Below are positions 1-64,000 of a stretch of DNA of 64,000 nucleotides, piece after piece; the stretch's first letter is position 1; each line of letters starts with the position of its first letter. The notes beneath the pieces were generated by a model. The model was not told the origin of the DNA. It worked only from the letters and a program-made list of their open reading frames with translations, and ran no database searches. The translations under genes were made by a program, and so were the position numbers. The stretch is taken from IMG/VR virus record IMGVR_UViG_3300031420_000399. One strand, written 5' to 3'. This stretch comes from a virus. Taxonomy: Duplodnaviria; Heunggongvirae; Uroviricota; Caudoviricetes.

Positions 1-91
1 TCTTCGGATCCGTCGCCGCTTTGTCGTTGGGACAGCAGTCAGATGTTAGAGTCGATCTAGCCCACGAGGGACAGAAGAGAGCTGAACACGG

Positions 92-556
92 ATGGCCCAA
101 GAGATGAGTCGAACCGAAAGGCTCCTAGCGAGCCGGAAGGAGCGCCGCAGAAAGCGCTGGAGCAGGCTCCAGGGCGTGCTCATCCTTCTTCTTGTGATCG
201 TCCTTCCTACGGCGGTTTTCGGCGTAGTTCCTTGGGCCATGGGCACCTACGACAGCAGCCATCACCACACCATCGAATGCTCTGTCACCAAGGTCTATGC
301 TGAATCGACTTCGACTCGCTCTGGCAGGGGTGTAGGAGCCTCGGGTCGTCAGATAGTCTTCGCCACGAGCGACTGTGGAGGTCACATCCTTCTCACCAAT
401 GGAGTCTACTGGGACAATGTGAAGGAGCTCGCCGCCTCACTGAAGCCAGGTCGCTACGAGTTCACTGTCGGAGACTCCGAGTGGAAACTCGCTCCGATCT
501 ACAAGGTCTTCAGGGTCTCCCCATCGGCCCAGAAGTACAGCTACCTGGGCCTCTGA
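92..556 (+). CDS. hypothetical membrane-anchored protein (basic N-terminus, one TM helix, beta-rich domain; DUF3592-like architecture)
   Basis: 154-aa ORF; hydrophobic helix LILLLVIVLPTAVFGVV after an RKERRRKR stretch; high GC3. Confidence 0.5.
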   Translation: MAQEMSRTERLLASRKERRRKRWSRLQGVLILLLVIVLPTAVFGVVPWAMGTYDSSHHHTIECSVTKVYAESTSTRSGRGVGASGRQIVFATSDCGGHILLTNGVYWDNVKELAASLKPGRYEFTVGDSEWKLAPIYKVFRVSPSAQKYSYLGL

Positions 557-642
557 TCCAACAGCTATGCGGAGCTGAGACCCTTGGCCTGTGGCTTTGG
601 TAACTTTACCAAGGGCCTCGACACGCCGATCTCCTACTCGAG

Positions 643-672
643 TTGCGCCTTTTGCTGATGCTGTGATAGAGT
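643..672 (+). promoter_or_regulatory. promoter (family): TTGCGC-18-tgaTAGAGT
   Basis: drives the sRNA-like unit; no ORF follows. Confidence 0.5.
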
Positions 673-686
673 GTTCTTGCAGGCAC

Positions 687-747
687 CTTGAGGTGGCTAC
701 TTTTATTTGGAAAACGATCGCTGTCTCGCCTTCCCTGCACTTGAACG
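687..747 (+). repeat. 60-nt direct repeat copy A (CCTTGAGGTGGCTACT...GTCTCGCCTTCCCTG), about 80 percent identical to copy B
   Basis: 15-nt identical core CTTGAGGTGGCTACT at 687-701 and 955-969, then similar tails. Confidence 0.6.
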
Positions 748-790
748 CCCCGGACTCAGACCATCGAGTCCGGGGCTTCTCCCATTTTCG
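748..790 (+). terminator. intrinsic terminator: 10-bp stem CCCCGGACTC/GAGTCCGGGG, loop agaccatc, tail cttctcccatttt
   Basis: ends the sRNA-like unit. Confidence 0.55.
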
Positions 791-807
791 GGTAGCTGGG
801 GTCTCTC

Positions 808-884
808 ATCAACCCAGGAGGGTTGATAGCGGCTAAATCAACCCAGGAGCGTTGATAGTCTGAGATCAATCTCCTAGCATTGAT
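808..884 (+). promoter_or_regulatory. three adjacent imperfect palindromes with ATCAA...TTGAT half-sites (candidate operator cluster)
   Basis: ATCAACCCaggagGGTTGATAG (808-829), ATCAACCCaggagCGTTGATAG (838-859), ATCAATctcctagcATTGAT (865-884); 25-100 nt upstream of promoter B. Confidence 0.5.
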
Positions 885-908
885 TCGGCCGTAGTCGGCG
901 ATTCCCCA

Positions 909-938
909 TTGACAGCTGCCTGCATCCCATGTTAGGGT
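909..938 (+). promoter_or_regulatory. promoter: TTGACA-18-tgtTAGGGT for the TerD-domain gene
   Basis: perfect -35; extended -10. Confidence 0.55.
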
Positions 939-954
939 GGATTCTGTCAGGCCC

Positions 955-1013
955 CTTGAGGTGGCTACTCACTCCTTATTGAACCCGCCGTCTCGCCTTT
1001 CCTGACCTTAGCT
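955..1013 (+). repeat. 60-nt direct repeat copy B forming the 5' leader of the TerD-domain gene
   Basis: lies between promoter B (909-938) and ATG 1040. Confidence 0.6.
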
Positions 1014-1039
1014 TTTTACCCGAAGGGAAACACCACCAC

Positions 1040-3184
1040 ATGGCTACCATTTCAGCCGCCCTCCGTCAGTCCGCTCTCCGTCGCGGCATCCTCGTCGAGA
1101 ACTTCTCCGGGAACAGCCCCGCCAGTGAGGTCGTGCGCTACGCCGCCGTCCTCGAGCTCGCCAACCTGGGCTTCCTCGTGCAGCCCGGTGACCTCAACGG
1201 CTTCTCGGCGGGCGCTTTGAGCTCCGCCATCGACAGCGCCCGCAAGATCATCGGCGCCGATCGGGACATGACCCCGATCTACCCGGGCTTCCCGAAGCAG
1301 GTCGAGGAGCTCTCCACGCTGCAGCTCCTCATGGAGCAGATCCTCCACTACTGGACTGCAGGCGCCTTCCTTCCGAACCACCCCGCAGAGGTCCGCGAGG
1401 GGCTGCCGCTGGAGGACATGCTGCGCAGTGGCCGGAAGCTCCAGCTCCTGTCCGCGGATGTCGCCCTGGAGCGACTCCTCAGCGAGCTCGTCAAGGCTCC
1501 CGTTGCGCTCTCCTCGGATGACCGGGAGCTCCTCACCGAGCTCACCAAGGCGGTCTACGGCGAGAACTTCCACCGGACCATCAGTACCTCTGACCTCGTG
1601 CGCAGCTCCACCAACGGTGAGAACATCCAGGTCTTCGCCGAGGCACTCCGGGATCATGCCAGCACGCTTGTCCACAGCCGGGATGACTACTTCTCTGCGC
1701 TGACCTTCGGTGTCCGCAACAGCGATCACCTCCTGCGGCTGATCCTGTCCTTCTACGGCGCTCCCGCAGCAGACCGCTGGGTCGAGAACTACGAGCTCGC
1801 CGTGGGCACTCTGGCCGACCGGCACTTCCGGGCAGTTCGTTTCTCGAGCGTTCCTCGCTACCAGCGTCAGCTCATCGTGGACGCCCTGGGTAAGCTCACC
1901 GAGGGTTACCGGGCCGACCGGCTCGTGACCCGTCAGAACCTCTGGCGCCGCGTCTTCAAGGGCCTCCACCCCTACGACCTGAAGCTCACGGTTGAGTCGA
2001 AGCGGGCTCTGGACATCGTCCACAGCAACATCGACTACCGGACCCTGAACTCGACCATCGAGCAGGCCCTGGAGGACCGGAAGGTCTCCGAGGCCGTAGA
2101 GCTCCTCGCTGAGCACCAGCCGGGTAATCTCCTCCGGCGCCTCGTGGCCATCCTTCGGCTCACCAAGAAGAAGGCAGACGCCAAGGTCCTCGCGAAGCGA
2201 GTTGCTGAGGTCGGCTCCAGGGCTACGCTCTCCACGCTGATCTCCTCCTACAACGGCGTCCTCGGCGCCAACGATGAGCACGCTCGGGTGAACCGGGTTG
2301 CGGGGCTCAACAACACGATGCTCGATCGAGGTGCCGTCGAGAAGATCGACGCGAACTTCCAGGCTGAGGTCCTCGAGGCTCTGGACCAGGCAATCATCGC
2401 TGCCCTCAAGGCAAAGGGAGCTCCTGTTGCGCCCGTAGGTGTCCTGGGAGACGCATCTGTGCCCCTGGTTCGCCGGGATGCTGCGAGCTCGGATCGAATC
2501 CTCGACCGGGGCGCTGAGCTCGGCCTCGTGGGTGAGGGCGATGTGCTCCGGCTCTTCGGCCACTGGAACAACAACATGGACCAGGGAAGCTACATGGACA
2601 TCGGAGCCGTCGTCCTCGACGAGGACTTCAACGAGATCTCCGTGAGCACCTGGAACTCCTGGAACTACGCCCGGAACTGGAGCACCTACTCCGGCGACAA
2701 GCTGGTCTACCCCGGAGACTCGGCAGCTGAGTTCGTGGATGTGAAGATCGAGGCGCTCAAGCAGAACCTCAAGGGTGCTCGCTGGGTAGCCATGACCGTG
2801 CAGTCCTGGGCCGGTTGGCCCATGGCAGATGTGGACTTCATCGCTGGAGCCATGCTCCGGCAGAAGGCCGGCGATCAGAAGGGTGAGGTCTTTGACGCTC
2901 GCTCCGTGACCACCGCCTTCAAGCCCACCACGAAGTCCACGCAGTCCGTGCCCTTCGCCGTGAACCTGGAGACGGGTAAGATCGTCTGGCTCGACTCTTC
3001 CAACGGTTCCACGGGTTCGGGTAACTCTGCCTCCAACGATGGCACTGTCGGCTCCATCGTCTACGACGAGGCTGCCCGGCCGAAGCTCTCCATGGGGCGC
3101 CTCGCCGAGCTCTGGGCCTCCGCCCACGGTGTCGAGACGGTTCAGGAGCCCGTAGACCGAGACGCAATCCTCGGACTTCTGTAG
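1040..3184 (+). CDS. large protein with C-terminal TerD-like domain (N-terminal 500 aa unassigned)
   Basis: 714-aa ORF; C-terminal block (LFGHWNNN, DIGAVVLDEDFNEI, YSGDKLVYPGDSAAEFVDVKIEAL, ARWVAMTVQSW) follows the TerD motif order; promoter 909-938 upstream. Confidence 0.7.
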   Translation: MATISAALRQSALRRGILVENFSGNSPASEVVRYAAVLELANLGFLVQPGDLNGFSAGALSSAIDSARKIIGADRDMTPIYPGFPKQVEELSTLQLLMEQILHYWTAGAFLPNHPAEVREGLPLEDMLRSGRKLQLLSADVALERLLSELVKAPVALSSDDRELLTELTKAVYGENFHRTISTSDLVRSSTNGENIQVFAEALRDHASTLVHSRDDYFSALTFGVRNSDHLLRLILSFYGAPAADRWVENYELAVGTLADRHFRAVRFSSVPRYQRQLIVDALGKLTEGYRADRLVTRQNLWRRVFKGLHPYDLKLTVESKRALDIVHSNIDYRTLNSTIEQALEDRKVSEAVELLAEHQPGNLLRRLVAILRLTKKKADAKVLAKRVAEVGSRATLSTLISSYNGVLGANDEHARVNRVAGLNNTMLDRGAVEKIDANFQAEVLEALDQAIIAALKAKGAPVAPVGVLGDASVPLVRRDAASSDRILDRGAELGLVGEGDVLRLFGHWNNNMDQGSYMDIGAVVLDEDFNEISVSTWNSWNYARNWSTYSGDKLVYPGDSAAEFVDVKIEALKQNLKGARWVAMTVQSWAGWPMADVDFIAGAMLRQKAGDQKGEVFDARSVTTAFKPTTKSTQSVPFAVNLETGKIVWLDSSNGSTGSGNSASNDGTVGSIVYDEAARPKLSMGRLAELWASAHGVETVQEPVDRDAILGLL

Positions 3185-3188
3185 GATC

Positions 3189-3225
3189 AGGCCGGCGGCA
3201 AACTGAAGTCAGCTGCCGCCGGCCT
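3189..3225 (+). terminator. 12-bp perfect hairpin AGGCCGGCGGCA/TGCCGCCGGCCT (no U-tract) after the TerD-domain gene
   Basis: inverted repeat. Confidence 0.4.
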
Positions 3226-3237
3226 CACAGTCCTACC

Positions 3238-3819
3238 ATGGCCATCACCGAAGACCTAGGGAAAGCTACCACTATGACCGTTCGACAGTCACTGCGCTTC
3301 AGCACCGTTCTCGGGGATTGGTCCGACGATGGCCACGGAAAGACTCGTACGGTCGAGGTCGAGGTCTTCACTGATGACGACTCCGTGGAGCTCACAGCTG
3401 ATCTCATCCAGGAGAACTACGCTGCCAACGCTGCCAGGCTCGGCTTCAGCCTCGGTGCGCTATGGGAGGAATACGAGCAGTCCTCGATCTTCGCAGCGCA
3501 TGCTCAGGCAATTCAGCGGGAGCTCGGCGCGCTCTACTATGGGGACAGCTCCCTCATCGCGAAGCACCCAGATGTGGCTATCTTCAACATCGAAGAGCTC
3601 CCCAAGGGTACGAAGTTCGGCTTCGGTGCATTCCATCTTCAAGAAGGGTGGAACGGCGACTTTGCCCTCGACGAGGAGCTCAATCTGGTGCTCTTCATCA
3701 TCCTGCAGGGAATTGCGAGAGTCGGCTGGAAGAAAGTCGATCCTGCGCCTCTCCTCTTTGGCGGTTACAGCGCTCTCGTGGAGCCCCGTCAACATGTGGG
3801 CTACGGGCTGTTCTACTGA
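3238..3819 (+). CDS. hypothetical protein (193 aa)
   Basis: ORF follows the hairpin at 3189-3225; overlapping alternative-frame ORFs are low-complexity. Confidence 0.55.
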   Translation: MAITEDLGKATTMTVRQSLRFSTVLGDWSDDGHGKTRTVEVEVFTDDDSVELTADLIQENYAANAARLGFSLGALWEEYEQSSIFAAHAQAIQRELGALYYGDSSLIAKHPDVAIFNIEELPKGTKFGFGAFHLQEGWNGDFALDEELNLVLFIILQGIARVGWKKVDPAPLLFGGYSALVEPRQHVGYGLFY

Positions 3820-4178
3820 TGGGCATCACAGAAGAGCAGATTGCTGAGGCCGTCAGAGGCCATGTGCACTACAGCTTCCTAGAGATTGCGAGCAACCTTG
3901 CCACCATTCTCACAGGTATAGTCGCGCTTTTCGCACCTCTAGCGCTGATCATCGGATTCGGCGCCCTCATGGTCTACCTGATTTCACCTCAGAGGGGACT
4001 CCTCCCTCTATTCTTCACCACCCTGATCGGCTCAGCACTACTCTACGGTGTGCTCCTCCTCGGAGCCCTCGGCTCCCTGGGGCTCTGGTGCGGCCTTGGA
4101 CTCTTGGCAGCGAGCTACCCGATCCTCAAGCGCATCGCCCGTCGCCGGGCAGAGAGAAGGATCACCGCTTCTGCATGA
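3819..4178 (+). CDS. small membrane protein (about 119 aa, 3 predicted TM helices)
   Basis: ATG overlaps upstream stop (TGATG); hydrophobic segments LATILTGIVALFAPLALIIGFGALMVYLI and SALLYGVLLLGALGSLGLWCGLGLLAA. Confidence 0.5.
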   Translation: MGITEEQIAEAVRGHVHYSFLEIASNLATILTGIVALFAPLALIIGFGALMVYLISPQRGLLPLFFTTLIGSALLYGVLLLGALGSLGLWCGLGLLAASYPILKRIARRRAERRITASA

Positions 4179-4185
4179 GTGGTGG

Positions 4186-4213
4186 TTGCGGATTTCTGGC
4201 TTCCATGTAGGAT
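4186..4213 (+). promoter_or_regulatory. promoter: TTGCGG-16-tgTAGGAT, leaderless ATG 4221
   Basis: 7 nt from -10 to ATG. Confidence 0.6.
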
Positions 4214-4220
4214 CGGATCC

Positions 4221-4619
4221 ATGGAACAGATCGAAGCATTCCTCGAGGGCCTTCTGGGTTCCCTGAGCTCAGTCCCCGGCCTTGAGGCTGCTGGCTCCGT
4301 CGCGCTCTTTCTCACCGCTGCTGTTGCGCTGATTTCCAAGCTGGCTATCTACGCAGTTCCCGTCTACATCTTCGGGAAGATGATGCGCCGGCCGAAGTTC
4401 GAGCCCCGGAAGATCATCACGGTCATCCTGTTAGGAGCTGTCACTCCCGTGGTCTTCGGCTTCCTCGCACAGCTCGGCCCCTACATCAACTTCGGCTTCT
4501 GGTCCGGAGCGCTCGTCGGCACTCCCTGGTACTACTTCTTCTTCCGGCCCCGGCTCATTCGTCGCTACGCTAAGCGCGCTGCTCGCAGTGCCGGCCGTAC
4601 TGTTGCGAAGCTTCGCTGA
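4221..4619 (+). CDS. membrane protein (132 aa)
   Basis: ATG 7 nt after -10 TAGGAT (4208-4213), implying a leaderless start; multiple hydrophobic helices. Confidence 0.55.
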   Translation: MEQIEAFLEGLLGSLSSVPGLEAAGSVALFLTAAVALISKLAIYAVPVYIFGKMMRRPKFEPRKIITVILLGAVTPVVFGFLAQLGPYINFGFWSGALVGTPWYYFFFRPRLIRRYAKRAARSAGRTVAKLR

Positions 4620-4631
4620 TCGGTGTAAGGT
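4603..4631 (+). promoter_or_regulatory. promoter: TTGCGA-17-tgTAAGGT, leaderless ATG 4638
   Basis: -35 lies inside the 3' end of the upstream gene. Confidence 0.55.
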
Positions 4632-4637
4632 CAAACC

Positions 4638-5117
4638 ATGAACAGCTTCCAGTACCCCGCCGCAGTGGCAGGCCGCGCAGAGCTCCTCAAGTTCTCCTAT
4701 GTGGCCCTCGCCATCGGTGCAGCTGAGCTCGCCCCCGAGCTCGCGGCCCTGGAGTCCATCCTCGGCGATGACTACGAAGAGCTGACCCGCAACCGACGGC
4801 TTCGGGACGGTGGCTCCGACTTTCACGCCACCATCGTGCTCCCCAAGGAGTTCAGGACGCTCCGCAAGAGCGCATCTGGTGGTCGCATCGAGATCCCTTC
4901 GAAGGAGCTCGAACTGGAGATCCTCGGCATCGGCACCGCAATTAGCGAGGCGTCCCAGACCTGGTTCGCCATCGCCCGCTCTGAGGCCGTTGTTGCCTAC
5001 CGGAAGCGCCTGGGGCTCCCCTCCCACGATCTCCACATCACCCTGGCCTTCGAGGCCGCAGGCGATGTCCATGGTGTCCCCAAGGATGCCAGCACCCTTC
5101 TGACCACCACCCGCTAG
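4638..5117 (+). CDS. hypothetical protein (159 aa)
   Basis: leaderless ATG 6 nt after tgTAAGGT (4626-4631). Confidence 0.6.
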   Translation: MNSFQYPAAVAGRAELLKFSYVALAIGAAELAPELAALESILGDDYEELTRNRRLRDGGSDFHATIVLPKEFRTLRKSASGGRIEIPSKELELEILGIGTAISEASQTWFAIARSEAVVAYRKRLGLPSHDLHITLAFEAAGDVHGVPKDASTLLTTTR

Positions 5118-5136
5118 TAGAGAGACACCACCTCCC

Positions 5137-5415
5137 ATGGCTGAGAACACCGCAACCACCGAATCCGCTGAGATCGACGCAGCCGTCGAGCTCCGTCCGA
5201 TCACCAAGGAAGCCCGAGAGCGCCTGGAGAAAGGTCTCTACGACTACCTCGGCGAGGAGATCTACACCTGTGGTCGAGTCCATGAGGCCTGGAGCTTTGG
5301 GACCATGGGTCTCGATGACTTCTCTCTGGCCCGGGAGGACGACGATGTGCTCGACAGCCTCGTGGAGGTCGCCCTGGAGGCTCTGGGCTTCGATCCCCAG
5401 TCGGGCCGCGAGTAG
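5137..5415 (+). CDS. hypothetical acidic protein (92 aa)
   Basis: ORF starts 16 nt after the upstream stop; probably co-transcribed. Confidence 0.45.
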   Translation: MAENTATTESAEIDAAVELRPITKEARERLEKGLYDYLGEEIYTCGRVHEAWSFGTMGLDDFSLAREDDDVLDSLVEVALEALGFDPQSGRE

Positions 5416-5466
5416 GAACTTCGACCTTCAGCTCCAGTACCGAGCGCAGCTCTTCCTTCGGAGTGG

Positions 5467-5496
5467 TTGCGCTTTCGTGCTCCATGGATGTAGGAT
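5467..5496 (+). promoter_or_regulatory. promoter: TTGCGC-18-tgTAGGAT, leaderless ATG 5503
   Basis: 6 nt gap. Confidence 0.6.
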
Positions 5497-5502
5497 TCTC
5501 CC

Positions 5503-6213
5503 ATGACCAACAAGCGCATCCGCAGCACAAAGCGAACCATCGACAAGCTCGGCGTTGCCTTCGCCTCGATCATGGTGATCGGCCTCGTTCTCAGTGGCTG
5601 TTCCATGGAGAACGGCGGAGACGCCAAGTCCACTGCCACCACCGATGTCGCGGACTCCCAGTCGGTGCTCAAGAAGCTCGAATCTGCTGACATCATCGAG
5701 GCAAAGAAGGCAGTCTTCAGCTTCGGAGACAAGTGGACGATCACTGCTGACGGCGAGGAGATCGGCGAGATCAAGGGTCAGCCGATTTACTCCATCGGTG
5801 ATACCTACTCCCTGTTCTCTCCGGCCGGTAACCTCGTTGCCAGTGAGGCGGAGGGCTTCCGGGTTGTCAACCACAGCGCGGGGCTTTACGACTACAACAA
5901 CAAGAAGCGCGGTGAGATCCAGGAGCAGTTCTCCATGTTCCTCGCTGAGTACAAGATCAAGGACGCCGAGGACAAGACCGTCGGCACGGCGAAGCAGAAG
6001 TTCAGCCTCACCATGAACTTCGACCTCGAGGGCAAGCATGGGGACGCCGAGTACACGATCTCCAAGGCCGCCTTCTCCATGGGTTCCAAGGTCACCATCG
6101 AGGCCCAGAGCAAGGATCGCTCGGTGGATGCTGTGGATGCACTCTGGCTCGCAGTGATCGCCTCTGAGGTAGAGGACGCCAAGAGCGACGACAGCAACAA
6201 GAAAAACCGCTAG
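5503..6213 (+). CDS. lipoprotein (236 aa)
   Basis: signal peptide ending in lipobox LSGC; leaderless ATG 6 nt after tgTAGGAT (5491-5496). Confidence 0.65.
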   Translation: MTNKRIRSTKRTIDKLGVAFASIMVIGLVLSGCSMENGGDAKSTATTDVADSQSVLKKLESADIIEAKKAVFSFGDKWTITADGEEIGEIKGQPIYSIGDTYSLFSPAGNLVASEAEGFRVVNHSAGLYDYNNKKRGEIQEQFSMFLAEYKIKDAEDKTVGTAKQKFSLTMNFDLEGKHGDAEYTISKAAFSMGSKVTIEAQSKDRSVDAVDALWLAVIASEVEDAKSDDSNKKNR

Positions 6214-6237
6214 CTCGAAGCGACTTCTTCAGTTCGG

Positions 6238-6266
6238 TTGACAGCTCCACACTCTGGGCATAGGAT
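6238..6266 (+). promoter_or_regulatory. promoter: TTGACA-17-TAGGAT, leadered (ATG 6311)
   Basis: consensus hexamers. Confidence 0.55.
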
Positions 6267-6310
6267 CATTCCACACCACATCTTCACCGCAGACTGAAAG
6301 CAGGTTTCCC

Positions 6311-6769
6311 ATGGACATGGACCTCAGCAAGCTCAACCCCGTCGGCTTCACGGACCACGGCAATCCGGACCCGGAGTACCACTTCGACGGGATCCGCCAG
6401 GACCTCCCGGAGTTCCAGGTCGAGACCTCGGAGATCGCCCGGGAGATCGTCGGGCTCTTCGGTCAGGCTGTCGAGAACGGTTCGCCCGTTGCTGTCGCCG
6501 CCGGTCAGGCCTACAGCCGCAACGCCATCCTCTGCGTCAACCCTATCGGCACCACGGCCCGCAACACGGCCTATGGTCGGGCCAACGATGATCTGCTCCT
6601 GCAGGTCACCGTCCGCGTGGACTACCGGGACGCCAAGGGCTTCCTCGACGGCGTCGAGGGTCGCCGGCTCGAGGCTGCCAAGATCCTCGCAGAGCTGGAG
6701 ATCGCGGAGCTCGAGCGCCGGCGTGACGAAGCGACTGCTCGACTCGAGGAGCTCAAGGGTCGGAGCTGA
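6311..6769 (+). CDS. hypothetical protein with C-terminal coiled coil (152 aa)
   Basis: ORF after the TTGACA/TAGGAT promoter (6238-6266); strong terminator 6789-6830 downstream. Confidence 0.6.
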   Translation: MDMDLSKLNPVGFTDHGNPDPEYHFDGIRQDLPEFQVETSEIAREIVGLFGQAVENGSPVAVAAGQAYSRNAILCVNPIGTTARNTAYGRANDDLLLQVTVRVDYRDAKGFLDGVEGRRLEAAKILAELEIAELERRRDEATARLEELKGRS

Positions 6770-6788
6770 GGGCCAACTTCCCCTCTAG

Positions 6789-6830
6789 AAGCAGTGCTTT
6801 CGCAACACGATGCGAAAGCACTGCTTTCCT
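6789..6830 (+). terminator. terminator: 16-bp perfect stem AAGCAGTGCTTTCGCA/TGCGAAAGCACTGCTT, loop acacga
   Basis: after gene 6311-6769. Confidence 0.6.
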
Positions 6831-6861
6831 CATGATGGGCCAAGGAGTGGCCGAAATCACA

Positions 6862-6900
6862 GCCTAGAGATCAACAGCTGTCGACCCTCTAGCCTGCGCG
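6862..6900 (+). repeat. hairpin-family element e1: GCCTAGAG-loop-CTCTAGCC-TGCGCG
   Basis: shares GCTAGAG/CTCTAGC arms, a CAGCTG-containing loop and a TGCGCG flank with 29737-29775 and 51522-51564. Confidence 0.45.
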
Positions 6901-6979
6901 CTCAGCTTCGTCAGCAGCGACTTTCAGGGCCGGTGGATTCCTCCGATTCGGAGGCTCAGCTTCGACCTTAGGAGCTGAG

Positions 6980-7008
6980 TTGCCAAAGCTGCCCTTTGGG
7001 AGTATAGT
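6980..7008 (+). promoter_or_regulatory. promoter: TTGCCA-17-TATAGT (ATG 7047)
   Basis: spacing and hexamers. Confidence 0.5.
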
Positions 7009-7046
7009 TGTCCCCAACACCACTCTCTCCCCCAGAAAGATTCCCC

Positions 7047-7367
7047 ATGGTATTCAATCAGGCTCCGAAGGCTCCTGTCGGCTTCAGTGCTGGAGCTCCA
7101 GCCTTCCGGCCCGGCGTGGTCATCCTCGCAGTGATCTTCGTTTTGCTGCTAGCTGGCGGCATCCTGACGGGGCTTAAGTTCCAGTCCATCAACGCCGAAC
7201 AGGAAGCTCAGCTCAGAGAAGCCCAGAGCGCAGAAACTGCTCAAAAGGCCCAGCAGGACTCTGAGATCATCGGGCTTCGGGACGCCGATCAGAAGCTCGC
7301 AGAAGCCCGGGATAAGAACCGAGACATCGAGCAGCGGCTCACCAACCAGGACGGATTCCTCAAGTGA
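7047..7367 (+). CDS. membrane-anchored coiled-coil protein (106 aa)
   Basis: ATG 7047 in frame with track ORF 7008; the track's TTG start lies inside the -10 TATAGT (7003-7008). Confidence 0.5.
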   Translation: MVFNQAPKAPVGFSAGAPAFRPGVVILAVIFVLLLAGGILTGLKFQSINAEQEAQLREAQSAETAQKAQQDSEIIGLRDADQKLAEARDKNRDIEQRLTNQDGFLK

Positions 7368-8311
7368 ATCGGGGACTGAAGATCACAGCGGCCATCGTTC
7401 TGGCAGCCTCCCTGGGCTTCGGAGCCTACGAAGCCTACTCGGCTCAGCTCGTCGGTGTTCAGCTCTCACAGGTCAAGAAGCGCACCGCTGACAGCGCTGT
7501 TGCCTTCGGCGGCTGGCAGGCCACCGGCAAGGACACCCAGAAGGCCCTCGAGGAAGAAGAGGCCCGAACAAAGTCACTCCAGGATGCATCCACTGCCCGC
7601 TCGGAGTTCGACACCGCGCTCGAATCGGTCAAGGGAGAGCTCAACGCTGCATCTGGTAGGGCTGACATTTCGGCCGAACAGCAGAGGATCATCGCTGCCC
7701 AGAAGCAGGCCATCGATCACTACTCTGACGCGGGTGTGATCCGTGCTCAGGTTGCCGAGCTCAACGCCGTTGCAAGCGAGCTCAAGGCCAAGAGCGGGGG
7801 AGCCGACCGTAAGGCTGCTCCCGCTTCCAGCGTTGTCACAGCTGCAGACAAGCCTTCAGCTCCTATCTCAGCCCCGCGCCAGGTGGCCGCTCCAGCTACC
7901 CCAGCTGCGCCTCCTGCGCCCGTGGATTGGCTGGCCGACATGCGTGCACGGCTCACGGCTGTCGGCGGTGGGTCTGCGCACCTGGAGGAGTTCGATGGCA
8001 ACTGCAGTGGCGTTCGGGCTGTCGCCTGCTCCTTCCCCGGCGGGCTCATCAAGGTGTCCAGTGAGATCTCATCCTGGTCGTCGGCGGCAAAGGATACCGT
8101 CCTGGTCCACGAGCTCGCCCATCAGCAGCAGTTCCCCATCATGGACCAGATCAAGGCGTCGGCCGGCTATCAGTCGCTCTTTCAGAGCAATGTCGAGCTC
8201 CTGGCAAACTGCATGGCCACCGCCAGGGGCTACACCGCCCACGGAGTGAGCTGCTCTCAGCCCCAGGTCGAGTGGGCTCGCTCGATCTGGAACGGCGTGG
8301 TTCCCGGCTGA
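7364..8311 (+). CDS. membrane-anchored Ala/Pro-rich protein with HEXXH zincin-like motif (HELAHQQQ; DUF4157-like)
   Basis: GTG start overlaps upstream stop (GTGA); N-terminal TM helix; C-terminal Cys-containing domain with VLVHELAHQQQ. Confidence 0.5.
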   Translation: MNRGLKITAAIVLAASLGFGAYEAYSAQLVGVQLSQVKKRTADSAVAFGGWQATGKDTQKALEEEEARTKSLQDASTARSEFDTALESVKGELNAASGRADISAEQQRIIAAQKQAIDHYSDAGVIRAQVAELNAVASELKAKSGGADRKAAPASSVVTAADKPSAPISAPRQVAAPATPAAPPAPVDWLADMRARLTAVGGGSAHLEEFDGNCSGVRAVACSFPGGLIKVSSEISSWSSAAKDTVLVHELAHQQQFPIMDQIKASAGYQSLFQSNVELLANCMATARGYTAHGVSCSQPQVEWARSIWNGVVPG

Positions 8312-8362
8312 TCTTCAGCCCTCAGACTTTCTACCCAACCCATTCACAGAAAAGAGAGATCC

Positions 8363-8668
8363 ATGGCTGCATTGGACATCATGGTCAATGAGACCGCAGA
8401 AGACGCTGGAGTTTCACCGGAGGTGGTTCGCTCTGCCCTGGCCAAGGGGATCAGCTTTGTCCCCGAGGGAGTGAAGCTCACCAAGGACAACCTGCGACCT
8501 GCGCTCGATGCAACCCGTGCCCTCGGCGATGCCGTTAGCCCCGAAGAGCACCGAGTCTTGGATACCCTGAGCCGGGAGCTCGACTCCATGGGTCGCCTCA
8601 AGTCCCTCGCTGTCTTCGCTGTCATCAACTCGAGCATCGGCGATCTTCGCGCTCAGCTCAAGGGCTAA
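8363..8668 (+). CDS. hypothetical protein (101 aa)
   Basis: ORF preceded by AG-rich stretch aaagagagatccATG. Confidence 0.5.
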   Translation: MAALDIMVNETAEDAGVSPEVVRSALAKGISFVPEGVKLTKDNLRPALDATRALGDAVSPEEHRVLDTLSRELDSMGRLKSLAVFAVINSSIGDLRAQLKG

Positions 8669-8720
8669 TACCGTTCTACAGCGATAGTCGGACCCAACGA
8701 CTCTCGAAAGGAAGGTCCTC

Positions 8721-9029
8721 ATGGACGACGACTTCGTACAGGAGCTCTCTAAGCTCAACTTCAAGCTCACCAGGCAGGTCGGCAAGACCCTGAGCATCGC
8801 AACCAACTGGGAGTCCTCGGCTCGGAGCTACAGCGCGCTCCAGGGTGGCATCCTAGAGTACTTCCTCCTCAACATGCAGTCGAGGAAGCTCGATCTTCGG
8901 ATCTCCGGTGTGACCCTCGCCACCATCGACCTCAACGATCCCGATCTTCCCGTGAAGCTCTCGGCCCCGAAGGCCGACGGCTCAGGAACTGAGATCTTCA
9001 TCGATGGCAAGGCAGCCGAAGAGCGCTAG
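8721..9029 (+). CDS. hypothetical protein (102 aa)
   Basis: Shine-Dalgarno GAAAGGAAGG 6 nt upstream of ATG. Confidence 0.55.
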   Translation: MDDDFVQELSKLNFKLTRQVGKTLSIATNWESSARSYSALQGGILEYFLLNMQSRKLDLRISGVTLATIDLNDPDLPVKLSAPKADGSGTEIFIDGKAAEER

Positions 9030-9046
9030 TCGAGCGGTAAGTTCTC

Positions 9047-9082
9047 GGGCCCCGGTTGCAGCTTCGGTTGCAATCGGGGCCC
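9047..9082 (+). terminator. 14-bp hairpin GGGCCCCGGTTGCA/TGCAATCGGGGCCC (one G-U) overlapping the -35 of the next promoter
   Basis: after gene 8721-9029. Confidence 0.45.
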
Positions 9083-9096
9083 TCTTCGTGTATGGT
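9068..9096 (+). promoter_or_regulatory. promoter: TTGCAA-17-tgTATGGT for the paralog-array operon (ATG 9106)
   Basis: -35 embedded in hairpin 9047-9082. Confidence 0.55.
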
Positions 9097-9105
9097 TTTA
9101 AGTGA

Positions 9106-9681
9106 ATGGACCACACCACGACAGAAAGAGGCTCCATGGACACCGCAGAAATTCGGGCCGAAAGCATCTGGTCTCAGCTCAAGCAGGATGCCGTCGGAAG
9201 CCGCCAGACCAACCCGGTCCGTCAGCTCGCCAGGCTCATCGATCAGGCCGCCGTGGTTCGCACCGCGGGCGCAGCCGGCGCCGACCAGGACTTCGCGGAT
9301 GTGGGGTTCTTCCAGGTCTCTGCGGTCGACCCGGAGGATGGCCGAGAGCTCGTCACCGCCACCGAGCTCACAGAGGCTGTGGGCCTTGCCCTCGAGTTCG
9401 GCCACGGTGAGTTCTCCGATCTTTCTCTGGAGCGCCTCCAGGGAGGCCCTTCCTACATCGAACTCGGCGCCTGGATCGGAGATCAGGGCCGTGCCATCAA
9501 GCTCATCGGCCTCGGTGGGGCGCTCGGGCTCTGGGATGTCATCACTCCCCAGACCCTGGGCGTCACCGGCGACGAGGCAGGCAAGCTCATGGGGATGGGT
9601 ATGCTCTTCCCCGCCCCCAAGGCTGAATCTCCTCTGGCCTTCTGGTTCGAAGCCCGTTCGACGGCTGGTGAAACCAAGTGA
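9106..9681 (+). CDS. hypothetical protein (191 aa), first gene of the paralog-array operon
   Basis: near-leaderless ATG after tgTATGGT (9091-9096). Confidence 0.55.
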   Translation: MDHTTTERGSMDTAEIRAESIWSQLKQDAVGSRQTNPVRQLARLIDQAAVVRTAGAAGADQDFADVGFFQVSAVDPEDGRELVTATELTEAVGLALEFGHGEFSDLSLERLQGGPSYIELGAWIGDQGRAIKLIGLGGALGLWDVITPQTLGVTGDEAGKLMGMGMLFPAPKAESPLAFWFEARSTAGETK

Positions 9682-9971
9682 TCGGCGTGGTCGAACAGAA
9701 CGAGAAGCCACTGGAGAACTTCGACAGCGCGAAGGAGCTCTATCTTGCTCTCCGGGAGCACATCGGCAAGATCGTCTCCATCCGCCGTCGAGTCACCGAA
9801 CGCTCCGGCGTCCTTTGTCGGGTCAAGTACGACCGCGAAGACGATGCGGTGACCTTCAGCCTCGGTTCGGACATGATGCTCGAGGTCAACAAGCTCCATC
9901 GGATCGAAGTCAACATCGATGGCACCTGGAAGCTCATCAACCCCGGCCACCCGAACAATCTGGAGCTCTGA
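9678..9971 (+). CDS. small paralog-family protein P1 (97 aa)
   Basis: GTG start overlaps upstream stop (GTGA); begins MIGV like P3 and P5. Confidence 0.55.
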   Translation: MIGVVEQNEKPLENFDSAKELYLALREHIGKIVSIRRRVTERSGVLCRVKYDREDDAVTFSLGSDMMLEVNKLHRIEVNIDGTWKLINPGHPNNLEL

Positions 9972-9978
9972 CCACAGA

Positions 9979-10350
9979 ATGATCTCCCTGAACGAAGAGG
10001 AGCAGTTTCTCATCAGCTCCCAGCGAGATGTAACCCTGCTCCTTGAACCCTACTACGGCCGGGTGATCAAGGTCGAGCGACTCCACAGGGAAAGCAGCAG
10101 GCTGATCTCGAACCTCTACATCGGTCGCATCGAGTTCCTTTCCCACCTTGGGAAAGAAGCTCAGGTGGGCGTGAAGAGCTACAGCCTGTCTACGATCAGG
10201 CTCACCGGCTACAACGAGGATCTCTGGATCTGGCCTCCGCAGAGCCGCATCTCTCTGCTCCAGGAAGATCTCGGTCAGTGGAAGGTCATCTACCAGGGCG
10301 AAAAGTGGGAAGACACCCATCCAGAGCTCGCGAAGAAGGAAAGCGCATGA
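9979..10350 (+). CDS. small paralog-family protein P2 (123 aa)
   Basis: C-terminal motif QEDLGQWKVIYQGEKW shared with P3, P4, P5. Confidence 0.55.
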   Translation: MISLNEEEQFLISSQRDVTLLLEPYYGRVIKVERLHRESSRLISNLYIGRIEFLSHLGKEAQVGVKSYSLSTIRLTGYNEDLWIWPPQSRISLLQEDLGQWKVIYQGEKWEDTHPELAKKESA

Positions 10351-10781
10351 TCGGCGTCAGCGAAGACCAGGAAGCTCAAGTCAAGGCCAACCTCGACGAG
10401 CTCCACCGCAGTATCCTCGGATTCTACGGCCGTGTGCTTCAGGTGAGAACCAGGCGTCTGGACTTCGACTACGGCTACAGCTACGACGGCTACGCTGACG
10501 ATCCCAGCTATGTGGACCACATCTACGAGAACAGCTCCGGCAAGATCGTGGGCGTGAATCTCAGTAGCCGGTATCGTACGGGCACATCCCAGGACTTGGC
10601 CACCGCAGAGCTTCGCTACAAGTTCCTCGAAGTCATCCTCGAGGGTGGCCAGAAGCTCTCGGTGGAGCTCGATTCCAGCGAGCTCTCGGTGCTCCAGGAA
10701 GATACGGGCCAGTGGAAGCTGGTCCATCGGGGCAACGGTTGGAAAGAGCCGTCCACCAACGACAAGAAGGACACACAGTGA
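10347..10781 (+). CDS. small paralog-family protein P3 (144 aa)
   Basis: ATGA overlap with P2; motif QEDTGQWKLVHRGNGW. Confidence 0.6.
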   Translation: MIGVSEDQEAQVKANLDELHRSILGFYGRVLQVRTRRLDFDYGYSYDGYADDPSYVDHIYENSSGKIVGVNLSSRYRTGTSQDLATAELRYKFLEVILEGGQKLSVELDSSELSVLQEDTGQWKLVHRGNGWKEPSTNDKKDTQ

Positions 10782-11224
10782 TCGACCTCGACCAGCAGAG
10801 CTCAGAGGGAGTTTTCAGCGAGAGCTCCAACTTGCAGGATGTCTATCGGATGTTCACGGGCTACTACGGTAGGACCCTGAAGGTCAGCTCCTCTAGCGCT
10901 CGAACAGAGTATGGCTACCTCACGGAGGAAGTGAAGAAGAGGAACCCCAGAGATCTCATGAGAAGCGTCGAGGAAGTCGTAGCAACTCTGACTGAGATCC
11001 AGCTCGTAGCCCGGGGCAATAGCGGCTTCGGTGGCTCTTCTCCTCGCCGGATCCCCGGCGCAGTTAAGCTCGGCCTTCGGAATCGGGAGCCCCTCGATGT
11101 GCTCTCATCCGGCAATCGCATCGAGGTATTCCAGGAAGACATTGGCCAGTGGAAGCTCCTGTTCCAGGGGAGCGCCTGGTCCGACTACAGCGATGCTGGA
11201 ATCTATCGAGGAGGTAGACTGTGA
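10778..11224 (+). CDS. small paralog-family protein P4 (148 aa)
   Basis: GTGA overlap; motif QEDIGQWKLLFQGSAW. Confidence 0.55.
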   Translation: MIDLDQQSSEGVFSESSNLQDVYRMFTGYYGRTLKVSSSSARTEYGYLTEEVKKRNPRDLMRSVEEVVATLTEIQLVARGNSGFGGSSPRRIPGAVKLGLRNREPLDVLSSGNRIEVFQEDIGQWKLLFQGSAWSDYSDAGIYRGGRL

Positions 11225-11541
11225 TCGGCGTGGCCGAAGAGAAGGTGGAGATCGAGAGTAGCTCCAAGCCCAGGCGAGTCCATCGGCTGCTGGAGCTGCA
11301 AATCGGCCGTATTCTGCGCTTTGAGCTCGACGACAGGAGCTGGGGAGTCTCCGTGACCAGTGGGAAGCTCCTTGGAGTTTCGCTCAGCGGAGATGACATC
11401 GAGCTCAAGATCAGGGGCTTCGACCGCATCGAGTACGATCCTGAAGAGTACTCGGCCCAGATTTCAGTGTTCCAGAAGGACACCGGCAAGTGGAAGAAGA
11501 TCTACAGGAGCAAGGGCTGGGAGAAGGGACTCGGACTGTGA
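11221..11541 (+). CDS. small paralog-family protein P5 (106 aa)
   Basis: GTGA overlap; MIGV start; motif QKDTGKWKKIYRSKGW. Confidence 0.6.
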   Translation: MIGVAEEKVEIESSSKPRRVHRLLELQIGRILRFELDDRSWGVSVTSGKLLGVSLSGDDIELKIRGFDRIEYDPEEYSAQISVFQKDTGKWKKIYRSKGWEKGLGL

Positions 11542-11918
11542 TTGCGATCTCAAACGATAGCTCCATCGCTACGACAGCGGGCTCGAAGCGCGAGCTCAGG
11601 GACTGGCTGGCTCCCTGCTTCGATCGGCTGGTCAGGGTGAGCTACATCGCCAGCAAGGAACATGAACCCATCGTCATCAAGCAGCGCACCGGACGCATGG
11701 CCGAGCTGCGCTACATCGGTGGCTACAGCTCCCAGATGGTCTACAGCGACGAGCTCAGCAAGCTCAGCCTCCGCTTCAGAGGTGAGGAGTCAGCCGATGA
11801 GCTCCTCATCGTGGAGTCAGATACGGTTGAGATCTTCCAGGAAGACAGTTCATCCTGGAAAATGCTCCACTGCTCTCCTCGCATCGGGGAGCTCATCCTG
11901 AAGGGGTTCGAGCTGTGA
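11538..11918 (+). CDS. small paralog-family protein P6 (126 aa)
   Basis: GTGA overlap; motif FQEDSSSWKMLHC. Confidence 0.5.
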   Translation: MIAISNDSSIATTAGSKRELRDWLAPCFDRLVRVSYIASKEHEPIVIKQRTGRMAELRYIGGYSSQMVYSDELSKLSLRFRGEESADELLIVESDTVEIFQEDSSSWKMLHCSPRIGELILKGFEL

Positions 11919-12301
11919 TCTCAGTCGAAGAGGTAGGAACCGAACCCAATCAGAGGCCATCAGGACGGAGGGCTTCGAGCATCCCCGAGCTTCGCACCCT
12001 GCTCTTCGCGCTGGGCTACAGTGTCCATGTGGTGACGACGGGCCAGCGGGGCTGGGAGAGCGGCAGTAAGATCGAGCACATCGGCACCCTTACAGGCGCT
12101 CGCAGTAATCCCGTCGGCCGCTCAGGCTCCAATGATGTGCTCATCTATCTCACCCTGACGATGGGCTCTGCGAGCTCAATCGAGCTGGAACTCAGAGAGG
12201 GCGATCAGATCACCATCGCTGGCTTCACTCGAGTCCTCCACAGAGACATGCAGCCACTCAACCAGAAGACAGCTAAGATCGCACTGAGCATCGTTCCCTG
12301 A
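11915..12301 (+). CDS. small protein P7 (128 aa), last gene of coupled array
   Basis: GTGA overlap; begins MISV; more divergent C-terminus. Confidence 0.5.
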   Translation: MISVEEVGTEPNQRPSGRRASSIPELRTLLFALGYSVHVVTTGQRGWESGSKIEHIGTLTGARSNPVGRSGSNDVLIYLTLTMGSASSIELELREGDQITIAGFTRVLHRDMQPLNQKTAKIALSIVP

Positions 12302-12309
12302 TCTGGGGA

Positions 12310-12338
12310 TTGCGGTTTGCGCTCTCCCGATGTAGGAT
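12310..12338 (+). promoter_or_regulatory. promoter: TTGCGG-17-tgTAGGAT (ATG 12379)
   Basis: family consensus. Confidence 0.55.
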
Positions 12339-12378
12339 CGAATCGATACCAGTAGGACAACTCAAAGATCGGAATCCG

Positions 12379-12654
12379 ATGAACAAGCGCACCCTCTCTG
12401 TAGCAGCCGGTGCCATCCTAGTCACCCTGGGCCTCACTGGCTGTTCAGCCGGCTCCGCCAACGGTGGATCCACAGACCCTGAGATCAACGCTCAGCTCAC
12501 GCCCTCCACCCACTACAGCTTCGTCCAGGAGCTCCAGGATGGCCGTAAGGTGCTCTGTGTCTGGGCAAAGGATGGCTACGGCGGAGGGCTTTCCTGTGAC
12601 TGGGACTCCATCTCCACCAAGGGCGACAAGAAGGAGGCCACCGATGGCGAATGA
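12379..12654 (+). CDS. small lipoprotein (91 aa)
   Basis: signal peptide with lipobox LTGC; the track's TTG start at 12310 lies in the -35 of promoter 12310-12338. Confidence 0.6.
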   Translation: MNKRTLSVAAGAILVTLGLTGCSAGSANGGSTDPEINAQLTPSTHYSFVQELQDGRKVLCVWAKDGYGGGLSCDWDSISTKGDKKEATDGE

Positions 12655-13438
12655 GCAGAAGCTCGCAGAGCTGCAGTCAGTCCGATCGGAGCTCAAGGAG
12701 CTCAAAGCAATTCCCTACCCTCCCAAGGGTAGCCCAGAGCTTCAGTCTCACAACGACGAGCTCCGCAGGCTCATGGAGCTCTCCTGGAAGCTGGAGAAGG
12801 AGGCCTACTTCAGCCTTGAGCTCCCCGAAGAGCTGGAGCTCGAGGACTTCTCCCTCGAAGAGCTCCTGGAGCTCGAAAGCCAGATCAGCGCTCGAGAGCT
12901 CAGGGCGATTCAGGATCCCCTGGATGACCCTGCGGAAGAGACGCTTCGAGCTGCCCGGGCAAAGGCGCTCCGGGAGCAGCTTCAGGCTGTCAGCAAGCAG
13001 GTTGCAGCCGTTCGTAGGCGCGACTTCGATCCTCAGCCCGGCGAAGCTCCTGGCTATGAGGAACGGGGCTACAGTGCCGCTCCGGGCTTTGTCAAGTCCA
13101 ATCCTGCCAACAATGACTTCTATGTGGAGCAGTTCAAGGATGATCCCTGGTACCCCGCCATCAAGCACGCCCACGAGCAGCTCTCTGGGTTGATCCCGGG
13201 CTACAACATCTCTCAGATCAAGGAGAAATTCGGCGGCCTGCGCTACTACATCAGCTACCCCGAGGAGTATCCCGCCAACCCGGAGAACTACGACTGGAAG
13301 TCCCCCGAAGAGCTCCGCCGCAGGGCAGCTGCGATTATTACCTGGGCCGAGGGCTGGGTTGACGGCTATGAGCACGCACAGCGTGAGCTCCGAGCCAAGG
13401 CTGATGCCGAATCCGAAGGAGAGACTGAAGATGACTGA
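12644..13438 (+). CDS. acidic coiled-coil protein (264 aa)
   Basis: SD AAGGAGG 6 nt upstream of ATG 12644, inside the end of the upstream gene. Confidence 0.6.
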   Translation: MANEQKLAELQSVRSELKELKAIPYPPKGSPELQSHNDELRRLMELSWKLEKEAYFSLELPEELELEDFSLEELLELESQISARELRAIQDPLDDPAEETLRAARAKALREQLQAVSKQVAAVRRRDFDPQPGEAPGYEERGYSAAPGFVKSNPANNDFYVEQFKDDPWYPAIKHAHEQLSGLIPGYNISQIKEKFGGLRYYISYPEEYPANPENYDWKSPEELRRRAAAIITWAEGWVDGYEHAQRELRAKADAESEGETEDD

Positions 13439-13814
13439 AGTGGTGCGAACGCCGATCCTCAACGCCACGGGTAAGCCCGTAGAGCGCATCCTCGCCATGG
13501 TCGATGATCGGGGACTGGTCTCCGCCTCTGTGCACCTGGGCAACTACCGCTTCGATGAGACCCGGGTGCTCTTTCAGGCGAAGGCTGGAGTTCACTACCA
13601 GCTCGCCCCCGAGCCTCTCGGCGACGAAGCAGTTCCCATGATCGGGCTCCTCTGGGACGAGGAGAAGGCCGAGGCAGTGTTCAGCAGAGGAGAAGTTGCT
13701 CCCTGGGTTCACTGCGCCCTTGAGCCGGACGGCGGCTACCTAGCTGAGCTTGAGATCGATGGAGGTTTCACCGTCATGGGGGTGGGGGCCAATCGGTCCT
13801 CTTCGGGAGCATGA
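13431..13814 (+). CDS. hypothetical protein (127 aa)
   Basis: ATG overlaps upstream stop (ATGACTGA); SD GGAGAG. Confidence 0.5.
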   Translation: MTEVVRTPILNATGKPVERILAMVDDRGLVSASVHLGNYRFDETRVLFQAKAGVHYQLAPEPLGDEAVPMIGLLWDEEKAEAVFSRGEVAPWVHCALEPDGGYLAELEIDGGFTVMGVGANRSSSGA

Positions 13815-14149
13815 CAGTAGTTCGCTATCCCCGGCGGGACCTGATGGTGCTCAGAGTCGAGGGCTCTTCTCCTGAGTCGGTGCTGAGCTTCCTTCGGCTC
13901 AACAGCCCCCATAAGCACTACGAGATCATCGCCGAGCCCAGCTCCGAACACGCGACTCTTCGAGTACAGAACAGCTTGGATCGAGGTACGATCATCGGCC
14001 TTCTTCCCTCCACCGTGATCGTCCGGGACCTGGATAAGAGCGATGTGGAGTTCGTCTACAGCGCAGAGCGACTCCTTGAGCTCGGCATCAACAGCCAGAT
14101 CCTCGATGAGCTCATAGAGGCCCAGCGGAAGATCGAAGGCAGAAACTGA
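13811..14149 (+). CDS. hypothetical protein (112 aa)
   Basis: ATGA overlap with upstream gene. Confidence 0.5.
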   Translation: MTVVRYPRRDLMVLRVEGSSPESVLSFLRLNSPHKHYEIIAEPSSEHATLRVQNSLDRGTIIGLLPSTVIVRDLDKSDVEFVYSAERLLELGINSQILDELIEAQRKIEGRN

Positions 14150-14421
14150 TGGCGGCTTTCAGCAAGGAGCGAAGCTACTCCGACCGGGCTGGCAGGAGCC
14201 TCGTGCTCAGGAGCGAGAGGGATGTGGCCCCAGATGGCCGGTGGGTCATCGGACTCAGACTCTACGAGAAGCGGCTATTCGGTAAGAGGCTGATCGACAG
14301 CAGAGACTTCAAGAAGTCAAAGCAGTGGCCTTCTTCTGCCATCGGGCTCCTACAGGCCCAGGAAGAGCTCGATCTCCTCAGGGACGCGGGCGTGGAGATC
14401 GAACTCACTAGCCTGATCTGA
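14149..14421 (+). CDS. hypothetical protein (90 aa)
   Basis: TGATG overlap with upstream gene. Confidence 0.45.
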   Translation: MAAFSKERSYSDRAGRSLVLRSERDVAPDGRWVIGLRLYEKRLFGKRLIDSRDFKKSKQWPSSAIGLLQAQEELDLLRDAGVEIELTSLI

Positions 14422-14518
14422 TTTCTCACCTCCTCCGGATAGCAGCCCGCCTAATCGATAGTGGCCACATCGACTGAGGTCGAAGTCTTACTCACTTCAC
14501 AGCGGAGCGTAGTGGCCC

Positions 14519-15877
14519 ATGGTCAAAAGCAACAGTAAAATCCTCGCAGTAGCACTCTGTGCAGTTACCCTCGGAGGATTGGCCATCGTCCCCAGTGCGT
14601 CGGCCTCAGACATCCTCGGTAGCAGCTTCATGGTCAAGGCCACGAACAAGCAGGAGAACCAGTTCTTCGGTATCCGCGGCTACAAGGCCCCGGGCAAGGG
14701 CGATGGTAGCGGAAGTGGCTCAGGATCCACACCCGGCGGCGGCACAGGGGATACCCCGGGCGGATCTGGTGGGAGTACTGGTGGCACTTCGCCTGGCGGA
14801 GGATCGGGTGGCACCGTAGGTGATACGGGCGATGGCTCAGATCCCAGCGGGCTTCCATACACTGGAGATCAGGGAGCAACCCGGGCGAACACCACAGCCG
14901 GCTACTGGAGTAGCATGGCCTACGGCGCTGGCAAGTACCTCGCAGTGAGCTACATCGGCGATAGCACTTTGAGCTCAACCGATGAGGGCAAGAGCTGGAA
15001 GACCGATCCTCTTCCCTCGGGCAACTGGAACGGGGTCGCCTTCGGCAACGGACGGTTCGTAGCTGTCGCTCAGGCCGAGAGCGGAGATCCAGCAGTCGGC
15101 GGCCAGATCGCCACATCAACGGACGGGGTTAGCTGGACAGTCAGGAGAACTCCTGGCTACAGCTATCAGAGCGTAGCCTACGCAAACGGTATCTTCGTGG
15201 CAGTGGGCAATGACTCCAGCCAGGCAGTGATCCAGACCTCCACGGATGGTTCGGGATGGACTGACAGGAGCCTCCCCACCGGCTTCATCGACAGTAGCCA
15301 CGAGGGCACCATGATCCTTGCCCGGGTTCAGTTTGTGAATGGTCAGTTCTATGCTGAAAGCGGGCTCGGCCTCGACCCGAACGATGGTCAGTACTCCCGG
15401 AGTGCGCTCCTCATCAGGTCCACTGACGGCAAGAGCTGGAGCACTACCAAGGCCCTTCCTGGCACCTCAGCCGGTTGGACCATGATCGGCAACGGCATCA
15501 CCAGCTACAGCCGGGACAAGATCGTCAAGACATCCTCGGGGCTCATCCACACGGCTCTGTCATTGGACGGAAACGGTTCTGATTTCTTCAGATCCACCGA
15601 CGGCGGTAACAGCTGGACCAAGTTCACGCCGACTGGTCTTCCGGCGATGGTGACTCCACAGTTCGCTTCGGGCAACACGATCTTCGCTTACTCTCCGGTG
15701 GAAGACAACATCCAGTTCTACAGCTCCACTGATGGAGGCTACAGCTGGAACCAGGTGGTTGATGGCTATCTGACGAGCGGATTCGGCTTCCGCAATGAGT
15801 TCGCCAGCGCTACCCACGGCAACTGCACCGTGTCGATTCCCATGGCTAGCTCTTCGGCTTTCCGCTACTGCAGCTGA
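14519..15877 (+). CDS. secreted BNR/Asp-box repeat protein (sialidase-like beta-propeller), 452 aa
   Basis: signal peptide; Gly/Ser/Thr-rich linker; at least 6 Asp-box motifs (STDGVSW, STDGSGW, STDGKSW, STDGGNSW, STDGGYSW, TDEGKSW). Confidence 0.7.
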   Translation: MVKSNSKILAVALCAVTLGGLAIVPSASASDILGSSFMVKATNKQENQFFGIRGYKAPGKGDGSGSGSGSTPGGGTGDTPGGSGGSTGGTSPGGGSGGTVGDTGDGSDPSGLPYTGDQGATRANTTAGYWSSMAYGAGKYLAVSYIGDSTLSSTDEGKSWKTDPLPSGNWNGVAFGNGRFVAVAQAESGDPAVGGQIATSTDGVSWTVRRTPGYSYQSVAYANGIFVAVGNDSSQAVIQTSTDGSGWTDRSLPTGFIDSSHEGTMILARVQFVNGQFYAESGLGLDPNDGQYSRSALLIRSTDGKSWSTTKALPGTSAGWTMIGNGITSYSRDKIVKTSSGLIHTALSLDGNGSDFFRSTDGGNSWTKFTPTGLPAMVTPQFASGNTIFAYSPVEDNIQFYSSTDGGYSWNQVVDGYLTSGFGFRNEFASATHGNCTVSIPMASSSAFRYCS

Positions 15878-15912
15878 GATTTCAGCGGGCTGAGGAAATT
15901 TTTGGGGATCGG

Positions 15913-15940
15913 TTGCGCTTCGATAGAAAGCGTGTACAGT
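15913..15940 (+). promoter_or_regulatory. promoter: TTGCGC-16-tgTACAGT (ATG 15996)
   Basis: family consensus. Confidence 0.5.
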
Positions 15941-15995
15941 AGTGCTCACACCACAACCTCGGAGCTCACCACTCCACTGCTCAAAGGATTTCATC

Positions 15996-16163
15996 ATGGC
16001 TGCCAAGAACAAGGCCCCCAAGTACCGCGGCATCGAGAACCACAAGTACGCCGTTGAGATGCACGGCCTCCGCTCCTCCGGTGCTGCGGGCACCCACAGC
16101 AACAAGCCCAACCGTCAGCGCACCCGGGCCACCGCGAAGAAGTTCGCCATCAGCCAGGGCTGA
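15996..16163 (+). CDS. small basic protein (55 aa)
   Basis: SD AAAGGA upstream; promoter 15913-15940; perfect terminator 16179-16223 downstream. Confidence 0.5.
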   Translation: MAAKNKAPKYRGIENHKYAVEMHGLRSSGAAGTHSNKPNRQRTRATAKKFAISQG

Positions 16164-16178
16164 GCGCTCCTGACCACA

Positions 16179-16223
16179 GGGACTGCCGCCAGATTCACGC
16201 GATCTGGCGGCAGTCCCGTTTTC
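16179..16223 (+). terminator. intrinsic terminator: 16-bp perfect stem GGGACTGCCGCCAGAT/ATCTGGCGGCAGTCCC plus GTTTTC
   Basis: after gene 15996-16163. Confidence 0.75.
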
Positions 16224-16323
16224 ATATGAGCTTCCGGTGAGCTCCTTGTGGGCTCCTGCACTTCGTTACCATCTCGATATGGAAGCAGGCAATCAAAAGA
16301 GCAGCAATAGCCAGGAGAGACCT

Positions 16324-16884
16324 ATGGGAAAGAGAGCGCAGAGAGCGACCGGAATCACGGTCTCAGCCCTCGCAGTGGCCATGCTCATCAGCGGGTTCAC
16401 TCCCGGCGGAGGATCGCTGAACGACTTCTCGATCAGCTCAGATGACGGAACGATCCAGGAAGATGCGGCTCCCCGTGCCTACAATGAGCTCACTTCAACC
16501 CGTGGCATCGGTAAGCCTGAAGCTCACTCCGATAGCACCATGAGCTCCGATCCCTGGGAAACAGCTGCTAGAGCTCCAGGTCGATCAGTCGCCAGGGATT
16601 CTCATGGGAGCTACTACCTAGCAGACCAGCTCCTCCTTCGGACACAGAAGGGCGTAGAGCCAAAGGCCTTGATCTCTGAGCTCCCTCCCGGGAATCTGCA
16701 TATAGCTGCCAGCGACGGAGCGCACCGGGAGTACCGGGTACTCCTCCCTGAGGCCCTTTCGAAGACGGAGCTCCAGACGGTCGCAAGTGGCTGGGAAGCC
16801 CATCCATCAGTAGAGAGCGCCAAGATCATCGAGCTCGCCCCGCTGAGGGACTCTGATCTCATCGGCGATGGATCATCGGCCTAA
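16324..16884 (+). CDS. secreted protein (186 aa)
   Basis: SD GGAGAG; N-terminal signal-like segment ITVSALAVAMLISGF. Confidence 0.55.
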   Translation: MGKRAQRATGITVSALAVAMLISGFTPGGGSLNDFSISSDDGTIQEDAAPRAYNELTSTRGIGKPEAHSDSTMSSDPWETAARAPGRSVARDSHGSYYLADQLLLRTQKGVEPKALISELPPGNLHIAASDGAHREYRVLLPEALSKTELQTVASGWEAHPSVESAKIIELAPLRDSDLIGDGSSA

Positions 16885-16984
16885 GGGCTCAACTGCGCTT
16901 AGGAAGGCAGCTGAGGGCAGTAGCCTCAGAGTAGGCTGCTCGCAGGAGGCTCCCTCTTCAATTTCTGCGGCGAAATCGATGAAG

Positions 16985-17012
16985 TTGCGCTTATGTCACA
17001 TAGTTTTAGGAT
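16985..17012 (+). promoter_or_regulatory. promoter: TTGCGC-16-TAGGAT upstream of secreted paralog S1
   Basis: about 70-nt leader to TTG 17090. Confidence 0.5.
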
Positions 17013-17089
17013 GAAAATGGTCAATCATCAATGTGAATGTGTGATATGGGCATCTATCTACTTTCGTACTTCCTCTTGGAGCCACCACC

Positions 17090-18244
17090 TTGAACAGAAA
17101 GTCCCCTCACGCGCACAAGGTCATCATCGGTGCCCTCGGCGTGGCCATCGTCCTTCCCTTCCTCATCTCTCCGGCCTCAGCAGCTTTCGACAGCGGAACC
17201 TTCCTTGTCCACGCTCAGGATCAGGCTCAGCCCAAGTTCCACGAGGCCTACGCGGGGATCAAGGGGACCAAGTCCGGTGATACTGGTGGCACACCTGGCA
17301 CACCTGGCGGCGACACTGGGGACAGCTCAGCTACACTTGCAACCTACACGGCTGGATCGCTCAGCCTCAAGATCACTCAGGCCATGCTCGACTTCTCCGC
17401 GGCCAATGTGAAGGCACAGGAAGAGGGTCGTACCGAAGATATTAAGACCGATCCCTCCGGCTGGCAGACGATCTGGTTCTACGACAATGATTCGGGCGAT
17501 GCTACTCAGTCGATGCCTGCAGCTGACGCTTCCAGCATCGACATGATCTTTAGCAGGGAATCTACAAAGCCCAGCCCTGACTCCCTCTACAATCGTATCA
17601 GCAACAACATGGTTGCTCAGTACAACCAGTCCCCAGGAAGTAATTCGATGACCGACGGAAGGGTCGCTCCGAAGGCTGACAATCTCTATGCCTATAAGAA
17701 GGCGGCAAGTGGTTACAGCAATGAGCTCAAGGAAGGCCGATACATCTCTGAGGATGGTAAGCTCGTAGCTGTTGAAGTTGACGGCACCGGTGACGGGAAC
17801 TACCAGATCAACAGGAAGACATCTCCTACAGATGCGACTCCAGTCCCAAGTGACACTAAGCCCTACGATCTCATCCTCTCGAACCGTGGAGTTGAGTCCT
17901 TGAGCATTAGACTCAAGGCCACCACAGATGGCTACGATCAGCTGTGGATTCAGGGAAATGGCACTCAGATCCGCTTCGGCAAGTATGCTAGCGTAGGCCC
18001 CTACGGCATCAATGTAGACGATGCCGTGAGGCGGCATGGCCCTGTCTCACTGAACCTTGACGGCGATGGTAACATCACCAGCTTCCTCTACGCTGACGCT
18101 GATGGTCAGAATCAGTATGTGGGAGATGAAGGAGCTACTTACACAGTAGCTGACTACAACTCGATCACCGGCCAGGACTGGGATGGTAGCTACCCCAAGC
18201 TCTCCGATTTCGACACCGACAAGCCCTTCGAGCCCAAGGGTTAA
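17090..18244 (+). CDS. secreted paralog-family protein S1 (384 aa)
   Basis: TTG start (TTGAACAG); signal peptide cleavage site PASAAFD; Gly/Thr/Pro linker; C-terminal motif YNSITGQDWDGSYPK...PFEPKG. Confidence 0.65.
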   Translation: MNRKSPHAHKVIIGALGVAIVLPFLISPASAAFDSGTFLVHAQDQAQPKFHEAYAGIKGTKSGDTGGTPGTPGGDTGDSSATLATYTAGSLSLKITQAMLDFSAANVKAQEEGRTEDIKTDPSGWQTIWFYDNDSGDATQSMPAADASSIDMIFSRESTKPSPDSLYNRISNNMVAQYNQSPGSNSMTDGRVAPKADNLYAYKKAASGYSNELKEGRYISEDGKLVAVEVDGTGDGNYQINRKTSPTDATPVPSDTKPYDLILSNRGVESLSIRLKATTDGYDQLWIQGNGTQIRFGKYASVGPYGINVDDAVRRHGPVSLNLDGDGNITSFLYADADGQNQYVGDEGATYTVADYNSITGQDWDGSYPKLSDFDTDKPFEPKG

Positions 18245-18260
18245 TTTCTTCCGGGCTATT

Positions 18261-18315
18261 GCAAAGGAGCATGTGAGCTCGTTCAATCGCTCACATGCTC
18301 CTTTGCTGTTTCGTG
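18261..18315 (+). terminator. terminator: 18-bp perfect stem GCAAAGGAGCATGTGAGC/GCTCACATGCTCCTTTGC, tail tgtttcg
   Basis: between S1 and S2. Confidence 0.65.
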
Positions 18316-18368
18316 ATATGGCTGTTCAAGTTCGCCTAACCAGCATCCGTTTCGATCAGGAGATCCAC

Positions 18369-19508
18369 TTGAACAGCAATCAGGGTAGATCCAGGCTCAT
18401 CGCTCTCACAGTGGGCTGTGCACTCGCAGTCCCCCTCCTTACTCTGCCCGCTTCAGGGGCCGTCTCAGATGGCAAGTTCAAGGTCCACGCTTGGAATTTG
18501 GACACGCCTAAGATCGAAGCCTATGCCGGAAACAGTGGCACCGGAAGTGACGCCGGTGGAAATCCTGGTGGTGGAACAACAGATCCCGATCCGGGAGAGG
18601 CCCTCGCTTCCTTTAGGAGTGGCCCACTGAGCATCACCGTGACAGACGATATGCTTGCCTTCTCTGAAGCCAACAGAAAAGCCCAGGAGGAGGGTCGTAC
18701 CGAAGACATCAGGACCCACTCCGATGGCTGGCAGACCATCTGGAGCTACGATGCGACCTCTGGTTCGATCGTCCCTGGGCTGCCAGACAAGAACACCATC
18801 TTAGTGGTCCTAGCAAAGAATTCTCTCCAGCCATCGCCCGGGGACGCCGTCAATGGCACCGGTGGGCAGATCACGGCTGTTTACCTGAAAAATGCGGATG
18901 ACTGGTACAGCATTTCAGATTACAGGAAGACTCCTAGCCCCGGCGTGAGCTACTACTATGCTGTCTCTGGAAATTACTACGGCGAGAGTCGCTACTTCTC
19001 CGAAGACGGAACGCTCGTTGGGGTCAATGTGGCCCATCAGAACGACGGCTCCATGACGGTCAATCGCCAGGACGATCCCACCAAGTTTACGAGCTACCCC
19101 AAGAGTAACTCTAAGCCCTATTCCATCAGATTCGAAGATGGACAGCCGACTGACATGAACATTCTGCTCAAAGATTCGAGCAAGGGCTACAATCAGATCC
19201 AGGTCCAGAAGACAGATTCTAGTATGTTCAATATATACTACAGGAACTACAAGGGCCAAACGCCAGATGGCCAAAATGACATGGACTATGGAACGAGGAC
19301 CGATGGCCCTGTTAGCCTGATCATCGATGGGTCAACTGGGAAGATCGCCAATTCTGGATATCGAGACAAAAATGGGAACATGCAGAGCACGGGTGCGCTC
19401 AGCGGCGTCGCCGAGTACAATCAGGTGACAGGCCAGAGCTGGGATGGGAAGTACCCGAAGTACTCAGACTTCGACATAAGCATTCCCTTCGAGCCCACAA
19501 AGCCATAG
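18369..19508 (+). CDS. secreted paralog-family protein S2 (379 aa)
   Basis: TTG start in the same TTGAACAG context as S1, with SD AGGAGA; C-terminal YNQVTGQSWDGKYPK...PFEPTKP; track ORF 18183 extends upstream across the terminator. Confidence 0.6.
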   Translation: MNSNQGRSRLIALTVGCALAVPLLTLPASGAVSDGKFKVHAWNLDTPKIEAYAGNSGTGSDAGGNPGGGTTDPDPGEALASFRSGPLSITVTDDMLAFSEANRKAQEEGRTEDIRTHSDGWQTIWSYDATSGSIVPGLPDKNTILVVLAKNSLQPSPGDAVNGTGGQITAVYLKNADDWYSISDYRKTPSPGVSYYYAVSGNYYGESRYFSEDGTLVGVNVAHQNDGSMTVNRQDDPTKFTSYPKSNSKPYSIRFEDGQPTDMNILLKDSSKGYNQIQVQKTDSSMFNIYYRNYKGQTPDGQNDMDYGTRTDGPVSLIIDGSTGKIANSGYRDKNGNMQSTGALSGVAEYNQVTGQSWDGKYPKYSDFDISIPFEPTKP

Positions 19509-19519
19509 AGCCTGTCAAG

Positions 19520-19571
19520 CTCGCCGCTTGATTGTGCTAAAGTTGGAACTCCTGCACAATCAAGCGGCGAG
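19520..19571 (+). terminator. 18-bp perfect hairpin CTCGCCGCTTGATTGTGC/GCACAATCAAGCGGCGAG with 16-nt loop, no U-tract
   Basis: between S2 and S3. Confidence 0.45.
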
Positions 19572-19714
19572 GGGTCAGCGTCCCTAAGTAGGGGGAACTA
19601 CCCTGGTCTGTGGTTCTGGCTGAGCTCATCTAGTAGGAAATTGCTATCCCAGATCACGATGCTTCAAGCTACATTGCGATATGGAAGCTGGTATCTACAT
19701 GTAGGAGCATCAAG

Positions 19715-20824
19715 TTGGAAAAGTTCTCTCAGCGCACAAAGCTCGTCTGCTCTCTGGTCGGTGTAGCTTTAGCTGTTCCTCTTCTAGTTGCCCCAGCCTC
19801 TGCCGCCCTAGATGGCGGTCATTTCTATATCCATGCTCAAGACTTTGACAGTCCTAAGCCCCACGAAGCCACCGCTGGACTCGGCGGTTTCAAGGCAGAT
19901 GAAGGCTCTGAGGGCACTGCTCCGGCTGTCACTCTAGCTGACTACAGTTTCGGCCCTATGAAGCTCACTGTTACCGACGCCATGGTGAACTTCGACAAGG
20001 ACAATCGCGCCGCATCCTCACCTACTACCACAGCTGATGGATGGCAGGGGCTCTACAACTTTAATTCCGCGACAAGCCCCAATGTAGTACCAGGTTGGCC
20101 TACGGACGGCTCGAAGCCGAGCCAGTTCTACCTGACCTCTGGACTCACCACCCCAAATCGAACAGCTGCCTATCCAGAAGGTGTGATAGCCTACGCGAAG
20201 TCCTATGACACAAGCTACACGGCAATGGATTCGAGGAATCCGAGCGCAGGTAAGGCCTTCTATTACTACTGGTCTAAGGCTTTCAGCTCGACGAGTACTG
20301 ACAGCTTCACTGAAGGTCGCTACGAGCAAATCGATGGAAGCCTAGCTGCCACTAGGGTCGGAACTCAGAGTGGGGGCGTGAGTGTCAACCGCTACGAGTC
20401 TGCCAACAGTGGTAAGCCAGCTCTGAGCGACAGCTACCCTAGCACTGTTAGCGTCTCCACCGACGGCAACCGCACTGCCGTTATGACTTTCAAGAAGACC
20501 ATCGACGGATACAACTACGCCAACTACAGAAAGAATGCCGACGGTTCTGGCAACATATCCTATTCCTACTGGAATGGAGCGATGTCGAGCTACGGAACCA
20601 TCACCGGAGTCGGTGCCCCATCCCGTACGAACGGCCCCACGGCCGTCCAGTGGGACAGTAGTGGAAACATCGTCGGACTGAGCTCTCCGGGGAAGACCAT
20701 CACCGCTCCTTTTACGGCAGATCATTACAATGAGATCACGGGCCAGAACTGGGATGGTTCTTACCTGAAGCCTGCTGATGTTAAGCTCGATGCACCATTC
20801 GAGCCTACGAAGGCTACCAGGTAG
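19715..20824 (+). CDS. secreted paralog-family protein S3 (369 aa)
   Basis: TTG start with SD GTAGGAG; signal peptide ...PASAALD; C-terminal YNEITGQNWDGSYLK...PFEPTKATR. Confidence 0.65.
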   Translation: MEKFSQRTKLVCSLVGVALAVPLLVAPASAALDGGHFYIHAQDFDSPKPHEATAGLGGFKADEGSEGTAPAVTLADYSFGPMKLTVTDAMVNFDKDNRAASSPTTTADGWQGLYNFNSATSPNVVPGWPTDGSKPSQFYLTSGLTTPNRTAAYPEGVIAYAKSYDTSYTAMDSRNPSAGKAFYYYWSKAFSSTSTDSFTEGRYEQIDGSLAATRVGTQSGGVSVNRYESANSGKPALSDSYPSTVSVSTDGNRTAVMTFKKTIDGYNYANYRKNADGSGNISYSYWNGAMSSYGTITGVGAPSRTNGPTAVQWDSSGNIVGLSSPGKTITAPFTADHYNEITGQNWDGSYLKPADVKLDAPFEPTKATR

Positions 20825-20921
20825 CTTCTCATAGGTGCGACTTAAGTTGAACCACTGATTAGTATTTCAGCTTCCTAGGGTACGATACGGTTGCAAAGTT
20901 AAACCATTCAAGGAGTAGGAC

Positions 20922-22142
20922 TTGGTTAGATTCTCAAACCGGGACAAAACTGTTGCCGGTGCACTCGGAATCCTAGCTGTGGGAGCTGTGCTCTTCAGCC
21001 TTCCCGCGTCTGCCGGAACCGGTGGCGATAGTTTCTTCGTTCACTCTCAGAGTGGCGTGGCTACTGCTAAAACCTTCGACGGCTACGCTCCGCGAATGCC
21101 CAAGGATGGATCGACTTCGCAGCCCGGTGGGAATAGCGGAGGTTCGGATCCGGGTAGCGGTAATACAGCCAACCCTACTCCAAGCCCTACGGGTGCTCCA
21201 ACGACACAGCCCACTCAAGCTCCAGCCCCCGATCCAGTTGCTCTGGCCGGCTACAAGTGTGGACCCATGAGCCTCTCGGTTACCGATGCCATGCTGCAGC
21301 ATGACCGGGACAATCGGGCCCTCGTCACGGCTGGAAAACCCGATCAGGTACGCTCAGGCTCTGAAGGCTGGCAGTCCATGGTTCACAGTCTCACAGGGCA
21401 GTCGTCGGTCATCGAGGGCGCCCCAGCAGACAGCAACGCTGCTAGGCTCTCCCTACTTCGGCTGAGCTCGACCATGAGCCCTTCGGATAGTAGCGCGCTC
21501 TTCAGTAGCACGATTGCCTCACTGAATAACACTACTTCAGCTTGTGACATCTTCGATGCCCGCATCCCACAGCTTGCTGGCAACGACTACAGATACCAGT
21601 GGAGTGGTACGAGCACCTACAGTGAGTCTCGCTACATCAACGAGGGAGGTTCCCTCAAGGGTGTCACCGTCAGTAAGAACAATGGATCGACCACCGTGGA
21701 TCGTGTCGTCCCAGGTTCTCTTCAGCCCATCGTCAGCGACACGCTACCCTACAGCTACCAGTCGAGTTCCACTCGAGACTACGCGAGCATTGCCTACGCC
21801 ACCACTACCGATGGCTACAACGGTGGAACCTACACTCTGAATCCCGATGGTTCCGGCACCATTCAGTACTTTTACTGGGACCAGAAGAGCTACTCTGCCA
21901 CAGGAACACCTACCGGTCTTTTGACTGCTAAGCGACTTCTCGGCCCTACACGGATCACCTTCGATTCTTCCAGTATTACTGGACTACGCTACGCCGACAG
22001 CAATGGAGTCGAGCGGTCCCTCACCTCTCCTTACACTGTGGCTCATTACAACCAGGTTACCGGCCAGAACTGGGATGGCAAGTACACCAAGTTCGGTGGA
22101 GTCAGTAAAACTATCCCCTTCATTCCAAAGGCTAACCGGTAG
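20922..22142 (+). CDS. secreted paralog-family protein S4 (406 aa)
   Basis: TTG start with SD AAGGAG; signal peptide ...PASAGTG; Pro/Thr-rich linker; C-terminal YNQVTGQNWDGKYTK...PFIPKANR. Confidence 0.65.
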   Translation: MVRFSNRDKTVAGALGILAVGAVLFSLPASAGTGGDSFFVHSQSGVATAKTFDGYAPRMPKDGSTSQPGGNSGGSDPGSGNTANPTPSPTGAPTTQPTQAPAPDPVALAGYKCGPMSLSVTDAMLQHDRDNRALVTAGKPDQVRSGSEGWQSMVHSLTGQSSVIEGAPADSNAARLSLLRLSSTMSPSDSSALFSSTIASLNNTTSACDIFDARIPQLAGNDYRYQWSGTSTYSESRYINEGGSLKGVTVSKNNGSTTVDRVVPGSLQPIVSDTLPYSYQSSSTRDYASIAYATTTDGYNGGTYTLNPDGSGTIQYFYWDQKSYSATGTPTGLLTAKRLLGPTRITFDSSSITGLRYADSNGVERSLTSPYTVAHYNQVTGQNWDGKYTKFGGVSKTIPFIPKANR

Positions 22143-22148
22143 TTCCTG

Positions 22149-22177
22149 TTGCCTTCTGAGCACTACTGCGTTAGAGT
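22149..22177 (+). promoter_or_regulatory. promoter: TTGCCT-17-TAGAGT, leaderless ATG 22185
   Basis: 7 nt gap. Confidence 0.55.
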
Positions 22178-22184
22178 TGTCTTC

Positions 22185-22676
22185 ATGACAAATACTCCAA
22201 CGGTGTCCGCAGGCGCCGAAGCCCTCGCTGACAGATTCAAGGCCCTCCTCGCAGTCGGAGGTAACGGTGCTGTAGAGGCTGATCTTCCCAATGGTACCCC
22301 TCGCCGAGGGGTACTCGTGGGTCCCATCAAGACCTGGTGGGGACGCATCGACTCCCCTGAGTACGCGGCCTACGATGCCTGGCGCGAACTCGTTCGGGCC
22401 GAGCTGATCCACAACGGCTGCCTGATCTACTCACCCCACCGGGCCTGGTCGGGTGGCTGGCACGAGTCGGCACAGCGAGTCAACGACATGGCCATCATCG
22501 AGTCGGATTTCATCGTGGCCATCACTCCTCCTGATGTTGACGCAGTGGGTACGGCCGCAGAGGTCGCCACCGCAGAGGCCAACGGTGTGGCCGTGATCTA
22601 CGCTCCTCCGGGTGGACTCGATGAGATCGAGAAGCTCCTCGCAGATGTTCGACAGGTTCCCCGTCGAAACAGCTGA
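22185..22676 (+). CDS. nucleoside 2-deoxyribosyltransferase-like (Rossmann-like) protein, 163 aa
   Basis: leaderless ATG 7 nt after TAGAGT (22172-22177); block ESDFIVAITPPDVDAVGTAAEVATAEANGVAVIY resembles the NDT-family active-site region. Confidence 0.5.
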   Translation: MTNTPTVSAGAEALADRFKALLAVGGNGAVEADLPNGTPRRGVLVGPIKTWWGRIDSPEYAAYDAWRELVRAELIHNGCLIYSPHRAWSGGWHESAQRVNDMAIIESDFIVAITPPDVDAVGTAAEVATAEANGVAVIYAPPGGLDEIEKLLADVRQVPRRNS

Positions 22677-22695
22677 CAAAACTTTGGCCGTGGAG

Positions 22696-22725
22696 TTGAC
22701 ATCTGTAGCTCCTCGGTCATAGGAT
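22696..22725 (+). promoter_or_regulatory. promoter: TTGACA-18-TAGGAT, leaderless ATG 22732
   Basis: 6 nt gap. Confidence 0.6.
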
Positions 22726-22731
22726 AGAACC

Positions 22732-23019
22732 ATGACGAACACCGCAACCTCCACCGCTCTCATCAACGACTCGACTCGTACCAAGAGTGCTGCCTTCATC
22801 GCTCGCAAGCTCCAGGCTGCTGAGCGATCCATCCGCGAAGCTCGCGCTTCGATCCAGGAGGCCATCAACTTCACCGAGTCCAACGAGAACGAGCCGGAGC
22901 TCAAGACCTCCACCATGAAGGCGCTCATCGGCTCCCTGGACATCACCTCGACTCCCCTGGGCATGGAGGTTCGAACCTGGGAGCAGAACACCGCGGCCCG
23001 TCGCTCCAACCAGCGCTGA
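22732..23019 (+). CDS. hypothetical protein (95 aa)
   Basis: leaderless ATG 6 nt after TAGGAT (22720-22725), -35 TTGACA. Confidence 0.55.
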   Translation: MTNTATSTALINDSTRTKSAAFIARKLQAAERSIREARASIQEAINFTESNENEPELKTSTMKALIGSLDITSTPLGMEVRTWEQNTAARRSNQR

Positions 23020-23104
23020 TCCACACCGCTCTCAACCGGGGAGCGTCGCCGCGACCAGCGTTTAGGTTCTGCTCAAATCTGCTAAAAATTTTTCGCCTCT
23101 CGAT

Positions 23105-23134
23105 TTGACATCGCTCAGCTCCTCGGTATACGAT
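23105..23134 (+). promoter_or_regulatory. promoter: TTGACA-18-TACGAT with AT-rich upstream (aaaaattttt) (ATG 23189)
   Basis: perfect -35 and UP-like A5T5 tract. Confidence 0.55.
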
Positions 23135-23188
23135 TACCTCATCACCGCAACACACCACCGTCCACCGCCACCACGAAGGAAACGAAGC

Positions 23189-24340
23189 ATGTCGATCTAC
23201 ACCGACTTCGCGGATCGCCTCGACGAAGAGAAGCTCGAGCGCCGCGCTGGCACTCGCAAGGGGACGCTGATCCTCGCCTCCAACGAAGGTGGCAACCCCC
23301 TCCTCGGCATCCAGTACTCCTGCGACTTCCGCTACGAGGAAGAGGCGGGATCCGGCAACATGGCCGAGATCTTCACTCGTACCGGTGCTGCCAACAACTT
23401 CTTCTCCCAGGAATACCTCCTCAAGGAGGACAACAAGGGACTCCTCGAGGGCGTCCAGCAGATCGACCTCGTCATCGAGACGGATCAGCTCGTCGGCTTC
23501 GCCGCTTCGTCCCGAATCTACGACATCCAGCGAGAGCTTGCCTCGGGGCTCAGCCAGGCTCGCAAGGGTGACGAATGGGACAGCGGTAAGACTCAGCTCG
23601 GCTGGAAGTTCAATCGCAACACTGTCCCTGAGCTCAAGGCCCTGGCCAAGAGCCGCGGACTCAAGGGTTACTCCAAGCTCAAGCGCGAGGATCTCGTTCG
23701 AGCCATCGTGGGCTTCGACACGGCACAGACCGAGCAGGAGCCCACCGAGCGCTACACTCAGTCCGGCGGCTTCCACAACGGCGAGGTCCTGGTCTTCGAG
23801 AAGCTCCCCGGACTCTTCACCGAAGTCCTCGAGAAGCTTGTAGAGGCGGCCAAGGCCGGTCAGCTCGTCGTCGGCTCAGGTGGCGGAGGCCCCTTCGGTT
23901 CCGGATTCAGCTTCTTCGACGCCCGTGACCTCACCGATGAGGCCAAGGCGAAGATCACCGACTACAACAGCTGGTACCAGCGACAGCGCGAGGCTCTCAA
24001 GCCCGTCGCCGAGGTCGTGAAAGCCGGGCCCATGGGAGGCGCCTACTCCCTGGGCCATCGGATCATCTCCGGCGAGAACGGCGAGGCGCGCTACTGGCTC
24101 AACGGCTATAGCGTGCGGATGCCCAACGGCCGCAGCGCGCAGCCCTCCGGCTACTACACGCTCCAGGAGTTCCTCGATGAGAAGTACATGGAGGATGCTC
24201 GAATCAGTTCGGACAAGAGCTTCAAGCGCTACAACCAACAGGGCAACACTCGCCCGGCAGTGCTCAGCGATGACGAGGCAGAAGCCGAGCTCAAGTCCCG
24301 CGGTCTTCGCTGGGCCTCGAAGCCCATGGCGGATGACTGA
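23189..24340 (+). CDS. protein with internal Rho_N/SAP-like motif (383 aa)
   Basis: SD GAAGGAAA; motif VPELKALAKSRGLKGYSKLKREDLVRAIVGF; track TTG start 23105 lies in the -35 TTGACA. Confidence 0.55.
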   Translation: MSIYTDFADRLDEEKLERRAGTRKGTLILASNEGGNPLLGIQYSCDFRYEEEAGSGNMAEIFTRTGAANNFFSQEYLLKEDNKGLLEGVQQIDLVIETDQLVGFAASSRIYDIQRELASGLSQARKGDEWDSGKTQLGWKFNRNTVPELKALAKSRGLKGYSKLKREDLVRAIVGFDTAQTEQEPTERYTQSGGFHNGEVLVFEKLPGLFTEVLEKLVEAAKAGQLVVGSGGGGPFGSGFSFFDARDLTDEAKAKITDYNSWYQRQREALKPVAEVVKAGPMGGAYSLGHRIISGENGEARYWLNGYSVRMPNGRSAQPSGYYTLQEFLDEKYMEDARISSDKSFKRYNQQGNTRPAVLSDDEAEAELKSRGLRWASKPMADD

Positions 24341-24363
24341 TCAGCTGATCACAGCATGATCCC

Positions 24364-24408
24364 AGGGGCCTGAATAACTCAGGCTGTTCAGGCCCCTCCT
24401 AAAACTTT
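24364..24408 (+). terminator. 11-bp stem AGGGGCCTGAA/TTCAGGCCCCT with nested inner pairing, A/T-rich tail
   Basis: after gene 23189-24340. Confidence 0.5.
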
Positions 24409-24442
24409 ACAGAGACTGGGATTCCGGGTCGAGCGGCCCGGT

Positions 24443-24629
24443 GGATGTGGTGTTCAATCGCCGCTCCCCGGAATCCCATCATACGAGGCGACGACATGCG
24501 GAGTGGTGTCCGTTGTCGCCTCTGGGTGAGATGAGTCCCTCGCACGGATGTGGTGTTCAGCGAGGTGAGGCCCTCCCCACATGGGGCGGTTCCGAGAACG
24601 GATGTGGTGTTCTCTCTCGGAACCGCCCC
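24443..24629 (+). repeat. iteron-like cluster: GGATGTGGTGTTC x3 (24443, 24546, 24600), degenerate GGAGTGGTGTCC (24500), and two hairpins
   Basis: the third repeat lies in the loop of a 15-bp perfect stem GGGGCGGTTCCGAGA/TCTCGGAACCGCCCC (24583-24629); 8-bp stem GAGGCGAC/GTCGCCTC (24485-24522) encloses the degenerate copy. Confidence 0.55.
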
Positions 24630-24658
24630 ACTTCTTTGCACCCTGTGAGTAAGGACAC

Positions 24659-25039
24659 ATGAAGTCTGCCCGATATGGGCTCACCATGAAGGACACCGCC
24701 ACAATCACCACGCTGCCCCGCCATCCCCATCGCGGCTACCAGCGCTATCGAGAGTGGATACAGGAAAGACATCCCTGGCTTCAGATAGCCAACAAGATCC
24801 TCATCGCCATCGCAGGTGTGGTGGTCATAGCCGTGGGCATCGTCCTCATCCCCCTCCCCGGACCGGGCTGGCTCATCGTCTTCTTCGGGCTCTCGATCCT
24901 CGGCCTCGAGTTTCCTCCCATCCAGCGCTTCACCCGCTGGATTCTCGACAGGCTGAAGCCGCTCTGGAGAGCTGTTCAGCGTAGGCTTCCAGCACGCTTC
25001 AGTCGCTCTAGAGTTGTGCAGCCCTCAGAGCCTCGCTGA
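24659..25039 (+). CDS. PGPGW-motif transmembrane protein (126 aa)
   Basis: motif LIPLPGPGWLIVFFGL between two hydrophobic helices; SD AAGGA. Confidence 0.65.
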   Translation: MKSARYGLTMKDTATITTLPRHPHRGYQRYREWIQERHPWLQIANKILIAIAGVVVIAVGIVLIPLPGPGWLIVFFGLSILGLEFPPIQRFTRWILDRLKPLWRAVQRRLPARFSRSRVVQPSEPR

Positions 25040-25176
25040 GCCCCTAGGTTTTCTGCTTGAACATGCTCACGGTTGCAGCGTCTCGCCGCCTTAGGATACA
25101 TCCTTCGGCCAGTCAGTAGTGGCTCAGCCCTGTAGCTGTTAGAACATGGTTCATAGACTCCAGCAAAGGAAGCACC

Positions 25177-25875
25177 ATGGCTCAGAAGCGCATCCACCTC
25201 TCTCCCCAGGGACCATCCGATTGTGGAGCGACTGTCGGCAACTGTCCATATGCTGAAGATGGCCATTTTCTCAGCCTTTCAGGAGCTGAGAATGCCTTCG
25301 AGGAGAAGATGGGCGGATCGCTACCAGCTCCAGCGAAGCGAAGCATCGGAGACCTATTCCGAAGGCGTCAGCCTGAAGTCACTCAACAGCCCAGGGAACT
25401 TCCACCTCTTCGACTCCATCTCGACTTCGACACGGTAGCGGTTCGGGACGGGGATCTTAGCAACCCGAGGGTTCGCCACTACCTTGTCAACGGTCTTTGC
25501 GGCGATCTCGCCATGGCAATCCAGGAGAAGCAGGGCGGTCGAGTGTTCTTTGCCGTGGATGAGCAGCTTCCACCTGGTGTTACCCTTGAGTCAGCTGCCG
25601 AGAGGGGCGAGCTCGGAGACCATGTGGCCCACGCCTTCGTAGAGAGCCGGGAACATCCAGGCATGTTCCTCGACGCCTATGGAGTCAAGAGTGCGGAGGA
25701 CATTGAGGGGTACTACGGCACGAGCGTCCGAGAGGTCTCTCCTGAGATCCTTTCCCACTATGGTAGTGGACCTCGAGGCACTCGTGGCACCCACGATCTC
25801 TCGAACTTTGCAGATGCGGCCATCGCTCTGGATCGAGAGGGTCGATTCTACGATTACGAGGGAGAGGGCTATTGA
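25177..25875 (+). CDS. hypothetical protein, tandem paralog A (232 aa)
   Basis: SD AAAGGAAG; shares HLSPQGPSDCGATVGNCPY and LCGDLAMAI blocks with the next gene. Confidence 0.6.
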   Translation: MAQKRIHLSPQGPSDCGATVGNCPYAEDGHFLSLSGAENAFEEKMGGSLPAPAKRSIGDLFRRRQPEVTQQPRELPPLRLHLDFDTVAVRDGDLSNPRVRHYLVNGLCGDLAMAIQEKQGGRVFFAVDEQLPPGVTLESAAERGELGDHVAHAFVESREHPGMFLDAYGVKSAEDIEGYYGTSVREVSPEILSHYGSGPRGTRGTHDLSNFADAAIALDREGRFYDYEGEGY

Positions 25876-26537
25876 TGGCTGCGGGACAGCTCCACCTTAG
25901 TCCCGCGGGTCCAGCACCCTGCGGTGTCACCACCGGTAACTGTCCCTACGAGGATGGCGGCCACTACGATGATGTTGCACAGGCAGAGGCCGCCTACGCG
26001 GAGAGTCAGGGAGGCAGTCTGCCTGTAGCGATCCAGCGGAAGATCACTCTGGGTAGCAATCTGGGGAGCTTCGAGGTTACGGATGGAGATCTCAGCGATC
26101 CCGCAGCCCGGGCCGCTCTCAGCACCGGACTTTGCGGTGATCTTGCGCTCGCAGTTCATAGGAAGACTCGTGGCGCTCCCTACTTTCTCTCCTACAGCTT
26201 CGACAGCCCAGAGGCTCTGGCAGAGGCCTTCGCCCGTGAGCCCAATGTGATCTTCACCTCGGCCCATGTGGTCCTCGAATCACCCACCCGGTCTGGCTCG
26301 TTCCTTGACGGTAACGGTCAGCAGGACCTAGAGTCCCTGGAGGAGGTCTACGAGGACGCTGTTCCCGTCAGAGGCACTCCAGAGATGCTTCAGTACTTTG
26401 CTGACTCCGGTTCAGCTGATCGGCTCGGCAACTTCGCGGACAGCGCGCTTGAGCTTGACCGCAGTGGTGATCGATACGACTCCGAGCTCGACGGACTTAG
26501 CTGGGACGACGAGGACGAAGATGAGGATTCCTTCTAG
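25872..26537 (+). CDS. hypothetical protein, tandem paralog B (221 aa)
   Basis: ATGA overlap with paralog A; blocks HLSPAGPAPCGVTTGNCPY and LCGDLALAV. Confidence 0.6.
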   Translation: MMAAGQLHLSPAGPAPCGVTTGNCPYEDGGHYDDVAQAEAAYAESQGGSLPVAIQRKITLGSNLGSFEVTDGDLSDPAARAALSTGLCGDLALAVHRKTRGAPYFLSYSFDSPEALAEAFAREPNVIFTSAHVVLESPTRSGSFLDGNGQQDLESLEEVYEDAVPVRGTPEMLQYFADSGSADRLGNFADSALELDRSGDRYDSELDGLSWDDEDEDEDSF

Positions 26538-26547
26538 CCATAGACCG

Positions 26548-26576
26548 TTGCGGATCGATGGGCTTTCATGTAGCAT
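26548..26576 (+). promoter_or_regulatory. promoter: TTGCGG-17-tgTAGCAT, leaderless ATG 26583
   Basis: 6 nt gap. Confidence 0.6.
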
Positions 26577-26582
26577 CGAAAC

Positions 26583-27860
26583 ATGAACGCAGCACTGACC
26601 ACAGATGAGCTCTGGACTAGCGATTTCCCCGGCCTCTCGGGCGCCGCCCTGGAGCTCGCCCGGAAGGTCCCTCGGAGCAAGGGTAAGGGCTTCTCGCAGC
26701 ACTGGGCGGAGCGCTTCTCTGAAGTGATCTCCGCTCGAGGCGTTGCCGTCGAGGCTCCCACGCCCGAATCTGCGCTCAAGATCTCTGCGATCCGGTCTCG
26801 GGGTTCCTGGTTCTTCGACGGGGCTCGTGTTGCCGCCGATGAGTTCAGCGACCACGGTTTCACCGCTGAGCCAGGCGTGATCTACGCTCAGCTTCACACT
26901 CGCCAGGGTGGAGGCAACCGGGACTGCTACTGCGACACGGACACCGACAGCGGCGAGCACGAGGAATTCTGCCTCGCTGTCAACAACGATGCGCTCCAGT
27001 CCCACCCGGACTACATCCTCGACTACGACGACAGCTTCGACAGCACCTACGCGAACTTCATCTTCAAGACCTCGCTCACCTCGGAGGACCTGAAGAGCTT
27101 CGGATTGCTCGCCGGACAGGCGAAGCTGGTTCACGATGAGCAGTTCATCCTCGAGGAGATCAACGGCCTGAAGCGCGCTCCCTGGAGCATCCTCATCGGC
27201 TCCGCCAACGCTGGCCTCCTTGAGAAGCTCCCCGCAACAAAGCGAGAGCTTGAGTCCGTTCGTCGGACGACCGACCCCGCAGCCCTGAGCTACGCAGAGC
27301 AGCTCCTCTCGACCGCGAGCACGCTCCTCTCGGGTGGCACCGCGGACGCTGAGAAGCTCTACGGGAAGGACGCTCGATTGATCCCCCAGAAGCTCGGCGT
27401 CTACAGCTGGAACTACGGTCTCCTGCGCATCCTCGATCTCTTCGTGAGCGTTTCGAAGCACAACGGGGAACTCACAGAGGTGCAGGCACGCTTCGATCAG
27501 GCCTCTGAGCTTCCCGAGGGTTCTGCCCTCTGGGACTATCTCCTGAAGGATCGGGGCACCGGCAGCTACACCACCACCGAGAAGGTCGGTCGCCGAAACA
27601 CTCAGGTTCGGAAGACCTTCGAACGCGGCAGCCTCCTTGGCTCTGAGCTCAGGAGCGCTCAGGATCGGGTGGACAGTCAGATCAAGGACCTCGCTCGCTA
27701 CATCGGCGAAGTTCAGACTCGTAGGGATGCGCTCGCCGAAGCTCAGGCCAAGGTCGATGCGCTCACGGTGGAGATCGTTGATCTCGAGGGTCAGCGCTGG
27801 TCTGCTGGATGGCCTGGCCGCACTCAGGCACCAGAGGCCCCGGCCGAAGCGGAGCTGTGA
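26583..27860 (+). CDS. hypothetical protein (425 aa), C-terminal coiled coil
   Basis: leaderless ATG 6 nt after tgTAGCAT (26571-26576), -35 TTGCGG. Confidence 0.6.
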   Translation: MNAALTTDELWTSDFPGLSGAALELARKVPRSKGKGFSQHWAERFSEVISARGVAVEAPTPESALKISAIRSRGSWFFDGARVAADEFSDHGFTAEPGVIYAQLHTRQGGGNRDCYCDTDTDSGEHEEFCLAVNNDALQSHPDYILDYDDSFDSTYANFIFKTSLTSEDLKSFGLLAGQAKLVHDEQFILEEINGLKRAPWSILIGSANAGLLEKLPATKRELESVRRTTDPAALSYAEQLLSTASTLLSGGTADAEKLYGKDARLIPQKLGVYSWNYGLLRILDLFVSVSKHNGELTEVQARFDQASELPEGSALWDYLLKDRGTGSYTTTEKVGRRNTQVRKTFERGSLLGSELRSAQDRVDSQIKDLARYIGEVQTRRDALAEAQAKVDALTVEIVDLEGQRWSAGWPGRTQAPEAPAEAEL

Positions 27861-27936
27861 GCAGATGATCCTTCTCTCTGAAATCCAGCCGACAGCGGCG
27901 CAGACTCTGTCGAGCTCAGTGACCCAGCGAGAGCCC

Positions 27937-28272
27937 ATGGCCGCTGAGCTCGACGAGTATGCCGATGCCTACTTCCTCTCGAATCACGCTAACCAGCTGC
28001 AGTCCATTCACAGGGAGCTCAAGAGCTTCTCCTGGATCATCAGCCCCCTCATAGCGACAGCAGGTGCGGTCGTGGGCAGTTTCTGTTCGGCAGTACTGCC
28101 GATCGGGGATGATCCAGCTCTGATCGGCGGAGGAGTCGTGCTCGGAGTAGTCGGCGCCTTGGGCTTCAATCTTGATCTGATTCGCCGAGGTAGGAGAGCT
28201 GCTGAGGCTCGAGCTCGCTACGAAGTCCTCGAGGCAGAGCTCTTTCCCGAAACCAAGGAGATCAGCGCATGA
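27937..28272 (+). CDS. small membrane protein (111 aa)
   Basis: in-frame ATG with SD GAGAG; two hydrophobic helices. Confidence 0.5.
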   Translation: MAAELDEYADAYFLSNHANQLQSIHRELKSFSWIISPLIATAGAVVGSFCSAVLPIGDDPALIGGGVVLGVVGALGFNLDLIRRGRRAAEARARYEVLEAELFPETKEISA

Positions 28273-28859
28273 CCGTACGCAGTCCCTATGGTAAGTCCAA
28301 GGTTCCAGTGAAGCTCGCCGATCTTGCCGGGTTCCGCAGCGAGATCACGGAGCGCCGAAGGACCCTGGTGCCCGTAAAGAGCCACCTCAACATGACGCCC
28401 AAGGCGCTCCAGAAGATCGAAGAAGGTTCCGATCTTCGAGCTCCCATGGTGGAGCGCTATCTCAGCCTCATCGGCCACAGTGGCTCGGTGGTGCTGAAGC
28501 GCGGTACTCAGAAGTTCGGCGGCGAGATTCCCATCGGCAAGCTCTCCGAGGCAGCCGTGCTCGCAGTGAAGTCAGATGCCATGCCCAATCGGGATGTGGC
28601 CAGAGAGCTCGGCAAGGGTCAGGACTACTTCTCCCTGAAGGAGACTCAGCCCTCCCTGGAGTTCGCCGTTGAGATTCTTCAGTTCCTTGGCTATGAGGTT
28701 CGCTTCCGGCTCTACAGCCACGGGATCACCGAGGAGATGGAGCAGAACCTTGCTGAGAAGCGAGGTAAGCTCGGCCTCAAGGCGGTAGGCGCCGAAGCTA
28801 CTCCAGTGAGCGCACAGCAGCTTCAGGCCCAGGAGGCCTTCGCCGCGCTCTTCGAGTGA
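28269..28859 (+). CDS. putative helix-turn-helix DNA-binding protein (196 aa)
   Basis: ATGA overlap; segment MTPKALQKIEEGSDLRAPMVERYLSL resembles an XRE-type HTH. Confidence 0.45.
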   Translation: MTVRSPYGKSKVPVKLADLAGFRSEITERRRTLVPVKSHLNMTPKALQKIEEGSDLRAPMVERYLSLIGHSGSVVLKRGTQKFGGEIPIGKLSEAAVLAVKSDAMPNRDVARELGKGQDYFSLKETQPSLEFAVEILQFLGYEVRFRLYSHGITEEMEQNLAEKRGKLGLKAVGAEATPVSAQQLQAQEAFAALFE

Positions 28860-28939
28860 GCCATAGAGCGGACTTGCAGTGCGCTCGTAGACGATAGGTT
28901 CTCAGAGGACCGACTGAAAGCTTCAATCGAGGAGAGACC

Positions 28940-29614
28940 ATGGATCTTCAGCACTTCTACGCAGATGCGAACAGCGCCCCCTTTGCTGGCTTCGACTCTG
29001 AGTCTTATCCAGTACGCCTTCAGCAGCGACGAGTTGGTAGCCTGGATCTTCGATCCGGTGAGGTCGGTGCGGCCGATCCTCTTACCACCGACGAGCACTT
29101 CCTTCGCTTCGCAGTTCCAGAGCACGAGGGGCCTGCATGGGTCTTTGCCACACAGGTAGATGTCTCGGTTCTTCAGGATGAGAGCCACAAGCGCATTGCC
29201 TACCTGTCTGTGGTCTTCTCCCGGGATGAGCCCACCGACATTCTGCCTGCAATTCCCGTCGGCCACGATCGATCCGAACTCTCCGAGGGCCACGCCTTTG
29301 GCATCGGTGTGGATGCTGGTACGGTGGGCTTCTTCGACTCAGATGAGATGTTGAGCTACCTCAGTGCCATCGATGAGGACAGGCAGGAGGAGTTCCGAGA
29401 GGACTGGATCGACGAGCTCTACGGTGAGAGCGAAACTGCCTCTGAGTTCGGCCGGGTAACCTTCCCCCTTGGAGATGGCCCTCGAGATGGGGAGGGTGTG
29501 CTCTTGCTATCCAACTCAGGCTGGGGTGACGGATTCTATCCGGTCTACCAGACAGTGGGCGCCCGGGGTCGAATCCTCGGCTACCACATCGACCTTCAGG
29601 TGGTCGGAGAGTGA
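28940..29614 (+). CDS. DUF4241-like protein (224 aa)
   Basis: SD GGAGAG; C-terminal SNSGWGDGFYPVY motif. Confidence 0.5.
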   Translation: MDLQHFYADANSAPFAGFDSESYPVRLQQRRVGSLDLRSGEVGAADPLTTDEHFLRFAVPEHEGPAWVFATQVDVSVLQDESHKRIAYLSVVFSRDEPTDILPAIPVGHDRSELSEGHAFGIGVDAGTVGFFDSDEMLSYLSAIDEDRQEEFREDWIDELYGESETASEFGRVTFPLGDGPRDGEGVLLLSNSGWGDGFYPVYQTVGARGRILGYHIDLQVVGE

Positions 29615-29736
29615 CTCAGGTCGCTTAGCTGCAAGCTGTTTTCCACGGCGTCTTTTCTTCAGCTACCGCACGAGCCGCATCGTGTATCAGAAACTGCCAT
29701 CCTGAGAAAAGTGCCGGCTCAACCATGGGATCGACA

Positions 29737-29775
29737 GGCTAGAGCATCGCTACTCCTTGTGCTCTAGCCTGCGCG
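29737..29775 (+). repeat. hairpin-family element e2: GGCTAGAGCA-loop-TGCTCTAGCC-TGCGCG
   Basis: perfect 10-bp stem; the 3' flank CTCTAGCCTGCGCG(T/C)TCAG matches e1. Confidence 0.45.
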
Positions 29776-29857
29776 TTCAGGTTGCGAAATCAGCCCGTCT
29801 CTCCGGTCCAAAAATCGATCGGGCCGATCCTTTGAATCTGCATTCTGGGCTCATAGT

Positions 29858-29885
29858 TGTGAAAGCCTAGCTGTCCATGTAGGAT
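29858..29885 (+). promoter_or_regulatory. promoter: TTGTGA-16-tgTAGGAT, leaderless ATG 29892
   Basis: 6 nt gap. Confidence 0.55.
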
Positions 29886-29891
29886 CGTCTC

Positions 29892-31397
29892 ATGGCATCA
29901 CGACAGAGTTCTCGCTACGACCTACCCCACGGCTCCAAGCCCAACCGAGGGCGCATCCTGCTCTCCATCGGAGCTTCCCTCCTGCTCTCCATCGTCCTCA
30001 CGGTGGGCTTCAACGCCTTCAGTGCGAGCTTTGCCGGAGCCTCCGGCCTGAGTGGGCAGCCAGTTGCCGCATCTGCTGAGCCCAACGGACTCGTGGATGT
30101 GGTCTTCGACGGCGCAGAGGTGATCAGCTCCGAGGATCGACTCGCCATCAACGCGGCTGCTCGAACGATCTTCGAGGACTATGGTGTGGCCATCTCCGTG
30201 GGCACCACCAACAGCACCGGTGGCAAGTCCATCGAGGATTGGGCCAAGGAGCAGGCGGAAGCCCACGGCGGCGGATCGGCTGAGCTCAACAACGGACTCT
30301 TCTATGGCATCGACATGGGATCCCGGCAGTACTCGGTGGTCAAGGGCACGGGCTACGCCAGCATTCCGGACAGTGAGCTCGACTCCATCCTGGCAAGCTC
30401 CTTCGTGCCGCAGCTGAAAGAGGGCCACTACGCAGATGCTGTCATCGAGTCCGCCAAGGCCTTCGGTGAGCGCGCCAAGAACGGTCCCGCTCAGCCTCAG
30501 GAATCCTCTACCGGCTTCAGCGATGAGCAGCTCCAGGGCATCGGCGCCTTCTTCAAGTACGCTGGTATCGCCGTGGGTGGAGGGATCGTCCTCTTCGGCG
30601 GCGCTTTCCTCATCCGTCGTCAGCTCCGCATCCGCTACGAGCAGGAGCAGGAAGCCCTACGAGCTGAGGCTGCTCGCGTCAAGAGAGAGAAGGAGAACCG
30701 GCGCATCGATGCTGTACTCTCCCTGAAGGAAGGTCAGTGGAAGGAGTTCGCCAAGCTCCCCAACGAGGAAGCGCGTATCACCTGGCTCAAGGAGAAAAGT
30801 GTCTACAGCAAGGCCTTCCTTGGGGAGTACGACTGGGAAGACGAGTCACTCCTCGAGGCCAACATCATCGACTACCACTTCAGTGAGCTCCAGGACTGGC
30901 ACCACCCATCTTCCGCCGCCTTCGACAGCTCGAGCTCTGTGAATCAGCAGCTCAAGGAGACAGCGGAACGCCGGAAGCGCGAGGAAAAGGCCCGGGTCGC
31001 CGCAGAGAAGAAGCGCGCAGAGGAGGAGCTCGTTCGCAGGGGCGCCAAGAGCTTCTGGAAGGGGCTTTCTAAGTCCGAGCGGGCTGAGTACTCGAAGCTG
31101 AAGTCTGACCGGGAGCGCAGGGATTGGACCACTCGCAGGACCCTCCAGGATGCCTCTGACTACAGCCGCCGGCAGGATGGATCCAACTTCTTCGGGCTCA
31201 ACCCTGTCTTGGCCATCGCCGCCCTCACGGGGCTTGCCCAGAGCGACGAGCGCTCGAGCCGGAGTTCTTCCTCGAGCTCATCCTATGGCTCATCTTCCTC
31301 GTCGTCCACGAACTACAGTGGCTCATCGAGCTACGACTCTTCGAGCATGTTCGGAGGCGGAAGCTTCGATGGAGGCAGCTCCAGCGGGAGCTTCTGA
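29892..31397 (+). CDS. TPM-domain membrane protein with coiled coil and Gly/Ser-rich tail (501 aa)
   Basis: leaderless ATG 6 nt after tgTAGGAT (29880-29885); TM helix, TPM-like region, second TM helix, coiled coil, SSSSSSSYGSSSSS...GGGSFDGGSSSGSF tail. Confidence 0.65.
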   Translation: MASRQSSRYDLPHGSKPNRGRILLSIGASLLLSIVLTVGFNAFSASFAGASGLSGQPVAASAEPNGLVDVVFDGAEVISSEDRLAINAAARTIFEDYGVAISVGTTNSTGGKSIEDWAKEQAEAHGGGSAELNNGLFYGIDMGSRQYSVVKGTGYASIPDSELDSILASSFVPQLKEGHYADAVIESAKAFGERAKNGPAQPQESSTGFSDEQLQGIGAFFKYAGIAVGGGIVLFGGAFLIRRQLRIRYEQEQEALRAEAARVKREKENRRIDAVLSLKEGQWKEFAKLPNEEARITWLKEKSVYSKAFLGEYDWEDESLLEANIIDYHFSELQDWHHPSSAAFDSSSSVNQQLKETAERRKREEKARVAAEKKRAEEELVRRGAKSFWKGLSKSERAEYSKLKSDRERRDWTTRRTLQDASDYSRRQDGSNFFGLNPVLAIAALTGLAQSDERSSRSSSSSSSYGSSSSSSTNYSGSSSYDSSSMFGGGSFDGGSSSGSF

Positions 31398-31437
31398 GCA
31401 CTAGACTTGCAGCCTGGAAGAGAGGATCCCGGAGAAG

Positions 31438-31466
31438 TTGACAGGGTGCTCTCCTCCATGTAAGGT
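31438..31466 (+). promoter_or_regulatory. promoter: TTGACA-17-tgTAAGGT (ATG 31511)
   Basis: perfect -35. Confidence 0.6.
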
Positions 31467-31510
31467 TTCTACTACATCGTTCACCACACCCTAGAAAGGG
31501 AATTCCCACC

Positions 31511-32563
31511 ATGGGTTCTGTCATCGGAGTGATTTTCCTCCTCGTCCTCGTCTTCGGAGGTCTTGTGACCTTCGCCACCCTCTCCAAGAAGCGTCGGGCC
31601 ACCGACAAGGAGATCGCTGAGGGTCGCAAGCTCGTCGACAGCGGCCGCCGGGGCTACGACGCCGAGCCGAAGCTCACGGATGGTGCCATCAAGCGCCTTC
31701 AGATGAGCTCCTCGATCTACAACGGTAGCCGCTGGGCCGCCCTCGGCGTTGCGGTCCTCGCGCTGATCATCGCTGTCACCATGTCCACGACCACCGTCTC
31801 GGCCAAGAATGTCGGCGTGGCCGTCAACTTCGGCAAGGTCTCGCAGCAGACCCTGAGCCCGGGCCTCCACTTCAAGGCTCCCTGGACCAAGGTCATCGAG
31901 ATCGACGGCACCATCCAGACCGACCAGTACGCTGGCGACAGCTGCATCAAGGTCACCATCGGCGACGGTAGCCAGGCCTGTGCGAAGATCACCAACCGCT
32001 GGCAGATCAACCCGGAGAACGCCGCCTCGATCTACGAGCAGCACCGTTCGGATGACCCGACTCAGTCCTTCCGGGCCGCCACCATCAGCACGCAGCTCGA
32101 GCAGGCCATCAGCGAGACCCTGGGTAAGTACAACCCGATCTCGAACCTGAAGGTCGTCGGCGGTTCCGATGACGCCACCCAGGTCTCCTTCGTTCCCGAC
32201 TACGACAAGCTGTCGAAGGAGATCGAGGACAACATGAAGGCCCGCCTCGATAAGGCTGACCAGGCTGAGATCGTGGGCATCACCTTCTCCCACCTGGACC
32301 TCTCGGACAACACCCAGAAGAAGATCAACGACTACATCGCCGCTGTCGGTGAGACCCGGATCGCCCTCCAGCAGAAGGAGACCGCTGCTGCTCAGGCTGC
32401 TGCCAACAAGGAGCTCTCCGCCTCGGTGAGCAACGACCCCAATGTGCTCGTCTCGCGCTGCCTCGACATCCTCAAGGACTCGTCGCAGAATGGCTACAAG
32501 CTCCCCGCGGGCTTCAGCTGCTGGCCTGGCGACAACGGCACCATCGTGGTCCCCAAGGGCTAA
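31511..32563 (+). CDS. SPFH/band-7 family protein (350 aa)
   Basis: N-terminal TM helix plus SPFH-like core; TTGACA/tgTAAGGT promoter 31438-31466; SD GAAAGGGAA; terminator 32586-32623. Confidence 0.7.
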   Translation: MGSVIGVIFLLVLVFGGLVTFATLSKKRRATDKEIAEGRKLVDSGRRGYDAEPKLTDGAIKRLQMSSSIYNGSRWAALGVAVLALIIAVTMSTTTVSAKNVGVAVNFGKVSQQTLSPGLHFKAPWTKVIEIDGTIQTDQYAGDSCIKVTIGDGSQACAKITNRWQINPENAASIYEQHRSDDPTQSFRAATISTQLEQAISETLGKYNPISNLKVVGGSDDATQVSFVPDYDKLSKEIEDNMKARLDKADQAEIVGITFSHLDLSDNTQKKINDYIAAVGETRIALQQKETAAAQAAANKELSASVSNDPNVLVSRCLDILKDSSQNGYKLPAGFSCWPGDNGTIVVPKG

Positions 32564-32585
32564 GCCTCACGGCTAATCCCTCCAA

Positions 32586-32623
32586 GGGCTCCCCAACCTT
32601 CGGGTTGGGGAGCCCTTCCCATT
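32586..32623 (+). terminator. intrinsic terminator: 13-bp perfect stem GGGCTCCCCAACC/GGTTGGGGAGCCC, tetraloop ttcg, tail ttcccatt
   Basis: after SPFH gene. Confidence 0.7.
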
Positions 32624-32671
32624 GGCTAGGCTGCACCAGTAGAAGTCGTTGCCGAAATGTGCTCTCAGGAG

Positions 32672-32701
32672 TTGCCAGATGCCCACCTAAGGGCATAGAA
32701 T
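32672..32701 (+). promoter_or_regulatory. promoter: TTGCCA-18-TAGAAT, leaderless ATG 32709
   Basis: 7 nt gap. Confidence 0.55.
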
Positions 32702-32708
32702 AGCTCCC

Positions 32709-33002
32709 ATGAACAACTCACAGTCGAGCCGCAGAGCTCACCTCACCGCGGCAGCAAAGGCGCTCAGCGGCAACTTCGGAGCCCGAATCCACACCCAGGG
32801 CTACATCCTTCGGGGTCTCAAGCAGTTCAGCTACAACGGGACGACCCTCGACCTTGTGGTTCAGGCCACCAGGGCCGGAGCTCAGGTTGGAGACATCCTG
32901 GTCACTCCTGGAATCGGCGGCCACACCAACCGCTGGGAGCTTGTCTCCAAGGGCGGCGGAGAGCGCACCATCGGAGGTACCTGGGCACAGCGGAAGCACT
33001 GA
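32709..33002 (+). CDS. hypothetical protein (97 aa)
   Basis: leaderless ATG 7 nt after TAGAAT (32696-32701), -35 TTGCCA. Confidence 0.55.
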   Translation: MNNSQSSRRAHLTAAAKALSGNFGARIHTQGYILRGLKQFSYNGTTLDLVVQATRAGAQVGDILVTPGIGGHTNRWELVSKGGGERTIGGTWAQRKH

Positions 33003-33041
33003 CCACCTCACCTATCCGAAGAGGAGCCTCGCAGCCAAGGG

Positions 33042-33070
33042 TTGCGGGGCTCCTTTCCTGTGTGTACGAT
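33042..33070 (+). promoter_or_regulatory. promoter: TTGCGG-17-tgTACGAT, leaderless ATG 33077
   Basis: 6 nt gap. Confidence 0.55.
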
Positions 33071-33076
33071 GATCCC

Positions 33077-33379
33077 ATGGACACCGCAGCTAAGGCCACC
33101 GCACCCACGAAATCCCCCGCCGATCTTCCGACCACCCACAAGAAAGCTGAGTACGCCCACTTCGACGCAATCGATGCTGTCAACACGGCCATCGACGGCG
33201 CCCTGGCTGAGGCTGAGCACCGGATCCTCCTGGGCACCCTGGATGCAGCTGACATCATCGGCTTCCTTCGCGTGGAGCTCGGCCGAGAGGATGCCCGGGG
33301 GCCCCACTACACCGCTCCGGGCCTGGCTGACTTCCAGGAGCCCATGGATCGGCTCCTGAGCTTCGTGGAGGTGAACTGA
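33077..33379 (+). CDS. hypothetical protein (100 aa)
   Basis: leaderless ATG 6 nt after tgTACGAT (33065-33070); the track's GTG start 33062 lies in the -10. Confidence 0.5.
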   Translation: MDTAAKATAPTKSPADLPTTHKKAEYAHFDAIDAVNTAIDGALAEAEHRILLGTLDAADIIGFLRVELGREDARGPHYTAPGLADFQEPMDRLLSFVEVN

Positions 33380-33381
33380 CC

Positions 33382-34284
33382 ATGGTGGAGCGCATCGCAA
33401 CTGCCAAGAGCATCACCGACGAGGCAGATCGGCTCCTCTCGCAGATTCCAGCTGAACTCCAGGCAGAATTCAAGCTCGAGGAGAAGCGCGGGGAGATCAT
33501 CGAAGGCCTCAAAGCCCAGCTCACGGATCCCCTCAAGGCCGTTGAGCACTACATCAACCGCATCGCTCGAGCAGGTAAGAACCCCACAGCCAAGGGTTCC
33601 CTGGAATGGAATGAGAACACCGCTCTTCGGCGACTCACCTTCCAGTACACCTACATGCTCATGGGGCTGCGGATCATCGCAGAGGGCAAGCACTCTTGCT
33701 CAAAGCACGGGCCGGTCTATGCTGGCAACTCCAAGGGCAAGGGTAGCGAGCTCTTCACCCCTGAGGTCTTTGCTGCCAATGCTCTTGAGTCTGCGGACAC
33801 CATGAACATGGAGCGCATGCTTCCCGACGGCACGAGCAGCGAGGCAGATCTCAGCGATCTCGCCACGCTCGACGCCGAACTCCAGCGAATCGTCATGGGC
33901 ACTCAGGCCATGGCCGATGTAGAACTTGACAGCGAAGAGGCCCGGCAGGTACTCCCCCTCATCAAGAGCCTTCTCAAGGAAAAGGTACTCAAGAGCTCCG
34001 ATCCCGCTGAGTACATCGAAGCTCGTATCGACAGCCGCTACAAGATCGACATGCGTAAGCGAACCATCAACATCCCCAAGGGCTCGAAGGATGATGCTGC
34101 CTTCTACCTGGCTCACCGGGTTCGCACAGCTCGAGCTCACCTGGAGACCCTGGCCCAGGGTACGCTGCCCTGCATCCACGAGGAGCGCTATGCTGGCGGT
34201 AGCAAGCTCTTCACCACTCAAGAGTTTGCGGAGTCCGCGCTCAATTCCATTGAGTCCCGGATGCTCCGGGAGTTCAAGATCTGA
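33382..34284 (+). CDS. internal-repeat protein (300 aa), paralog of 34401
   Basis: SD GGAGGTGA; repeated module CSKHGPVYAGNSKGKGSELFTPEVFAANAL / ERYAGGSKLFTTQEFAESAL. Confidence 0.6.
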   Translation: MVERIATAKSITDEADRLLSQIPAELQAEFKLEEKRGEIIEGLKAQLTDPLKAVEHYINRIARAGKNPTAKGSLEWNENTALRRLTFQYTYMLMGLRIIAEGKHSCSKHGPVYAGNSKGKGSELFTPEVFAANALESADTMNMERMLPDGTSSEADLSDLATLDAELQRIVMGTQAMADVELDSEEARQVLPLIKSLLKEKVLKSSDPAEYIEARIDSRYKIDMRKRTINIPKGSKDDAAFYLAHRVRTARAHLETLAQGTLPCIHEERYAGGSKLFTTQEFAESALNSIESRMLREFKI

Positions 34285-34301
34285 GATCAGCTCCACGGTC
34301 C

Positions 34302-34339
34302 TTCTGGCCCAGTAGCCAACCATCGCTACTGGGCCAGAA
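34302..34339 (+). terminator. 15-bp perfect hairpin TTCTGGCCCAGTAGC/GCTACTGGGCCAGAA (no U-tract)
   Basis: after gene 33382-34284. Confidence 0.5.
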
Positions 34340-34364
34340 ATCTGCCTGCGGTGGATTGCAGCTG

Positions 34365-34393
34365 TTGTGGACCATGGATCCATGGTGTAACAT
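34365..34393 (+). promoter_or_regulatory. promoter: TTGTGG-17-tgTAACAT, leaderless ATG 34401
   Basis: 7 nt gap. Confidence 0.5.
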
Positions 34394-34400
34394 CGGCGCT

Positions 34401-35096
34401 ATGGACATCACCGTAGAGCCCGCCACCTGGGCCGCTGAGAAGATCGCCACCCAGAAGAGCATTCAGGTCGAGGTCGATCAGATGCTCGAGCGAACCCCGG
34501 ATCCTGAGATCCAGAGGCTCATCTCCACCGGGCTGCGCACTCGACTCATCGATGAGCTTCAGCTGCCCTACCAGGCGATCCTCCACTACCTCTTCCGCCA
34601 CTACTCCGGCGAGGGCGGTGAGCTGTCTCCGAAGGCGCTCAAGAAGAACCCCGAGGCCCTGGCGCTCAACGAGCTCCGCAAGGCCTACCAGGACCTCGGA
34701 GGTGCCCTCTCCACGATTGTTAGCGCTTCTCCGAGCCTTCCGCTCTCCTGCAATAAGCACGGTTCGATCTACGCTGGTGGTGTGGAGGATGAGGGCAACC
34801 GGATCTTCAGCCCTCAGGACCTTGCGGCCAACGGGCTCAAGGCTGCTGATGGTCACGGGCTCAACAGTGAGCTCAAGGGGGACTTGGCCGCCATCCCCGG
34901 GTCCATCAGTGAGGCAGCTCAGCTCCTCTCTGAGCAGGTTCGGATCGCCAAGTCCGCGCTGACGACCATCGTCGGTAGTGAGCTTTCCTGCGAGCACGAG
35001 CGCATTCAGGGTGTCCCTACTCCTAACGAAGTCGCCATCGAGGCCCAGCGATCCATCGACGGGCTGAAGCTCACAGGAAGCCCCATCGCTGACTGA
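34401..35096 (+). CDS. internal-repeat protein (231 aa), paralog of 33382
   Basis: leaderless ATG 7 nt after tgTAACAT (34388-34393); module CNKHGSIYAGGVEDEGNRIFSPQDLAANGL. Confidence 0.6.
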   Translation: MDITVEPATWAAEKIATQKSIQVEVDQMLERTPDPEIQRLISTGLRTRLIDELQLPYQAILHYLFRHYSGEGGELSPKALKKNPEALALNELRKAYQDLGGALSTIVSASPSLPLSCNKHGSIYAGGVEDEGNRIFSPQDLAANGLKAADGHGLNSELKGDLAAIPGSISEAAQLLSEQVRIAKSALTTIVGSELSCEHERIQGVPTPNEVAIEAQRSIDGLKLTGSPIAD

Positions 35097-35131
35097 TCGA
35101 TCTCAAGTAGATCAAGCTGTTAGGAGCTTGC

Positions 35132-35160
35132 TTGAAACTGCAGCATTTAGAGCCTACAGT
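35132..35160 (+). promoter_or_regulatory. promoter: TTGAAA-17-TACAGT upstream of the DUF3592-like triplet
   Basis: spacing and hexamers. Confidence 0.4.
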
Positions 35161-35251
35161 GTGATAGTATTGCCTCGTGGACCAGGCTCCTCAGAGGCCC
35201 ATGGTAGAGAGTGAATGACTCCCACCTTCAGAGCTCTTAAAGGAAAAACCC

Positions 35252-35659
35252 TTGGAAATCCTCGCCATCGTCCTCGGCTTCGCACTGATCTTTGCTGCCG
35301 GAGGACTCGCCCTCTACTACGGTCGTAGGAGAAACCACTTCAGGCAGTGCTGCCAGGGAACTATGGCCCGTGTCGTGGATGTCCGTAAGAAGGATAGCTC
35401 CATTGACAGCGACTGGCCCGACTACAAGCTCACCGTTGTCTACAATGTGGGCGTGGATGAGCACCAGGGTAACCTCTCGGTGAGCTACTGGACCATGCGG
35501 TCCCACTTCCCGGTGCTCCTCGAGCCCGGTGCTCGCGGTGAGCGAACCTCCATTCCCATCGTCGTGGACCCCGACCACCCTCGGCGCATCGCTCTGAACT
35601 CTCGCTTCGTTCAGACCTCCGACTCAGAGTCGCCCCGAAGCACAGCTCCAGTAAGCTAG
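35252..35659 (+). CDS. DUF3592-like membrane-anchored protein (135 aa)
   Basis: TTG start; N-terminal TM helix then beta domain with DSDWPDYKLTVVYNV...SYWTMRSHFP. Confidence 0.5.
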   Translation: MEILAIVLGFALIFAAGGLALYYGRRRNHFRQCCQGTMARVVDVRKKDSSIDSDWPDYKLTVVYNVGVDEHQGNLSVSYWTMRSHFPVLLEPGARGERTSIPIVVDPDHPRRIALNSRFVQTSDSESPRSTAPVS

Positions 35660-35716
35660 GCCTTCGCCTGGACCATAGCCCAGCAGCTGATCGCAGCTCT
35701 AGAGAGAAATAGACAC

Positions 35717-36085
35717 ATGGACATCCTCGGCTGGATCTTCGCTGGACTGGTGATCCTCGGATTTCTGATCGCTGGAGCAGTCAAGCTGTCCTACAGGCTC
35801 AGGGGCCCAGTGCTCAAAGCTCCCCGGCAGATCTACGCTTCGATTGAGCTGATTCAAGCCATTCCGACACCGGACAAGAGCTGGCCGGAGTACATGCTGA
35901 ATCTTTCCTATGAGGTGAACGGCAAGCACTTCACTCGAAGGCTCGTCCTTCAGCAGGCTGACTTCGAACGGCTCCTACCGCCCCTGGCAATCGGGCAGAA
36001 GCTCGAAGGAACAGTCACTGTGCCCCTTCTCGTTGACTTCTACCGGGGTAGCCAGGTCATCCTCGATCCTCGCTGGTCGGCCTGA
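35717..36085 (+). CDS. DUF3592-like membrane-anchored protein (122 aa)
   Basis: SD GAGAGAAA; TM helix then SWPEYMLNLSYEVNGKHF. Confidence 0.55.
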   Translation: MDILGWIFAGLVILGFLIAGAVKLSYRLRGPVLKAPRQIYASIELIQAIPTPDKSWPEYMLNLSYEVNGKHFTRRLVLQQADFERLLPPLAIGQKLEGTVTVPLLVDFYRGSQVILDPRWSA

Positions 36086-36128
36086 ACCGATAGTAGGCTC
36101 TAGCAGCCACCGAGAGAAAGGCCCGACC

Positions 36129-36575
36129 GTGAACAATGCAGCTTCCTACATCTTCTTGGGCCTCGTCGTGGTGTTCTGTGTCGGCCTAGCGCTGACCCTT
36201 GTGCTTGTCCGGCAGCGCAGGCAGAACGATCTCGAGACCAACGGTCTTCGAAGTGAGGCGGAGGTTGTCTCAATCGGTCGAGACAACTCCAAAGGTGGCG
36301 AAGTGAGCTTCCCTGATTTCCAGCTCTGGGTTCGCCATGGTTCACCTGAAGATAGCCACATGGGCTGGCTTTCCATGAGCTACTGGACCGTGCGAACCAA
36401 CTTCCCCGAGCTCATCGAAGCCTCCAGGCGGCTGCAGCAAGAGAGCAAGAATCTCGACCGTCAGTTTGCTGCTATCCCCATCCTCGTGGATCCGGAAAAC
36501 CCTGAGTCCTTTACAGTGGACTACGGCAGGGTTCAGAAGAAGCGCGGTGGATTCGCAAGGCTCAACGAAGGATAG
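36129..36575 (+). CDS. DUF3592-like membrane-anchored protein (148 aa)
   Basis: GTG with SD GAGAGAAAGG 8 nt upstream; TM helix then FPDFQLWVRHGSPEDSHMGWLSMSYWTVRTNFP. Confidence 0.5.
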   Translation: MNNAASYIFLGLVVVFCVGLALTLVLVRQRRQNDLETNGLRSEAEVVSIGRDNSKGGEVSFPDFQLWVRHGSPEDSHMGWLSMSYWTVRTNFPELIEASRRLQQESKNLDRQFAAIPILVDPENPESFTVDYGRVQKKRGGFARLNEG

Positions 36576-36582
36576 GAACATC

Positions 36583-37167
36583 ATGAGAAAGCAGCTTCAG
36601 GCGGCACTGAAAGCGGGGCTCAAGCGCCCCCTGAGCAGGAGGCTCGATCTTCGCAGTGCCCGGGAGTTCTACGACGAGCTCGACATCGAGCTCCCACGGC
36701 TACTTCGGCCAAGCGACTTCACCGATTTCCACCGGAAGCTCGCAGATCGGAGCAGGCGGTCCTTCCGAAGCTGGCGCAAGGCCTCGCAGCAGACTTTGGC
36801 CCACCGGCTCCACTACAACACACTGGAGACACTCCTTGCCAACGGCTGGCGGGAGGACATTCAGCAGGTTCTGGACAGCGCCCGATGTCAGCTTCAGCTC
36901 GCCGAAACGGTGGAGGCTGAGATCGATCGGATTCGGATCCGTCAGCGCAAGGCAGAGAGCGTTTCCCTCGATCTTTACAGGCTCTACGCATCCGAGCGAA
37001 CAGAGGCAGACTACCAGGCCCTCGAATCGGCGATCCAGGCAGCCAGGCACCAGATCGGCTTCACGGATAGCTACTACCCCGACTCCAAGAGACCAACGGA
37101 CGAGTGGTTCTACTCGGATCTTCGTCAGGAACCTAGTGTAGATGGAACTTTGGGGAGCACTGACTAG
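36583..37167 (+). CDS. basic hypothetical protein (194 aa)
   Basis: SD GAAGGATAGGAA; Arg-rich. Confidence 0.55.
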   Translation: MRKQLQAALKAGLKRPLSRRLDLRSAREFYDELDIELPRLLRPSDFTDFHRKLADRSRRSFRSWRKASQQTLAHRLHYNTLETLLANGWREDIQQVLDSARCQLQLAETVEAEIDRIRIRQRKAESVSLDLYRLYASERTEADYQALESAIQAARHQIGFTDSYYPDSKRPTDEWFYSDLRQEPSVDGTLGSTD

Positions 37168-37176
37168 CTCCTGCAG

Positions 37177-37205
37177 TTGACAGGATGACCGCATCCGCGT
37201 AGGAT
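37177..37205 (+). promoter_or_regulatory. promoter: TTGACA-17-TAGGAT, leaderless ATG 37212
   Basis: perfect -35; 6 nt gap. Confidence 0.65.
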
Positions 37206-37211
37206 CCTCCC

Positions 37212-37679
37212 ATGGACACCACAGTCAAGCCTTCCCTCTCGGACATCGACGCTCCCAACCCGATCCTCCCCATCCTCCAGGACATCGGCGAGATCTTTGG
37301 CCTCCTCGGTGAGAACTTCGATCCGACCCGGAGCATCCACTACTTCGACGCCTTCCGGGCCGTTCAGCAGGACGATCTCGAGGTCGCTCGCATCCGCTTC
37401 GAGAGCGCCATCCGAGAGTGGCAGAAGGAGTGGCTGAAGCTCGCGGCCATGGAGTCCTCCAAGAAGAAGCCAGCTCCCAGCGCCATCGCTGAGCAAGAGC
37501 GCATTGAGGAGAGCTACCACCGGACCTACTACGAGACCCGGGAGGATTTCCTCATCGCCCGTGGTAAGGAAGAGCTCATGCGAGTCGTCCCTGAGATGTT
37601 CCTCGATGAGGAGGCTCGATCCTTCACCGTTTCGGCCATCCGCCGGGTGCGGGCATACCTCGGGCTCAACTGGAACTGA
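37212..37679 (+). CDS. hypothetical protein (155 aa)
   Basis: leaderless ATG 6 nt after TAGGAT (37200-37205), perfect -35 TTGACA. Confidence 0.6.
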   Translation: MDTTVKPSLSDIDAPNPILPILQDIGEIFGLLGENFDPTRSIHYFDAFRAVQQDDLEVARIRFESAIREWQKEWLKLAAMESSKKKPAPSAIAEQERIEESYHRTYYETREDFLIARGKEELMRVVPEMFLDEEARSFTVSAIRRVRAYLGLNWN

Positions 37680-37741
37680 ACAGAACACAACGGCAGAAGC
37701 TGTTCTAAGAGTCAAAATTGGCCAACCGAAAGGCAGTAGCA

Positions 37742-37993
37742 ATGGCAGACCACTCGAAGCCTAAGGTCAAGGTGACCATACTCCCCGATGATCGCTGGGA
37801 ACAGGGTCTCGACCACGATGAGCGCTCTGAGGCTCTCTACAGATTCCTCGCCGAATACGACAGCAAATTCGCTGACGACTCCATGGGCCTTTCCAGCGGT
37901 GGGGACGGAGACAGTGGGGAGGCCCTCATGTACCTCCTCGACGAGTACTTCGCTGCAATCGACAGCGAGAAGAAGGAGAACGAAGATGGATGA
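37742..37993 (+). CDS. acidic hypothetical protein (83 aa)
   Basis: in-frame ATG within track ORF 37718. Confidence 0.5.
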   Translation: MADHSKPKVKVTILPDDRWEQGLDHDERSEALYRFLAEYDSKFADDSMGLSSGGDGDSGEALMYLLDEYFAAIDSEKKENEDG

Positions 37994-38372
37994 GCTGAAC
38001 GAGAACGAGCAGCCCGTGAGCGATGATTCCCGAAACGAGCTCTTGAAGTTCGTCACCGAGGGTAAGCCCAAGGATGAGGCCATCGCCGAGGCGCTGTCGC
38101 TGATCCTGAGCTTCGGCCAGATCGACGGAGACCATCACAAGACCTGGGCCATCGACCAGGTTGTCCGAAAGCTCGCCGGTGAGAAGTACCAGGACTTCGT
38201 TGACTTCTACGAGGTCGGTGACATCGAGGGTATGGATCTCTCGGATCCTGCTGCTGTCGCCAAGGCCCACCAGATCGGTAGCGGAGACTACTACAGCGAT
38301 GACTTCACGCAGGAGGAGATCCAGCGAGTCGAAGCAGGCTACTACAGCTGGGATGATGGGATCGCTCCCTGA
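37986..38372 (+). CDS. acidic hypothetical protein (128 aa)
   Basis: SD AAGGAGAA; start overlaps upstream gene by 8 nt. Confidence 0.55.
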   Translation: MDELNENEQPVSDDSRNELLKFVTEGKPKDEAIAEALSLILSFGQIDGDHHKTWAIDQVVRKLAGEKYQDFVDFYEVGDIEGMDLSDPAAVAKAHQIGSGDYYSDDFTQEEIQRVEAGYYSWDDGIAP

Positions 38373-38511
38373 CCTCCTAAGCCTCCGAGTCTGTAAATCG
38401 ACACATGCTCACCGGAAGGCGCTCCAGTTCGCTCTAGCGGGCAGCTGGGGCGCCTTCTGTCGATGGTAGGAACCATGATCTCAGTGGTCGAGAAGGACCA
38501 TGTGACTCTAG

Positions 38512-38540
38512 TCGCGGAAGCTTCTCCCATCGTGTATGAT
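38512..38540 (+). promoter_or_regulatory. promoter: TCGCGG-17-tgTATGAT (ATG 38592, DUF808)
   Basis: one-mismatch -35. Confidence 0.45.
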
Positions 38541-38591
38541 CGGACTTGAGCGATCTGTGCTCTCACCACTTCCACCACACTGAAGGAAATC

Positions 38592-39539
38592 ATGCCCTCG
38601 GGATTCTTTGCCCTCCTCGACGACATCGCCGTGCTCGCCAAGGGTGCTGCTGCCAGCATCGATGATGTGGCACTGGGTGCTGCCCGGACTTCCATGAAGA
38701 CCACCGGCGTCATCATCGATGATGTGGCTGTCGCTCCCTCGCTTGTCACCGGCCTGTCGCCGAAGCGCGAGCTCCCCGTGATCTGGAAGATCACCAAGGG
38801 TAGCCTCCGCAACAAGATCTTCTTCGTGATCCCGCTTCTCATGGTTCTCTCCTGGCTCCTGCCGGCAGCGCTACCCTACCTCCTCGTGGTGGGTGGAACC
38901 TACCTGGCCTTCGAGGGCGCCGAGAAGTTCCTCGTGATGGTCCATCTCCTCAAGGAGCACAAGGAGGCCAAGCTCGCCGCCAGGAGCGCAGATGAGCTCG
39001 AGAAGAAGATGGTCAACAGCGCCGTTACCACCGACCTGGTGCTCTCAACTGAGATCATGCTGATCTCCCTGGCGTCCATCGACATCGACAACTGGATCAG
39101 CCGGCTCCTCATGCTCATCATCGTGGGCGTGGCGCTCACTGTCCTCGTCTACGGGATCGTGGGCCTCCTCATCAAGATCGATGACATCGGCCTCCACCTC
39201 GCCCGCCGGGAGAAGCGAGGAGTCCGGCTCTTCGGCCTAGGGCTCCTGCAGTCCATGCCCGTGGTCTTCACGGTGCTCAGCGTGGTGGGCACCTTCGCCA
39301 TGCTCTGGGTCGGCGGCCACCTCGTCTGGAAGTCCCTGGGAGACATCGGCATCGAGCCCTTCTCTCACAGCCTCCACTGGATCGAGGATACGCTCCACCA
39401 CTCAGGCGCTTTCCTGGCCTGGCTCGGTGAGACCGCAGCCTCCACCGCCTTCGGCATCCTCTGGGGAACCATCGTCTTCCTCCCGATCCACTTCATCGGT
39501 GAGGCAATTGCGAAGCGCAAGGGTGAAAGCACTCACTGA
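38592..39539 (+). CDS. DUF808 (YedI-like) membrane protein (315 aa)
   Basis: N-terminus MPSGFFALLDDIAVLAKGAAASIDDVA matches the DUF808 N-terminal signature; SD GAAGGAAA; promoter 38512-38540. Confidence 0.65.
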   Translation: MPSGFFALLDDIAVLAKGAAASIDDVALGAARTSMKTTGVIIDDVAVAPSLVTGLSPKRELPVIWKITKGSLRNKIFFVIPLLMVLSWLLPAALPYLLVVGGTYLAFEGAEKFLVMVHLLKEHKEAKLAARSADELEKKMVNSAVTTDLVLSTEIMLISLASIDIDNWISRLLMLIIVGVALTVLVYGIVGLLIKIDDIGLHLARREKRGVRLFGLGLLQSMPVVFTVLSVVGTFAMLWVGGHLVWKSLGDIGIEPFSHSLHWIEDTLHHSGAFLAWLGETAASTAFGILWGTIVFLPIHFIGEAIAKRKGESTH

Positions 39540-39605
39540 GCGAACCAGCTTGATAGTCTGAACACACCTGTAGACGGATAGCAGAGCCGAGAGGGAGTAG
39601 GAGCC

Positions 39606-39917
39606 ATGACCACACCAGACATGAAGCCCGGACTGAACTTCGGCAAGGGTCCTGGAGCTCCCAATCCCTTCCGGGCGACCTTCTTCATCCTCGGCTTCGT
39701 CTTCATCATCCTGGGCATCACCAGCAATCCAGTCTTCTTTGGCTCTGGGATCATCTTCGTGATCCTGGGCTTCAGCCTGAAGGATGGGGATGGCAAGGGT
39801 CCGGATGGAAGCTCTGGCCGCCACCCCAAGGACGATGACGGCTGGTCCCGGGATCAGATGGACCAGAGCGATTCAGACGGCAATCCTCGACCCAGTCCGG
39901 GCTCGGAGAACTCTTAA
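39606..39917 (+). CDS. small membrane protein (103 aa)
   Basis: SD GGGAGTAGGAG; two TM helices. Confidence 0.5.
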   Translation: MTTPDMKPGLNFGKGPGAPNPFRATFFILGFVFIILGITSNPVFFGSGIIFVILGFSLKDGDGKGPDGSSGRHPKDDDGWSRDQMDQSDSDGNPRPSPGSENS

Positions 39918-39927
39918 TCTTCAGCTG

Positions 39928-39956
39928 TTGCGCAGGGCTGAAAGCATGTGTATGGT
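39928..39956 (+). promoter_or_regulatory. promoter: TTGCGC-17-tgTATGGT, leaderless ATG 39964
   Basis: 7 nt gap. Confidence 0.6.
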
Positions 39957-39963
39957 GGCGTCC

Positions 39964-40233
39964 ATGAACACCACCACATCTCCGAAGCCGGACCGCACTC
40001 AGAGCATGAGATCCCTGAAGACTGCAGGCCTCTTCCTGTTGCTCTCCGGTCTCTTCGTGTATCTCTACATCTTCTCGGCGGAATCTTCGTTCGGGTTTGT
40101 CTGGATCATCGCTGCGGTAGTTCAGCTCATCTGCGCTGGGCTTCAGCTCAACCTCGTCCGCATTCAGCGCAAGTCCGAGAACCTGTCGACCAAGGCTGAT
40201 GCCCTGGCCGCCCTGGCCTCCTCAAACAATTGA
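39964..40233 (+). CDS. small membrane protein (89 aa), MNT-start paralog
   Basis: leaderless ATG 7 nt after tgTATGGT (39951-39956). Confidence 0.5.
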   Translation: MNTTTSPKPDRTQSMRSLKTAGLFLLLSGLFVYLYIFSAESSFGFVWIIAAVVQLICAGLQLNLVRIQRKSENLSTKADALAALASSNN

Positions 40234-40256
40234 ACCAGAGAGAACGCTCCTTCGCC

Positions 40257-40541
40257 ATGAACACCAACACCATCTCCAAGCGCGACCGCATCGGCAACTT
40301 CATCCTCCGGATCCCCTACTGGGTCCACGCCACCTCCTTCGTTTTCCTCGCGCTCGTTCAGATCGTCTGCGGCTTCGGCGACGGCCAGTGGATGATCTCG
40401 GCTCCTCTCGCCGGGCTCTTCCTCTTCCTGGCCTTCGTGCTCTTCTCCTTCCAGCGAGCCGAAGGCAATCGCCGGAAGCTCCGTCGGCCGCAGCTGAGCC
40501 GCTCCACCGAGGTTGAGATCTCGAGCCGATGGGCACGCTGA
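40257..40541 (+). CDS. small membrane protein (94 aa), MNT-start paralog
   Basis: begins MNTNTISKRDR, compared with MNTTTSPKPDR in the upstream gene. Confidence 0.5.
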   Translation: MNTNTISKRDRIGNFILRIPYWVHATSFVFLALVQIVCGFGDGQWMISAPLAGLFLFLAFVLFSFQRAEGNRRKLRRPQLSRSTEVEISSRWAR

Positions 40542-40903
40542 CCCTGAAGCTCGGCTCCATGGGTGCTGATGGTGGACTTCACTACTGGCTCCTCGACGGG
40601 GATGAGGCTCGAGCCTACGCAAAGATCTACGAGCGCAGTGAGGCCTCCGGCACGGTCATCGAGCTCTGCGACATCGAAACCCGCAAGGGCTTCCGCAACC
40701 GGGGCTATGCTGCTGAGATCCTCGAGCGGCTCGCCAGCGGCTATGGAGTGGATCAGGTCTGCCACGGTGGATCCTACACTGAGCTCGGCCAGCGCCACAT
40801 CGCTTCCCGGGTCAAGCGCATCGGCCGCCCCGCGGGGAGCCCGCTCTCCATCCCCCTGAACTTCGTCGCCGATTGGGACTCCCTCTCTCCTCTCTACCCC
40901 TGA
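40529..40903 (+). CDS. GNAT-like acetyltransferase (124 aa)
   Basis: IELCDIETRKGFRNRGYAAEILERL resembles GNAT motif A; start overlaps upstream gene. Confidence 0.4.
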   Translation: MGTLTLKLGSMGADGGLHYWLLDGDEARAYAKIYERSEASGTVIELCDIETRKGFRNRGYAAEILERLASGYGVDQVCHGGSYTELGQRHIASRVKRIGRPAGSPLSIPLNFVADWDSLSPLYP

Positions 40904-40938
40904 GCTCAGTAACTTTTCGGCCGAGAGGGGCTAGGTGG

Positions 40939-40967
40939 TTGCACAGGGAGCGAAGAGGGTGTAGTGT
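40939..40967 (+). promoter_or_regulatory. promoter: TTGCAC-17-tgTAGTGT, leaderless ATG 40974
   Basis: 6 nt gap. Confidence 0.55.
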
Positions 40968-40973
40968 TCTTCC

Positions 40974-41390
40974 ATGACCACCGCCAGCATCGCCAGCTTC
41001 CAGCCTGAGCTTCCCCTTTTCGAGGGTGACGAGCAGAAGGCCGAGGAAATCCTCGAGCTTACCGTTGCGGAGCAGATCCGCCGGGGCATCGAAGAGGGGC
41101 TGCGCTCCCTGGCCGTGGACACCGCCAAGCTCCTGGAAGCAGATGCTGAGCGCGTTCGGAGCTGGCTCCGCAGCGAGTTCGGCACTCGACAGGCCTCCGC
41201 TTACTGGCTTCGGGATGGAAAGCTCCTCACTGACCCCAACCTCGCCACTTCCTCCATCCTCGATCGCGCCATCAACCACACCATCGCCGTGGGCGATTCA
41301 GAGGGTGGCTACGACCAGCTCATCGTCGGTTCGAAGCTCCTTCTGCACTTCGAGGAGGAGCTCAAGTACCAGCGGGCTCAGTGCGGCTGA
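40974..41390 (+). CDS. hypothetical protein (138 aa)
   Basis: leaderless ATG 6 nt after tgTAGTGT (40962-40967), -35 TTGCAC. Confidence 0.55.
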   Translation: MTTASIASFQPELPLFEGDEQKAEEILELTVAEQIRRGIEEGLRSLAVDTAKLLEADAERVRSWLRSEFGTRQASAYWLRDGKLLTDPNLATSSILDRAINHTIAVGDSEGGYDQLIVGSKLLLHFEEELKYQRAQCG

Positions 41391-41487
41391 CTCGAAGATC
41401 TAGATCTACAGCGGCTGCGATAGGTAGCCGTACCACCGAGAATTGCTTGAGAGCAATCGAATACCCTTTGGACCTGAGGAGAGAACC

Positions 41488-42174
41488 ATGGCCGAAGCAG
41501 AGAACCCCAAGCCCAAGAATCGCAGGGGTGCAATTCTAGCCATCATCGGAGGCTCTGTCGCCGGGCTGATCCTCCTGGCAGCTGCTGGTTCAGCCGGCCT
41601 CGCACTGGGCTATCACGCGGGCTTCAGGGCCGGAACTTCAGAGGCTCGGGGAAACACCGATTCCTTCTGGCCCCGTCCAGGTGACCGTCCGAGTCACGGT
41701 CAAAAGCGCAGCCCAGTGGGCGAGTGGCGCGGAGCCATCAAGGGCGGAGAGGCTGACGCGGTCAGGCTGACTCTCAGCGCCGGCGGGCAGGCATCTGGCA
41801 ACGATGGCTGCAACAGCGGTGGTGCTCCCTGGGAGCTCAAGGACAATCAGATTCACTTCGGGAGCTTCACCAGCACCAAGATGTTCTGCGAGGGAGTGGA
41901 CAGCTACCTCTTCGATGCTCAGACAGCAAAGGTCTCCAAGGATGGAGTTACCCTGAAGCTCTTCGGTGAAAAGGCCAAGCCCCTCGGTGAGCTCCACCGC
42001 TCGTCGGGCAATGGAGGCATCGTTCCTCCCACCGGAGCCCCAGACCCGCGACCTTCTTTTGGTCCCAATCCTTCCCGGGGCTTCGATGAGAAGCAGCGCC
42101 TCGAAGATGGCTTCAAGTTCAGAAAGTACGAGGATGGCATGAGAGAGCGGCTTCAGCGCGAGAACGGAAATTGA
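41488..42174 (+). CDS. membrane-anchored META/HslJ-like domain protein (229 aa)
   Basis: SD GAGGAGAGAA; TM helix; NDGCNSGGAPWELKDNQIHFGSFTSTKMFCEG fits a META-domain pattern. Confidence 0.5.
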   Translation: MAEAENPKPKNRRGAILAIIGGSVAGLILLAAAGSAGLALGYHAGFRAGTSEARGNTDSFWPRPGDRPSHGQKRSPVGEWRGAIKGGEADAVRLTLSAGGQASGNDGCNSGGAPWELKDNQIHFGSFTSTKMFCEGVDSYLFDAQTAKVSKDGVTLKLFGEKAKPLGELHRSSGNGGIVPPTGAPDPRPSFGPNPSRGFDEKQRLEDGFKFRKYEDGMRERLQRENGN

Positions 42175-42175
42175 A

Positions 42176-42514
42176 ATGATGTATCCAGCATACCAGAACT
42201 CTCAGTCTACCGGAGCTGCTGCGCTCCATCAGGCAGCACCCGAGGGAGTCTGGGCACTTGCTGTGATCTCACTCCTCATCCTCTTCAGCTTTGCTGCTGT
42301 GGCTCTGGCGATCTACAGGAACACCGAGCGGGGAACATTGGGCAGGGCTTCCAGGAGAGTGCCTCCGATTCCCATGGCCATGGGCTTCGACGCTCGGCTT
42401 ACTCCCGATGATCGGCTCCGGGAAGTCAGCTGGCTCGAATCCATGATGGAGGCACCTGCTCGTCAGATCCCGGGGAGAAGGAGTACCCAGGAAAGCGACA
42501 CCTCCGAGGGCTAG
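42176..42514 (+). CDS. small membrane protein (112 aa)
   Basis: starts 2 nt after upstream stop; one TM helix. Confidence 0.45.
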   Translation: MMYPAYQNSQSTGAAALHQAAPEGVWALAVISLLILFSFAAVALAIYRNTERGTLGRASRRVPPIPMAMGFDARLTPDDRLREVSWLESMMEAPARQIPGRRSTQESDTSEG

Positions 42515-42533
42515 AACTGATTCTGGCTGAGCG

Positions 42534-42562
42534 TTGCGCAGGCCTCTGAGAGGGTGTATGGT
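42534..42562 (+). promoter_or_regulatory. promoter: TTGCGC-17-tgTATGGT (ATG 42616; trio + AAA unit)
   Basis: family consensus. Confidence 0.55.
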
Positions 42563-42615
42563 GGACCTACACCACACACCTGGATCTCTGATCCCCTCGC
42601 CGAAAGGTCGCCACC

Positions 42616-42882
42616 ATGGCCATCAATCCGGAGAACTACAAGAACCTCTCCATCGAGGAGATCCACGGCATCCAGAAGGTCTACATCGAGGACTACCTTC
42701 AGGCCAAGCTCGGCGTGGAAATCGCTGCTGAGGTCTACAATTCCGGCCAGACCAACAGCAAGCCCGCTCTGGCAGTGGTGAAGTCCTCTATCAAGCGGAA
42801 GCTCGCCATCCTCGAGGACATCAATGCCCTCGGTCGGATCCTCGACGAGCGCGACGGCACCATCTCCACTTCGGTCAACTGA
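42616..42882 (+). CDS. hypothetical protein (88 aa)
   Basis: TTGCGC/tgTATGGT promoter 42534-42562; SD GAAAGG. Confidence 0.55.
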   Translation: MAINPENYKNLSIEEIHGIQKVYIEDYLQAKLGVEIAAEVYNSGQTNSKPALAVVKSSIKRKLAILEDINALGRILDERDGTISTSVN

Positions 42883-42894
42883 GAGAAGAAGATC

Positions 42895-43476
42895 ATGGCA
42901 GAGACCACCCTGGCCCAGCGACAGGCCGCAGATACCGACTTCAACGACCTCGTTCTCTCCTACTCCGGCTACGGCGCAGATGAGCTCCAGGCGTTCTTCT
43001 CCGGTGAGCTTGAGAAGCTTCGGGAGGTGAGCATTCGAGAGCGGCTTTTCATCGACGGCCACGATCTCTTCCTGACCTCCGAGGTTCGGGAGGCTCGAAC
43101 GCTCGGCCAGGAGCGCTACGACACGCTCCAGCGCATCAACGCCCTGGGCTGGTGCCTCGGCCGACCCCGAACCGGAGCTGCCAACGCTGCTGCCGCCGAG
43201 CAGTACGCTCCCGAGGGTGAGATCCTCGGCTTCTTCGTGACCCACTACGCCCTCATGGCGGATCTCGCTCTGGAGCTCAACAGAGAAGCTCGTCTCGACG
43301 ACTTCTGGGATGAGCTCGACACAGAGGGTGAGCTCATCCTCAACTTCCAAGCAGAATCGGTGGGCTACTACGAGGAACTCCAGCGTTCGGCATCCTTCCG
43401 CCAGGATTCGCTCACCCGCATCCTCGCCCTGGACATGCTCATGGCTCAGCGAGCTGAAGAAGAGGAAGGAAACTGA
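42895..43476 (+). CDS. paralog-trio protein A (193 aa)
   Basis: SD GAGAGAAG; motifs QRINALGWCLGRPRTGAAN and GYYEELQ. Confidence 0.6.
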   Translation: MAETTLAQRQAADTDFNDLVLSYSGYGADELQAFFSGELEKLREVSIRERLFIDGHDLFLTSEVREARTLGQERYDTLQRINALGWCLGRPRTGAANAAAAEQYAPEGEILGFFVTHYALMADLALELNREARLDDFWDELDTEGELILNFQAESVGYYEELQRSASFRQDSLTRILALDMLMAQRAEEEEGN

Positions 43477-43478
43477 TC

Positions 43479-44048
43479 ATGGTTCGGCAGATCCTGGGCT
43501 CCACTCGGAGCTTCGATGAGCTCATCCTCGAGTACACGGGCATGGAGGACCACGAGCGCATCGCTTTCCTTCGCCGTCAGGTCCTGGGGCTGAAGATGCT
43601 CAGCAAGAACGAGCGCCAGTACATGGAAGAAGAAGACCCTGAGGACCCCGAGTACTACGGCTGGCTCCTCTCCCTGGTTCAGCAGCGGAAGGATGTGCTG
43701 CAGCGGATCAACGCGCTCAACTGGCTCCTCGGCATTCCTCGCACTGGCGCCGCTAACCTTGCGGCTCAGGAAGAGGCAGAGGCGCTCGAGGATCGGATCG
43801 GTCTTCACACGAGCTTCTACTCATCCTTCGATCTCCGAACTGTCAGGAACACCAAGCTGGCTCGAGTCTTTGACTTCCTTCAGGTCCTCGACGAGGAGCT
43901 CGAGTTCACCACGGTGAACCCCTCGGACACTCCAGGCTACTACGAGGAGCTCGAACACTTCGCACTCCAGAGCATCGGAGCCCTCAACCGGATCATCGCT
44001 GCCCAGCGTGTGATCGACCAGCGCGAAGCGCAGGAGGAGAAGAACTGA
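43479..44048 (+). CDS. paralog-trio protein B (189 aa)
   Basis: SD GAGGAAGGAAAC; motifs QRINALNWLLGIPRTGAAN and GYYEELE. Confidence 0.6.
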   Translation: MVRQILGSTRSFDELILEYTGMEDHERIAFLRRQVLGLKMLSKNERQYMEEEDPEDPEYYGWLLSLVQQRKDVLQRINALNWLLGIPRTGAANLAAQEEAEALEDRIGLHTSFYSSFDLRTVRNTKLARVFDFLQVLDEELEFTTVNPSDTPGYYEELEHFALQSIGALNRIIAAQRVIDQREAQEEKN

Positions 44049-44049
44049 C

Positions 44050-44403
44050 ATGGCCATCGCAGCAGCACTCCGTGACCTGGTTAGCGCCCACGAGTTCGAT
44101 CTGAAGGAGCTGAGCTACCAGATCTTCCTCTTCGATGACACCCGAGCAACCAAGCGTGTCGAGCTCATCGAGGAGCTCGCCTCCATCGCTGAGACCGAGA
44201 TCCGGCTCCTTGCAACGCAGGATGAGACACTCGGCGTCTACGGTCCCGACGGGGATGTCCTGGGCTACTACGAGGCCCTGGAACTCGTTGCTCGCAGTAA
44301 GGTCGAGGTGCTCATGCAGCTCAATGCCCTGGATTCGGCTCAGGATAAGACCGACCGGCGCCGGAAGGCAGCTGCTCAAGCCCTGGCGGAGTCGGAGTAC
44401 TGA
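44050..44403 (+). CDS. paralog-trio protein C (117 aa, shorter)
   Basis: SD GGAGGAGAAG; GYYEALELVARSKVEVLMQLNALD. Confidence 0.55.
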   Translation: MAIAAALRDLVSAHEFDLKELSYQIFLFDDTRATKRVELIEELASIAETEIRLLATQDETLGVYGPDGDVLGYYEALELVARSKVEVLMQLNALDSAQDKTDRRRKAAAQALAESEY

Positions 44404-44460
44404 GCCCCCGGTGGCTCCACAGCATCGGTAGTAGCACGATCCTTCGAGGATCGAAAGCTG

Positions 44461-44489
44461 TTGCTAGGGCTGTTCCCGTGGTGTATGGT
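44461..44489 (+). promoter_or_regulatory. promoter: TTGCTA-17-tgTATGGT upstream of the AAA ATPase
   Basis: about 60-nt leader to GTG 44549. Confidence 0.5.
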
Positions 44490-44548
44490 GGATCTTGACA
44501 CCACCCATCAGACAGGAACCTCCATCCTGTCCACAGGAAGAGACTTCA

Positions 44549-45904
44549 GTGACAGACCAGATCCTCCCCGACGACTTCGATCCGAAGGTCCTCGAGCTCG
44601 CTCAGTCCCTCAGCAAGGAAGAGCTCGAGCAGGCCGTCGGCATGAACTTCGGCCAGGTGCTCCTCGGCAACCGGGAAGCCCACCGGGACACCTACAACAG
44701 CGTGGATGGCTTCCTCAAGTCCATCCTCTTCGGGATGATCCCCGAGGACACCGGAGAGCAGCTTCCCGAGAACTTCCAGAAGGCCATGGACACGCTCCGG
44801 ATGGTGGGCCACGATCCCGATGAGTTCGACACCCACATCTGGAAGAGCCGGGTCTACGAGCGCTTTGTGAAGTCCAACGACTGGCAGGTCTTCCCGGAGG
44901 TTGACTGGTCAGAATCCTACCGCTCCGTGGACACCGGCCACTATGTGCCCGCCCTGAAGGGCTACCAGCACCGCTACTTCCTCAACGAGGAGCTCAACAT
45001 CCTCGTCAAGTACGAGATCGGCTACGGCGGAGTAGTGGAGCTGGAGATCTATGGCGATGTGAACCAGGATGAGATCGACGAGCTCATCAACACCGTGGCC
45101 AACTATGTGGTGCTCCCTGACCCCTACGACGGTCGGATCGTTCGGCTCCACATGGACGAAGACGACAAGCTTCAGGTCAAGACCATGGAGCTCAACCTCG
45201 GCAAGATCAGCGGCTACGCTCCCGATGTGGAAGCAGCCATCGGATGGATGAGCTCCATCGCAGACGAGGAAGTTCGCAGCGAGCTCAAGGCCCACGGGCT
45301 GCCTGCCCGGGCTGGTATGCTCCTCCAGGGCCCTCCTGGCTCTGGCAAGACCACACTGGCTCGCCGGGTCGCTCGAGACCTCGCCGGAGAGACCACCGTA
45401 GTCTACCCCACGCCCGAGGTTTCCATCGAGAAGATCTTCGAGTTCGCTGACCGCTACGAACCCGTGCTCATCGTCCTTGAGGATGTGGAGTCCTTCTTCG
45501 GAGAGCGCGGCGAGAGCGACTTCAGCTCCTTCCTCAACGAGCTCGACGGGCTCGACCAGGAGGGTGGCAAGATGATCCTCGCCACCACCAACGATGCCTC
45601 TGAGTTCGATGATGCGGTGACTCGACCCGGCCGGCTCGAGCGCAGCGTCGTCATCGCAGATGTGCAGCCCGGCGCCCACCTGGAGATGGTGAAGAATCGA
45701 CTCCCGAAGGAATCAGAGGCCAACCTGGAATCTCTCCTTGGAGTGATCCGAGAGAAGTGCGAAGTTGCCAAGAAGATCATCACCCCTGCCGTGATCGATT
45801 CCCTGGCTCGCCACGCCATCATGCTCCGGCTCAGCGGCGATGGGCTCCTGAAGTACTCCCGCGAGACTTGGGTGCCCTACTACGAGACGGAGTCTCACAT
45901 CTGA
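44549..45904 (+). CDS. classical AAA-family ATPase with unassigned 230-aa N-terminal domain (451 aa)
   Basis: Walker A GPPGSGKT; second region of homology TNDASEFDDAVTRPGRLERSVVI; GTG with SD AGGAAGAGA; track TTG start 44495 lies just after the -10. Confidence 0.8.
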   Translation: MTDQILPDDFDPKVLELAQSLSKEELEQAVGMNFGQVLLGNREAHRDTYNSVDGFLKSILFGMIPEDTGEQLPENFQKAMDTLRMVGHDPDEFDTHIWKSRVYERFVKSNDWQVFPEVDWSESYRSVDTGHYVPALKGYQHRYFLNEELNILVKYEIGYGGVVELEIYGDVNQDEIDELINTVANYVVLPDPYDGRIVRLHMDEDDKLQVKTMELNLGKISGYAPDVEAAIGWMSSIADEEVRSELKAHGLPARAGMLLQGPPGSGKTTLARRVARDLAGETTVVYPTPEVSIEKIFEFADRYEPVLIVLEDVESFFGERGESDFSSFLNELDGLDQEGGKMILATTNDASEFDDAVTRPGRLERSVVIADVQPGAHLEMVKNRLPKESEANLESLLGVIREKCEVAKKIITPAVIDSLARHAIMLRLSGDGLLKYSRETWVPYYETESHI

Positions 45905-45952
45905 GCCCGGCGGCGATAGCATAGGCTGAGACCGATGGAGAGGGGAGAGCGC

Positions 45953-47059
45953 ATGGCACACGACCACGCTCTCCCCTCTTCGGCTTCAGCCTCCGGAGGG
46001 CTCCTGAGATTTCGGCTCGGAGCTGTTCTCGTTCTTGCGCTGGGAGCCTTTTCAGCTCAGCTCATCGGCGCGCTACTCACCGGATCCATCGCACTGCTGG
46101 CTGAATCTGTCCACATGTTCGTGGACCTCATCGGGCTACTCATTGCTTTCTCAGCTGCCCTGCTCCCCAGGAGTGTCAGCGAGACTAGTCGCAGCAGAGT
46201 TGGAGCGGTCTCTGCGCTCGTCCAGTCCACGCTCCTTGTGGGAGTTGGACTCTACGCGCTGATCCACGGTGTCCAGGGGCTGATCATGCCTCACACCATC
46301 GGCGGAAAGTACATGCTCTTCTTCGCGGGTGCTGGGCTCCTGGCAAATCTAGCCTGTGTGGTCATCCTTTCGGGGAGTAGAAAAGCCAATCTGAACTTCA
46401 GGGCTGCCTTCCTCGAGGTCCTCAGCGATGCCCTGGGCTCGCTTTTGGTGATCGGCGCAGGCATCGTGGTTCTCACCAGCGGTTTCTACTACGCCGACTC
46501 CATCGCTGCGCTGGGCCTCTCCTGTCTGATGGTGCCGCGGGGCATCAGGATCCTTCGGCTAGCCCTCCGGGAACTGCGACCAGTAGGTAGGCTCGTAGTT
46601 CCCACAGCCCTCATGCTCCTGGTTTCGGTCCTTGCTGGCCTAGGGCTATCCCAGATCCATCGTCAGATTTTCCCGCCACATCTCGACCTTCCGGTCTCAG
46701 CAGTCGACGGCTATAGCTGGAGGCAGGAAGCAGGCGGCAAGCTCACCTTCGACCGGAAACGCGAGATCGCCGTCCTCTCCGACGGCTGCAGCACAGCCCG
46801 GGCAGCCTATGGCCAAGAGTACGGTGGCGTGGACATCGGCACCTTCTATCTCAACATGCCAGCGGGCTGTAAGCAAGAGATCGCTATCTCCATCCTCCGA
46901 GATACGCGAACTGCCTACTACTCCGATGACTTCAAGACGCTCTACTTCTACGACTCTGCCGACAAGATCCTAGCTCGCTTTGAGTCTCCAGCCCGCAGCT
47001 CTGATCAGGATGTGCTCAACTTCTGGACGCCTGCTCTCAAGCTACTCTTCGAGCTCTAG
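45953..47059 (+). CDS. cation diffusion facilitator (CDF)-type membrane transporter with atypical C-terminal domain
   Basis: TM core with ALLAESVHMFVDLIGLLIAF and AFLEVLSDALGSLLVIGAGI; SD GGAGAGGGGAGAG before ATG 45953. Confidence 0.55.
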   Translation: MAHDHALPSSASASGGLLRFRLGAVLVLALGAFSAQLIGALLTGSIALLAESVHMFVDLIGLLIAFSAALLPRSVSETSRSRVGAVSALVQSTLLVGVGLYALIHGVQGLIMPHTIGGKYMLFFAGAGLLANLACVVILSGSRKANLNFRAAFLEVLSDALGSLLVIGAGIVVLTSGFYYADSIAALGLSCLMVPRGIRILRLALRELRPVGRLVVPTALMLLVSVLAGLGLSQIHRQIFPPHLDLPVSAVDGYSWRQEAGGKLTFDRKREIAVLSDGCSTARAAYGQEYGGVDIGTFYLNMPAGCKQEIAISILRDTRTAYYSDDFKTLYFYDSADKILARFESPARSSDQDVLNFWTPALKLLFEL

Positions 47060-47078
47060 AGCCTTTTTAGCCTTTCGG

Positions 47079-47108
47079 TTGCATTTTCATCAGCGACCAT
47101 GTTACGGT
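47079..47108 (+). promoter_or_regulatory. promoter: TTGCAT-18-tgtTACGGT (ATG 47192)
   Basis: spacing and hexamers. Confidence 0.45.
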
Positions 47109-47191
47109 TGAAATCCATCGATCGGAATCTCCGGTCAGGAACTCACCTTGAGTCCCACCGATAGGAATAGCCGAAACCGAGAGGACCAATC

Positions 47192-47437
47192 ATGGCCACC
47201 ACACCCAAGAACGAAGAGAAGCTCGCAGAGTTCGAGGAAGCGCTCCGAGAGCTCGGAGAGAGCCTCAGCCCCGCCGACATCTCCAGCTCGATCCACACCC
47301 TGCGAAGCTCGAAGCTTGAGGATGCAGCCCGGGCGGCGATCTACCTCGAGAGGCTCCACCAGAACGACCGCAACGCCGACTGGGACGGCCTCCTCCCCGT
47401 GGATGCCTATCTCGAGACCCTGCGGGAAGAGATCTAA
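47192..47437 (+). CDS. hypothetical protein (81 aa)
   Basis: SD GAGAGGA; promoter 47079-47108. Confidence 0.55.
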   Translation: MATTPKNEEKLAEFEEALRELGESLSPADISSSIHTLRSSKLEDAARAAIYLERLHQNDRNADWDGLLPVDAYLETLREEI

Positions 47438-47584
47438 GCACCCGATCGGACTGCACCGGGGTCCTGAGGTCATAGCTCGCAGTCTAAGACGGTCGTAGTG
47501 GCCGACGGCTGTTCCTCACATTAGAGAGCTATCTGTCGAAGAGAGACGCCGGGAGCAATTTCCGGCCGATGCTAAGGAGCACCC

Positions 47585-48958
47585 ATGGGAGACGGACCCG
47601 GCTACAACCCCTACCGCAAGGCCAACGGGGAGTTCGCCTCCCGGGAGGAGATCGGCGACATCGGTGATCGAGTCTCAAGCGATCTCACAGCTGCCCGGCA
47701 GGATGGGAACGAACGACTCGCCGCTGAGATCGAGGGCTACGCCATGGAGAAGCTCCCCGAAACAGAGCTCGGAAGAGGGCTCCTCGAGGCTCGCTACGGA
47801 AACACGGCCACTGCTCGAAAGGCCGATCTGTCTCACTCGAAGCTCGGAGTCAGAGAGCTTCAGAAGCTCGCCAAGGACACGGACGACTCGGAGCTGCAGC
47901 TCGAAATCGCCCGCCGCGGCAATAGCGCCGCTCGAAAGAACCTGGCGCGCAACGCTTCGGCCACACCAGGTGCGCTTTCCCTCGCCTACAGCTCAACCGA
48001 TGATGACGGAGTTCGCCGTGAGATCGCAGCGAATCTTTCTAGCGACCTCGAACCTATGGACCCTGCCCACGCAGCCCACGGCATCGGTGAGGCAGTTCGG
48101 CTATCCACCCAGGGATCTACTCGAGAGCTCCGGGAGCGCTCTAAGCGCCGGGCAGAGGCACTTCAGTCGGCTGCATGGATCGATGACAGCACGGTTCGGG
48201 CTCTCAGGGATCGCTGGGAAGCTCAGAACGGTGAGAGCAAGGGACTCTACCGCTCCGAGGACCCCGCAGTACATCGGATCATGGCAAATCCAGCCAACCA
48301 GGTCTCAGAAGATCTTGCACTGGAGTACGCCCAGAGCAGTCCTCTTGCAGCAAGTGTCGCCCTGGGCTCCGGCAAGATCAGCTCTGAGCGCCTCAATGAG
48401 CTCCCTCCGAGCTCTGCTCGATTCTCGAAGATCACAGATGAGGAGCTCCTCAGGGAGGGTGCTGCTCTAGCAAGCCGTGGCCACTGGGACCGGGTAGAGG
48501 TCGATACTGCCTGGGGAAGAGAGGATCCGATCGGCCGGCCGGGCCGGGAGATTGCCCAGAGCATCATTGAAAACCCCCAGACGCCTCCCGATGCGCTCGC
48601 ACGCTTTGCTGGCAATGGCCGGGCTGATCAGCTTGCGCTGTACCGCCACCCCAATACCACAGAGGAACTGAAGTCAAGCCTTCGGAACTCCAGCCCAGTG
48701 GTTCGCTCTGAGCTTCGCATCGAGAAGGCCCAGGGAACCAGAGAGCGCAGTGAGCTCAGGAACGAGCTCATCGTATCCGGCGGTCAGACCGATACCCGCC
48801 GGGGCTACCACAGCGCTGACTACGCCCTGGACAGGGAGAAGATCGAAGCCTACAGGCTCACCGATCGGGATGTCGAGCGACTCATGGGCAGCGGAGTTGG
48901 CTACAAGTACGATCCAGAGACCGGTCGCTATGGAGGTAGCTACGACAGCGGTGACTGA
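47585..48958 (+). CDS. LRV/HEAT-like repeat protein with conserved N-terminal module (457 aa)
   Basis: SD AAGGAG; N-terminus GYNPYRKANGEFASREEIG shared with 53034; repeated VR...NP...L segments. Confidence 0.6.
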   Translation: MGDGPGYNPYRKANGEFASREEIGDIGDRVSSDLTAARQDGNERLAAEIEGYAMEKLPETELGRGLLEARYGNTATARKADLSHSKLGVRELQKLAKDTDDSELQLEIARRGNSAARKNLARNASATPGALSLAYSSTDDDGVRREIAANLSSDLEPMDPAHAAHGIGEAVRLSTQGSTRELRERSKRRAEALQSAAWIDDSTVRALRDRWEAQNGESKGLYRSEDPAVHRIMANPANQVSEDLALEYAQSSPLAASVALGSGKISSERLNELPPSSARFSKITDEELLREGAALASRGHWDRVEVDTAWGREDPIGRPGREIAQSIIENPQTPPDALARFAGNGRADQLALYRHPNTTEELKSSLRNSSPVVRSELRIEKAQGTRERSELRNELIVSGGQTDTRRGYHSADYALDREKIEAYRLTDRDVERLMGSGVGYKYDPETGRYGGSYDSGD

Positions 48959-49011
48959 TCCTGCCCGTACACAGAATCGGACCAAGTGGTTCACTTCTGT
49001 GCACAAGTTAC

Positions 49012-49065
49012 AGCAACGGCCCTGAGCTCCGGAGAGGAAATCTCAGGGCCGTTGCTCTTTGCTCG
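49012..49065 (+). terminator. terminator: 15-bp perfect stem AGCAACGGCCCTGAG/CTCAGGGCCGTTGCT, tail ctttgctcg
   Basis: after gene 47585-48958. Confidence 0.6.
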
Positions 49066-49080
49066 ATAGTCATGTAGCAT
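49052..49080 (+). promoter_or_regulatory. promoter: TTGCTC-17-tgTAGCAT (ATG 49138)
   Basis: -35 sits in the 3' arm of terminator 49012-49056. Confidence 0.5.
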
Positions 49081-49137
49081 TGATCTCAGTAGTTTAGTGC
49101 TCCACCACACATCCACCAACCAGAAGAAGGCTGTCCA

Positions 49138-49638
49138 ATGGCTATCCATTCGGCCACGGTACTCAACCCTGAGAGCAACCGGCCCAACATCAGGCTGTCC
49201 TCCGGTCAGACCGTGCTCAACTTCCACGCAGAGGGAGATTGCTTCGGCGACATCTGCCCCGTCCACAGCCCCACGGAGCACAGTCTCCGAGAGCTTCCCC
49301 TCGCCTTCACCGGTAACCACATGGTTCGAATCATCCCCGATGTCGAGACCGACGAGGTCTACGGCTTCCACTTCGATGAGTACTCGGCAAGCCCCGTTCC
49401 TGTGGCCATCGATCCTGACGACTACCTCTTCCGAGCTTCGGGCAAGGCCATCATCCGCAACTCTGGCTACTGCGCCTACTGCGAGGATCATGTGGTGAGC
49501 TACCATCGCCACGACTACAAGTCCTGCGCCTGTGGCCGGAGCGCAGTCGACGGTGGGACGAGCTACCTGCGTCGCTCAGGCAAGATCGTCGAGACATCCA
49601 TCGTCTTCTACGCTCCAGGTCACGGAGGTGAGCACTGA
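49138..49638 (+). CDS. cysteine-rich hypothetical protein (166 aa)
   Basis: SD GAAGAAGG; Cys pairs CFGDIC and CAYC...C.C; promoter 49052-49080. Confidence 0.55.
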   Translation: MAIHSATVLNPESNRPNIRLSSGQTVLNFHAEGDCFGDICPVHSPTEHSLRELPLAFTGNHMVRIIPDVETDEVYGFHFDEYSASPVPVAIDPDDYLFRASGKAIIRNSGYCAYCEDHVVSYHRHDYKSCACGRSAVDGGTSYLRRSGKIVETSIVFYAPGHGGEH

Positions 49639-50000
49639 TGGGAATCTTTTTCCTGTTCGCACTCATCGGCCTCGCTGCCTATCTCATGTACCGGCGAGGT
49701 CGGGGACCCGGTGAGCAGCCAACTGTCTGGCAGGACGCTCGCAGTCTTCTCCGCTACGCCTTCAAGGGTAGCAAGAATGGCCCTGAGAAAAGCTCTAGTC
49801 CACTCTCCAATCCTCCTTCGGCTGTCGGTGGAATCCCTCATCCTGCCCGTCCCCTCTACTGGGATCGCAATGGTCACCACCTCGAAGCTGATCACAGCCT
49901 CACCGACGATGACCGGGCTGAGGAGATCCTGAATCTCGATGAGCTCTGGCACAAGAGCGACGGCGCAGAACACGAGCACGAACCCCGGAAGGACAGCTGA
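49638..50000 (+). CDS. membrane-anchored hypothetical protein (120 aa)
   Basis: TGATG overlap; N-terminal TM helix. Confidence 0.5.
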   Translation: MGIFFLFALIGLAAYLMYRRGRGPGEQPTVWQDARSLLRYAFKGSKNGPEKSSSPLSNPPSAVGGIPHPARPLYWDRNGHHLEADHSLTDDDRAEEILNLDELWHKSDGAEHEHEPRKDS

Positions 50001-50003
50001 GGC

Positions 50004-50351
50004 ATGGGCAAACGCAGCCGGAATGAACAGAGGGAAGAGATCGCTCGCATCCTCCATGATGCGAACACTGGCAGCATCGTGCCCGACGAGAACGATCCTG
50101 TCCCCTATGCTAGGCTTGCAGAGGCTATCATCGATGCTGGCTTCGTGAGGCTTCCTGAGAGCGAGTGGGAGTACGGCTTTGGCCGCCGCAAGTGGCTCGG
50201 AGCCAAGCGACCCCACGCAACTCCCGCGCACTCACTGGAAGACGCCAGAGAAATGGTGGCCCTCTCCGGCGAACGGGACGATGAGGTGATCTCCCGGCGG
50301 AGAGCAGTCGGTTCCTGGGAGCTCTTCGAAGACCCCCGGAAGAGCAGCTGA
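50004..50351 (+). CDS. hypothetical protein (115 aa), paralog of 50351
   Basis: SD GGAAGGA; motif SEWEYGFGRR...RRRAVGSWELFEDP. Confidence 0.5.
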   Translation: MGKRSRNEQREEIARILHDANTGSIVPDENDPVPYARLAEAIIDAGFVRLPESEWEYGFGRRKWLGAKRPHATPAHSLEDAREMVALSGERDDEVISRRRAVGSWELFEDPRKSS

Positions 50352-50851
50352 TGGCCTCTATCGAGCAACCCGATGAGCGAGAAGAGCTCACTCGAGTGAT
50401 GGCAGACCTCGGTGGCTACGGTGGTGCTCAGGATCTGCCTGATGGTGCTGAGCAGCTCTACCCCTATTACCCGGAAGCTGATGTCGTCCTGGCTGCAGGT
50501 TTCCATCGGACAGAGCCGAGCCGGATGGCCGAAGATCTGATCTGGGAGGCCCTGGAGCCCTATCTCGAAGGGCCCATCCATCTCGATCTCAACAGCCGCC
50601 CTGACAACATCGCATTCGGTGAGATGGTAGAGGCAGTTGCTAGAGCAGTAGCCCGGCTTGAGCCTCTAGACTCGAGCTGGGAGTACGGGATCACTCGGCC
50701 GGCGATCTTCGAAGATCCTGATCTTCCGGGTTCAGCTACGGCGCTCCGAAGCCTGGAAGAGGCGCGCTCCCTGACTGGAGTGAGCCCTTCCGACGACCAC
50801 TTCATTGTCCGCCGCAGAAAAGCCGGACCCTGGGAGCGTTACGAGAGCTGA
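50351..50851 (+). CDS. hypothetical protein (166 aa), paralog of 50004
   Basis: TGATG overlap; motif SSWEYGITRP...RRRKAGPWERYE. Confidence 0.5.
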   Translation: MASIEQPDEREELTRVMADLGGYGGAQDLPDGAEQLYPYYPEADVVLAAGFHRTEPSRMAEDLIWEALEPYLEGPIHLDLNSRPDNIAFGEMVEAVARAVARLEPLDSSWEYGITRPAIFEDPDLPGSATALRSLEEARSLTGVSPSDDHFIVRRRKAGPWERYES

Positions 50852-50907
50852 GCTCTCCAGCAGCATACCAACCATTCTTCTTCAATCCAAAGAAAGTAGC
50901 AAGCCAC

Positions 50908-51432
50908 ATGACCACACGGGATGAGATCCTCGCACTGATCGATCCAATCAGGGAAGAAGCCCAGGGCGACCATGGAAATCTCTACGAGATCCATGGTAGC
51001 GGTATCCGAACTACCCTGGAGCCCCTGGCCGATCTCCTCGAGGCAACCGCAGGTAGCCATCCTGAGCTCGTTGAGCTCGTTGCGCTGAGCCTTCAGGGCG
51101 AAAATCACGACCGCCAGGACGAGCTTCGAGCACTCGTGGCCGAAAGAAGATCGAAGCAGGCAGAGGCTGATCTCCTCTGGCGCTGGTCCTGGAGCATGCG
51201 AGGCGGAGACCTAGAGTCTGTCTTCACTGCCAACCGATCTGAAGTCGAGGAGCTCTACGGTCAGGAGATCTACTTCGGTGAGGTGCTCGGCAAGCACTCG
51301 AATGTCTATGGCGTCCTAGAGTCAGAGGAGTTTGAGGTGCTCTCCGAGGATCCGCAGCTCGTCGAGCTCTTCCAGAAGCATGTGGGCTCCACGGGCCACA
51401 ACCCCCTCGACTACATCGAGGAAGAGGACTGA
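50908..51432 (+). CDS. acidic hypothetical protein (174 aa)
   Basis: ORF with terminator 51522-51568 downstream. Confidence 0.5.
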   Translation: MTTRDEILALIDPIREEAQGDHGNLYEIHGSGIRTTLEPLADLLEATAGSHPELVELVALSLQGENHDRQDELRALVAERRSKQAEADLLWRWSWSMRGGDLESVFTANRSEVEELYGQEIYFGEVLGKHSNVYGVLESEEFEVLSEDPQLVELFQKHVGSTGHNPLDYIEEED

Positions 51433-51521
51433 GAGCACCCTGCTTTCTGCTGTAGTTGGGGTGTAGCGCATCGTCACCCGGAACCGTATCTACTGAGGAA
51501 AGTCGGCTCTAGTTCCGTGAG

Positions 51522-51568
51522 ACGCAGCCTAGAGCATCGACAGCTATTGATCTCTAGGCTGCGTTTTC
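51522..51568 (+). terminator. intrinsic terminator: 13-bp perfect stem ACGCAGCCTAGAG/CTCTAGGCTGCGT plus TTTT (hairpin-family element e3)
   Basis: after gene 50908-51432. Confidence 0.7.
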
Positions 51569-51644
51569 AGCTGCGAAATTCCGACCTTGAGCTGAGACCG
51601 AAAATCGCTCGGTGGACGGGTGAGAGGATCAAGCTACGCTCCAG

Positions 51645-51673
51645 TTGCGCTTGACAATGTTCCCGTGTAGTAT
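51645..51673 (+). promoter_or_regulatory. promoter: TTGCGC-17-tgTAGTAT, leaderless ATG 51680 (SprT-like)
   Basis: 6 nt gap. Confidence 0.6.
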
Positions 51674-51679
51674 TGCCTC

Positions 51680-52435
51680 ATGGACACCACCAGCTCTCCC
51701 CGTAGAGGCACCTATTGGATCGCCAAGAGCCAGGAAGAGCGGCGACTCCAGGGGATCATCCTCGACACGCTCCGGGACCACGGTGCATCCGGTTGGACCG
51801 TGATCTTCGGTCGACAGACCGGGAGCATGGGCTACTGTAACTCTGGCACCCGGGAGATCTGCATCTCACGGCGGGTGCTCCTCAACGGCTGGGACCACGC
51901 GCTGGACACGGCACTCCATGAGGTTGCCCACGCTCTCACCACAGACGAGAAGTCGGCTCACGGACCTCGCTGGAAAGCGATGGCTCGAAGGCTTGGAGCT
52001 AGCCCATGGGCTAAGCAAGACTTCATCTTCGAAGACCGCAAGGGTGAACTCAAGACCGTCAAGACCAACTACGGTCCCGTCGAGATCCGGATCGGTGATG
52101 AGGTTGATGTTCAGTCGGACATCGGCAAGCTCCGCATCGTGGATGTCCGTCGGACTAAGTGCACGGCCAAGAGCGCACTGGGGAGCACCTACACCATCCC
52201 GGTGGACATCCTTCACCCGAACTACGGCACCAATCGAGTGCCCCTGAAGTCGATCACACTGAAGGACCTCCGGGGCAATCCCTTCACGATCACCCTCGGC
52301 CACACAATCTACAACCACCACGGCGTCGACTACACGGCCTGCTGGACCATCGGCAAGCGAGTGCTCTGCATCAGCGCCGATGGATCCCGGATCCGCGTGC
52401 ATGAGTCACTTTTCGCAGACAAGGACAACAGCTGA
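51680..52435 (+). CDS. SprT-like zinc metalloprotease domain protein (251 aa)
   Basis: leaderless ATG 6 nt after tgTAGTAT (51668-51673); HEVAHAL followed by HGPRWKAMARRLGA. Confidence 0.6.
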   Translation: MDTTSSPRRGTYWIAKSQEERRLQGIILDTLRDHGASGWTVIFGRQTGSMGYCNSGTREICISRRVLLNGWDHALDTALHEVAHALTTDEKSAHGPRWKAMARRLGASPWAKQDFIFEDRKGELKTVKTNYGPVEIRIGDEVDVQSDIGKLRIVDVRRTKCTAKSALGSTYTIPVDILHPNYGTNRVPLKSITLKDLRGNPFTITLGHTIYNHHGVDYTACWTIGKRVLCISADGSRIRVHESLFADKDNS

Positions 52436-52989
52436 TGACAACCTCTGGAGTAGTCTACTCTGATTTCGACGGAGTCTACAACATCCCCAAGCGAGAGGGA
52501 CTTTCCTCCGTGAAGGTCCAGACAGCTGGATCCAAGTTCTTCCGGGAAGAGACGATCGTTGCCTGGAACCGGGAGATCCTCGAGCTCCTCGGAGAGTTCC
52601 TGCAGCTCACGGGCTTTATCTTCGTCTGGCTCACCACCTGGAACGAGCACTCACTGATCAAGCGTGCAGCTAGCGGTATGGAGTTCGCCCACAGTGACCA
52701 CGCTCCGGCAGCGCTCAATCACGCCGCTAAGGGGAGTAAGGAGTGGACCGAGTGGAAGGCGCTTCACATCATCGAGGATCAGCGTCGCAATCCCCGGCCC
52801 TTCGTGTGGATCGATGACAAGGCTCCCCTCTTCTGGCGCGAGTTTGTAGAAGAGCACACAGATGCCCCATCGCTGATCATCACCACCGACTCCCACAGCG
52901 GACTCACCAAGGATGAGCTCCTCAAGATGGTGGACTGGTTCGAGACACTCAAGCGCCTAGAGGCTACCACCGGTTCAGCCTCCGATTAG
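52435..52989 (+). CDS. HAD-superfamily-like protein (HAD_SAK-like pattern), 184 aa
   Basis: TGATG overlap; motif I VYSDFDGV, FVWLTTWNEH, FVWIDDKAP. Confidence 0.5.
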   Translation: MTTSGVVYSDFDGVYNIPKREGLSSVKVQTAGSKFFREETIVAWNREILELLGEFLQLTGFIFVWLTTWNEHSLIKRAASGMEFAHSDHAPAALNHAAKGSKEWTEWKALHIIEDQRRNPRPFVWIDDKAPLFWREFVEEHTDAPSLIITTDSHSGLTKDELLKMVDWFETLKRLEATTGSASD

Positions 52990-53033
52990 AACTTTCCTCA
53001 GCTACAGATTCACCCGAGCAGGAGGAGCTAACC

Positions 53034-53831
53034 ATGGCCGAAGGATCAGGCTACAACCCCTATAGGAAGGCCAACGGTGAGTTTGCTTCGGCCTCTGAGC
53101 TGGGATCGGTGGAGGAAAAGGTTTCGGCAGATCTGACCGAAGCTCGAAACTCCGGCGATGCTGAGCGCGTTGCTCAGGTCGAGGAGTACGCTATGGACAA
53201 GGCCCCGAACTCCAAGCTCGGCAAGCAGCTCCTCGAGGAGCGCTACGGATCTACTCCGAGCAGCTCAAAAACTCCAAGCACCGAGGATCGCTACGAAGCT
53301 CTCCGCAGCGCCTACCGCGAAGCCACTCCTCCTGGGGATTTCAGCTACCAGGCTCAGATCGACCTCGGTCATTCGCTCAAGGCTCTCTCGGACAGTGAGT
53401 TCGATGCGCTCGCCAGCCACAACGGAGAGCAGCTCACATCGGGTCGAACCGGTCGAGCCTGGGACCAGGGTCTCGAGGGCGGCATTGGGACTGAGCGAAT
53501 CAGACGCAGCCATGCTGAGCGCTTCGCTGAACTCGAGTCGGATGGCTACGAGTACGATGGGCTCGGCAAGTATGTGAGCCCCGATAGGACTCGAACCTAC
53601 TTTGTTGCTCCCCGGGGCATGAACAGGGGACAGCTCGTAGTGCGAGAAAATGTCGGCACAGGCAGGATGACTCGTCTCGCTGCCCATGTGGACGGACCGA
53701 GCTCGCAGCCCGAAGGCTCAACCCGTGAGCGCCTCGAAGCTGCCGGCGTGAAGTATCCACTCGGCTGGAATGACATGGGATCCTCTGAGAAGGATCTCTG
53801 GGAAGAGCGTCAGCTCCGCAACCTGAGTTGA
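53034..53831 (+). CDS. protein sharing N-terminal module with 47585 (265 aa)
   Basis: SD AGGAGGAG; N-terminus GYNPYRKANGEFASASELG. Confidence 0.6.
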   Translation: MAEGSGYNPYRKANGEFASASELGSVEEKVSADLTEARNSGDAERVAQVEEYAMDKAPNSKLGKQLLEERYGSTPSSSKTPSTEDRYEALRSAYREATPPGDFSYQAQIDLGHSLKALSDSEFDALASHNGEQLTSGRTGRAWDQGLEGGIGTERIRRSHAERFAELESDGYEYDGLGKYVSPDRTRTYFVAPRGMNRGQLVVRENVGTGRMTRLAAHVDGPSSQPEGSTRERLEAAGVKYPLGWNDMGSSEKDLWEERQLRNLS

Positions 53832-53845
53832 CACTGGAGTGGCGG

Positions 53846-53874
53846 TTGCGGAAAACCCAGCGGCCGCGTAGGAT
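53846..53874 (+). promoter_or_regulatory. promoter: TTGCGG-17-TAGGAT (ATG 53916)
   Basis: family consensus. Confidence 0.55.
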
Positions 53875-53915
53875 GGGCTTTGACCACATCCGTAGACAGA
53901 CCGAAAGGTAGGCCC

Positions 53916-54203
53916 ATGGCCAACCAGTTCCAGCTCGTTGCCTCGCGGCTCTTCGAGCTCACCAAGATCTTTCGACACCACGGTGACAGCGAGACCCTGG
54001 GCTTCAAGCTCCTCGCAGTCGAGCCGGGGCTTCTGGATCTTCCGGGCTACGAGAACCGCATCGAGGAGCTTCGCTCCGAGTGGTACGACCTCACCGACGA
54101 GGATCTTCGGCTCCTCGATGAGTCCGAGTACATCTCCCTGCGACTCCTCGAAGAGCTCATCGCTCATGAGGACCGGAACCGCTCCGAAGGAGAGAAGCGA
54201 TGA
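53916..54203 (+). CDS. hypothetical protein (96 aa)
   Basis: SD GAAAGGTAGG; promoter 53846-53874; track TTG start 53880 lies after the -10. Confidence 0.5.
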   Translation: MANQFQLVASRLFELTKIFRHHGDSETLGFKLLAVEPGLLDLPGYENRIEELRSEWYDLTDEDLRLLDESEYISLRLLEELIAHEDRNRSEGEKR

Positions 54204-54628
54204 CCTACCGGAACGAGGCACGCTGTCTGCCCGAGAAGGTCGGACTGGCCGCAGAGGTTGACGCCATTCTGGCACAGCATGCCCGACCCAAGGTCCGGGA
54301 AGAGCCCGAGCGCTTCGAGCTCCCCACCGAGGTCGGCGTCTACCGGGCGACGAGTCCTGCCATCGGCGAGGAGCTGGTGCAGCTCGACGAGACCGGACAG
54401 TGGTGGCCTTACCCCTACATGTTCAGCGGCTGGCGAGCCAGTGAGCTCAGCATGTTCCAGTTCTCCGAGAAGCTCGAACTCGAGCTCGATGTGCCGGAGA
54501 TTCGCAACCCGGAGCTCCGGGATGCCATCGAGGAGTTCACGGCTCGGCTGAAGCTGAGCTTCCCCGAGGTCGGCCGGGAGCGGCTTGAAGCTTTCTCCCG
54601 GGAGTATATCTCCGAGCAGTACGAGTGA
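54200..54628 (+). CDS. hypothetical protein (142 aa)
   Basis: ATGA overlap with upstream gene. Confidence 0.5.
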   Translation: MTYRNEARCLPEKVGLAAEVDAILAQHARPKVREEPERFELPTEVGVYRATSPAIGEELVQLDETGQWWPYPYMFSGWRASELSMFQFSEKLELELDVPEIRNPELRDAIEEFTARLKLSFPEVGRERLEAFSREYISEQYE

Positions 54629-54633
54629 AGTGG

Positions 54634-54662
54634 TTGCGCTGAGAGTTTTCACGGTGTAGGTT
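54634..54662 (+). promoter_or_regulatory. promoter: TTGCGC-17-tgTAGGTT upstream of the Lsr2-like gene
   Basis: about 55-nt leader to TTG 54724. Confidence 0.55.
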
Positions 54663-54723
54663 CGATCCAACCGAACACCGCAGGGCGGCTCTCAGCGCTG
54701 CCTCCACTCAAGGAGATTCCATC

Positions 54724-55281
54724 TTGACCACCAAGACCGTCACCCTCGATGACATCACGGGCGAGATCATCGACCCGAAGCAGATCAACACCATCGAGCT
54801 CCGTGTGACCTCCGGTCCCTACGCTGGTGCCTCCGTGGAGCTCGACCTGAGCGCCAAGAGCTTCGAGTCGAAGATCATGGAGCTCCTCGACCACGGCGAT
54901 CTCGAGAAGATCCTGGCTGTGCCGAAGCCCGCTGCCGATGATCCGGTGAAGAAGGCTCGCCGGCCGCGCCACAACTACACCTACATCCACGAGGAGATTG
55001 AACCCGAGGACCTCGTTCCGGTGCTCGCCAACCACCGCATCCAGCTGGAGCGCCGCAACAGCGTGGCCATCGATGCTCGGCTCTACGCTTCGGTGATGAG
55101 CTCCCGCTCTTATCAGGTTAGGATCCGCCAGTCCTTCCGGCTGTCCAACATCACCGAGCTCCGTGACCAGCTCAACGCTGTCGCGCTGGATCTTGTCATC
55201 CACAAGACCTTCCGATCGGTCTCCAACGGAAAGGTCCTCGGTGTCTTCGGAGACATCTACGCAGTACCGAACTGGAAGTGA
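54724..55281 (+). CDS. Lsr2-like N-terminal domain protein (185 aa)
   Basis: TTG start with SD AAGGAG; MTTKTVTLDDITGEII...TIELRV...VELDLSAKSF parallels the Lsr2 dimerisation domain (MAKKVTVTLVDD...YEIDLS); basic stretch KKARRPRH. Confidence 0.5.
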   Translation: MTTKTVTLDDITGEIIDPKQINTIELRVTSGPYAGASVELDLSAKSFESKIMELLDHGDLEKILAVPKPAADDPVKKARRPRHNYTYIHEEIEPEDLVPVLANHRIQLERRNSVAIDARLYASVMSSRSYQVRIRQSFRLSNITELRDQLNAVALDLVIHKTFRSVSNGKVLGVFGDIYAVPNWK

Positions 55282-55345
55282 TCTGGCACTGAAGCTCAGC
55301 TTCTTCTAGAGAGCTCGACCGCTGCGGCGGCCGGGCTCTCTGCCG

Positions 55346-55374
55346 TTGCGCAGACTGTGTTCAGGGTGTATGGT
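55346..55374 (+). promoter_or_regulatory. promoter: TTGCGC-17-tgTATGGT (ATG 55419)
   Basis: family consensus. Confidence 0.55.
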
Positions 55375-55418
55375 TGATCTCACCGCACCACACCCGTCGC
55401 TCGAAGGAGTTTCACCCC

Positions 55419-56054
55419 ATGTCCTACCACTGGGAAAATACGATCTGGCAGTCCAAGGATGGGAGCTGGAACCGAGGCTTCTACCACCGGATCTCCGCGG
55501 CCGGTTCTCCCGGCAGCTGGAACGACGGGGACTACGACTCCGAGTGGGACGATGAGTTCGATGAGAGCTACTTCGACTACGCTCGCACCGGCTTCCGGAG
55601 CGAGCACGACGCGCTCCTCTGGGAGCCCGCCGGCAACCCCGGCAGCGCCAGCATCCTTTCCTATCGAGGCAACTCCAAGGAGTGCAAGGAGCTCGACCAG
55701 CTCGCTTTCTTCCACGCCCACCCGGAGGAGAAGGTCAAGCACGACCGGAAGGAATTCCTCAGGAAGAATCGGGAGCACTTCAAGGCACTCCATGCAGAGT
55801 GGACTCCCGAGAAGATCCGGGCCATCGGACGCTTCGACACAGTGATCGCCTCGGTCAAGGGCGACGACGAGGCCTACTCGCGCCTCGGCATGAACTACGA
55901 TCTTCGGGGTGTCCCCACCATCGAAGGTGACTGGTTCAAGCTCGAAGGTAAGCAGATCTACAACCTCAAGACCGACAAGTTCCACAAGCGTGTCCACAGC
56001 TTCGGCCGGCCCGCACCCGTCCAGCGAGCTGTCTACGGTCGCTACGGCTGGTAG
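55419..56054 (+). CDS. hypothetical protein (211 aa)
   Basis: SD GAAGGAG; promoter 55346-55374. Confidence 0.55.
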   Translation: MSYHWENTIWQSKDGSWNRGFYHRISAAGSPGSWNDGDYDSEWDDEFDESYFDYARTGFRSEHDALLWEPAGNPGSASILSYRGNSKECKELDQLAFFHAHPEEKVKHDRKEFLRKNREHFKALHAEWTPEKIRAIGRFDTVIASVKGDDEAYSRLGMNYDLRGVPTIEGDWFKLEGKQIYNLKTDKFHKRVHSFGRPAPVQRAVYGRYGW

Positions 56055-56095
56055 ATCGTTCTCTTAGCTCACTCATTCCCACAGAAGGTTTCACC

Positions 56096-56566
56096 ATGAG
56101 CGCACAGTTCTTCGGCCTCGCCTCGGCGGGCACTTCCGTCATCGCCATCAAGGGGACCATCAGGCTCTCGGGTATCCTGCTCCGGGAGTTCGAAGGTGCA
56201 GCTGGCGCCCTTTCGGCCGTTCAGATCGGCCGGATCGAGGTCCTCGCGGGCGAGTTCCCCGGCAACATCGATCAGGTCACCCTCAACGCCAACGGCTGGG
56301 ACATCTACCGGGAGGAAGTCGATGAGCTCCCTCCGCTCCCCGAATCCGGGGACTACGACCGATTTATCGAGGCACTCAACATCTTCCGGGCCGTGATCGT
56401 ATCTACAGGTGGCGAGTCAAGTGACCACTACTTCGCAGCCGAGCACGACACCATCTATGGAGGTGTCTCTCCCGATGACTGCACAGAAGCTCAGCTCCAG
56501 AGACTCGAGGAACTCGGCTGGTATCCCGATGGCTCTACCGGTTCGAGCTTCTACTACTTCACCTGA
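56096..56566 (+). CDS. hypothetical protein (156 aa)
   Basis: SD AGAAGG. Confidence 0.55.
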   Translation: MSAQFFGLASAGTSVIAIKGTIRLSGILLREFEGAAGALSAVQIGRIEVLAGEFPGNIDQVTLNANGWDIYREEVDELPPLPESGDYDRFIEALNIFRAVIVSTGGESSDHYFAAEHDTIYGGVSPDDCTEAQLQRLEELGWYPDGSTGSSFYYFT

Positions 56567-56624
56567 TCCGTCGACCACCAAACAGATGTTAGCCGGACAA
56601 CCCGTCCGAGAAAGTAGGTTCACC

Positions 56625-56726
56625 ATGGCCAAGAAGCGTATCGGTGGAGCACCTCGCTCCCTTGTGATCTTCATGGCAGCTCTCGCGCTCGCCGCCCTCG
56701 TCATGGGCATGGTCTCAGGGTTCTGA
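56625..56726 (+). CDS. possible 33-aa hydrophobic peptide
   Basis: ATG 5 nt after TAGGTT (56614-56619); MAKKRIGGAPRSLVIFMAALALAALVMGMVSGF; very short, weak support. Confidence 0.3.
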   Translation: MAKKRIGGAPRSLVIFMAALALAALVMGMVSGF

Positions 56727-56781
56727 GGCCTCGAGAGGGCTCTAGCCCTCACAGCAGCCGATAGTAGGCTGTCTACACCTA

Positions 56782-57903
56782 TTGAATTTGGAGCTCCTCC
56801 CCTTGGCAGCAAAGAACCTCTCAGTCTACAGCGAGCTCCTGGGCCGCGTAAAGACCGAAGGTCTCCTCACGAAGACACCTTCCTTCTACATCCGATCCTT
56901 CGTCATCATCACTCTCCTCTCCCTGGCAACATGGGCAGGCATCATCCTCCTGGGACTCACTCTCTCGGGGCCGATGGCCCTTCTCATTCTCCCGCTGATC
57001 GTCTTCCAGGGGATACTCACAGCTCAGTACGCATTCATTGCCCACGAGCTCGCTCACAACCAGGTCTTCGAGAGCAACCGGGCCAACACCTGGGTCGGGA
57101 TGGTCATGGCCAATCTCTTCGCGGGGCTCTCCTACGGTTTCTGGCTGCAGAAGCACAATCGCCATCACGGCAAGCCCAACATGATCGACGGCGATCCTGA
57201 CATCAAGCTCAGAGTGCTGGCCTTCTCTACCGAGCAGAAATTTGAGAAGCCTTCGGCTGAGCGCATGCTGACTCGCAATCAGGGCTGGCTTTTCCCGATC
57301 CTCGTGTTCCTGACGAGCTTCGATCTCCTCCTTGACTCCTTCAAGAGCCTCGGCCGAAAGACCGGCCGTGGGGCCGAGCACCGCTTCCTCGAGGGAGCCA
57401 TGCTCGTGGTTCGACTTCTCACTCCCATCGCAGTCTACCTGATCTTCCTGCCCCTCTGGGTCGCACCGATCGCCTGGCTCATCTACATGCTGTCCTTCGG
57501 ATTCTTCCTCGGCACCGCCTTCGCTGTGAATCACATCGGCATGCCTCTGGTCGAGAAGAGCTCTCGGATCGGCTTCCTAGAGCGTCAGATCCTGACTTCC
57601 CGGAACATCACTCCGAGCCCGCTGAAAGATGTGCTCATGGGTGGGCTCAACTACCAGATCGAGCACCACCTCTTCCCATCGATGTCCCGGCCCCAGCTCG
57701 CTCGAGTCAGGCCGATGGTCAAGGAGTTCTGCCGGGAGAAGGGCATCGCCTACCGGGAGATGGATCTTTTCAAGGGCTTCGGTGAGGTCATCGGCTACCT
57801 CAACAGCATCGGCCTCTCTACCAGGCTCGACCCCTTTGTCTGCCCTCTGGTTGCTGAGTTCCGCCAGGGTGGGCTACCCGCGAAGGTGCTCGTTCGCGCC
57901 TGA
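56782..57903 (+). CDS. membrane fatty-acid desaturase family protein (373 aa)
   Basis: three His boxes HELAH, HNRHHGK, QIEHHLFP; multiple TM helices; TTG start. Confidence 0.75.
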   Translation: MNLELLPLAAKNLSVYSELLGRVKTEGLLTKTPSFYIRSFVIITLLSLATWAGIILLGLTLSGPMALLILPLIVFQGILTAQYAFIAHELAHNQVFESNRANTWVGMVMANLFAGLSYGFWLQKHNRHHGKPNMIDGDPDIKLRVLAFSTEQKFEKPSAERMLTRNQGWLFPILVFLTSFDLLLDSFKSLGRKTGRGAEHRFLEGAMLVVRLLTPIAVYLIFLPLWVAPIAWLIYMLSFGFFLGTAFAVNHIGMPLVEKSSRIGFLERQILTSRNITPSPLKDVLMGGLNYQIEHHLFPSMSRPQLARVRPMVKEFCREKGIAYREMDLFKGFGEVIGYLNSIGLSTRLDPFVCPLVAEFRQGGLPAKVLVRA

Positions 57904-57906
57904 GAA

Positions 57907-57935
57907 TTGACAGGGCTGGAATCAGTGGTTAGCAT
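57907..57935 (+). promoter_or_regulatory. promoter: TTGACA-17-TAGCAT upstream of the MazG-like gene
   Basis: perfect -35. Confidence 0.6.
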
Positions 57936-57982
57936 TGTGCTCCAACCACTCATCGCCACACCCATCGAGGAAAATCGAACCC

Positions 57983-58315
57983 ATGGCAGCAAAGAAGAAG
58001 GGCTTCCCACTGCTCAAGCTGCGTAGCAGGAAGCTCAACGGGTATCTGCACCGCTATGTGGATCTCCGTGGAGTTCGCTGGGGTCGCTACGCGAAGGTCA
58101 GCAAGCTCAAGGAAGAGTCCCGAGAGCTCATCGAGGCAGTAGCCGACTACGAGGCAGACCCCACTCCCCAGAAGCTAGAGCACCTGAAGGAAGAGGCCGC
58201 TGATGTGCTCTTCTGCGTGCTCGGAGTTTCCGAGAAGTACGGCTTCGATCTCCACGATGCGGTTGAGCACAAGATCTCCAAGGACACTGGCAGGAACACC
58301 GCCAAGAGCCACTGA
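57983..58315 (+). CDS. MazG-like nucleotide pyrophosphohydrolase (110 aa)
   Basis: SD GAGGAAAA; ESRELIEAV...EEAADVLFCVLGVSEKYGFDL core; TTGACA/TAGCAT promoter 57907-57935. Confidence 0.65.
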   Translation: MAAKKKGFPLLKLRSRKLNGYLHRYVDLRGVRWGRYAKVSKLKEESRELIEAVADYEADPTPQKLEHLKEEAADVLFCVLGVSEKYGFDLHDAVEHKISKDTGRNTAKSH

Positions 58316-58317
58316 GA

Positions 58318-58499
58318 GGCAGTAGCTGGCAGCCTAAGGTAGGCGCAGTGGCCCATCGAATGTTGACTCATCCCTAGGATTCTCCATCCCGAGCAGCCCA
58401 GTCGCAGAGTGCCTTGTTCAGCTGTCGCCTGAGGCGCTCGAAGGCTGTGGATTGGTCATCGAACCGAAGCAATCTAATCCTCCCTTAGGAGCCCAGCTA
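58318..58499 (+). repeat. long-range 13-nt inverted repeat GGCAGTAGCTGGG (58318-58330) / CCCAGCTACTGCC (58487-58499) bracketing about 155 nt of intergenic DNA
   Basis: exact reverse complements; interior contains smaller palindromes. Confidence 0.45.
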
Positions 58500-58561
58500 C
58501 TGCCTCTCAGGCACCGCTACCGTTCGATAGTGTGCTCCAATAGTCACAGCATCGAAGGGAA

Positions 58562-59125
58562 TTGCCAGTGGGTAAGAGAGTGGCTCAGCAGAAGCCAGGA
58601 GAGTCTCGCTTCATAGAGCTCAAGCGGATCGCTCCAAGGGCATTGACGATCTTCGGACTTCTGCTCCTTCTCATCGGGCTGATCGCTGTGCCCGCTGACC
58701 TGAAGACCTACAACCGGGACAATGAGCTTCGAGCCACTGGAGCAACGGCTACTGCAACCGTCGAGTCCGTGGACAGGGTCCACCACTCCGGACGCCGCTC
58801 TAGCTGGAACGAGTACATCCCTCTGCTTTCGGCTAGCATCGACGGGACAGAGCATGTCTTCAGAATGAGTGATTACTCCTCCAAGAGCTTCGGTACCTTT
58901 GCGCCGGGTCAGAAGCTCACTCTCATGTATGAGCAAGGAAACCCCTACCACCTGCCGGGGATCAAGAGCGATGGGGCCAGATCCGATCTTACTGGCAATC
59001 TCGTCAGGAACTCGATCGTGGGATCCATCGGCGCGCTCATGGTTCTCATCGGAGCCCCTATCTTGATCGTCAGATTCGCCAGACGACGCCGGGCGAAGCA
59101 GGCTAGTAGGGCCGATCTCGCCTGA
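58562..59125 (+). CDS. DUF3592-like two-TM membrane protein (about 187 aa)
   Basis: TM helix, beta domain (TATVESVDRVHHSGRR...DGTEHVF...APGQKLTLMYEQGNPYH), second TM helix; start could be TTG 58562 or GTG 58568. Confidence 0.55.
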   Translation: MPVGKRVAQQKPGESRFIELKRIAPRALTIFGLLLLLIGLIAVPADLKTYNRDNELRATGATATATVESVDRVHHSGRRSSWNEYIPLLSASIDGTEHVFRMSDYSSKSFGTFAPGQKLTLMYEQGNPYHLPGIKSDGARSDLTGNLVRNSIVGSIGALMVLIGAPILIVRFARRRRAKQASRADLA

Positions 59126-59245
59126 TTTTAGATTTTTCTCGGGATCCATCAGGTAGCACCGATCTGGGCCGATAGGTATATAGGAGGGCGCAAAAGCGTC
59201 CAGATCGTCGGTATAGCAACATCGAACACATCGAAATCGAACCAA

Positions 59246-60610
59246 ATGTGGCATGACCACAGCACGATTCGGTACGACGAACTCGAACCCGCCATGCCAA
59301 CGGTACCTGAATACGGAGACACCATGGAACAGAACGCCATCAGCTACGCTGCAGAGGTCGCCCAGCAGCCCCTTGAAGCTAGGCCTTCAGTGGAAAACGC
59401 CAAGCTGTTCAAGCTGATCTACAACGGCAGCCTGGATGAAGACCTCCTTCAGCGCGCAGTTGAGGATCGACCGATCTCTCAGAAGGCCAAGGACCAGTGG
59501 CACTGCTCTGGGATTCGGAAGCTCCTCAACGGAAGCCTCAACATGGGATCCAAGAACGATCTCGAAAAGGCTACTGCAATCTCAAGGAAGATCTCCCGGT
59601 TTATGATCGAGCAGCCCGAGAGCTTTGCTGCTCTCCCCGCCGCTGACCAGGAGGAGATCCGTAGGCTCCACATCAACACTGGCTCTAGGGAGTGGGTCAA
59701 CGAAGAGGAGCAGCTCCTTGCCCTGAAGATCGAGTCGAGCTCTGAGCTCCTGAGCGAGTTCGGCATGAACTTCAGCTCTACTCCCGCCCAAGAGCTCAAC
59801 CAGAATCTGACCGGCACCGAGATGGTGAACTTCAGCTGGGACAGCTGCGGCCACAGAGACTACCGGGCTGCCTACGCAATCAACACCGCCATCAACAAGA
59901 AGAAGTCGCCCTACTGTAGGGAGTGCTACACGCTCGACAACTCGCTGATCACCTGGTATCAGCTCAACGAAGACTTCCTCCTGAGCTCTCAGGTTGACAT
60001 CTCCCAGGTCTCCTCCGTGGACCTGCTAGCATCCGCCTACAGCAAGACGAAGATCAACATCGGCTATGGCTGCGGCCACAGGGAAAACACTACCTTCCAG
60101 TCCCTCAAGGACAAGGTGAAGCGCGCTCAGGAGCTCGGCCAGGAGACGATCAGCTGCAACGCCTGCAAGGTTCCCGACGGAACATTTGAGGTCGGCATCA
60201 GGATGGCCATTCAGCTCGCAACTGCCTTCGTTCCTGGAGTCACCATCGAGAAGCAGGTTGAGCTCGATGGGCTGAAGGGCAAGCCCTACGACATGCTCAT
60301 CAGGCTAGAGTCTGGTAAGCTCTACTTCATCGAGGTAGATGGAGGACTCCACTACAAGCCGTTCAACAGACTCGGCCAAGATGAATTTGACCGTAAGATC
60401 GAAGTCGATCGGGAGAAGACAGAAGCGATTCTAGCCCTGGGCCACGGTCTCATTCGGATCGACGAGCGCAACCACCGCGGCGAAGTCACTGAAGAGCTTG
60501 CAGCTGTGCTCAGTGCAGCGCTCCGAGGTACTCTGGGAAACTACACAGTGATCGGCGAAGAGTGCCCCGGAGCTCAGCTCGTCTCCGATGAGCGCAAGGG
60601 TTGGGCCTAG
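59246..60610 (+). CDS. Zn-ribbon protein with C-terminal DUF559/Vsr-like (PD-(D/E)XK) nuclease domain
   Basis: two CxxC...CxxC clusters; C-terminal MLIRLESGKLYFIEVDGGLHY...DRKIEVDREKTEAILALGHGLIRI fits the DUF559 pattern; start uncertain (ATG 59246, 59294 or 59324). Confidence 0.55.
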   Translation: MWHDHSTIRYDELEPAMPTVPEYGDTMEQNAISYAAEVAQQPLEARPSVENAKLFKLIYNGSLDEDLLQRAVEDRPISQKAKDQWHCSGIRKLLNGSLNMGSKNDLEKATAISRKISRFMIEQPESFAALPAADQEEIRRLHINTGSREWVNEEEQLLALKIESSSELLSEFGMNFSSTPAQELNQNLTGTEMVNFSWDSCGHRDYRAAYAINTAINKKKSPYCRECYTLDNSLITWYQLNEDFLLSSQVDISQVSSVDLLASAYSKTKINIGYGCGHRENTTFQSLKDKVKRAQELGQETISCNACKVPDGTFEVGIRMAIQLATAFVPGVTIEKQVELDGLKGKPYDMLIRLESGKLYFIEVDGGLHYKPFNRLGQDEFDRKIEVDREKTEAILALGHGLIRIDERNHRGEVTEELAAVLSAALRGTLGNYTVIGEECPGAQLVSDERKGWA

Positions 60611-61026
60611 AGGTCCTCGACCCACTCGATGAGCTTGTCTGCGATTTCGGCTACCTCGTCATCGTCGCTGAGCCCAATGCCCTGATCGCCGACGAGCTCA
60701 TTCCAGTAGTCTTCGTCGGTGGGATCGTAGAAGGCCACGGTTGCTTCGCTCTGGATGAGGAAGGGCCGCCAGCGAGCGAGGAACTGCTTCCGGGTCTGAA
60801 GCCCGTTGGCGTCGAGGATCTGACCGTCCTCGAGCTCAACTGCCATGTGGCACCACCAGTCGGTGTCCCGGCTCTCGACTGCGGCAATGAGCCTGCCAGT
60901 ACCTCGCAGGTGGAGCTCCCTGGCGAGCTTCCAGCAGTCGGAGGAGGTGAAGGTGTCGACCTCGTCCGTGGTGCAGGGCGAGACCTCGAGGAGGAGGTCC
61001 TGGTCGGTGGTGGTGATCCTACGCAT
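60607..61026 (-). CDS. hypothetical protein (139 aa), only minus-strand gene
   Basis: leaderless ATG (plus 61024-61026) 7 nt after a minus-strand tgTACAGT; stop codons overlap the convergent gene at CTAG. Confidence 0.5.
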   Translation of the reverse strand: MRRITTTDQDLLLEVSPCTTDEVDTFTSSDCWKLARELHLRGTGRLIAAVESRDTDWWCHMAVELEDGQILDANGLQTRKQFLARWRPFLIQSEATVAFYDPTDEDYWNELVGDQGIGLSDDDEVAEIADKLIEWVEDL

Positions 61027-61033
61027 GGGAGGA

Positions 61034-61062
61034 ACTGTACACACGGGAGAGCGAATCCGCAA
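61034..61062 (-). promoter_or_regulatory. promoter (minus strand): TTGCGG-17-tgTACAGT, leaderless minus-strand ATG at 61024-61026
   Basis: reverse complement of plus CCGCAA (61057-61062) and ACTGTACA (61034-61041); 7 nt gap. Confidence 0.55.
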
Positions 61063-61078
61063 CTCTTTCTTCAGCCCG

Positions 61079-61107
61079 TTGCGCAGCTGTAGATAGCCGT
61101 GTATGGT
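61079..61107 (+). promoter_or_regulatory. promoter: TTGCGC-17-tgTATGGT, leaderless ATG 61115 (divergent pair, + side)
   Basis: 7 nt gap. Confidence 0.6.
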
Positions 61108-61114
61108 GAGACCT

Positions 61115-61687
61115 ATGTATGATCCCACCAATGAGCAGGCACTGCTGAAGCTCGAGTCCGACATCAACGCCATCTACCAGGTCATCAAGAGCGGTCACGA
61201 CAGCGTGAACGAGGCCTGGGAGACCGCCCTGGCCACAGTTCGCGTGCTCGCAGCTCGCTGGAACCACATCCCTACCCGCAAGGCACTGAACTTCATGGAG
61301 ACCCTAGAGGATCTCATGGAGGAAGAGGAGCTCGATCGGCCCACCGCTCTCCAGAAGCTCGGGGAGGTCCGTGGCGAGCAGTTCGAGCTCCAGGGTGATC
61401 CCACCCTGAAGTTCACCACCATCGAGCACACCGCCAACGGGTCGGTGATCCGGAAGGATATCCTCAGCGCCAGCAAGCCCATCGTTCTGCGCATCGAGGG
61501 CAACAAGGACAGGGAGAAGCTCTACGAGGTCACCATCCGTAGGCAGACCAACCAGCACGGCTACCCAAGCAGCTTCTTCTTGAGCCCGGGACGAAAGCTG
61601 GAGGTCTCCGGCATGGAGAACGGCGAGACCATGCTCATCAACATCGATCCGGAGAGCTACGAGCTCGTCATCGAGCGCACTCGATAG
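61115..61687 (+). CDS. hypothetical protein (190 aa)
   Basis: leaderless ATG 7 nt after tgTATGGT (61102-61107); the track start 61103 lies inside the -10. Confidence 0.55.
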   Translation: MYDPTNEQALLKLESDINAIYQVIKSGHDSVNEAWETALATVRVLAARWNHIPTRKALNFMETLEDLMEEEELDRPTALQKLGEVRGEQFELQGDPTLKFTTIEHTANGSVIRKDILSASKPIVLRIEGNKDREKLYEVTIRRQTNQHGYPSSFFLSPGRKLEVSGMENGETMLINIDPESYELVIERTR

Positions 61688-61721
61688 GGTGAACTCAGTA
61701 CACTCACAGAAGGAACTGTAG

Positions 61722-62282
61722 ATGGAAGAGCAGACAGTACGAGATCGCACCCGGAGTGCGCTCATCGATGGCCTTCGGGCCACCAACCTCGTGGTCGTCC
61801 TGGGAGAGAGCCACATTCCCGGACAGCTCAAGGTCGATGAGCTCATGAGCTACCTCGAGAATGCCGGGGTGCTGGCGGCTGAAGAAGCACCGGAACCTGA
61901 AGGCACCGAGGTCGCCCTGGAGCTCAAGAGGACCTCCTACGCCATGCCTGAGCAGTATGAAGCATTCCTCGATGGCCGGCAGGTCGGTTACCTCCGGCTT
62001 CGCCACGGAACCTTTCGAGCCCACTACCCGGACCACATGGCCCCTCCTGTCTACATCGCTGAGACTATGGGCTCCGCATCCTTCGATGGCCGAGAGCGAG
62101 AGCAGCAGATCCGAGCAGCTCTCGTCGAGATCCTAAAGGCCGATGGGCTGGAGAATCCGATCCCGGGCTTCGACCTCCCCGAGCGTCACGATGAAGAGAT
62201 GATCGAGGAAGTCCGAGTTCTTATGGAGGATACCAGCTCGACTCTCCGAACCCGGCGCTCGAGGACCGGCCGGCACAGCTAA
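61722..62282 (+). CDS. hypothetical protein (186 aa)
   Basis: SD AGAAGGAA. Confidence 0.55.
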   Translation: MEEQTVRDRTRSALIDGLRATNLVVVLGESHIPGQLKVDELMSYLENAGVLAAEEAPEPEGTEVALELKRTSYAMPEQYEAFLDGRQVGYLRLRHGTFRAHYPDHMAPPVYIAETMGSASFDGREREQQIRAALVEILKADGLENPIPGFDLPERHDEEMIEEVRVLMEDTSSTLRTRRSRTGRHS

Positions 62283-62319
62283 GGTTTCAGTGAGATTCCT
62301 CAGAGATCACCCAGAACCT

Positions 62320-62898
62320 ATGGTGGAGCGGGAAAGCTCGTTTGCTTCTGCCGTCGAACAGGCGACTTCCCCTGTGGTAGATGCTGCGGCTTCGACAGCC
62401 CCAGAGGAGAGCACCGAGAGCCAGGCACAGGATGAAACGCCGAAGCCTAGAGGCATCTACTTCGGTCAGCTCCTTGCAGTGACTGGTTTCTGGTCAGGGG
62501 CAGCTCTCCTCCCCTGGCTCTCGGGAAACCCCGAGCCCATGTTCGGAGCTGTGCCAGCTGGGCTCTACGCGACGGTTGCACTCCCTTTCAGCCTCTACTT
62601 CGCTACCGTGGCGAACCCTCAGGTACCGATCACTTCTAGGCCATATGGCCTTGAGCGCATCGACCAGGATGGAAAGAGAACCGTCTACGGCCTCGCGCAA
62701 ATCCACCGAAGGATGACAGCCGAGGAAGAGGAAGCGCTCAGGGCTGGCAACGCAGCTGCTCAGCTCAAGCGACTTGCGAGGTTAGAGCTAGAGAGGTCCC
62801 AGCGGCGAGAGATGAGGGCGCTTCGAAAGCTGGAACGCGCTACCCGAAGAAAGCAGTCGCTCATGGCTAGGCTTTCTGAGCTCGAACAGAGGCGATAG
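62320..62898 (+). CDS. membrane protein with C-terminal coiled coil (192 aa)
   Basis: ATG 62320 (track GTG 62290 also possible); two TM helices then Arg/Glu-rich coiled coil. Confidence 0.5.
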   Translation: MVERESSFASAVEQATSPVVDAAASTAPEESTESQAQDETPKPRGIYFGQLLAVTGFWSGAALLPWLSGNPEPMFGAVPAGLYATVALPFSLYFATVANPQVPITSRPYGLERIDQDGKRTVYGLAQIHRRMTAEEEEALRAGNAAAQLKRLARLELERSQRREMRALRKLERATRRKQSLMARLSELEQRR

Positions 62899-62942
62899 TC
62901 CCAGAGCATCACGAACCGCAGACCTTCCCGGAGGTAGAGCCC

Positions 62943-63515
62943 ATGACTGACCCAGAGATCACCGAAAATAGCTCCTCGGAGCACCTCGAAGATGGAGTGC
63001 CTCCGAGGCCTCACTTCGGTCTCTCCAGGCGTGGTACAGTCGGGCTGATCATCGTCGCTGCACTTCTGGTTGGGGGTGCTGTCGGGCTGGTCAAGTGGAA
63101 CGAGAACCACAATGAGCTCCAGGCTGCACAGCGCTCAGAGGCGCTGGCTCAAGCCTGGAAGAAGGCTCAGCCCAAGAGGGCTCAGGGCGTCGACTTCGAG
63201 CTCAAGATCTCCAGTACCAGCGCTGCAGGCCATCCGGTGCTCGTCTTCGATCACAGTGGCAAGGTCACTGCCAAGGACAGCTGTTTTCAGGCTTCGAGCA
63301 AGTACATGGTCCTCAAGGATGGCAGCCTTGTGATCCGAGATCTCAGTGGAACTGATAGCGGAAATCGGGGAGACTGTGCCGGCAAGAGCATCAGCCCGAT
63401 CTTCCTCAGTAGCAAGGTGAGCTTCCAGGGCAAGGGCTGGACAGCCTACGGTCCAGATGAAAAGGCCCTAGTTGAGAATCTCAAGGAGATAGACTCAAAG
63501 GTGAAGACAGCCTGA
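62943..63515 (+). CDS. membrane-anchored protein, possibly META-like (190 aa)
   Basis: SD GGAGGTAGAG; N-terminal TM helix; two conserved Cys. Confidence 0.5.
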   Translation: MTDPEITENSSSEHLEDGVPPRPHFGLSRRGTVGLIIVAALLVGGAVGLVKWNENHNELQAAQRSEALAQAWKKAQPKRAQGVDFELKISSTSAAGHPVLVFDHSGKVTAKDSCFQASSKYMVLKDGSLVIRDLSGTDSGNRGDCAGKSISPIFLSSKVSFQGKGWTAYGPDEKALVENLKEIDSKVKTA

Positions 63516-63588
63516 GTCCAGGAGGTTTCAGCCCGACGGCTTCGGTAGGATGAACCCTGACAGACACTTAGCATTCGAGCACCGGGAG

Positions 63589-64000
63589 ATGGCCGTGGCA
63601 AAAGAGTACGGCGAGCGCATCGAGGTAGAATCCGAGCCTCTGAGCTCCAAGAGCCTCGGGAGCTTCGACTCAAGCGACTCCGAGGGCAACCTAGAGATCG
63701 TAACAGTCGAGGAACAGGTCTTTAGGACCAGCCTCCAGGGGACCAGCGCAGTGGGCTACAAGTTCAGCAGGGAACGGGTCGGCAAGCTCAAGAGCTCCAG
63801 CGCTCTGCGGCTGTTCAACAACTTCTTCTCCTTCCTCATCTGTGGCTTCGCCATCTACCTACTCCTCAACCCCAAGGTTGACCTGGGTCTGCCCAACATC
63901 GTCTACAGCCTTTCTGCCTTCGGCGTCTTCCTCTTCCTAACCTCCATCGAGAACAGGAAGCTCAGGAAGATCCTACTCCTCAAGAACAGCCACAAGGCAA
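63589..64000 (+). CDS. partial CDS (runs off window end), membrane protein
   Basis: ATG after TAGCAT (63569-63574); open frame to window end with hydrophobic segments; not in ORF track because there is no stop. Confidence 0.35.
   Translation, partial: MAVAKEYGERIEVESEPLSSKSLGSFDSSDSEGNLEIVTVEEQVFRTSLQGTSAVGYKFSRERVGKLKSSSALRLFNNFFSFLICGFAIYLLLNPKVDLGLPNIVYSLSAFGVFLFLTSIENRKLRKILLLKNSHKA

Follow-up and report, generated by a model that had tools for sequence, protein, structure and literature searches.

Gene content and expression signals of the locus

In the window (the whole 64-kb stretch of DNA analysed), positions 14519-22142 had been described in a first-pass annotation as a cluster of five secreted proteins, namely a propeller protein and four paralogs, here called S1 to S4. 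An ORF check found all five genes, but the description had overlooked two more in the same interval, encoding a basic protein of 55 amino acids (aa) and a membrane-anchored protein of 186 aa (p186). The features are listed below, with one further pair from downstream.

14519..15877, plus strand: propeller gene (452 aa, ATG start), encoding a predicted exported seven-bladed Asp-box beta-propeller protein
15996..16163, plus strand: gene of the very basic 55-aa protein, from gene comparison across related elements
16179..16217, plus strand: strong intrinsic-terminator-like hairpin closing the 55-aa gene (stem of 16-17 bp and T-run)
16276..16282, plus strand: promoter-like heptamer GATATGG 5′ of the p186 gene, from motif search
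16324..16884, plus strand: p186 gene (186 aa; N-terminal signal-anchor, no AxA site)
17043..17049, plus strand: GATATGG 5′ of S1, from motif search
17090..18244, plus strand: S1 (384 aa; TTG after GGAG; predicted signal peptide, handle, Gly-rich linker and beta-meander domain)
18261..18306, plus strand: terminator-like hairpin 3′ of S1 (perfect 18-bp inverted repeat)
18315..18321, plus strand: GATATGG 5′ of S2, from motif search
18369..19508, plus strand: S2 (379 aa; TTG after AGGAG; start context TTGAACAG)
19520..19571, plus strand: hairpin 3′ of S2 (inverted repeat with 25-nt arms)
19678..19684, plus strand: GATATGG 5′ of S3, from motif search
19715..20824, plus strand: S3 (369 aa; TTG after AGGAG)
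20884..20890, plus strand: GATACGG, a variant of the heptamer with one mismatch, 5′ of S4, from motif inspection
20922..22142, plus strand: S4 (406 aa; TTG after AGGAG)
24672..25039, plus strand: fifth GATATGG of the window and the gene of a PGPGW transmembrane protein (PF09656), with the heptamer 7 nt before the ATG at 24686

A gene of 54-56 aa precedes the S array in every related element and marks the conserved position of the array. The 55-aa protein itself is 78-91% identical to its relatives, with a proportion of synonymous differences (pS) of only 0.155, and probably lies outside the exported set. The p186 gene forms the conserved head of the S array, and just five relatives of it are known.

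All four S genes start with TTG, preceded at 6-8 nt by (A)GGAG, and the context TTGAACAG is common to S1 and S2. For S1, S3 and S4, no canonical start other than this TTG lies between the in-frame stop on its 5′ side and the codons of the hydrophobic core. The mechanical ORF of S2 reaches back to an ATG at 18183. The leader of the S genes is 30-50 nt long and has a strong Shine-Dalgarno (SD) sequence, whereas many neighbouring genes carry a TANNNT hexamer 6-7 nt 5′ of the ATG, which is the leaderless type. The contrast drawn earlier between S1-S4 and leaderless neighbours is borne out to this extent, but TTG is not exclusive to the family in the window, since at least two other genes (35252 and 54724) also look like SD plus TTG. 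In the five elements compared, 14 of 19 family genes start with TTG, and among 192 gene-caller starts at seven loci, the nine TTG starts all belonged to family members.

The heptamer GATATGG was found 14 times on the plus strand and never on the minus strand in 121 kb, and every site lies 5′ of p186, an S gene or the PGPGW gene. GATATGG or GATACGG precedes five genes of the locus (p186 and S1-S4), and none was found for the ATG-start propeller gene; the conserved GATATGG is located 30-96 nt 5′ of the array genes. At the PGPGW gene, the heptamer stands in a leaderless arrangement that is kept in two related elements (L002 and L004), and the gene is placed by this motif in the same putative promoter class as the array genes. 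The position of GATATGG and its spacing to the leaderless ATG suggest a −10-like element. The heptamer itself includes ATG. The hairpins of S1 and S2 are without strong T-runs, and no hairpin was seen after S3 or S4. Base composition also differs, with a GC content of 0.535-0.568 in the array versus about 0.60 elsewhere, and GC3 of 0.60-0.63 versus 0.70-0.85.

Predicted exported proteins with a common N-terminal module

Consistent with the earlier description of S1-S4 as paralogs with a signal-peptide-like N-terminus, a Gly-rich linker and a shared C-terminus, their pairwise identity is 33-42%, with 62 invariant columns in the alignment of the four, and the motif YN.(I/V)TGQ.WDG.Y.K ... PF(E/I)P is present in all of them, the proteins ending in PFEPKG, PFEPTKP, PFEPTKATR and PFIPKANR. 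Sec signal peptidase I (SPase I)-type anatomy, taken as a basic n-region, an h-region of 10-18 residues and small residues at −3 and −1, was recognized by heuristic scoring in each S protein (n-region charge +2 or +3, a hydrophobic 12-mer of mean Kyte-Doolittle value 2.6-3.0, and a P-A-S-A/G site) and is kept in 13 aligned members. By the same scoring, six genes (propeller, p186 and S1-S4) encode Sec-type N-termini.

Whether the paralogs belong to a known cell-wall-anchored family was checked, and neither LPXTG nor a known-family match was found. A sequence scan of S1-S4 detected no transmembrane segment after the N-terminus, and sortase-anchored wall proteins were rejected because both the C-terminal motif and a later hydrophobic segment are missing. 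A lipoprotein identity, including that of Ltp-type Sie proteins, was likewise rejected, as there is no conserved Cys or lipobox and the cleavage region reads P-A-S-A/G in all members. Searches of Pfam, NCBIfam, PHROG and PADLOC gave nothing above weak chance level for the S family, and no structural relative was found (no BFVD match at E ≤ 1e-3). An identity as MORN or YwqK repeats was rejected, with neither a MORN-model match nor a clear structural match. From these comparisons, the S proteins appear to be an undescribed family. In the predicted structure of S1, residues 1-79 (signal, handle and linker) have pLDDT <50, and residues 80-384 form confident beta structure.

Profile and structure searches found no domain of known activity in S1-S4. 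This bears on the idea that these are lysis or egress accessory proteins, that is, exported wall-active factors working with a holin or endolysin late in infection. Such factors would be phage-encoded and exported, as predicted here, and the distinct promoter class could be a late one; nevertheless, we consider this improbable, as the searches gave no hydrolase, esterase or amidase domain, no lysis genes are nearby, and four to six divergent paralogs of variable copy number are not expected of them. A role as virion proteins (receptor-binding or decoration), in which the hydrophobic N-termini would not be working signal peptides, seems very improbable. Gly-rich linkers do occur in actinophage tail proteins, as do binding domains of the beta-propeller or beta-sheet kind, and some propeller homologs (P0170) come from uncultured Caudovirales contigs. 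However, the n/h/c anatomy and the P-A-S-A site are conserved across 91 family clusters, there is neither a PHROG structural match nor a BFVD match at the above threshold, and the array lies amid membrane-protein genes, not in a structural module. In addition, one divergent relative has a pilin-like N-terminus in place of the signal peptide, by which export is again implied.

The constant N-terminal module consists of the signal peptide, a handle of about 25 aa (GxFxVHAQD..PKPHEAxAG) and the flexible Gly/Thr/Pro linker. Within the handle are a strand of alternating hydrophobic residues (F-x-V-x-A) and conserved His, Asp and Glu residues. In this lineage, the module is joined to unrelated beta-rich C-terminal domains, namely the S beta-meander, a seven-bladed propeller and MORN-like repeats, and in proteins with other C-terminal domains the family profile covers positions 1-130 only. 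Propeller proteins P0086 and P0089 bear S-type handles, and in L097, an S-type gene and the adjoining propeller gene match at 31 of 35 handle residues.

The propeller protein of the locus shows the same order, with a signal peptide (heuristic scoring), a handle-like FMVKA segment, a Gly-rich linker of about 60 aa and the propeller at residues of about 112-452. Because the N-terminal handle is held in common, the propeller gene is, as judged from sequence, a further cassette of the same system and not a mere neighbour of the S genes. It had been called a sialidase- or glycosidase-like propeller with at least six Asp-boxes. Six S-x-D-x-G-x-x-W boxes and the signal peptide are indeed present, but the propeller is generic, not sialidase-like: PF13088 scored 23.7 bits against a cut-off of 31.4, and a sialidase (GH33) identity was rejected, the fold not being the six-bladed sialidase-like one and the FRIP/RIP motif being absent. 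Compared with the Asp-box propellers of Ycf48, sortilin-Vps10, GH74 and DUF6242_C, no Pfam score reaches its gathering threshold and no catalytic residues were identified, and here the propeller is fused to a lineage-specific module of signal, handle and Gly-linker.

These features also bear on a reading close to that of the first-pass annotation, in which the products are secreted proteins that bind glycans, adhere or hydrolyse, with polysaccharide, neighbouring cells or debris as their extracellular targets; they would help release or spread, or aggregate hosts. GH74 enzymes, lectins and ligand-binding YncE/BtuG have the same fold as the Asp-box propeller, beta-rich domains of a repeat-like kind are typically binding domains, and without a membrane anchor or LPXTG release is possible. 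We regard this reading as unlikely, since neither a catalytic motif nor a glycosidase family match was found (BNR_2 and NF045728 were far under their cut-offs), the conserved handle and linker suggest tethering over free release, and the weak TTG start speaks against bulk secretion.

Divergence and genomic context of the array

The S family was seen in metagenomes only, always at the same syntenic locus, with 4, 4, 3, 6 and 2 copies in the five elements compared (range 2-6). From one related element to another, cassettes differ in allele, number and order, and only some of these elements have the propeller. Relative to L002, S genes show 37-69% identity versus 53-91% for flanking genes, and the S genes are thus more diverged than their neighbours. 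The diversifying selection that had been suggested was not supported: whole-gene dN/dS of the S genes was 0.12-0.32, indicating purifying selection, and synonymous sites were saturated (pS of 0.66-0.74 versus 0.33-0.58 in the flanks). Because of these values, the data point to S cassettes that may be older or exchanged, rather than to demonstrated positive selection, and a purifying whole-gene dN/dS would by itself be no sign of an arms race.

The window seems to be a segment of a large, uncultivated phage of actinobacteria. It carries about 90 co-directional genes, including MazG, HNH, SprT and RNA-repair domains and genes of membrane-linked proteins (DUF808, desaturase, cation efflux, TPM, SPFH, PGPGW and a lipoprotein PHROG) that fit an envelope-oriented phage context, with RNase T and NAPRTase genes and tiny overlapping ORFs in the surrounding gene set, and the contigs of the lineage are 193-346 kb. 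A protein of 714 aa matches phrog_33734, and is 45% identical to that of Mycobacterium phage WXIN, with further matches in Rhodococcus phage Weasels2 and jumbo phages. The affinity to Actinomycetota is suggested by the desaturase (40-44% identity to proteins of Microbacteriaceae and other actinobacteria) and by the leaderless-type promoters. Domain searches found no capsid, portal or terminase in the 64-kb window or about 10 kb of flanks of the 193-kb contig, and the window showed neither an integrase nor a repressor.

The absence of virion genes there would also fit a large actinobacterial plasmid or integrative element whose array serves cell-cell contact or niche adaptation. So would the absence of the family from IMG/VR and the phage collection, and the many host-like membrane and metabolic genes of the window. 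We find this origin improbable, however, because the family was not found in 72,556 plasmids or 185,579 species-representative genomes, the searches showed no conjugation, relaxase or partition domain, the 714-aa protein is common to actinophages and jumbo phages, and the uniform strand, the tiny ORFs and the MazG, HNH, RNA-repair, RNase T and NAPRTase genes are traits of large phages.

A possible role in the envelope of the infected cell

The products had been proposed as surface or host-interaction proteins. The export-type paralogs agree with this, and since the context is phage-like, the host is to be read more exactly as the bacterial envelope of the phage host. We tentatively favour a moron-like cassette array, an accessory envelope module of a large phage-like Actinomycetota element that would decorate the envelope of the infected cell, possibly for superinfection exclusion. 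The proteins would be exported by Sec and cut by signal peptidase at P-A-S-A, the handle would dock them in the envelope, and the linker would be long enough for the variable domain to pass through the wall or extend over it. These domains may then bind envelope components or incoming competitor particles, and by analogy with Ltp-type and CwpV-type proteins, the cell surface could be altered as in superinfection exclusion or receptor masking. If the cassettes do exclude competing phages, they would be a new class of superinfection-exclusion proteins. Production of these Sec substrates may be held low, or gated in time, by the weak TTG, the low GC3 and a −10-like element that is non-canonical in having no T at −7, and the family-wide TTG with a distinct promoter-like motif would be a natural example of expression-limited secretion. 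To our knowledge, large Actinomycetota phages are nearly unexplored and their remodelling of the Gram-positive envelope during infection is undescribed, and the locus offers a compact, testable case with a seemingly undescribed exported family.

A more speculative and rather unlikely reading is that signal peptide, handle and linker form a new surface-display system, specific to this phage lineage and with its own GATATGG regulon. The handle would dock, for example by strand addition, on a dedicated envelope receptor, possibly the co-conserved p186, and interchangeable binding domains would be traded between phages as cassettes. The non-canonical GATATGG would set the regulon apart, perhaps via a phage-specified sigma factor or activator, with TTG as a throttle. 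The portable module could be a new envelope-targeting device, of use in actinobacterial surface display.

The favoured envelope module may be compared with known systems. Polymorphic secreted effectors likewise recombine a constant N-terminal module with unrelated C-terminal domains in cassettes placed side by side; here, however, the folds are of binding type (beta-meander, propeller and MORN-like) and not toxins, immunity genes are absent and a plain Sec signal directs export. A polymorphic toxin system was rejected, as the cluster gave no match to a toxin or immunity family.

CwpV of Clostridioides difficile combines a constant anchor with a variable C-terminal domain that has antiphage activity (PMC4737114). 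Its constant N-terminal part with antigenically distinct, repeat-rich C-terminal domains, its Sie-like activity and its tightly limited expression resemble the case proposed here, but CwpV is host-encoded, binds the wall through CWB2 repeats and owes its phase variation to DNA inversion, and no homology between it and the S family was found. In Ltp and the Ltp-like gp41 of C. acnes phages, a disordered linker connects the signal peptide to a folded domain outside the cytoplasm (PMC11480721). The Ltp-type Sie of Streptococcus thermophilus phage TP-J34 shares with the S proteins this layout, a long disordered linker and a phage of a Gram-positive or actinobacterial host. It differs in being a lipoprotein with helix-turn-helix repeat domains, whereas the S proteins have no lipobox and an all-beta domain, and neither sequence nor fold similarity was found between them.

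Phage morons, or accessory cassettes of the lysogenic-conversion type, resemble the array in several respects: most array genes have a promoter-like element, S1 and S2 have hairpins that are terminator-like, and the products are predicted to be exported. GC and GC3 of the array are below those of its surroundings, and presence and copy number vary, so that the deviant base composition and variable presence by which morons are recognized are both found. Unlike morons, the genes here form a tandem paralog array with a common N-terminal module and a conserved TTG.

A cassette array of Sec-type exported proteins

The interval 14519-22142 is a cassette array of Sec-type exported proteins in which a constant N-terminal module is combined with interchangeable beta-rich domains. 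The five open reading frames of the first-pass annotation, an Asp-box (BNR) propeller protein and four paralogs (S1-S4), are all present, and two genes absent from its list, encoding a basic protein and a 186-aa protein (p186), also lie in the interval.

Features of the array interval
14519-15877, Asp-box propeller protein
15996-16163, 55-aa very basic protein (MAAKNKAPKYRGIENHKY...)
16179-16217, strong terminator hairpin of 16-17 bp, directly 3′ of the basic-protein gene
16324-16884, p186, 186 aa, with an N-terminal signal-anchor
17090-18244, S1
start 18369, S2 (TTGAACAGC after cAGGAG); the mechanical ORF reaches back to an ATG at 18183, overlapping S1
19715-20824, S3
20922-22142, S4

The S proteins are 33-42% identical in pairwise comparison over their full length, with 62 invariant columns, among which is the previously described C-terminal motif YN.(I/V)TGQ.WDG.Y.K...PF(E/I)P. 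In the AF2 model of S1 (pLDDT 77), residues 1-79 are unstructured, and residues 80-384 are modelled with confidence as a beta-meander that includes two short helices. Export signals were assessed by heuristic judgement of the N-termini (charge, Kyte-Doolittle hydropathy and cleavage motif), and the signal-peptide anatomy proposed for S1-S4 and the propeller protein was recovered in this way. These five proteins and p186 have an n-region charge of +2/+3 and a hydrophobic 12-mer with a mean Kyte-Doolittle value of 2.6-3.0, a later hydrophobic segment is absent from all six, and a P-A-S-A/G site is conserved across S1-S4. Readings of the S proteins as lipoproteins, Tat substrates or LPXTG-anchored proteins were dropped because the lipobox, the twin-arginine motif and LPXTG, respectively, are absent.

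Members of the S family occupy the same syntenic site, 3′ of a gene for a basic protein of 54-56 aa, with four copies in the window and four, three, six and two in the related loci L002, L004, L005 and L008, respectively. A word-indexed search of 5.8 billion proteins returned 10 members, all unnamed and free of Pfam domains. An exhaustive HMMER search over 1.84 billion representatives yielded 91 clusters, of which 49 had E < 1e-30. No matches were obtained by megablast of the region or tblastn of S1 against phages and plasmids, by the family profile against IMG/VR or PDB sequences, or by the BFVD fold search at E <= 1e-3, and the family was not found in GTDB species genomes. None of Pfam, PHROGs and NCBIfam assigned S1-S4 to a family, the sole match being a chance-level one to Pfam BH3 (E 0.095), and PADLOC gave a single chance-level match of S3 to HEC-07 (E 0.0057). 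The family and its module are undescribed, although exported accessory proteins as a category are known from phages.

The GC content of the array falls to 0.535-0.568, compared with about 0.60 elsewhere, and GC3 is 0.60-0.63, compared with 0.70-0.85 in the neighbours. Within the neighbourhood, GC3 is highest in the basic-protein gene (0.81), whose pS against L002 is unusually low (0.155; all neighbours 0.33-0.74) at a protein identity of only 78%; the gene may be highly expressed or under nucleotide-level constraint. No family match was found for its 55-aa product.

Modularity and divergence

The signal peptide of the S proteins is followed by a segment of about 25 aa (GxFxVHAQD..PKPHEAxAG), here called the handle, and a Gly-rich linker. 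Several profile matches are limited to the N-terminal ~130 positions, which comprise the signal, handle, linker, first hairpin and helix, and run on into different C-terminal domains: MORN-like HRxDGPA repeats in P0060 and P0081, Asp-box propellers in P0086 and P0089, and, in another group, a C-terminal end YESAGGTGWIG. The window propeller protein itself aligns with the S profile in the region of the cleavage site and the handle (hhalign E 4e-5). In L097, three genes occupy the slot 5′ of the basic-protein gene: one of S type, a propeller gene that carries an S-type handle, and the ortholog of the window propeller; the handles of the first two match at 31 of 35 residues, and their C-terminal domains are unrelated.

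The AF2 model of the propeller protein (pLDDT 75) shows the signal, handle and Gly-linker over about 110 residues, followed by a 7-bladed propeller. The Asp-box propeller assignment stands, its description as sialidase-like does not. Matches in Pfam and NCBIfam are far below cut-offs; Asp-boxes are structural turn motifs and no indicator of sialidase activity. The homologs are mostly DUF6242_C-type propellers within large multidomain surface proteins. As a rival reading, we also considered that the array encodes free glycan-binding or adhesive proteins.

The distant relative P0081 and its DUF285 neighbour have a common pilin-like N-terminus, which again implies surface display. At 3-3697 of L095, two adjacent genes, adjoined by thymidylate synthase, share a pilin-like hydrophobic N-terminus (..GVLAAIFGVIPW..); one carries DUF285 (BspA-like) repeats and the other the S-family N-terminal core plus MORN-like repeats. 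This pair represents a second type of constant N-terminus with variable surface domains.

Against L002, the flanking genes are 53-91% identical, compared with 41%, 37%, 57% and 69% for S1, S2, S3 and S4, whose order is shuffled. The paralogs are thus divergent, as had been proposed, but the diversifying selection suggested for them was not borne out: by the Nei-Gojobori method, whole-gene dN/dS was 0.12-0.32 and pS of the S pairs was 0.66-0.74, compared with 0.33-0.58 in the flanks, and because these synonymous sites are saturated, dN/dS is uninformative on positive selection. The low whole-gene dN/dS and saturated pS point to S alleles that are older or have been exchanged, with purifying selection acting on them overall. 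Five small proteins (106-148 aa) encoded at 9979-11918 form a second family of tandem paralogs; its pairwise BLASTP E-values are 1e-4 to 5e-11, and it is fast-diverging too, with 27-63% identity to L002. A suspected array of ~190-aa paralogs at 60.6-63.5 kb was unsupported by BLASTP.

Initiation signals of the array

The array has its own promoter-like motif and a signature of Shine-Dalgarno (SD) plus TTG initiation. In line with the SD and TTG starts of the first-pass annotation, (A)GGAG lies 6-8 nt upstream of TTG in every S gene, and in S1, S3 and S4 no other canonical start is present in the stretch from the upstream in-frame stop to the hydrophobic core. Among 19 family genes in five related elements, 14 start with TTG, two with ATG and one with GTG, and two are without a canonical start codon where the profile alignment predicts one. 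TTG accounts for 9 of 192 gene-caller starts in seven loci, and all nine are family members. Similar SD plus TTG starts seem to occur outside the family at window genes 35252 and 54724; the TTG start is enriched and conserved in the family, not exclusive to it. The gene at 54724-55281 has a clear AGGAG plus TTG, and its product begins MTTKTVTLDDITGEIID..., which may resemble the N-terminal region through which nucleoid proteins of the Lsr2 type dimerise. The S-family gene at 7114-8277 of L005 has a good Shine-Dalgarno sequence (GGGAGAG) and ATA at the expected start, with ATG, GTG and TTG absent from the upstream stop to the signal peptide; the gene may use a non-canonical start or may be decaying.

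The leaderless ATG genes noted around the array were likewise found, many neighbours having the hexamer TANNNT at 6-7 nt upstream of the ATG and lacking an SD. This arrangement is common in Actinomycetota. Variants seen at this distance were TAGGAT, TAGTAT, TAGAAT and TATGGT, with examples at 5416-5502, 29615-29891, 32564-32708, 40904-40973, 51433-51679 and others. Leaderless mRNAs seem to be in wide use in this element.

Five copies of the heptamer GATATGG lie in the window, always on the + strand: four are upstream of p186, S1, S2 and S3, and the fifth precedes the ATG (24686) of a transmembrane-protein gene (PGPGW) by 7 nt. S4 has the variant GATACGG. In 121 kb comprising the window, L002, L004 and L005, 14 copies are on the plus strand and none on the minus strand, and each of the 14 precedes p186, an S gene or the PGPGW gene. 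The distance between the heptamer and the leaderless ATG leads us to infer a candidate -10-type element (G-14, TATGG at -12 to -8) without the usual T at -7, which would define a distinct promoter class. The ATG within the heptamer was dropped as a leaderless start because only p186 and S2 are in frame with it and a consistent -10 upstream is absent. Terminator-like hairpins follow S1 and S2 on the 3′ side.

Genomic setting and candidate role

The array lies inside a phage-like actinobacterial element, of which the window carries about 90 co-directional genes that take up 89% of its length. The 714-aa protein at 1040-3184 matches phrog_33734. Its counterpart in Mycobacterium phage WXIN is 45% identical, and Rhodococcus phage Weasels2 and jumbo phages give weaker matches. 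The phages that share it include XacN1 and Xoo-sp13, two Xanthomonas jumbo phages, and LpeD of Lactobacillus; it is a large-phage protein of wide distribution without annotation. Domains of the window include MazG, HNH, SprT-like and 2H/HAD 'Swiss Army Knife' RNA-repair, and RNase T and NAPRTase lie just beyond the window edge.

Other annotated genes of the window
4638-5117 and elsewhere, 2H-SAK / HAD_SAK RNA-repair, MazG and SprT-like domains
29892-31397, TPM domain
31511-32563, SPFH/Band 7
44495-45904, AAA/STAND-like ATPase
45935-47059, cation efflux
56782-57903, fatty-acid desaturase, 40-44% identity to Microbacteriaceae and other Actinomycetota
59246-60610, HNH-type protein

Virion genes are absent from the window and its roughly 10-kb flanks, and the element is therefore termed phage-like; it is probably a jumbo actinophage (contigs 149-346 kb). 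A plasmid or ICE is a minority alternative. The array products were also considered as plasmid surface proteins, virion proteins or lysis accessories. In the favoured reading, these exported proteins would coat the envelope of an infected cell and may alter its interaction with other phages or envelope components. Ltp-type proteins (PMC11480721) and CwpV (PMC4737114) would then be functional analogues of the S proteins, not homologs.

Membrane and envelope proteins are numerous in the window (DUF808, fatty-acid desaturase, cation efflux, TPM, SPFH, PGPGW, META and a lipoprotein PHROG), DUF808 and META being window-wide Pfam matches, and the nearest relatives of the desaturase are from Actinomycetota. 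Host-like genes of this kind are unusually dense in 29892-57903 for a phage-like element.

Follow-up and report, generated by a model that had tools for sequence, protein, structure and literature searches.

We found that a nuclease gene in the window (the whole stretch of phage DNA analysed, 64,000 nucleotides) lies at a position where nucleases of unrelated types replace one another among related genomes. With moderate confidence, we read this position as an exchange slot resembling those of homing endonucleases, with T4 mobE/hef as its analogue, beside an unrelated conserved gene that is probably early. The nuclease gene (428 aa, plus strand, 59324-60610) converges on a small gene of 139 aa on the opposite strand (60607-61026). 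Their stop codons overlap on CTAG, the plus-strand TAG occupying 60608-60610 and the minus-strand stop (CTA, read as TAG) 60607-60609, so that the arrangement described in the earlier note is borne out by the coordinates. Features of the region are collected in Table 1.

Table 1. Features around the candidate nuclease exchange slot (positions in the window)
Feature	Position	Strand	Remarks
MazG-like pyrophosphohydrolase gene	57983..58315	+	Pfam MazG E=3.1e-9; found in all related loci
Long inverted repeat	58312..58510 (arms 58312-58343, 58479-58510)		Brackets the MazG/DUF3592 spacer
DUF3592-like membrane protein gene	58568..59125	+	Weak Pfam DUF3592 match, E=0.0049
Conserved leader of the nuclease slot	59164..59323	+	Alignment of 7 loci, Vsr-type or HNH-type: long invariant blocks
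Nuclease gene, 428 aa	59324..60610	+	Helical N-terminal region, two zinc-type motifs, C-terminal Vsr/DUF559/EDxHD-like core
Exchangeable cassette, nuclease ORF body	59350..60604	+	No DNA similarity to HNH-type relatives; both flanks align
Zinc-type motifs of the nuclease	about 59846-59926 and 60071-60166	+
Vsr/DUF559/EDxHD-like core	about 60176-60523	+
CTAG common to both convergent stops	60607..60610		4-nt overlap in most relatives, HNH-type loci included
Reversed gene, 139 aa	60607..61026	-	Invariant Cys31-His60-Asp72; putative papain/transglutaminase-like thiol enzyme
Small-gene leaderless promoter, sigma-70/SigA-like	61024..61062	-	TTGCGG (61062-61057)-17-TACAGT (61039-61034)-7-ATG (61026)
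Next-gene leaderless promoter	61079..61117	+	TTGCGC (61079-61084)-17-TATGGT (61102-61107)-7-ATG (61115)
Next plus-strand gene, 190 aa	61115..61687	+	No assigned function; right-hand neighbour; mosaic module among relatives

The window belongs to a lineage of large, uncultured, deep-branching actinophage-like genomes, contigs of which reach 346 and 674 kb. A common order of genes (desaturase, MazG, 0-2 DUF3592 genes, the slot and the reversed gene) is shared by 12 independent loci, with the MazG-like gene as a conserved anchor to the left of the variable region. In all 12 of these loci, an intact nuclease gene of ~425-510 aa faces the small gene. The slot alleles fall into at least three classes: the Vsr-like nucleases divide into two or three divergent ones, and an HNH protein unrelated to them makes up another. 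The window nuclease represents class 1 (zinc motif plus Vsr/EDxHD-type), and its relatives carry class 2, a longer variant or an HNH-motif protein. The 4-nt overlap of stop codons is present in L001, L002 (as CTAA), L003/L008, L005, L007, L009 and L010, and is replaced by a gap of 1-12 nt in L004, L012 and L016.

Pairwise comparisons placed the limits of the exchange at the nuclease reading frame. When the window was aligned with locus L007 by blastn, similarity continued up to 59349 and came back from 60605, being lost only in between. Loci L002 and L009 possess flanks 98-100% identical on both sides (98.5% over 3.1 kb upstream and 98.3% in the small gene) around unrelated nuclease bodies; their small proteins are 99% identical and their nucleases 32%. 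The corresponding values for L001 and L010 are 92% and 22%. Across loci the small protein remains 81-99% identical whichever nuclease class is present, and allele class does not follow genome relatedness as gauged from that protein. Furthermore, dS values of 1.10-1.60 for the nuclease versus 0.51-0.84 for the small gene in the same genome pairs point to separate histories. All nuclease alleles are under purifying selection (dN/dS 0.07-0.38). Such alternation between close relatives, with identity breaking off sharply at the nuclease gene, is a pattern by which homing genes are recognised. Of the inserted selfish-nuclease cassette suggested in the earlier note, the part that stands is the nuclease ORF body, about 59350-60604; the reversed gene lies outside it. 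Neither an empty slot nor a decayed allele was found (0/12 independent loci, a small sample partly ascertained via the genes themselves). The nuclease classes were found at the slot locus only, with no sign of spread to other sites or lineages, and the alleles lack a long conserved delivery domain, some of them having in common no more than about 10-20 residues at the N-terminus.

The expression signals of the slot, leader and ribosome-binding site, are fixed and common to all alleles. The leader contains CGATAG at 59170, a motif that recurs upstream of many genes having a ribosome-binding site, along with an invariant block, CCATGCCAACGG; its ribosome-binding site, GGAGA, lies 5 nt ahead of the ATG at 59324. 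The nuclease most likely starts at this ATG, behind the conserved GGAGA, rather than at 59246, and is not leaderless.

The C-terminal domain of the nuclease adopts a predicted Vsr/I-Bth0305I/DUF559 fold, with the Vsr mismatch endonuclease as its best fold match. Residues E289, D323, E337, D339, H343, K345 and D362 are invariant among 7 homologues of 48-76% identity, and an equivalent acidic/His motif is present in class 2 nucleases and in the L016 variant. The fold and these residues uphold the DUF559/Vsr-like domain that had been proposed from a first reading; the catalytic residues and the conservation of the minus-strand reading frame, on which that proposal had been made to depend, both hold. 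The two zinc-type clusters reported there are also present, with a C-x-H...C-x-x-C pattern instead of CxxC...CxxC (C175/H177/C198/C201 and C250/H252/C278/C281, all invariant). At the level of sequence, the nuclease gave no Pfam match to Vsr or DUF559 at E<=0.1, no NCBIfam match, and no match among PDB sequences by phmmer or profile. Its only PHROG matches were 559 (8.8e-12), 4538 (1.6e-06, unknown function) and 9084 (0.0042). Pfam matches to NUMOD, HTH or other DNA-binding domains were absent, so no recognised homing-endonuclease DNA-binding modules were found.

Apart from the reversed gene next to the slot, the window has no convincing minus-strand gene, as had been claimed. The reversed gene is the sole minus-strand open stretch that beats the overlapping plus-strand stretch in codon-usage log-odds (0.266 vs 0.01), its GC3 is 0.84, and independent gene calls on related contigs agree. 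Its minus-strand frame is the one that codes: substitutions among relatives fall mostly at codon position 3 of that frame (e.g. 19/10/48), and dN/dS among close relatives is 0.07-0.23. The encoded protein is a member of a family comprising about 300 clusters, in which C31, H60 and D72 are invariant among 59 sequences of 20-60% identity; its secondary structure comprises a helix at 31-40 and strands at 54-64 and 70-72. Comparison with papain/transglutaminase-like folds gave weak matches. Pfam contained no match to the window protein, which falls below the threshold for PF24591 (Phage_YunG-like); 9 of the 59 family members match that model weakly (best E 5.7e-4), and the small protein is putatively a distant relative of YunG-like proteins. 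Judging from this conserved triad, it is probably a Cys-His-Asp thiol enzyme, either a peptidase, an amidase or a transglutaminase-like protein modifier. Members of the family are also fused to a Fic domain and embedded within a 1061-aa protein, and two further distant copies lie in the window at 25177-26537, making three copies in all. We found no papers on the substrate or activity of either this family or YunG. The reversed gene is most probably an unrelated conserved gene, and not the partner or antidote of the nuclease.

The upstream signals of the two convergent genes differ, the small gene having a leaderless promoter and the nuclease its conserved leader and ribosome-binding site. Promoters were sought as −35/−10 hexamers spaced 16-18 nt apart with a start codon 5-9 nt past the −10 hexamer. 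A loose form of this pattern occurs at 19 sites on the plus strand versus 0.77 expected; a strict form occurs at 9 sites on the plus strand and at 1 on the minus strand, exactly at the small gene, versus 0 in shuffles. The hexamers are conserved and the spacers variable among 11 loci. These patterns argue that the leaderless promoters are real. Those of the small gene and the next plus-strand gene stand back to back, with 16 nt between their −35 hexamers, as the earlier note had it; the start of the next gene, however, is at 61115 and not at 61103. Because the small gene would be transcribed independently from a host-type leaderless promoter, it is probably early. At the other end of the small gene the layout leaves no room for a terminator, so the two convergent transcripts must overlap, which may affect the nuclease through antisense or collision. 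No conserved terminator structure was found at the junction (consensus energy −8.7 kcal/mol), and terminator-like sites in the region are no commoner than in shuffles.

The region from MazG to the small gene is variable overall. The DUF3592 gene is present in 0 to 2 copies among relatives in a tblastn map. Copies in relatives were annotated DUF3592, and a 185-aa gene is called on a contig carrying an identical 139-aa small protein. Between MazG and DUF3592, the inverted repeat reported earlier as a 13-nt perfect match (58318/58487) is real and more extensive: its arms measure 32 nt with 88% complementarity and an 18-nt perfect core. Two matches to the pattern were found versus 0.15 expected, and the RNA fold has a predicted energy of −93.9 kcal/mol versus −73.2 +/- 4.7 for shuffles (z-score −4.4). 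The interior of the spacer shows no conservation in relatives, some of which have an extra DUF3592 paralogue there. To the right of the slot, L002 and L009, a pair with 98% identity in the small gene, show 70-87% nucleotide identity in the next plus-strand gene.

In the exchange slot that we propose, a fixed frame would hold an interchangeable content. The frame would be formed on the left by the conserved leader, ribosome-binding site and start codon, and on the right by the stop that overlaps that of the conserved reversed gene; only the ORF body would be exchanged. The alleles would behave like free-standing homing endonucleases. On co-infection, a nuclease would cut, at the slot or close to it, a related genome with another allele, and recombinational repair off the nuclease's own genome would copy its allele in. 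The outcome would be clean allele replacement between near-identical flanks, with several old allele classes staying in circulation.

Several observations stand against homing. Presence/absence and degeneration would be expected of a purely selfish homing gene, and neither was found among the 12 loci. The nuclease classes were found at this locus only, Pfam recognised no homing-type DNA-binding modules, and sequence-level matches to Pfam Vsr/DUF559 models or to PDB sequences are missing. Moreover, the neighbouring genes are also mosaic, and general modular recombination, without nuclease activity, could be the source of the swaps. In a different account, the slot would hold a non-mobile weapon nuclease, serving in exclusion, against competitors or in degrading host DNA, that is kept diverse by balancing selection and shuffled by ordinary recombination with no self-copying. 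The never-empty slot, the intact alleles with their low dN/dS, the old allele classes common to distant genomes, the general variability from MazG to the small gene (with a mosaic next gene) and the fixed expression signals common to all alleles are as this account would have them. However, the limits of exchange fall at those of the nuclease ORF, between near-identical flanks, true homing genes of T4 relatives are on record as alternating between HNH and Vsr-like enzymes at a single slot (PMC2988022, PMC3239194), and PADLOC defence families gave no matches except weak HNH-motif ones. We consider such a weapon a possible but rather unlikely explanation. A nuclease for the phage's own DNA metabolism, a Vsr-like mismatch endonuclease of repair or replication, would agree with the best fold match and with a gene that is always present and intact. 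Replacement by an unrelated HNH protein between flanks of 98-100% identity is unexpected for such an enzyme, sequence-level matches to Vsr models are missing, and a large N-terminal region and two zinc-type motifs precede the Vsr-like core, making this the least probable of the alternatives.

The convergent neighbour gives rise to two further accounts. The earlier note had suggested a toxin-immunity or nuclease-inhibitor pair, in which the nuclease would be bound and neutralised by the 139-aa protein. The tight juxtaposition with overlapping stops, the pairing kept in every locus examined, and an acidic C-terminus of the small protein (read directly from the sequence) that resembles many nuclease inhibitors are consistent with it. 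Yet the small protein does not co-vary with the nuclease, staying 81-99% identical between Vsr-like and HNH loci while the facing class changes; its invariant triad is typical of enzymes; its family turns up in many settings that lack such nucleases, such as the Fic fusion and the other two copies in the window; and the two genes converge, differ in their type of upstream signal and would not be transcribed together. We judge this pairing very improbable. Somewhat less remote, although still doubtful, is a cis-antisense module, in which the reversed gene would owe its orientation to antisense transcription, started at its leaderless promoter, of whatever nuclease occupies the slot; such control could complement the exchange slot and need not exclude it. 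The overlapping stops leave no space for a terminator, orientation and overlap are maintained with all allele classes, the upstream signals are of different types, and tight regulation of T4 homing nucleases is known (PMC2988022, 'Why regulation?'). On the other hand, the small ORF is under strong purifying selection as a protein, so its orientation need not be its purpose, and the three loci with small gaps lack the overlap.

One elaboration of the exchange slot, which we put forward as speculative and improbable in its full form, is a 'nuclease socket' that is never empty. Its fixed expression frame would accept any nuclease body, convergent transcription from the reversed gene would exert antisense or collision control independently of sequence, and ancient classes would be kept by frequency-dependent competition of co-infecting phages. 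It would represent a balanced polymorphism of homing-type nucleases instead of the usual cycle of invasion and decay.

Were the exchange slot to work as we propose, nuclease-driven allele replacement, so far described in T4 and ICP1, would reach a deep-branching lineage of large actinophage-like genomes. The case is unusually clean, with ORF-for-ORF exchange between near-identical flanks and several old allele classes all intact, and it has implications for the question of whether 'homing' nucleases of phages are purely selfish elements or weapons kept for competition with other phages. The broad uncharacterised Cys-His-Asp family, with its Fic and giant multidomain fusions, supplies candidate phage effectors. 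For annotation, a lone reversed gene beside a nuclease is not to be called an immunity gene without a test of co-variation.

Several known systems resemble parts of this locus. The small protein shares with protein-glutaminase, Ntaq1, NlpC/P60 and SseI a Cys at a helix N-terminus, a His in a strand and an Asp in the next strand. As in polymorphic toxin/immunity and toxin-antitoxin systems, a variable nuclease adjoins a small gene; in contrast to them, the small gene here is convergent instead of operonic downstream, does not co-vary and is enzyme-like, and the nuclease lacks a long conserved delivery domain. The nuclease resembles I-Bth0305I of the EDxHD family (PDB 3R3P) in having a C-terminal Vsr-like catalytic domain after a non-catalytic N-terminal region, and in the order E...D...x...H...D, its E289, D323, D339, H343 and D362 being matched to E170/D196/N208/H213/D222 by order and spacing only, without superposition (PMC3239194). 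It differs from I-Bth0305I in having no detectable sequence similarity to it, in being free-standing and not intron-encoded, and in possessing two C-x-H...C-x-x-C motifs and a helical N-terminal domain in place of NUMOD/HTH modules. Compared with Vsr and the DUF559 'endonuclease-like' protein (PDB 1CW0, 3HRL) it is much larger and falls outside their Pfam models, and, unlike the Vsr repair enzyme, it swaps alleles.

Phage recombination boundaries are marked by nuclease genes (PMC10448857), and in the 'HEG islands' of ICP1 and other phages described there, as here, a nuclease gene coincides with identity breakpoints between related genomes; here, however, the nuclease body is itself the exchanged unit between near-identical flanks and does not bracket a larger mobilised island. 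A close likeness is to T4-type phages, in which nrdB is the target of the HNH enzyme mobE as well as of the 'unique' endonuclease hef, and mobE/mobC give way to hef/segH (PMC2988022, its reference 41), Hef-type enzymes being members of the Vsr-like EDxHD family (PMC3239194). As with T4 mobE/hef and segH/mobC, HNH and Vsr-like families alternate at one position in related phages, and a stand-alone nuclease ORF sits between conserved genes, with recombination mosaics in its flanks. Unlike the T4 slot genes, for which homing is established and not putative as it is here, the genes of this locus are exchanged one ORF for another within a constant leader, ribosome-binding site and start, up to a stop shared with a convergent gene, and its 12 loci all carry an intact allele.

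The gene converging on the small gene varies among relatives, while the small gene stays in place. Loci were recovered by way of the proteins themselves, and also by scanning metagenomes with the adjacent MazG gene as anchor. Twelve independent relatives with the same synteny were found, and in each the gene facing the small gene is intact (about 425-510 aa) and its class varies. A Vsr-like class 1, the type of the window, also occurs in L001, L002, L003 (=L008) and L005. Loci L009 and L004 carry a Vsr-like class 2 (26-38% identity to class 1), L016 a longer Vsr-like variant of 509 aa, and L006 (=L007), L010, L011 and L012 an unrelated HNH-motif protein (QWDHLIP...GN.CPIC..CN; Pfam HNH E 0.003-0.013). 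Comparison of L002 and L009 revealed 98.5% identity across 3.1 kb ending about 20 nt inside the ORF and a small gene 98.3% identical, with unrelated nuclease bodies between them. Between the window and L007, DNA similarity is absent solely across 59350-60604. Every nuclease class follows the conserved leader and GGAGA and starts at the conserved ATG. Exchange thus affects the content of this slot and spares the small gene.

The Vsr-like 1, Vsr-like 2 and HNH classes are each represented in the close group as well as in distant genomes, and purifying selection acts on every nuclease allele (dN/dS 0.07-0.38). Compared within genome pairs, dS is higher for the nuclease than for the small gene; the nucleases therefore have older, separate histories. 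Cumulatively, these results establish an exchange of ORF bodies between near-identical flanks, involving several old, intact allele classes. The 190-aa gene (4820-5720 in L009), the immediate right-hand neighbour of the divergent promoters, is another exchanged module, with 70-87% DNA identity between L002 and L009 as against 98% for their small genes.

Positions and strands of the features discussed
Feature	Position	Strand	Remark
Distant small-protein paralogue	25177-25875	+	
Distant small-protein paralogue	25872-26537	+	
Fatty-acid desaturase gene	56782-57903		Pfam E 2.3e-40
MazG-like gene	57983-58315	+	
MazG-DUF3592 spacer	58316-58567		
DUF3592-like membrane protein gene	58568-59125	+	
Nuclease leader	59206-59305		
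Nuclease gene, 428 aa	59324-60610	+	longest ORF begins 59246
CTAG common to both stop codons	60607-60610		
Small protein gene, 139 aa	60607-61026	-	
Gene for 190-aa unknown protein	61115-61687	+	
CGATAG sites, examples	28892, 36088, 41418, 45914, 47159, 56759, 58525, 59170, 61682, 62893	+	

Coding in the window (GC about 60%) lies almost wholly on the + strand. The earlier note had described a single reversed gene with a stop codon overlapping that of the nuclease on CTAG and with back-to-back leaderless promoters, and we confirmed this observation with corrections. Both convergent stops do share the CTAG. Across five relatives, substitutions in the small gene fall mostly at minus-frame codon position 3 (for example, 19/10/48), and its dN/dS is 0.07-0.23 among close relatives. 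With log-odds of codon usage trained on the long + genes, the minus-strand stretch that scores best is 60607-61173, at 0.266 versus 0.01 for its + overlap; it is the sole minus-strand stretch of the window to outscore its own + overlap. The reversed gene is real, and the window has no other convincing one. An overlapping + ORF (60601-61092), preferred by one gene caller in L002, was rejected because most substitutions fall on its first codon position. Minus-strand genes suggested by GC3 at 25.3-26.3 kb were dismissed as shadows of real + genes, since the + ORFs overlapping them are mutual paralogues that are distantly related to the small protein.

The promoters were examined with two patterns. 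Of the loose one (TTGNNN-16/18-TANNNT-5/9-start), 18 copies on the + strand and a single copy on the minus strand precede an ORF of 60 codons or more; without the ORF requirement, the + strand has 19 copies, where dinucleotide shuffles predict 0.77. The strict form (TTG[CA]NN, a spacer with TG at its end, ATG after 5-7 nt) gives nine matches on + and one on minus against 0 expected. That lone minus-strand match is the promoter of the small gene (TTGCGG-17-TACAGT-7-ATG), lying back-to-back with that of the 190-aa gene (TTGCGC-17-TATGGT-7-ATG(61115)) in an 88-bp divergent spacer, with 16 nt between the -35 hexamers. The small gene thus has an independent, conserved promoter. Its hexamers are retained in 11 related loci although the sequence between them has drifted, a pattern characteristic of a functional promoter. 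Leaderless genes are not universal, GGAG-type ribosome-binding sites preceding many window genes. The + strand has 19 copies of a CGATAG motif and the minus strand six, and about 13 of the + copies are intergenic, 25-150 nt upstream of ribosome-binding-site genes, including the nuclease. This motif may represent a second promoter or regulatory class, apart from the leaderless TTGCGN-17-TAnnnT class.

No significant match to the nuclease was found in Pfam or NCBIfam, nor in PDB sequence searches with single sequences and profiles. PADLOC matched neither the window nuclease nor the small protein, and its weak HNH-motif matches were limited to the alternative HNH-type allele. Residues 214-415 of the 454-aa ORF match PHROG 559 'HNH endonuclease' (8.8e-12) and PHROG 9084 'homing endonuclease' (0.0042). 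Seven homologues, all metagenomic and 48-100% identical, align with two invariant C-x-H...C-x-x-C motifs (C175/H177/C198/C201 and C250/H252/C278/C281) and an invariant core, ...E289...Y-D323...IE337-V-D339-GG-x-H343-Y-K345...D362. The residue order E...D...x...H...D is that of I-Bth0305I, for which the 'EDxHD' motif was defined (PMC3239194), and we infer residue equivalence from order and spacing rather than superposition. As the alignment contains this invariant core, the case that the earlier note named as refuting, a domain without catalytic residues, does not arise. The protein combines a nuclease fold with conserved active-site residues.

The small protein matches nothing in Pfam, PHROG or NCBIfam, and a profile run against 1.84 billion representatives yielded 299 relatives, mostly of 115-160 aa. 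Only C31, L34, H60, D72 and G75 are invariant in 59 diverse members. In an AF2 model (pLDDT 86), the N-terminus of a helix carries C31, a strand carries H60 and the strand after it carries D72, and Foldseek against viral models returned uncharacterised phage proteins and NlpC/P60. Nine of the 59 have a weak match to Pfam PF24591 Phage_YunG-like; no literature was found on YunG-like or PF24591 proteins. Family relatives include a fusion to a Fic domain and tandem duplicates in Actinobacteria (Agromyces, Cellulosimicrobium). Among Actinobacteria-like sequences, the Cys-His-Asp domain is duplicated in tandem in family member P0026 and in locus L015 (4476-5441) and lies within a giant multidomain protein of 1061 aa, P0104; all three bear 'HPR...G.F' linker motifs. 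GTDB genomes gave no hit with the small-protein alignment; a subfamily alignment found L015 of Cellulosimicrobium as the sole GTDB locus, where the family gene adjoins an Lsr2-like gene, suggesting a mobile-element effector context. In the window, the tandem + genes at 25-26 kb are paralogues of each other, both with the N-terminal motif HLSPxGPxxCGxTxGNCPY, and their codon-usage scores are unusually low for + genes. They are distant paralogues of the small protein, to which hhalign aligns them at E 5.7e-5 and 2.1e-4 with the Cys-His-Asp triad matched, so the window holds three members of the family. With moderate confidence, we regard the small protein as a putative thiol enzyme and general phage effector rather than a partner of the nuclease.

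Variation extends upstream of the slot. The inverted repeat reported there as 13 nt is real and larger than described: its arms are 32 nt long and 88% complementary, their core is perfect over 18 nt, and the fold z-score is -4.4. The repeat runs across the spacer between MazG and the DUF3592 gene, a spacer whose interior is unconserved, and it stands in place of an extra DUF3592 paralogue found there in L001 (8482-9054), L003/L008 (8500-8994 in L008) and L010 (395-937). Distant relatives L004, L005, L012 and L016 are without any DUF3592 gene. The spacer is a second variable spot, and the repeat belongs to this variable upstream region, not to the convergent pair. Within the nuclease leader, the invariant segments CGTYGGTA and TGCCAACGG, kept with every nuclease class, are predicted to pair over 9 bp in a long-range helix, which would lie some 18 nt before the ribosome-binding site. 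As zero compensatory changes support this helix, a structured regulatory leader is only a lead. At the convergent junction, a conserved terminator or hairpin was dropped (consensus structure only -8.7 kcal/mol, little covariation), a generic terminator scan performed no better than shuffles, and Rfam gave no match at E<=1 across 57800-61800. With overlapping stops and no conserved terminator, the nuclease and small-gene transcripts must overlap, and antisense control through them is possible.

Cultured phage genomes gave no match for the region (megablast) or for either protein (tblastn), and IMG/VR viral contigs none with the downstream protein or the small-protein alignment. The best protein link to a cultured phage is one 714-aa window protein, 45% identical to a Mycobacterium phage WXIN protein and 29% to a Rhodococcus phage Weasels2 protein, in keeping with an actinobacterial host and with SigA-like promoters of the leaderless type. 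Related loci lie on long contigs, L008 (Ga0308169_10000040, 346 kb) and L012 (Ga0308157_10000029, 674 kb). The adjacent desaturase and MazG-like genes, 80-96% and 64-89% identical at the protein level across the lineage (tblastn), are auxiliary metabolic genes unusual for an actinophage-like genome.

A toxin-immunity or nuclease-inhibitor pair, as the earlier note proposed, is rejected: small proteins are 99% identical in L002/L009 and 92% in L001/L010 while the nucleases are 32% and 22% identical, and small-protein identity is independent of nuclease allele class. The alternative proposal of a selfish-nuclease cassette remains tenable in restricted form: only the body of the nuclease ORF is swapped, and the small gene lies outside the exchange. 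None of the 12 loci has an empty or decayed slot, no copies of the nuclease were found elsewhere and the neighbouring genes are mosaic too, all of which counts against a purely selfish element. For these reasons, the main rival is a non-mobile competitive nuclease whose diversity is held by balancing selection.

We favour nucleases that act like free-standing homing endonucleases. During co-infection, such a nuclease would cut a genome bearing another allele, and its own allele would then be copied in through recombinational repair. In ICP1 and other phages, boundaries of recombination coincide with nuclease genes (PMC10448857), and the Vsr-like EDxHD family includes Hef-type enzymes (PMC3239194). 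The close precedent for slot exchange comes from T4-type phages, where nrdB is the target of both the HNH enzyme mobE and hef, and mobE/mobC are replaced by hef/segH (PMC2988022).
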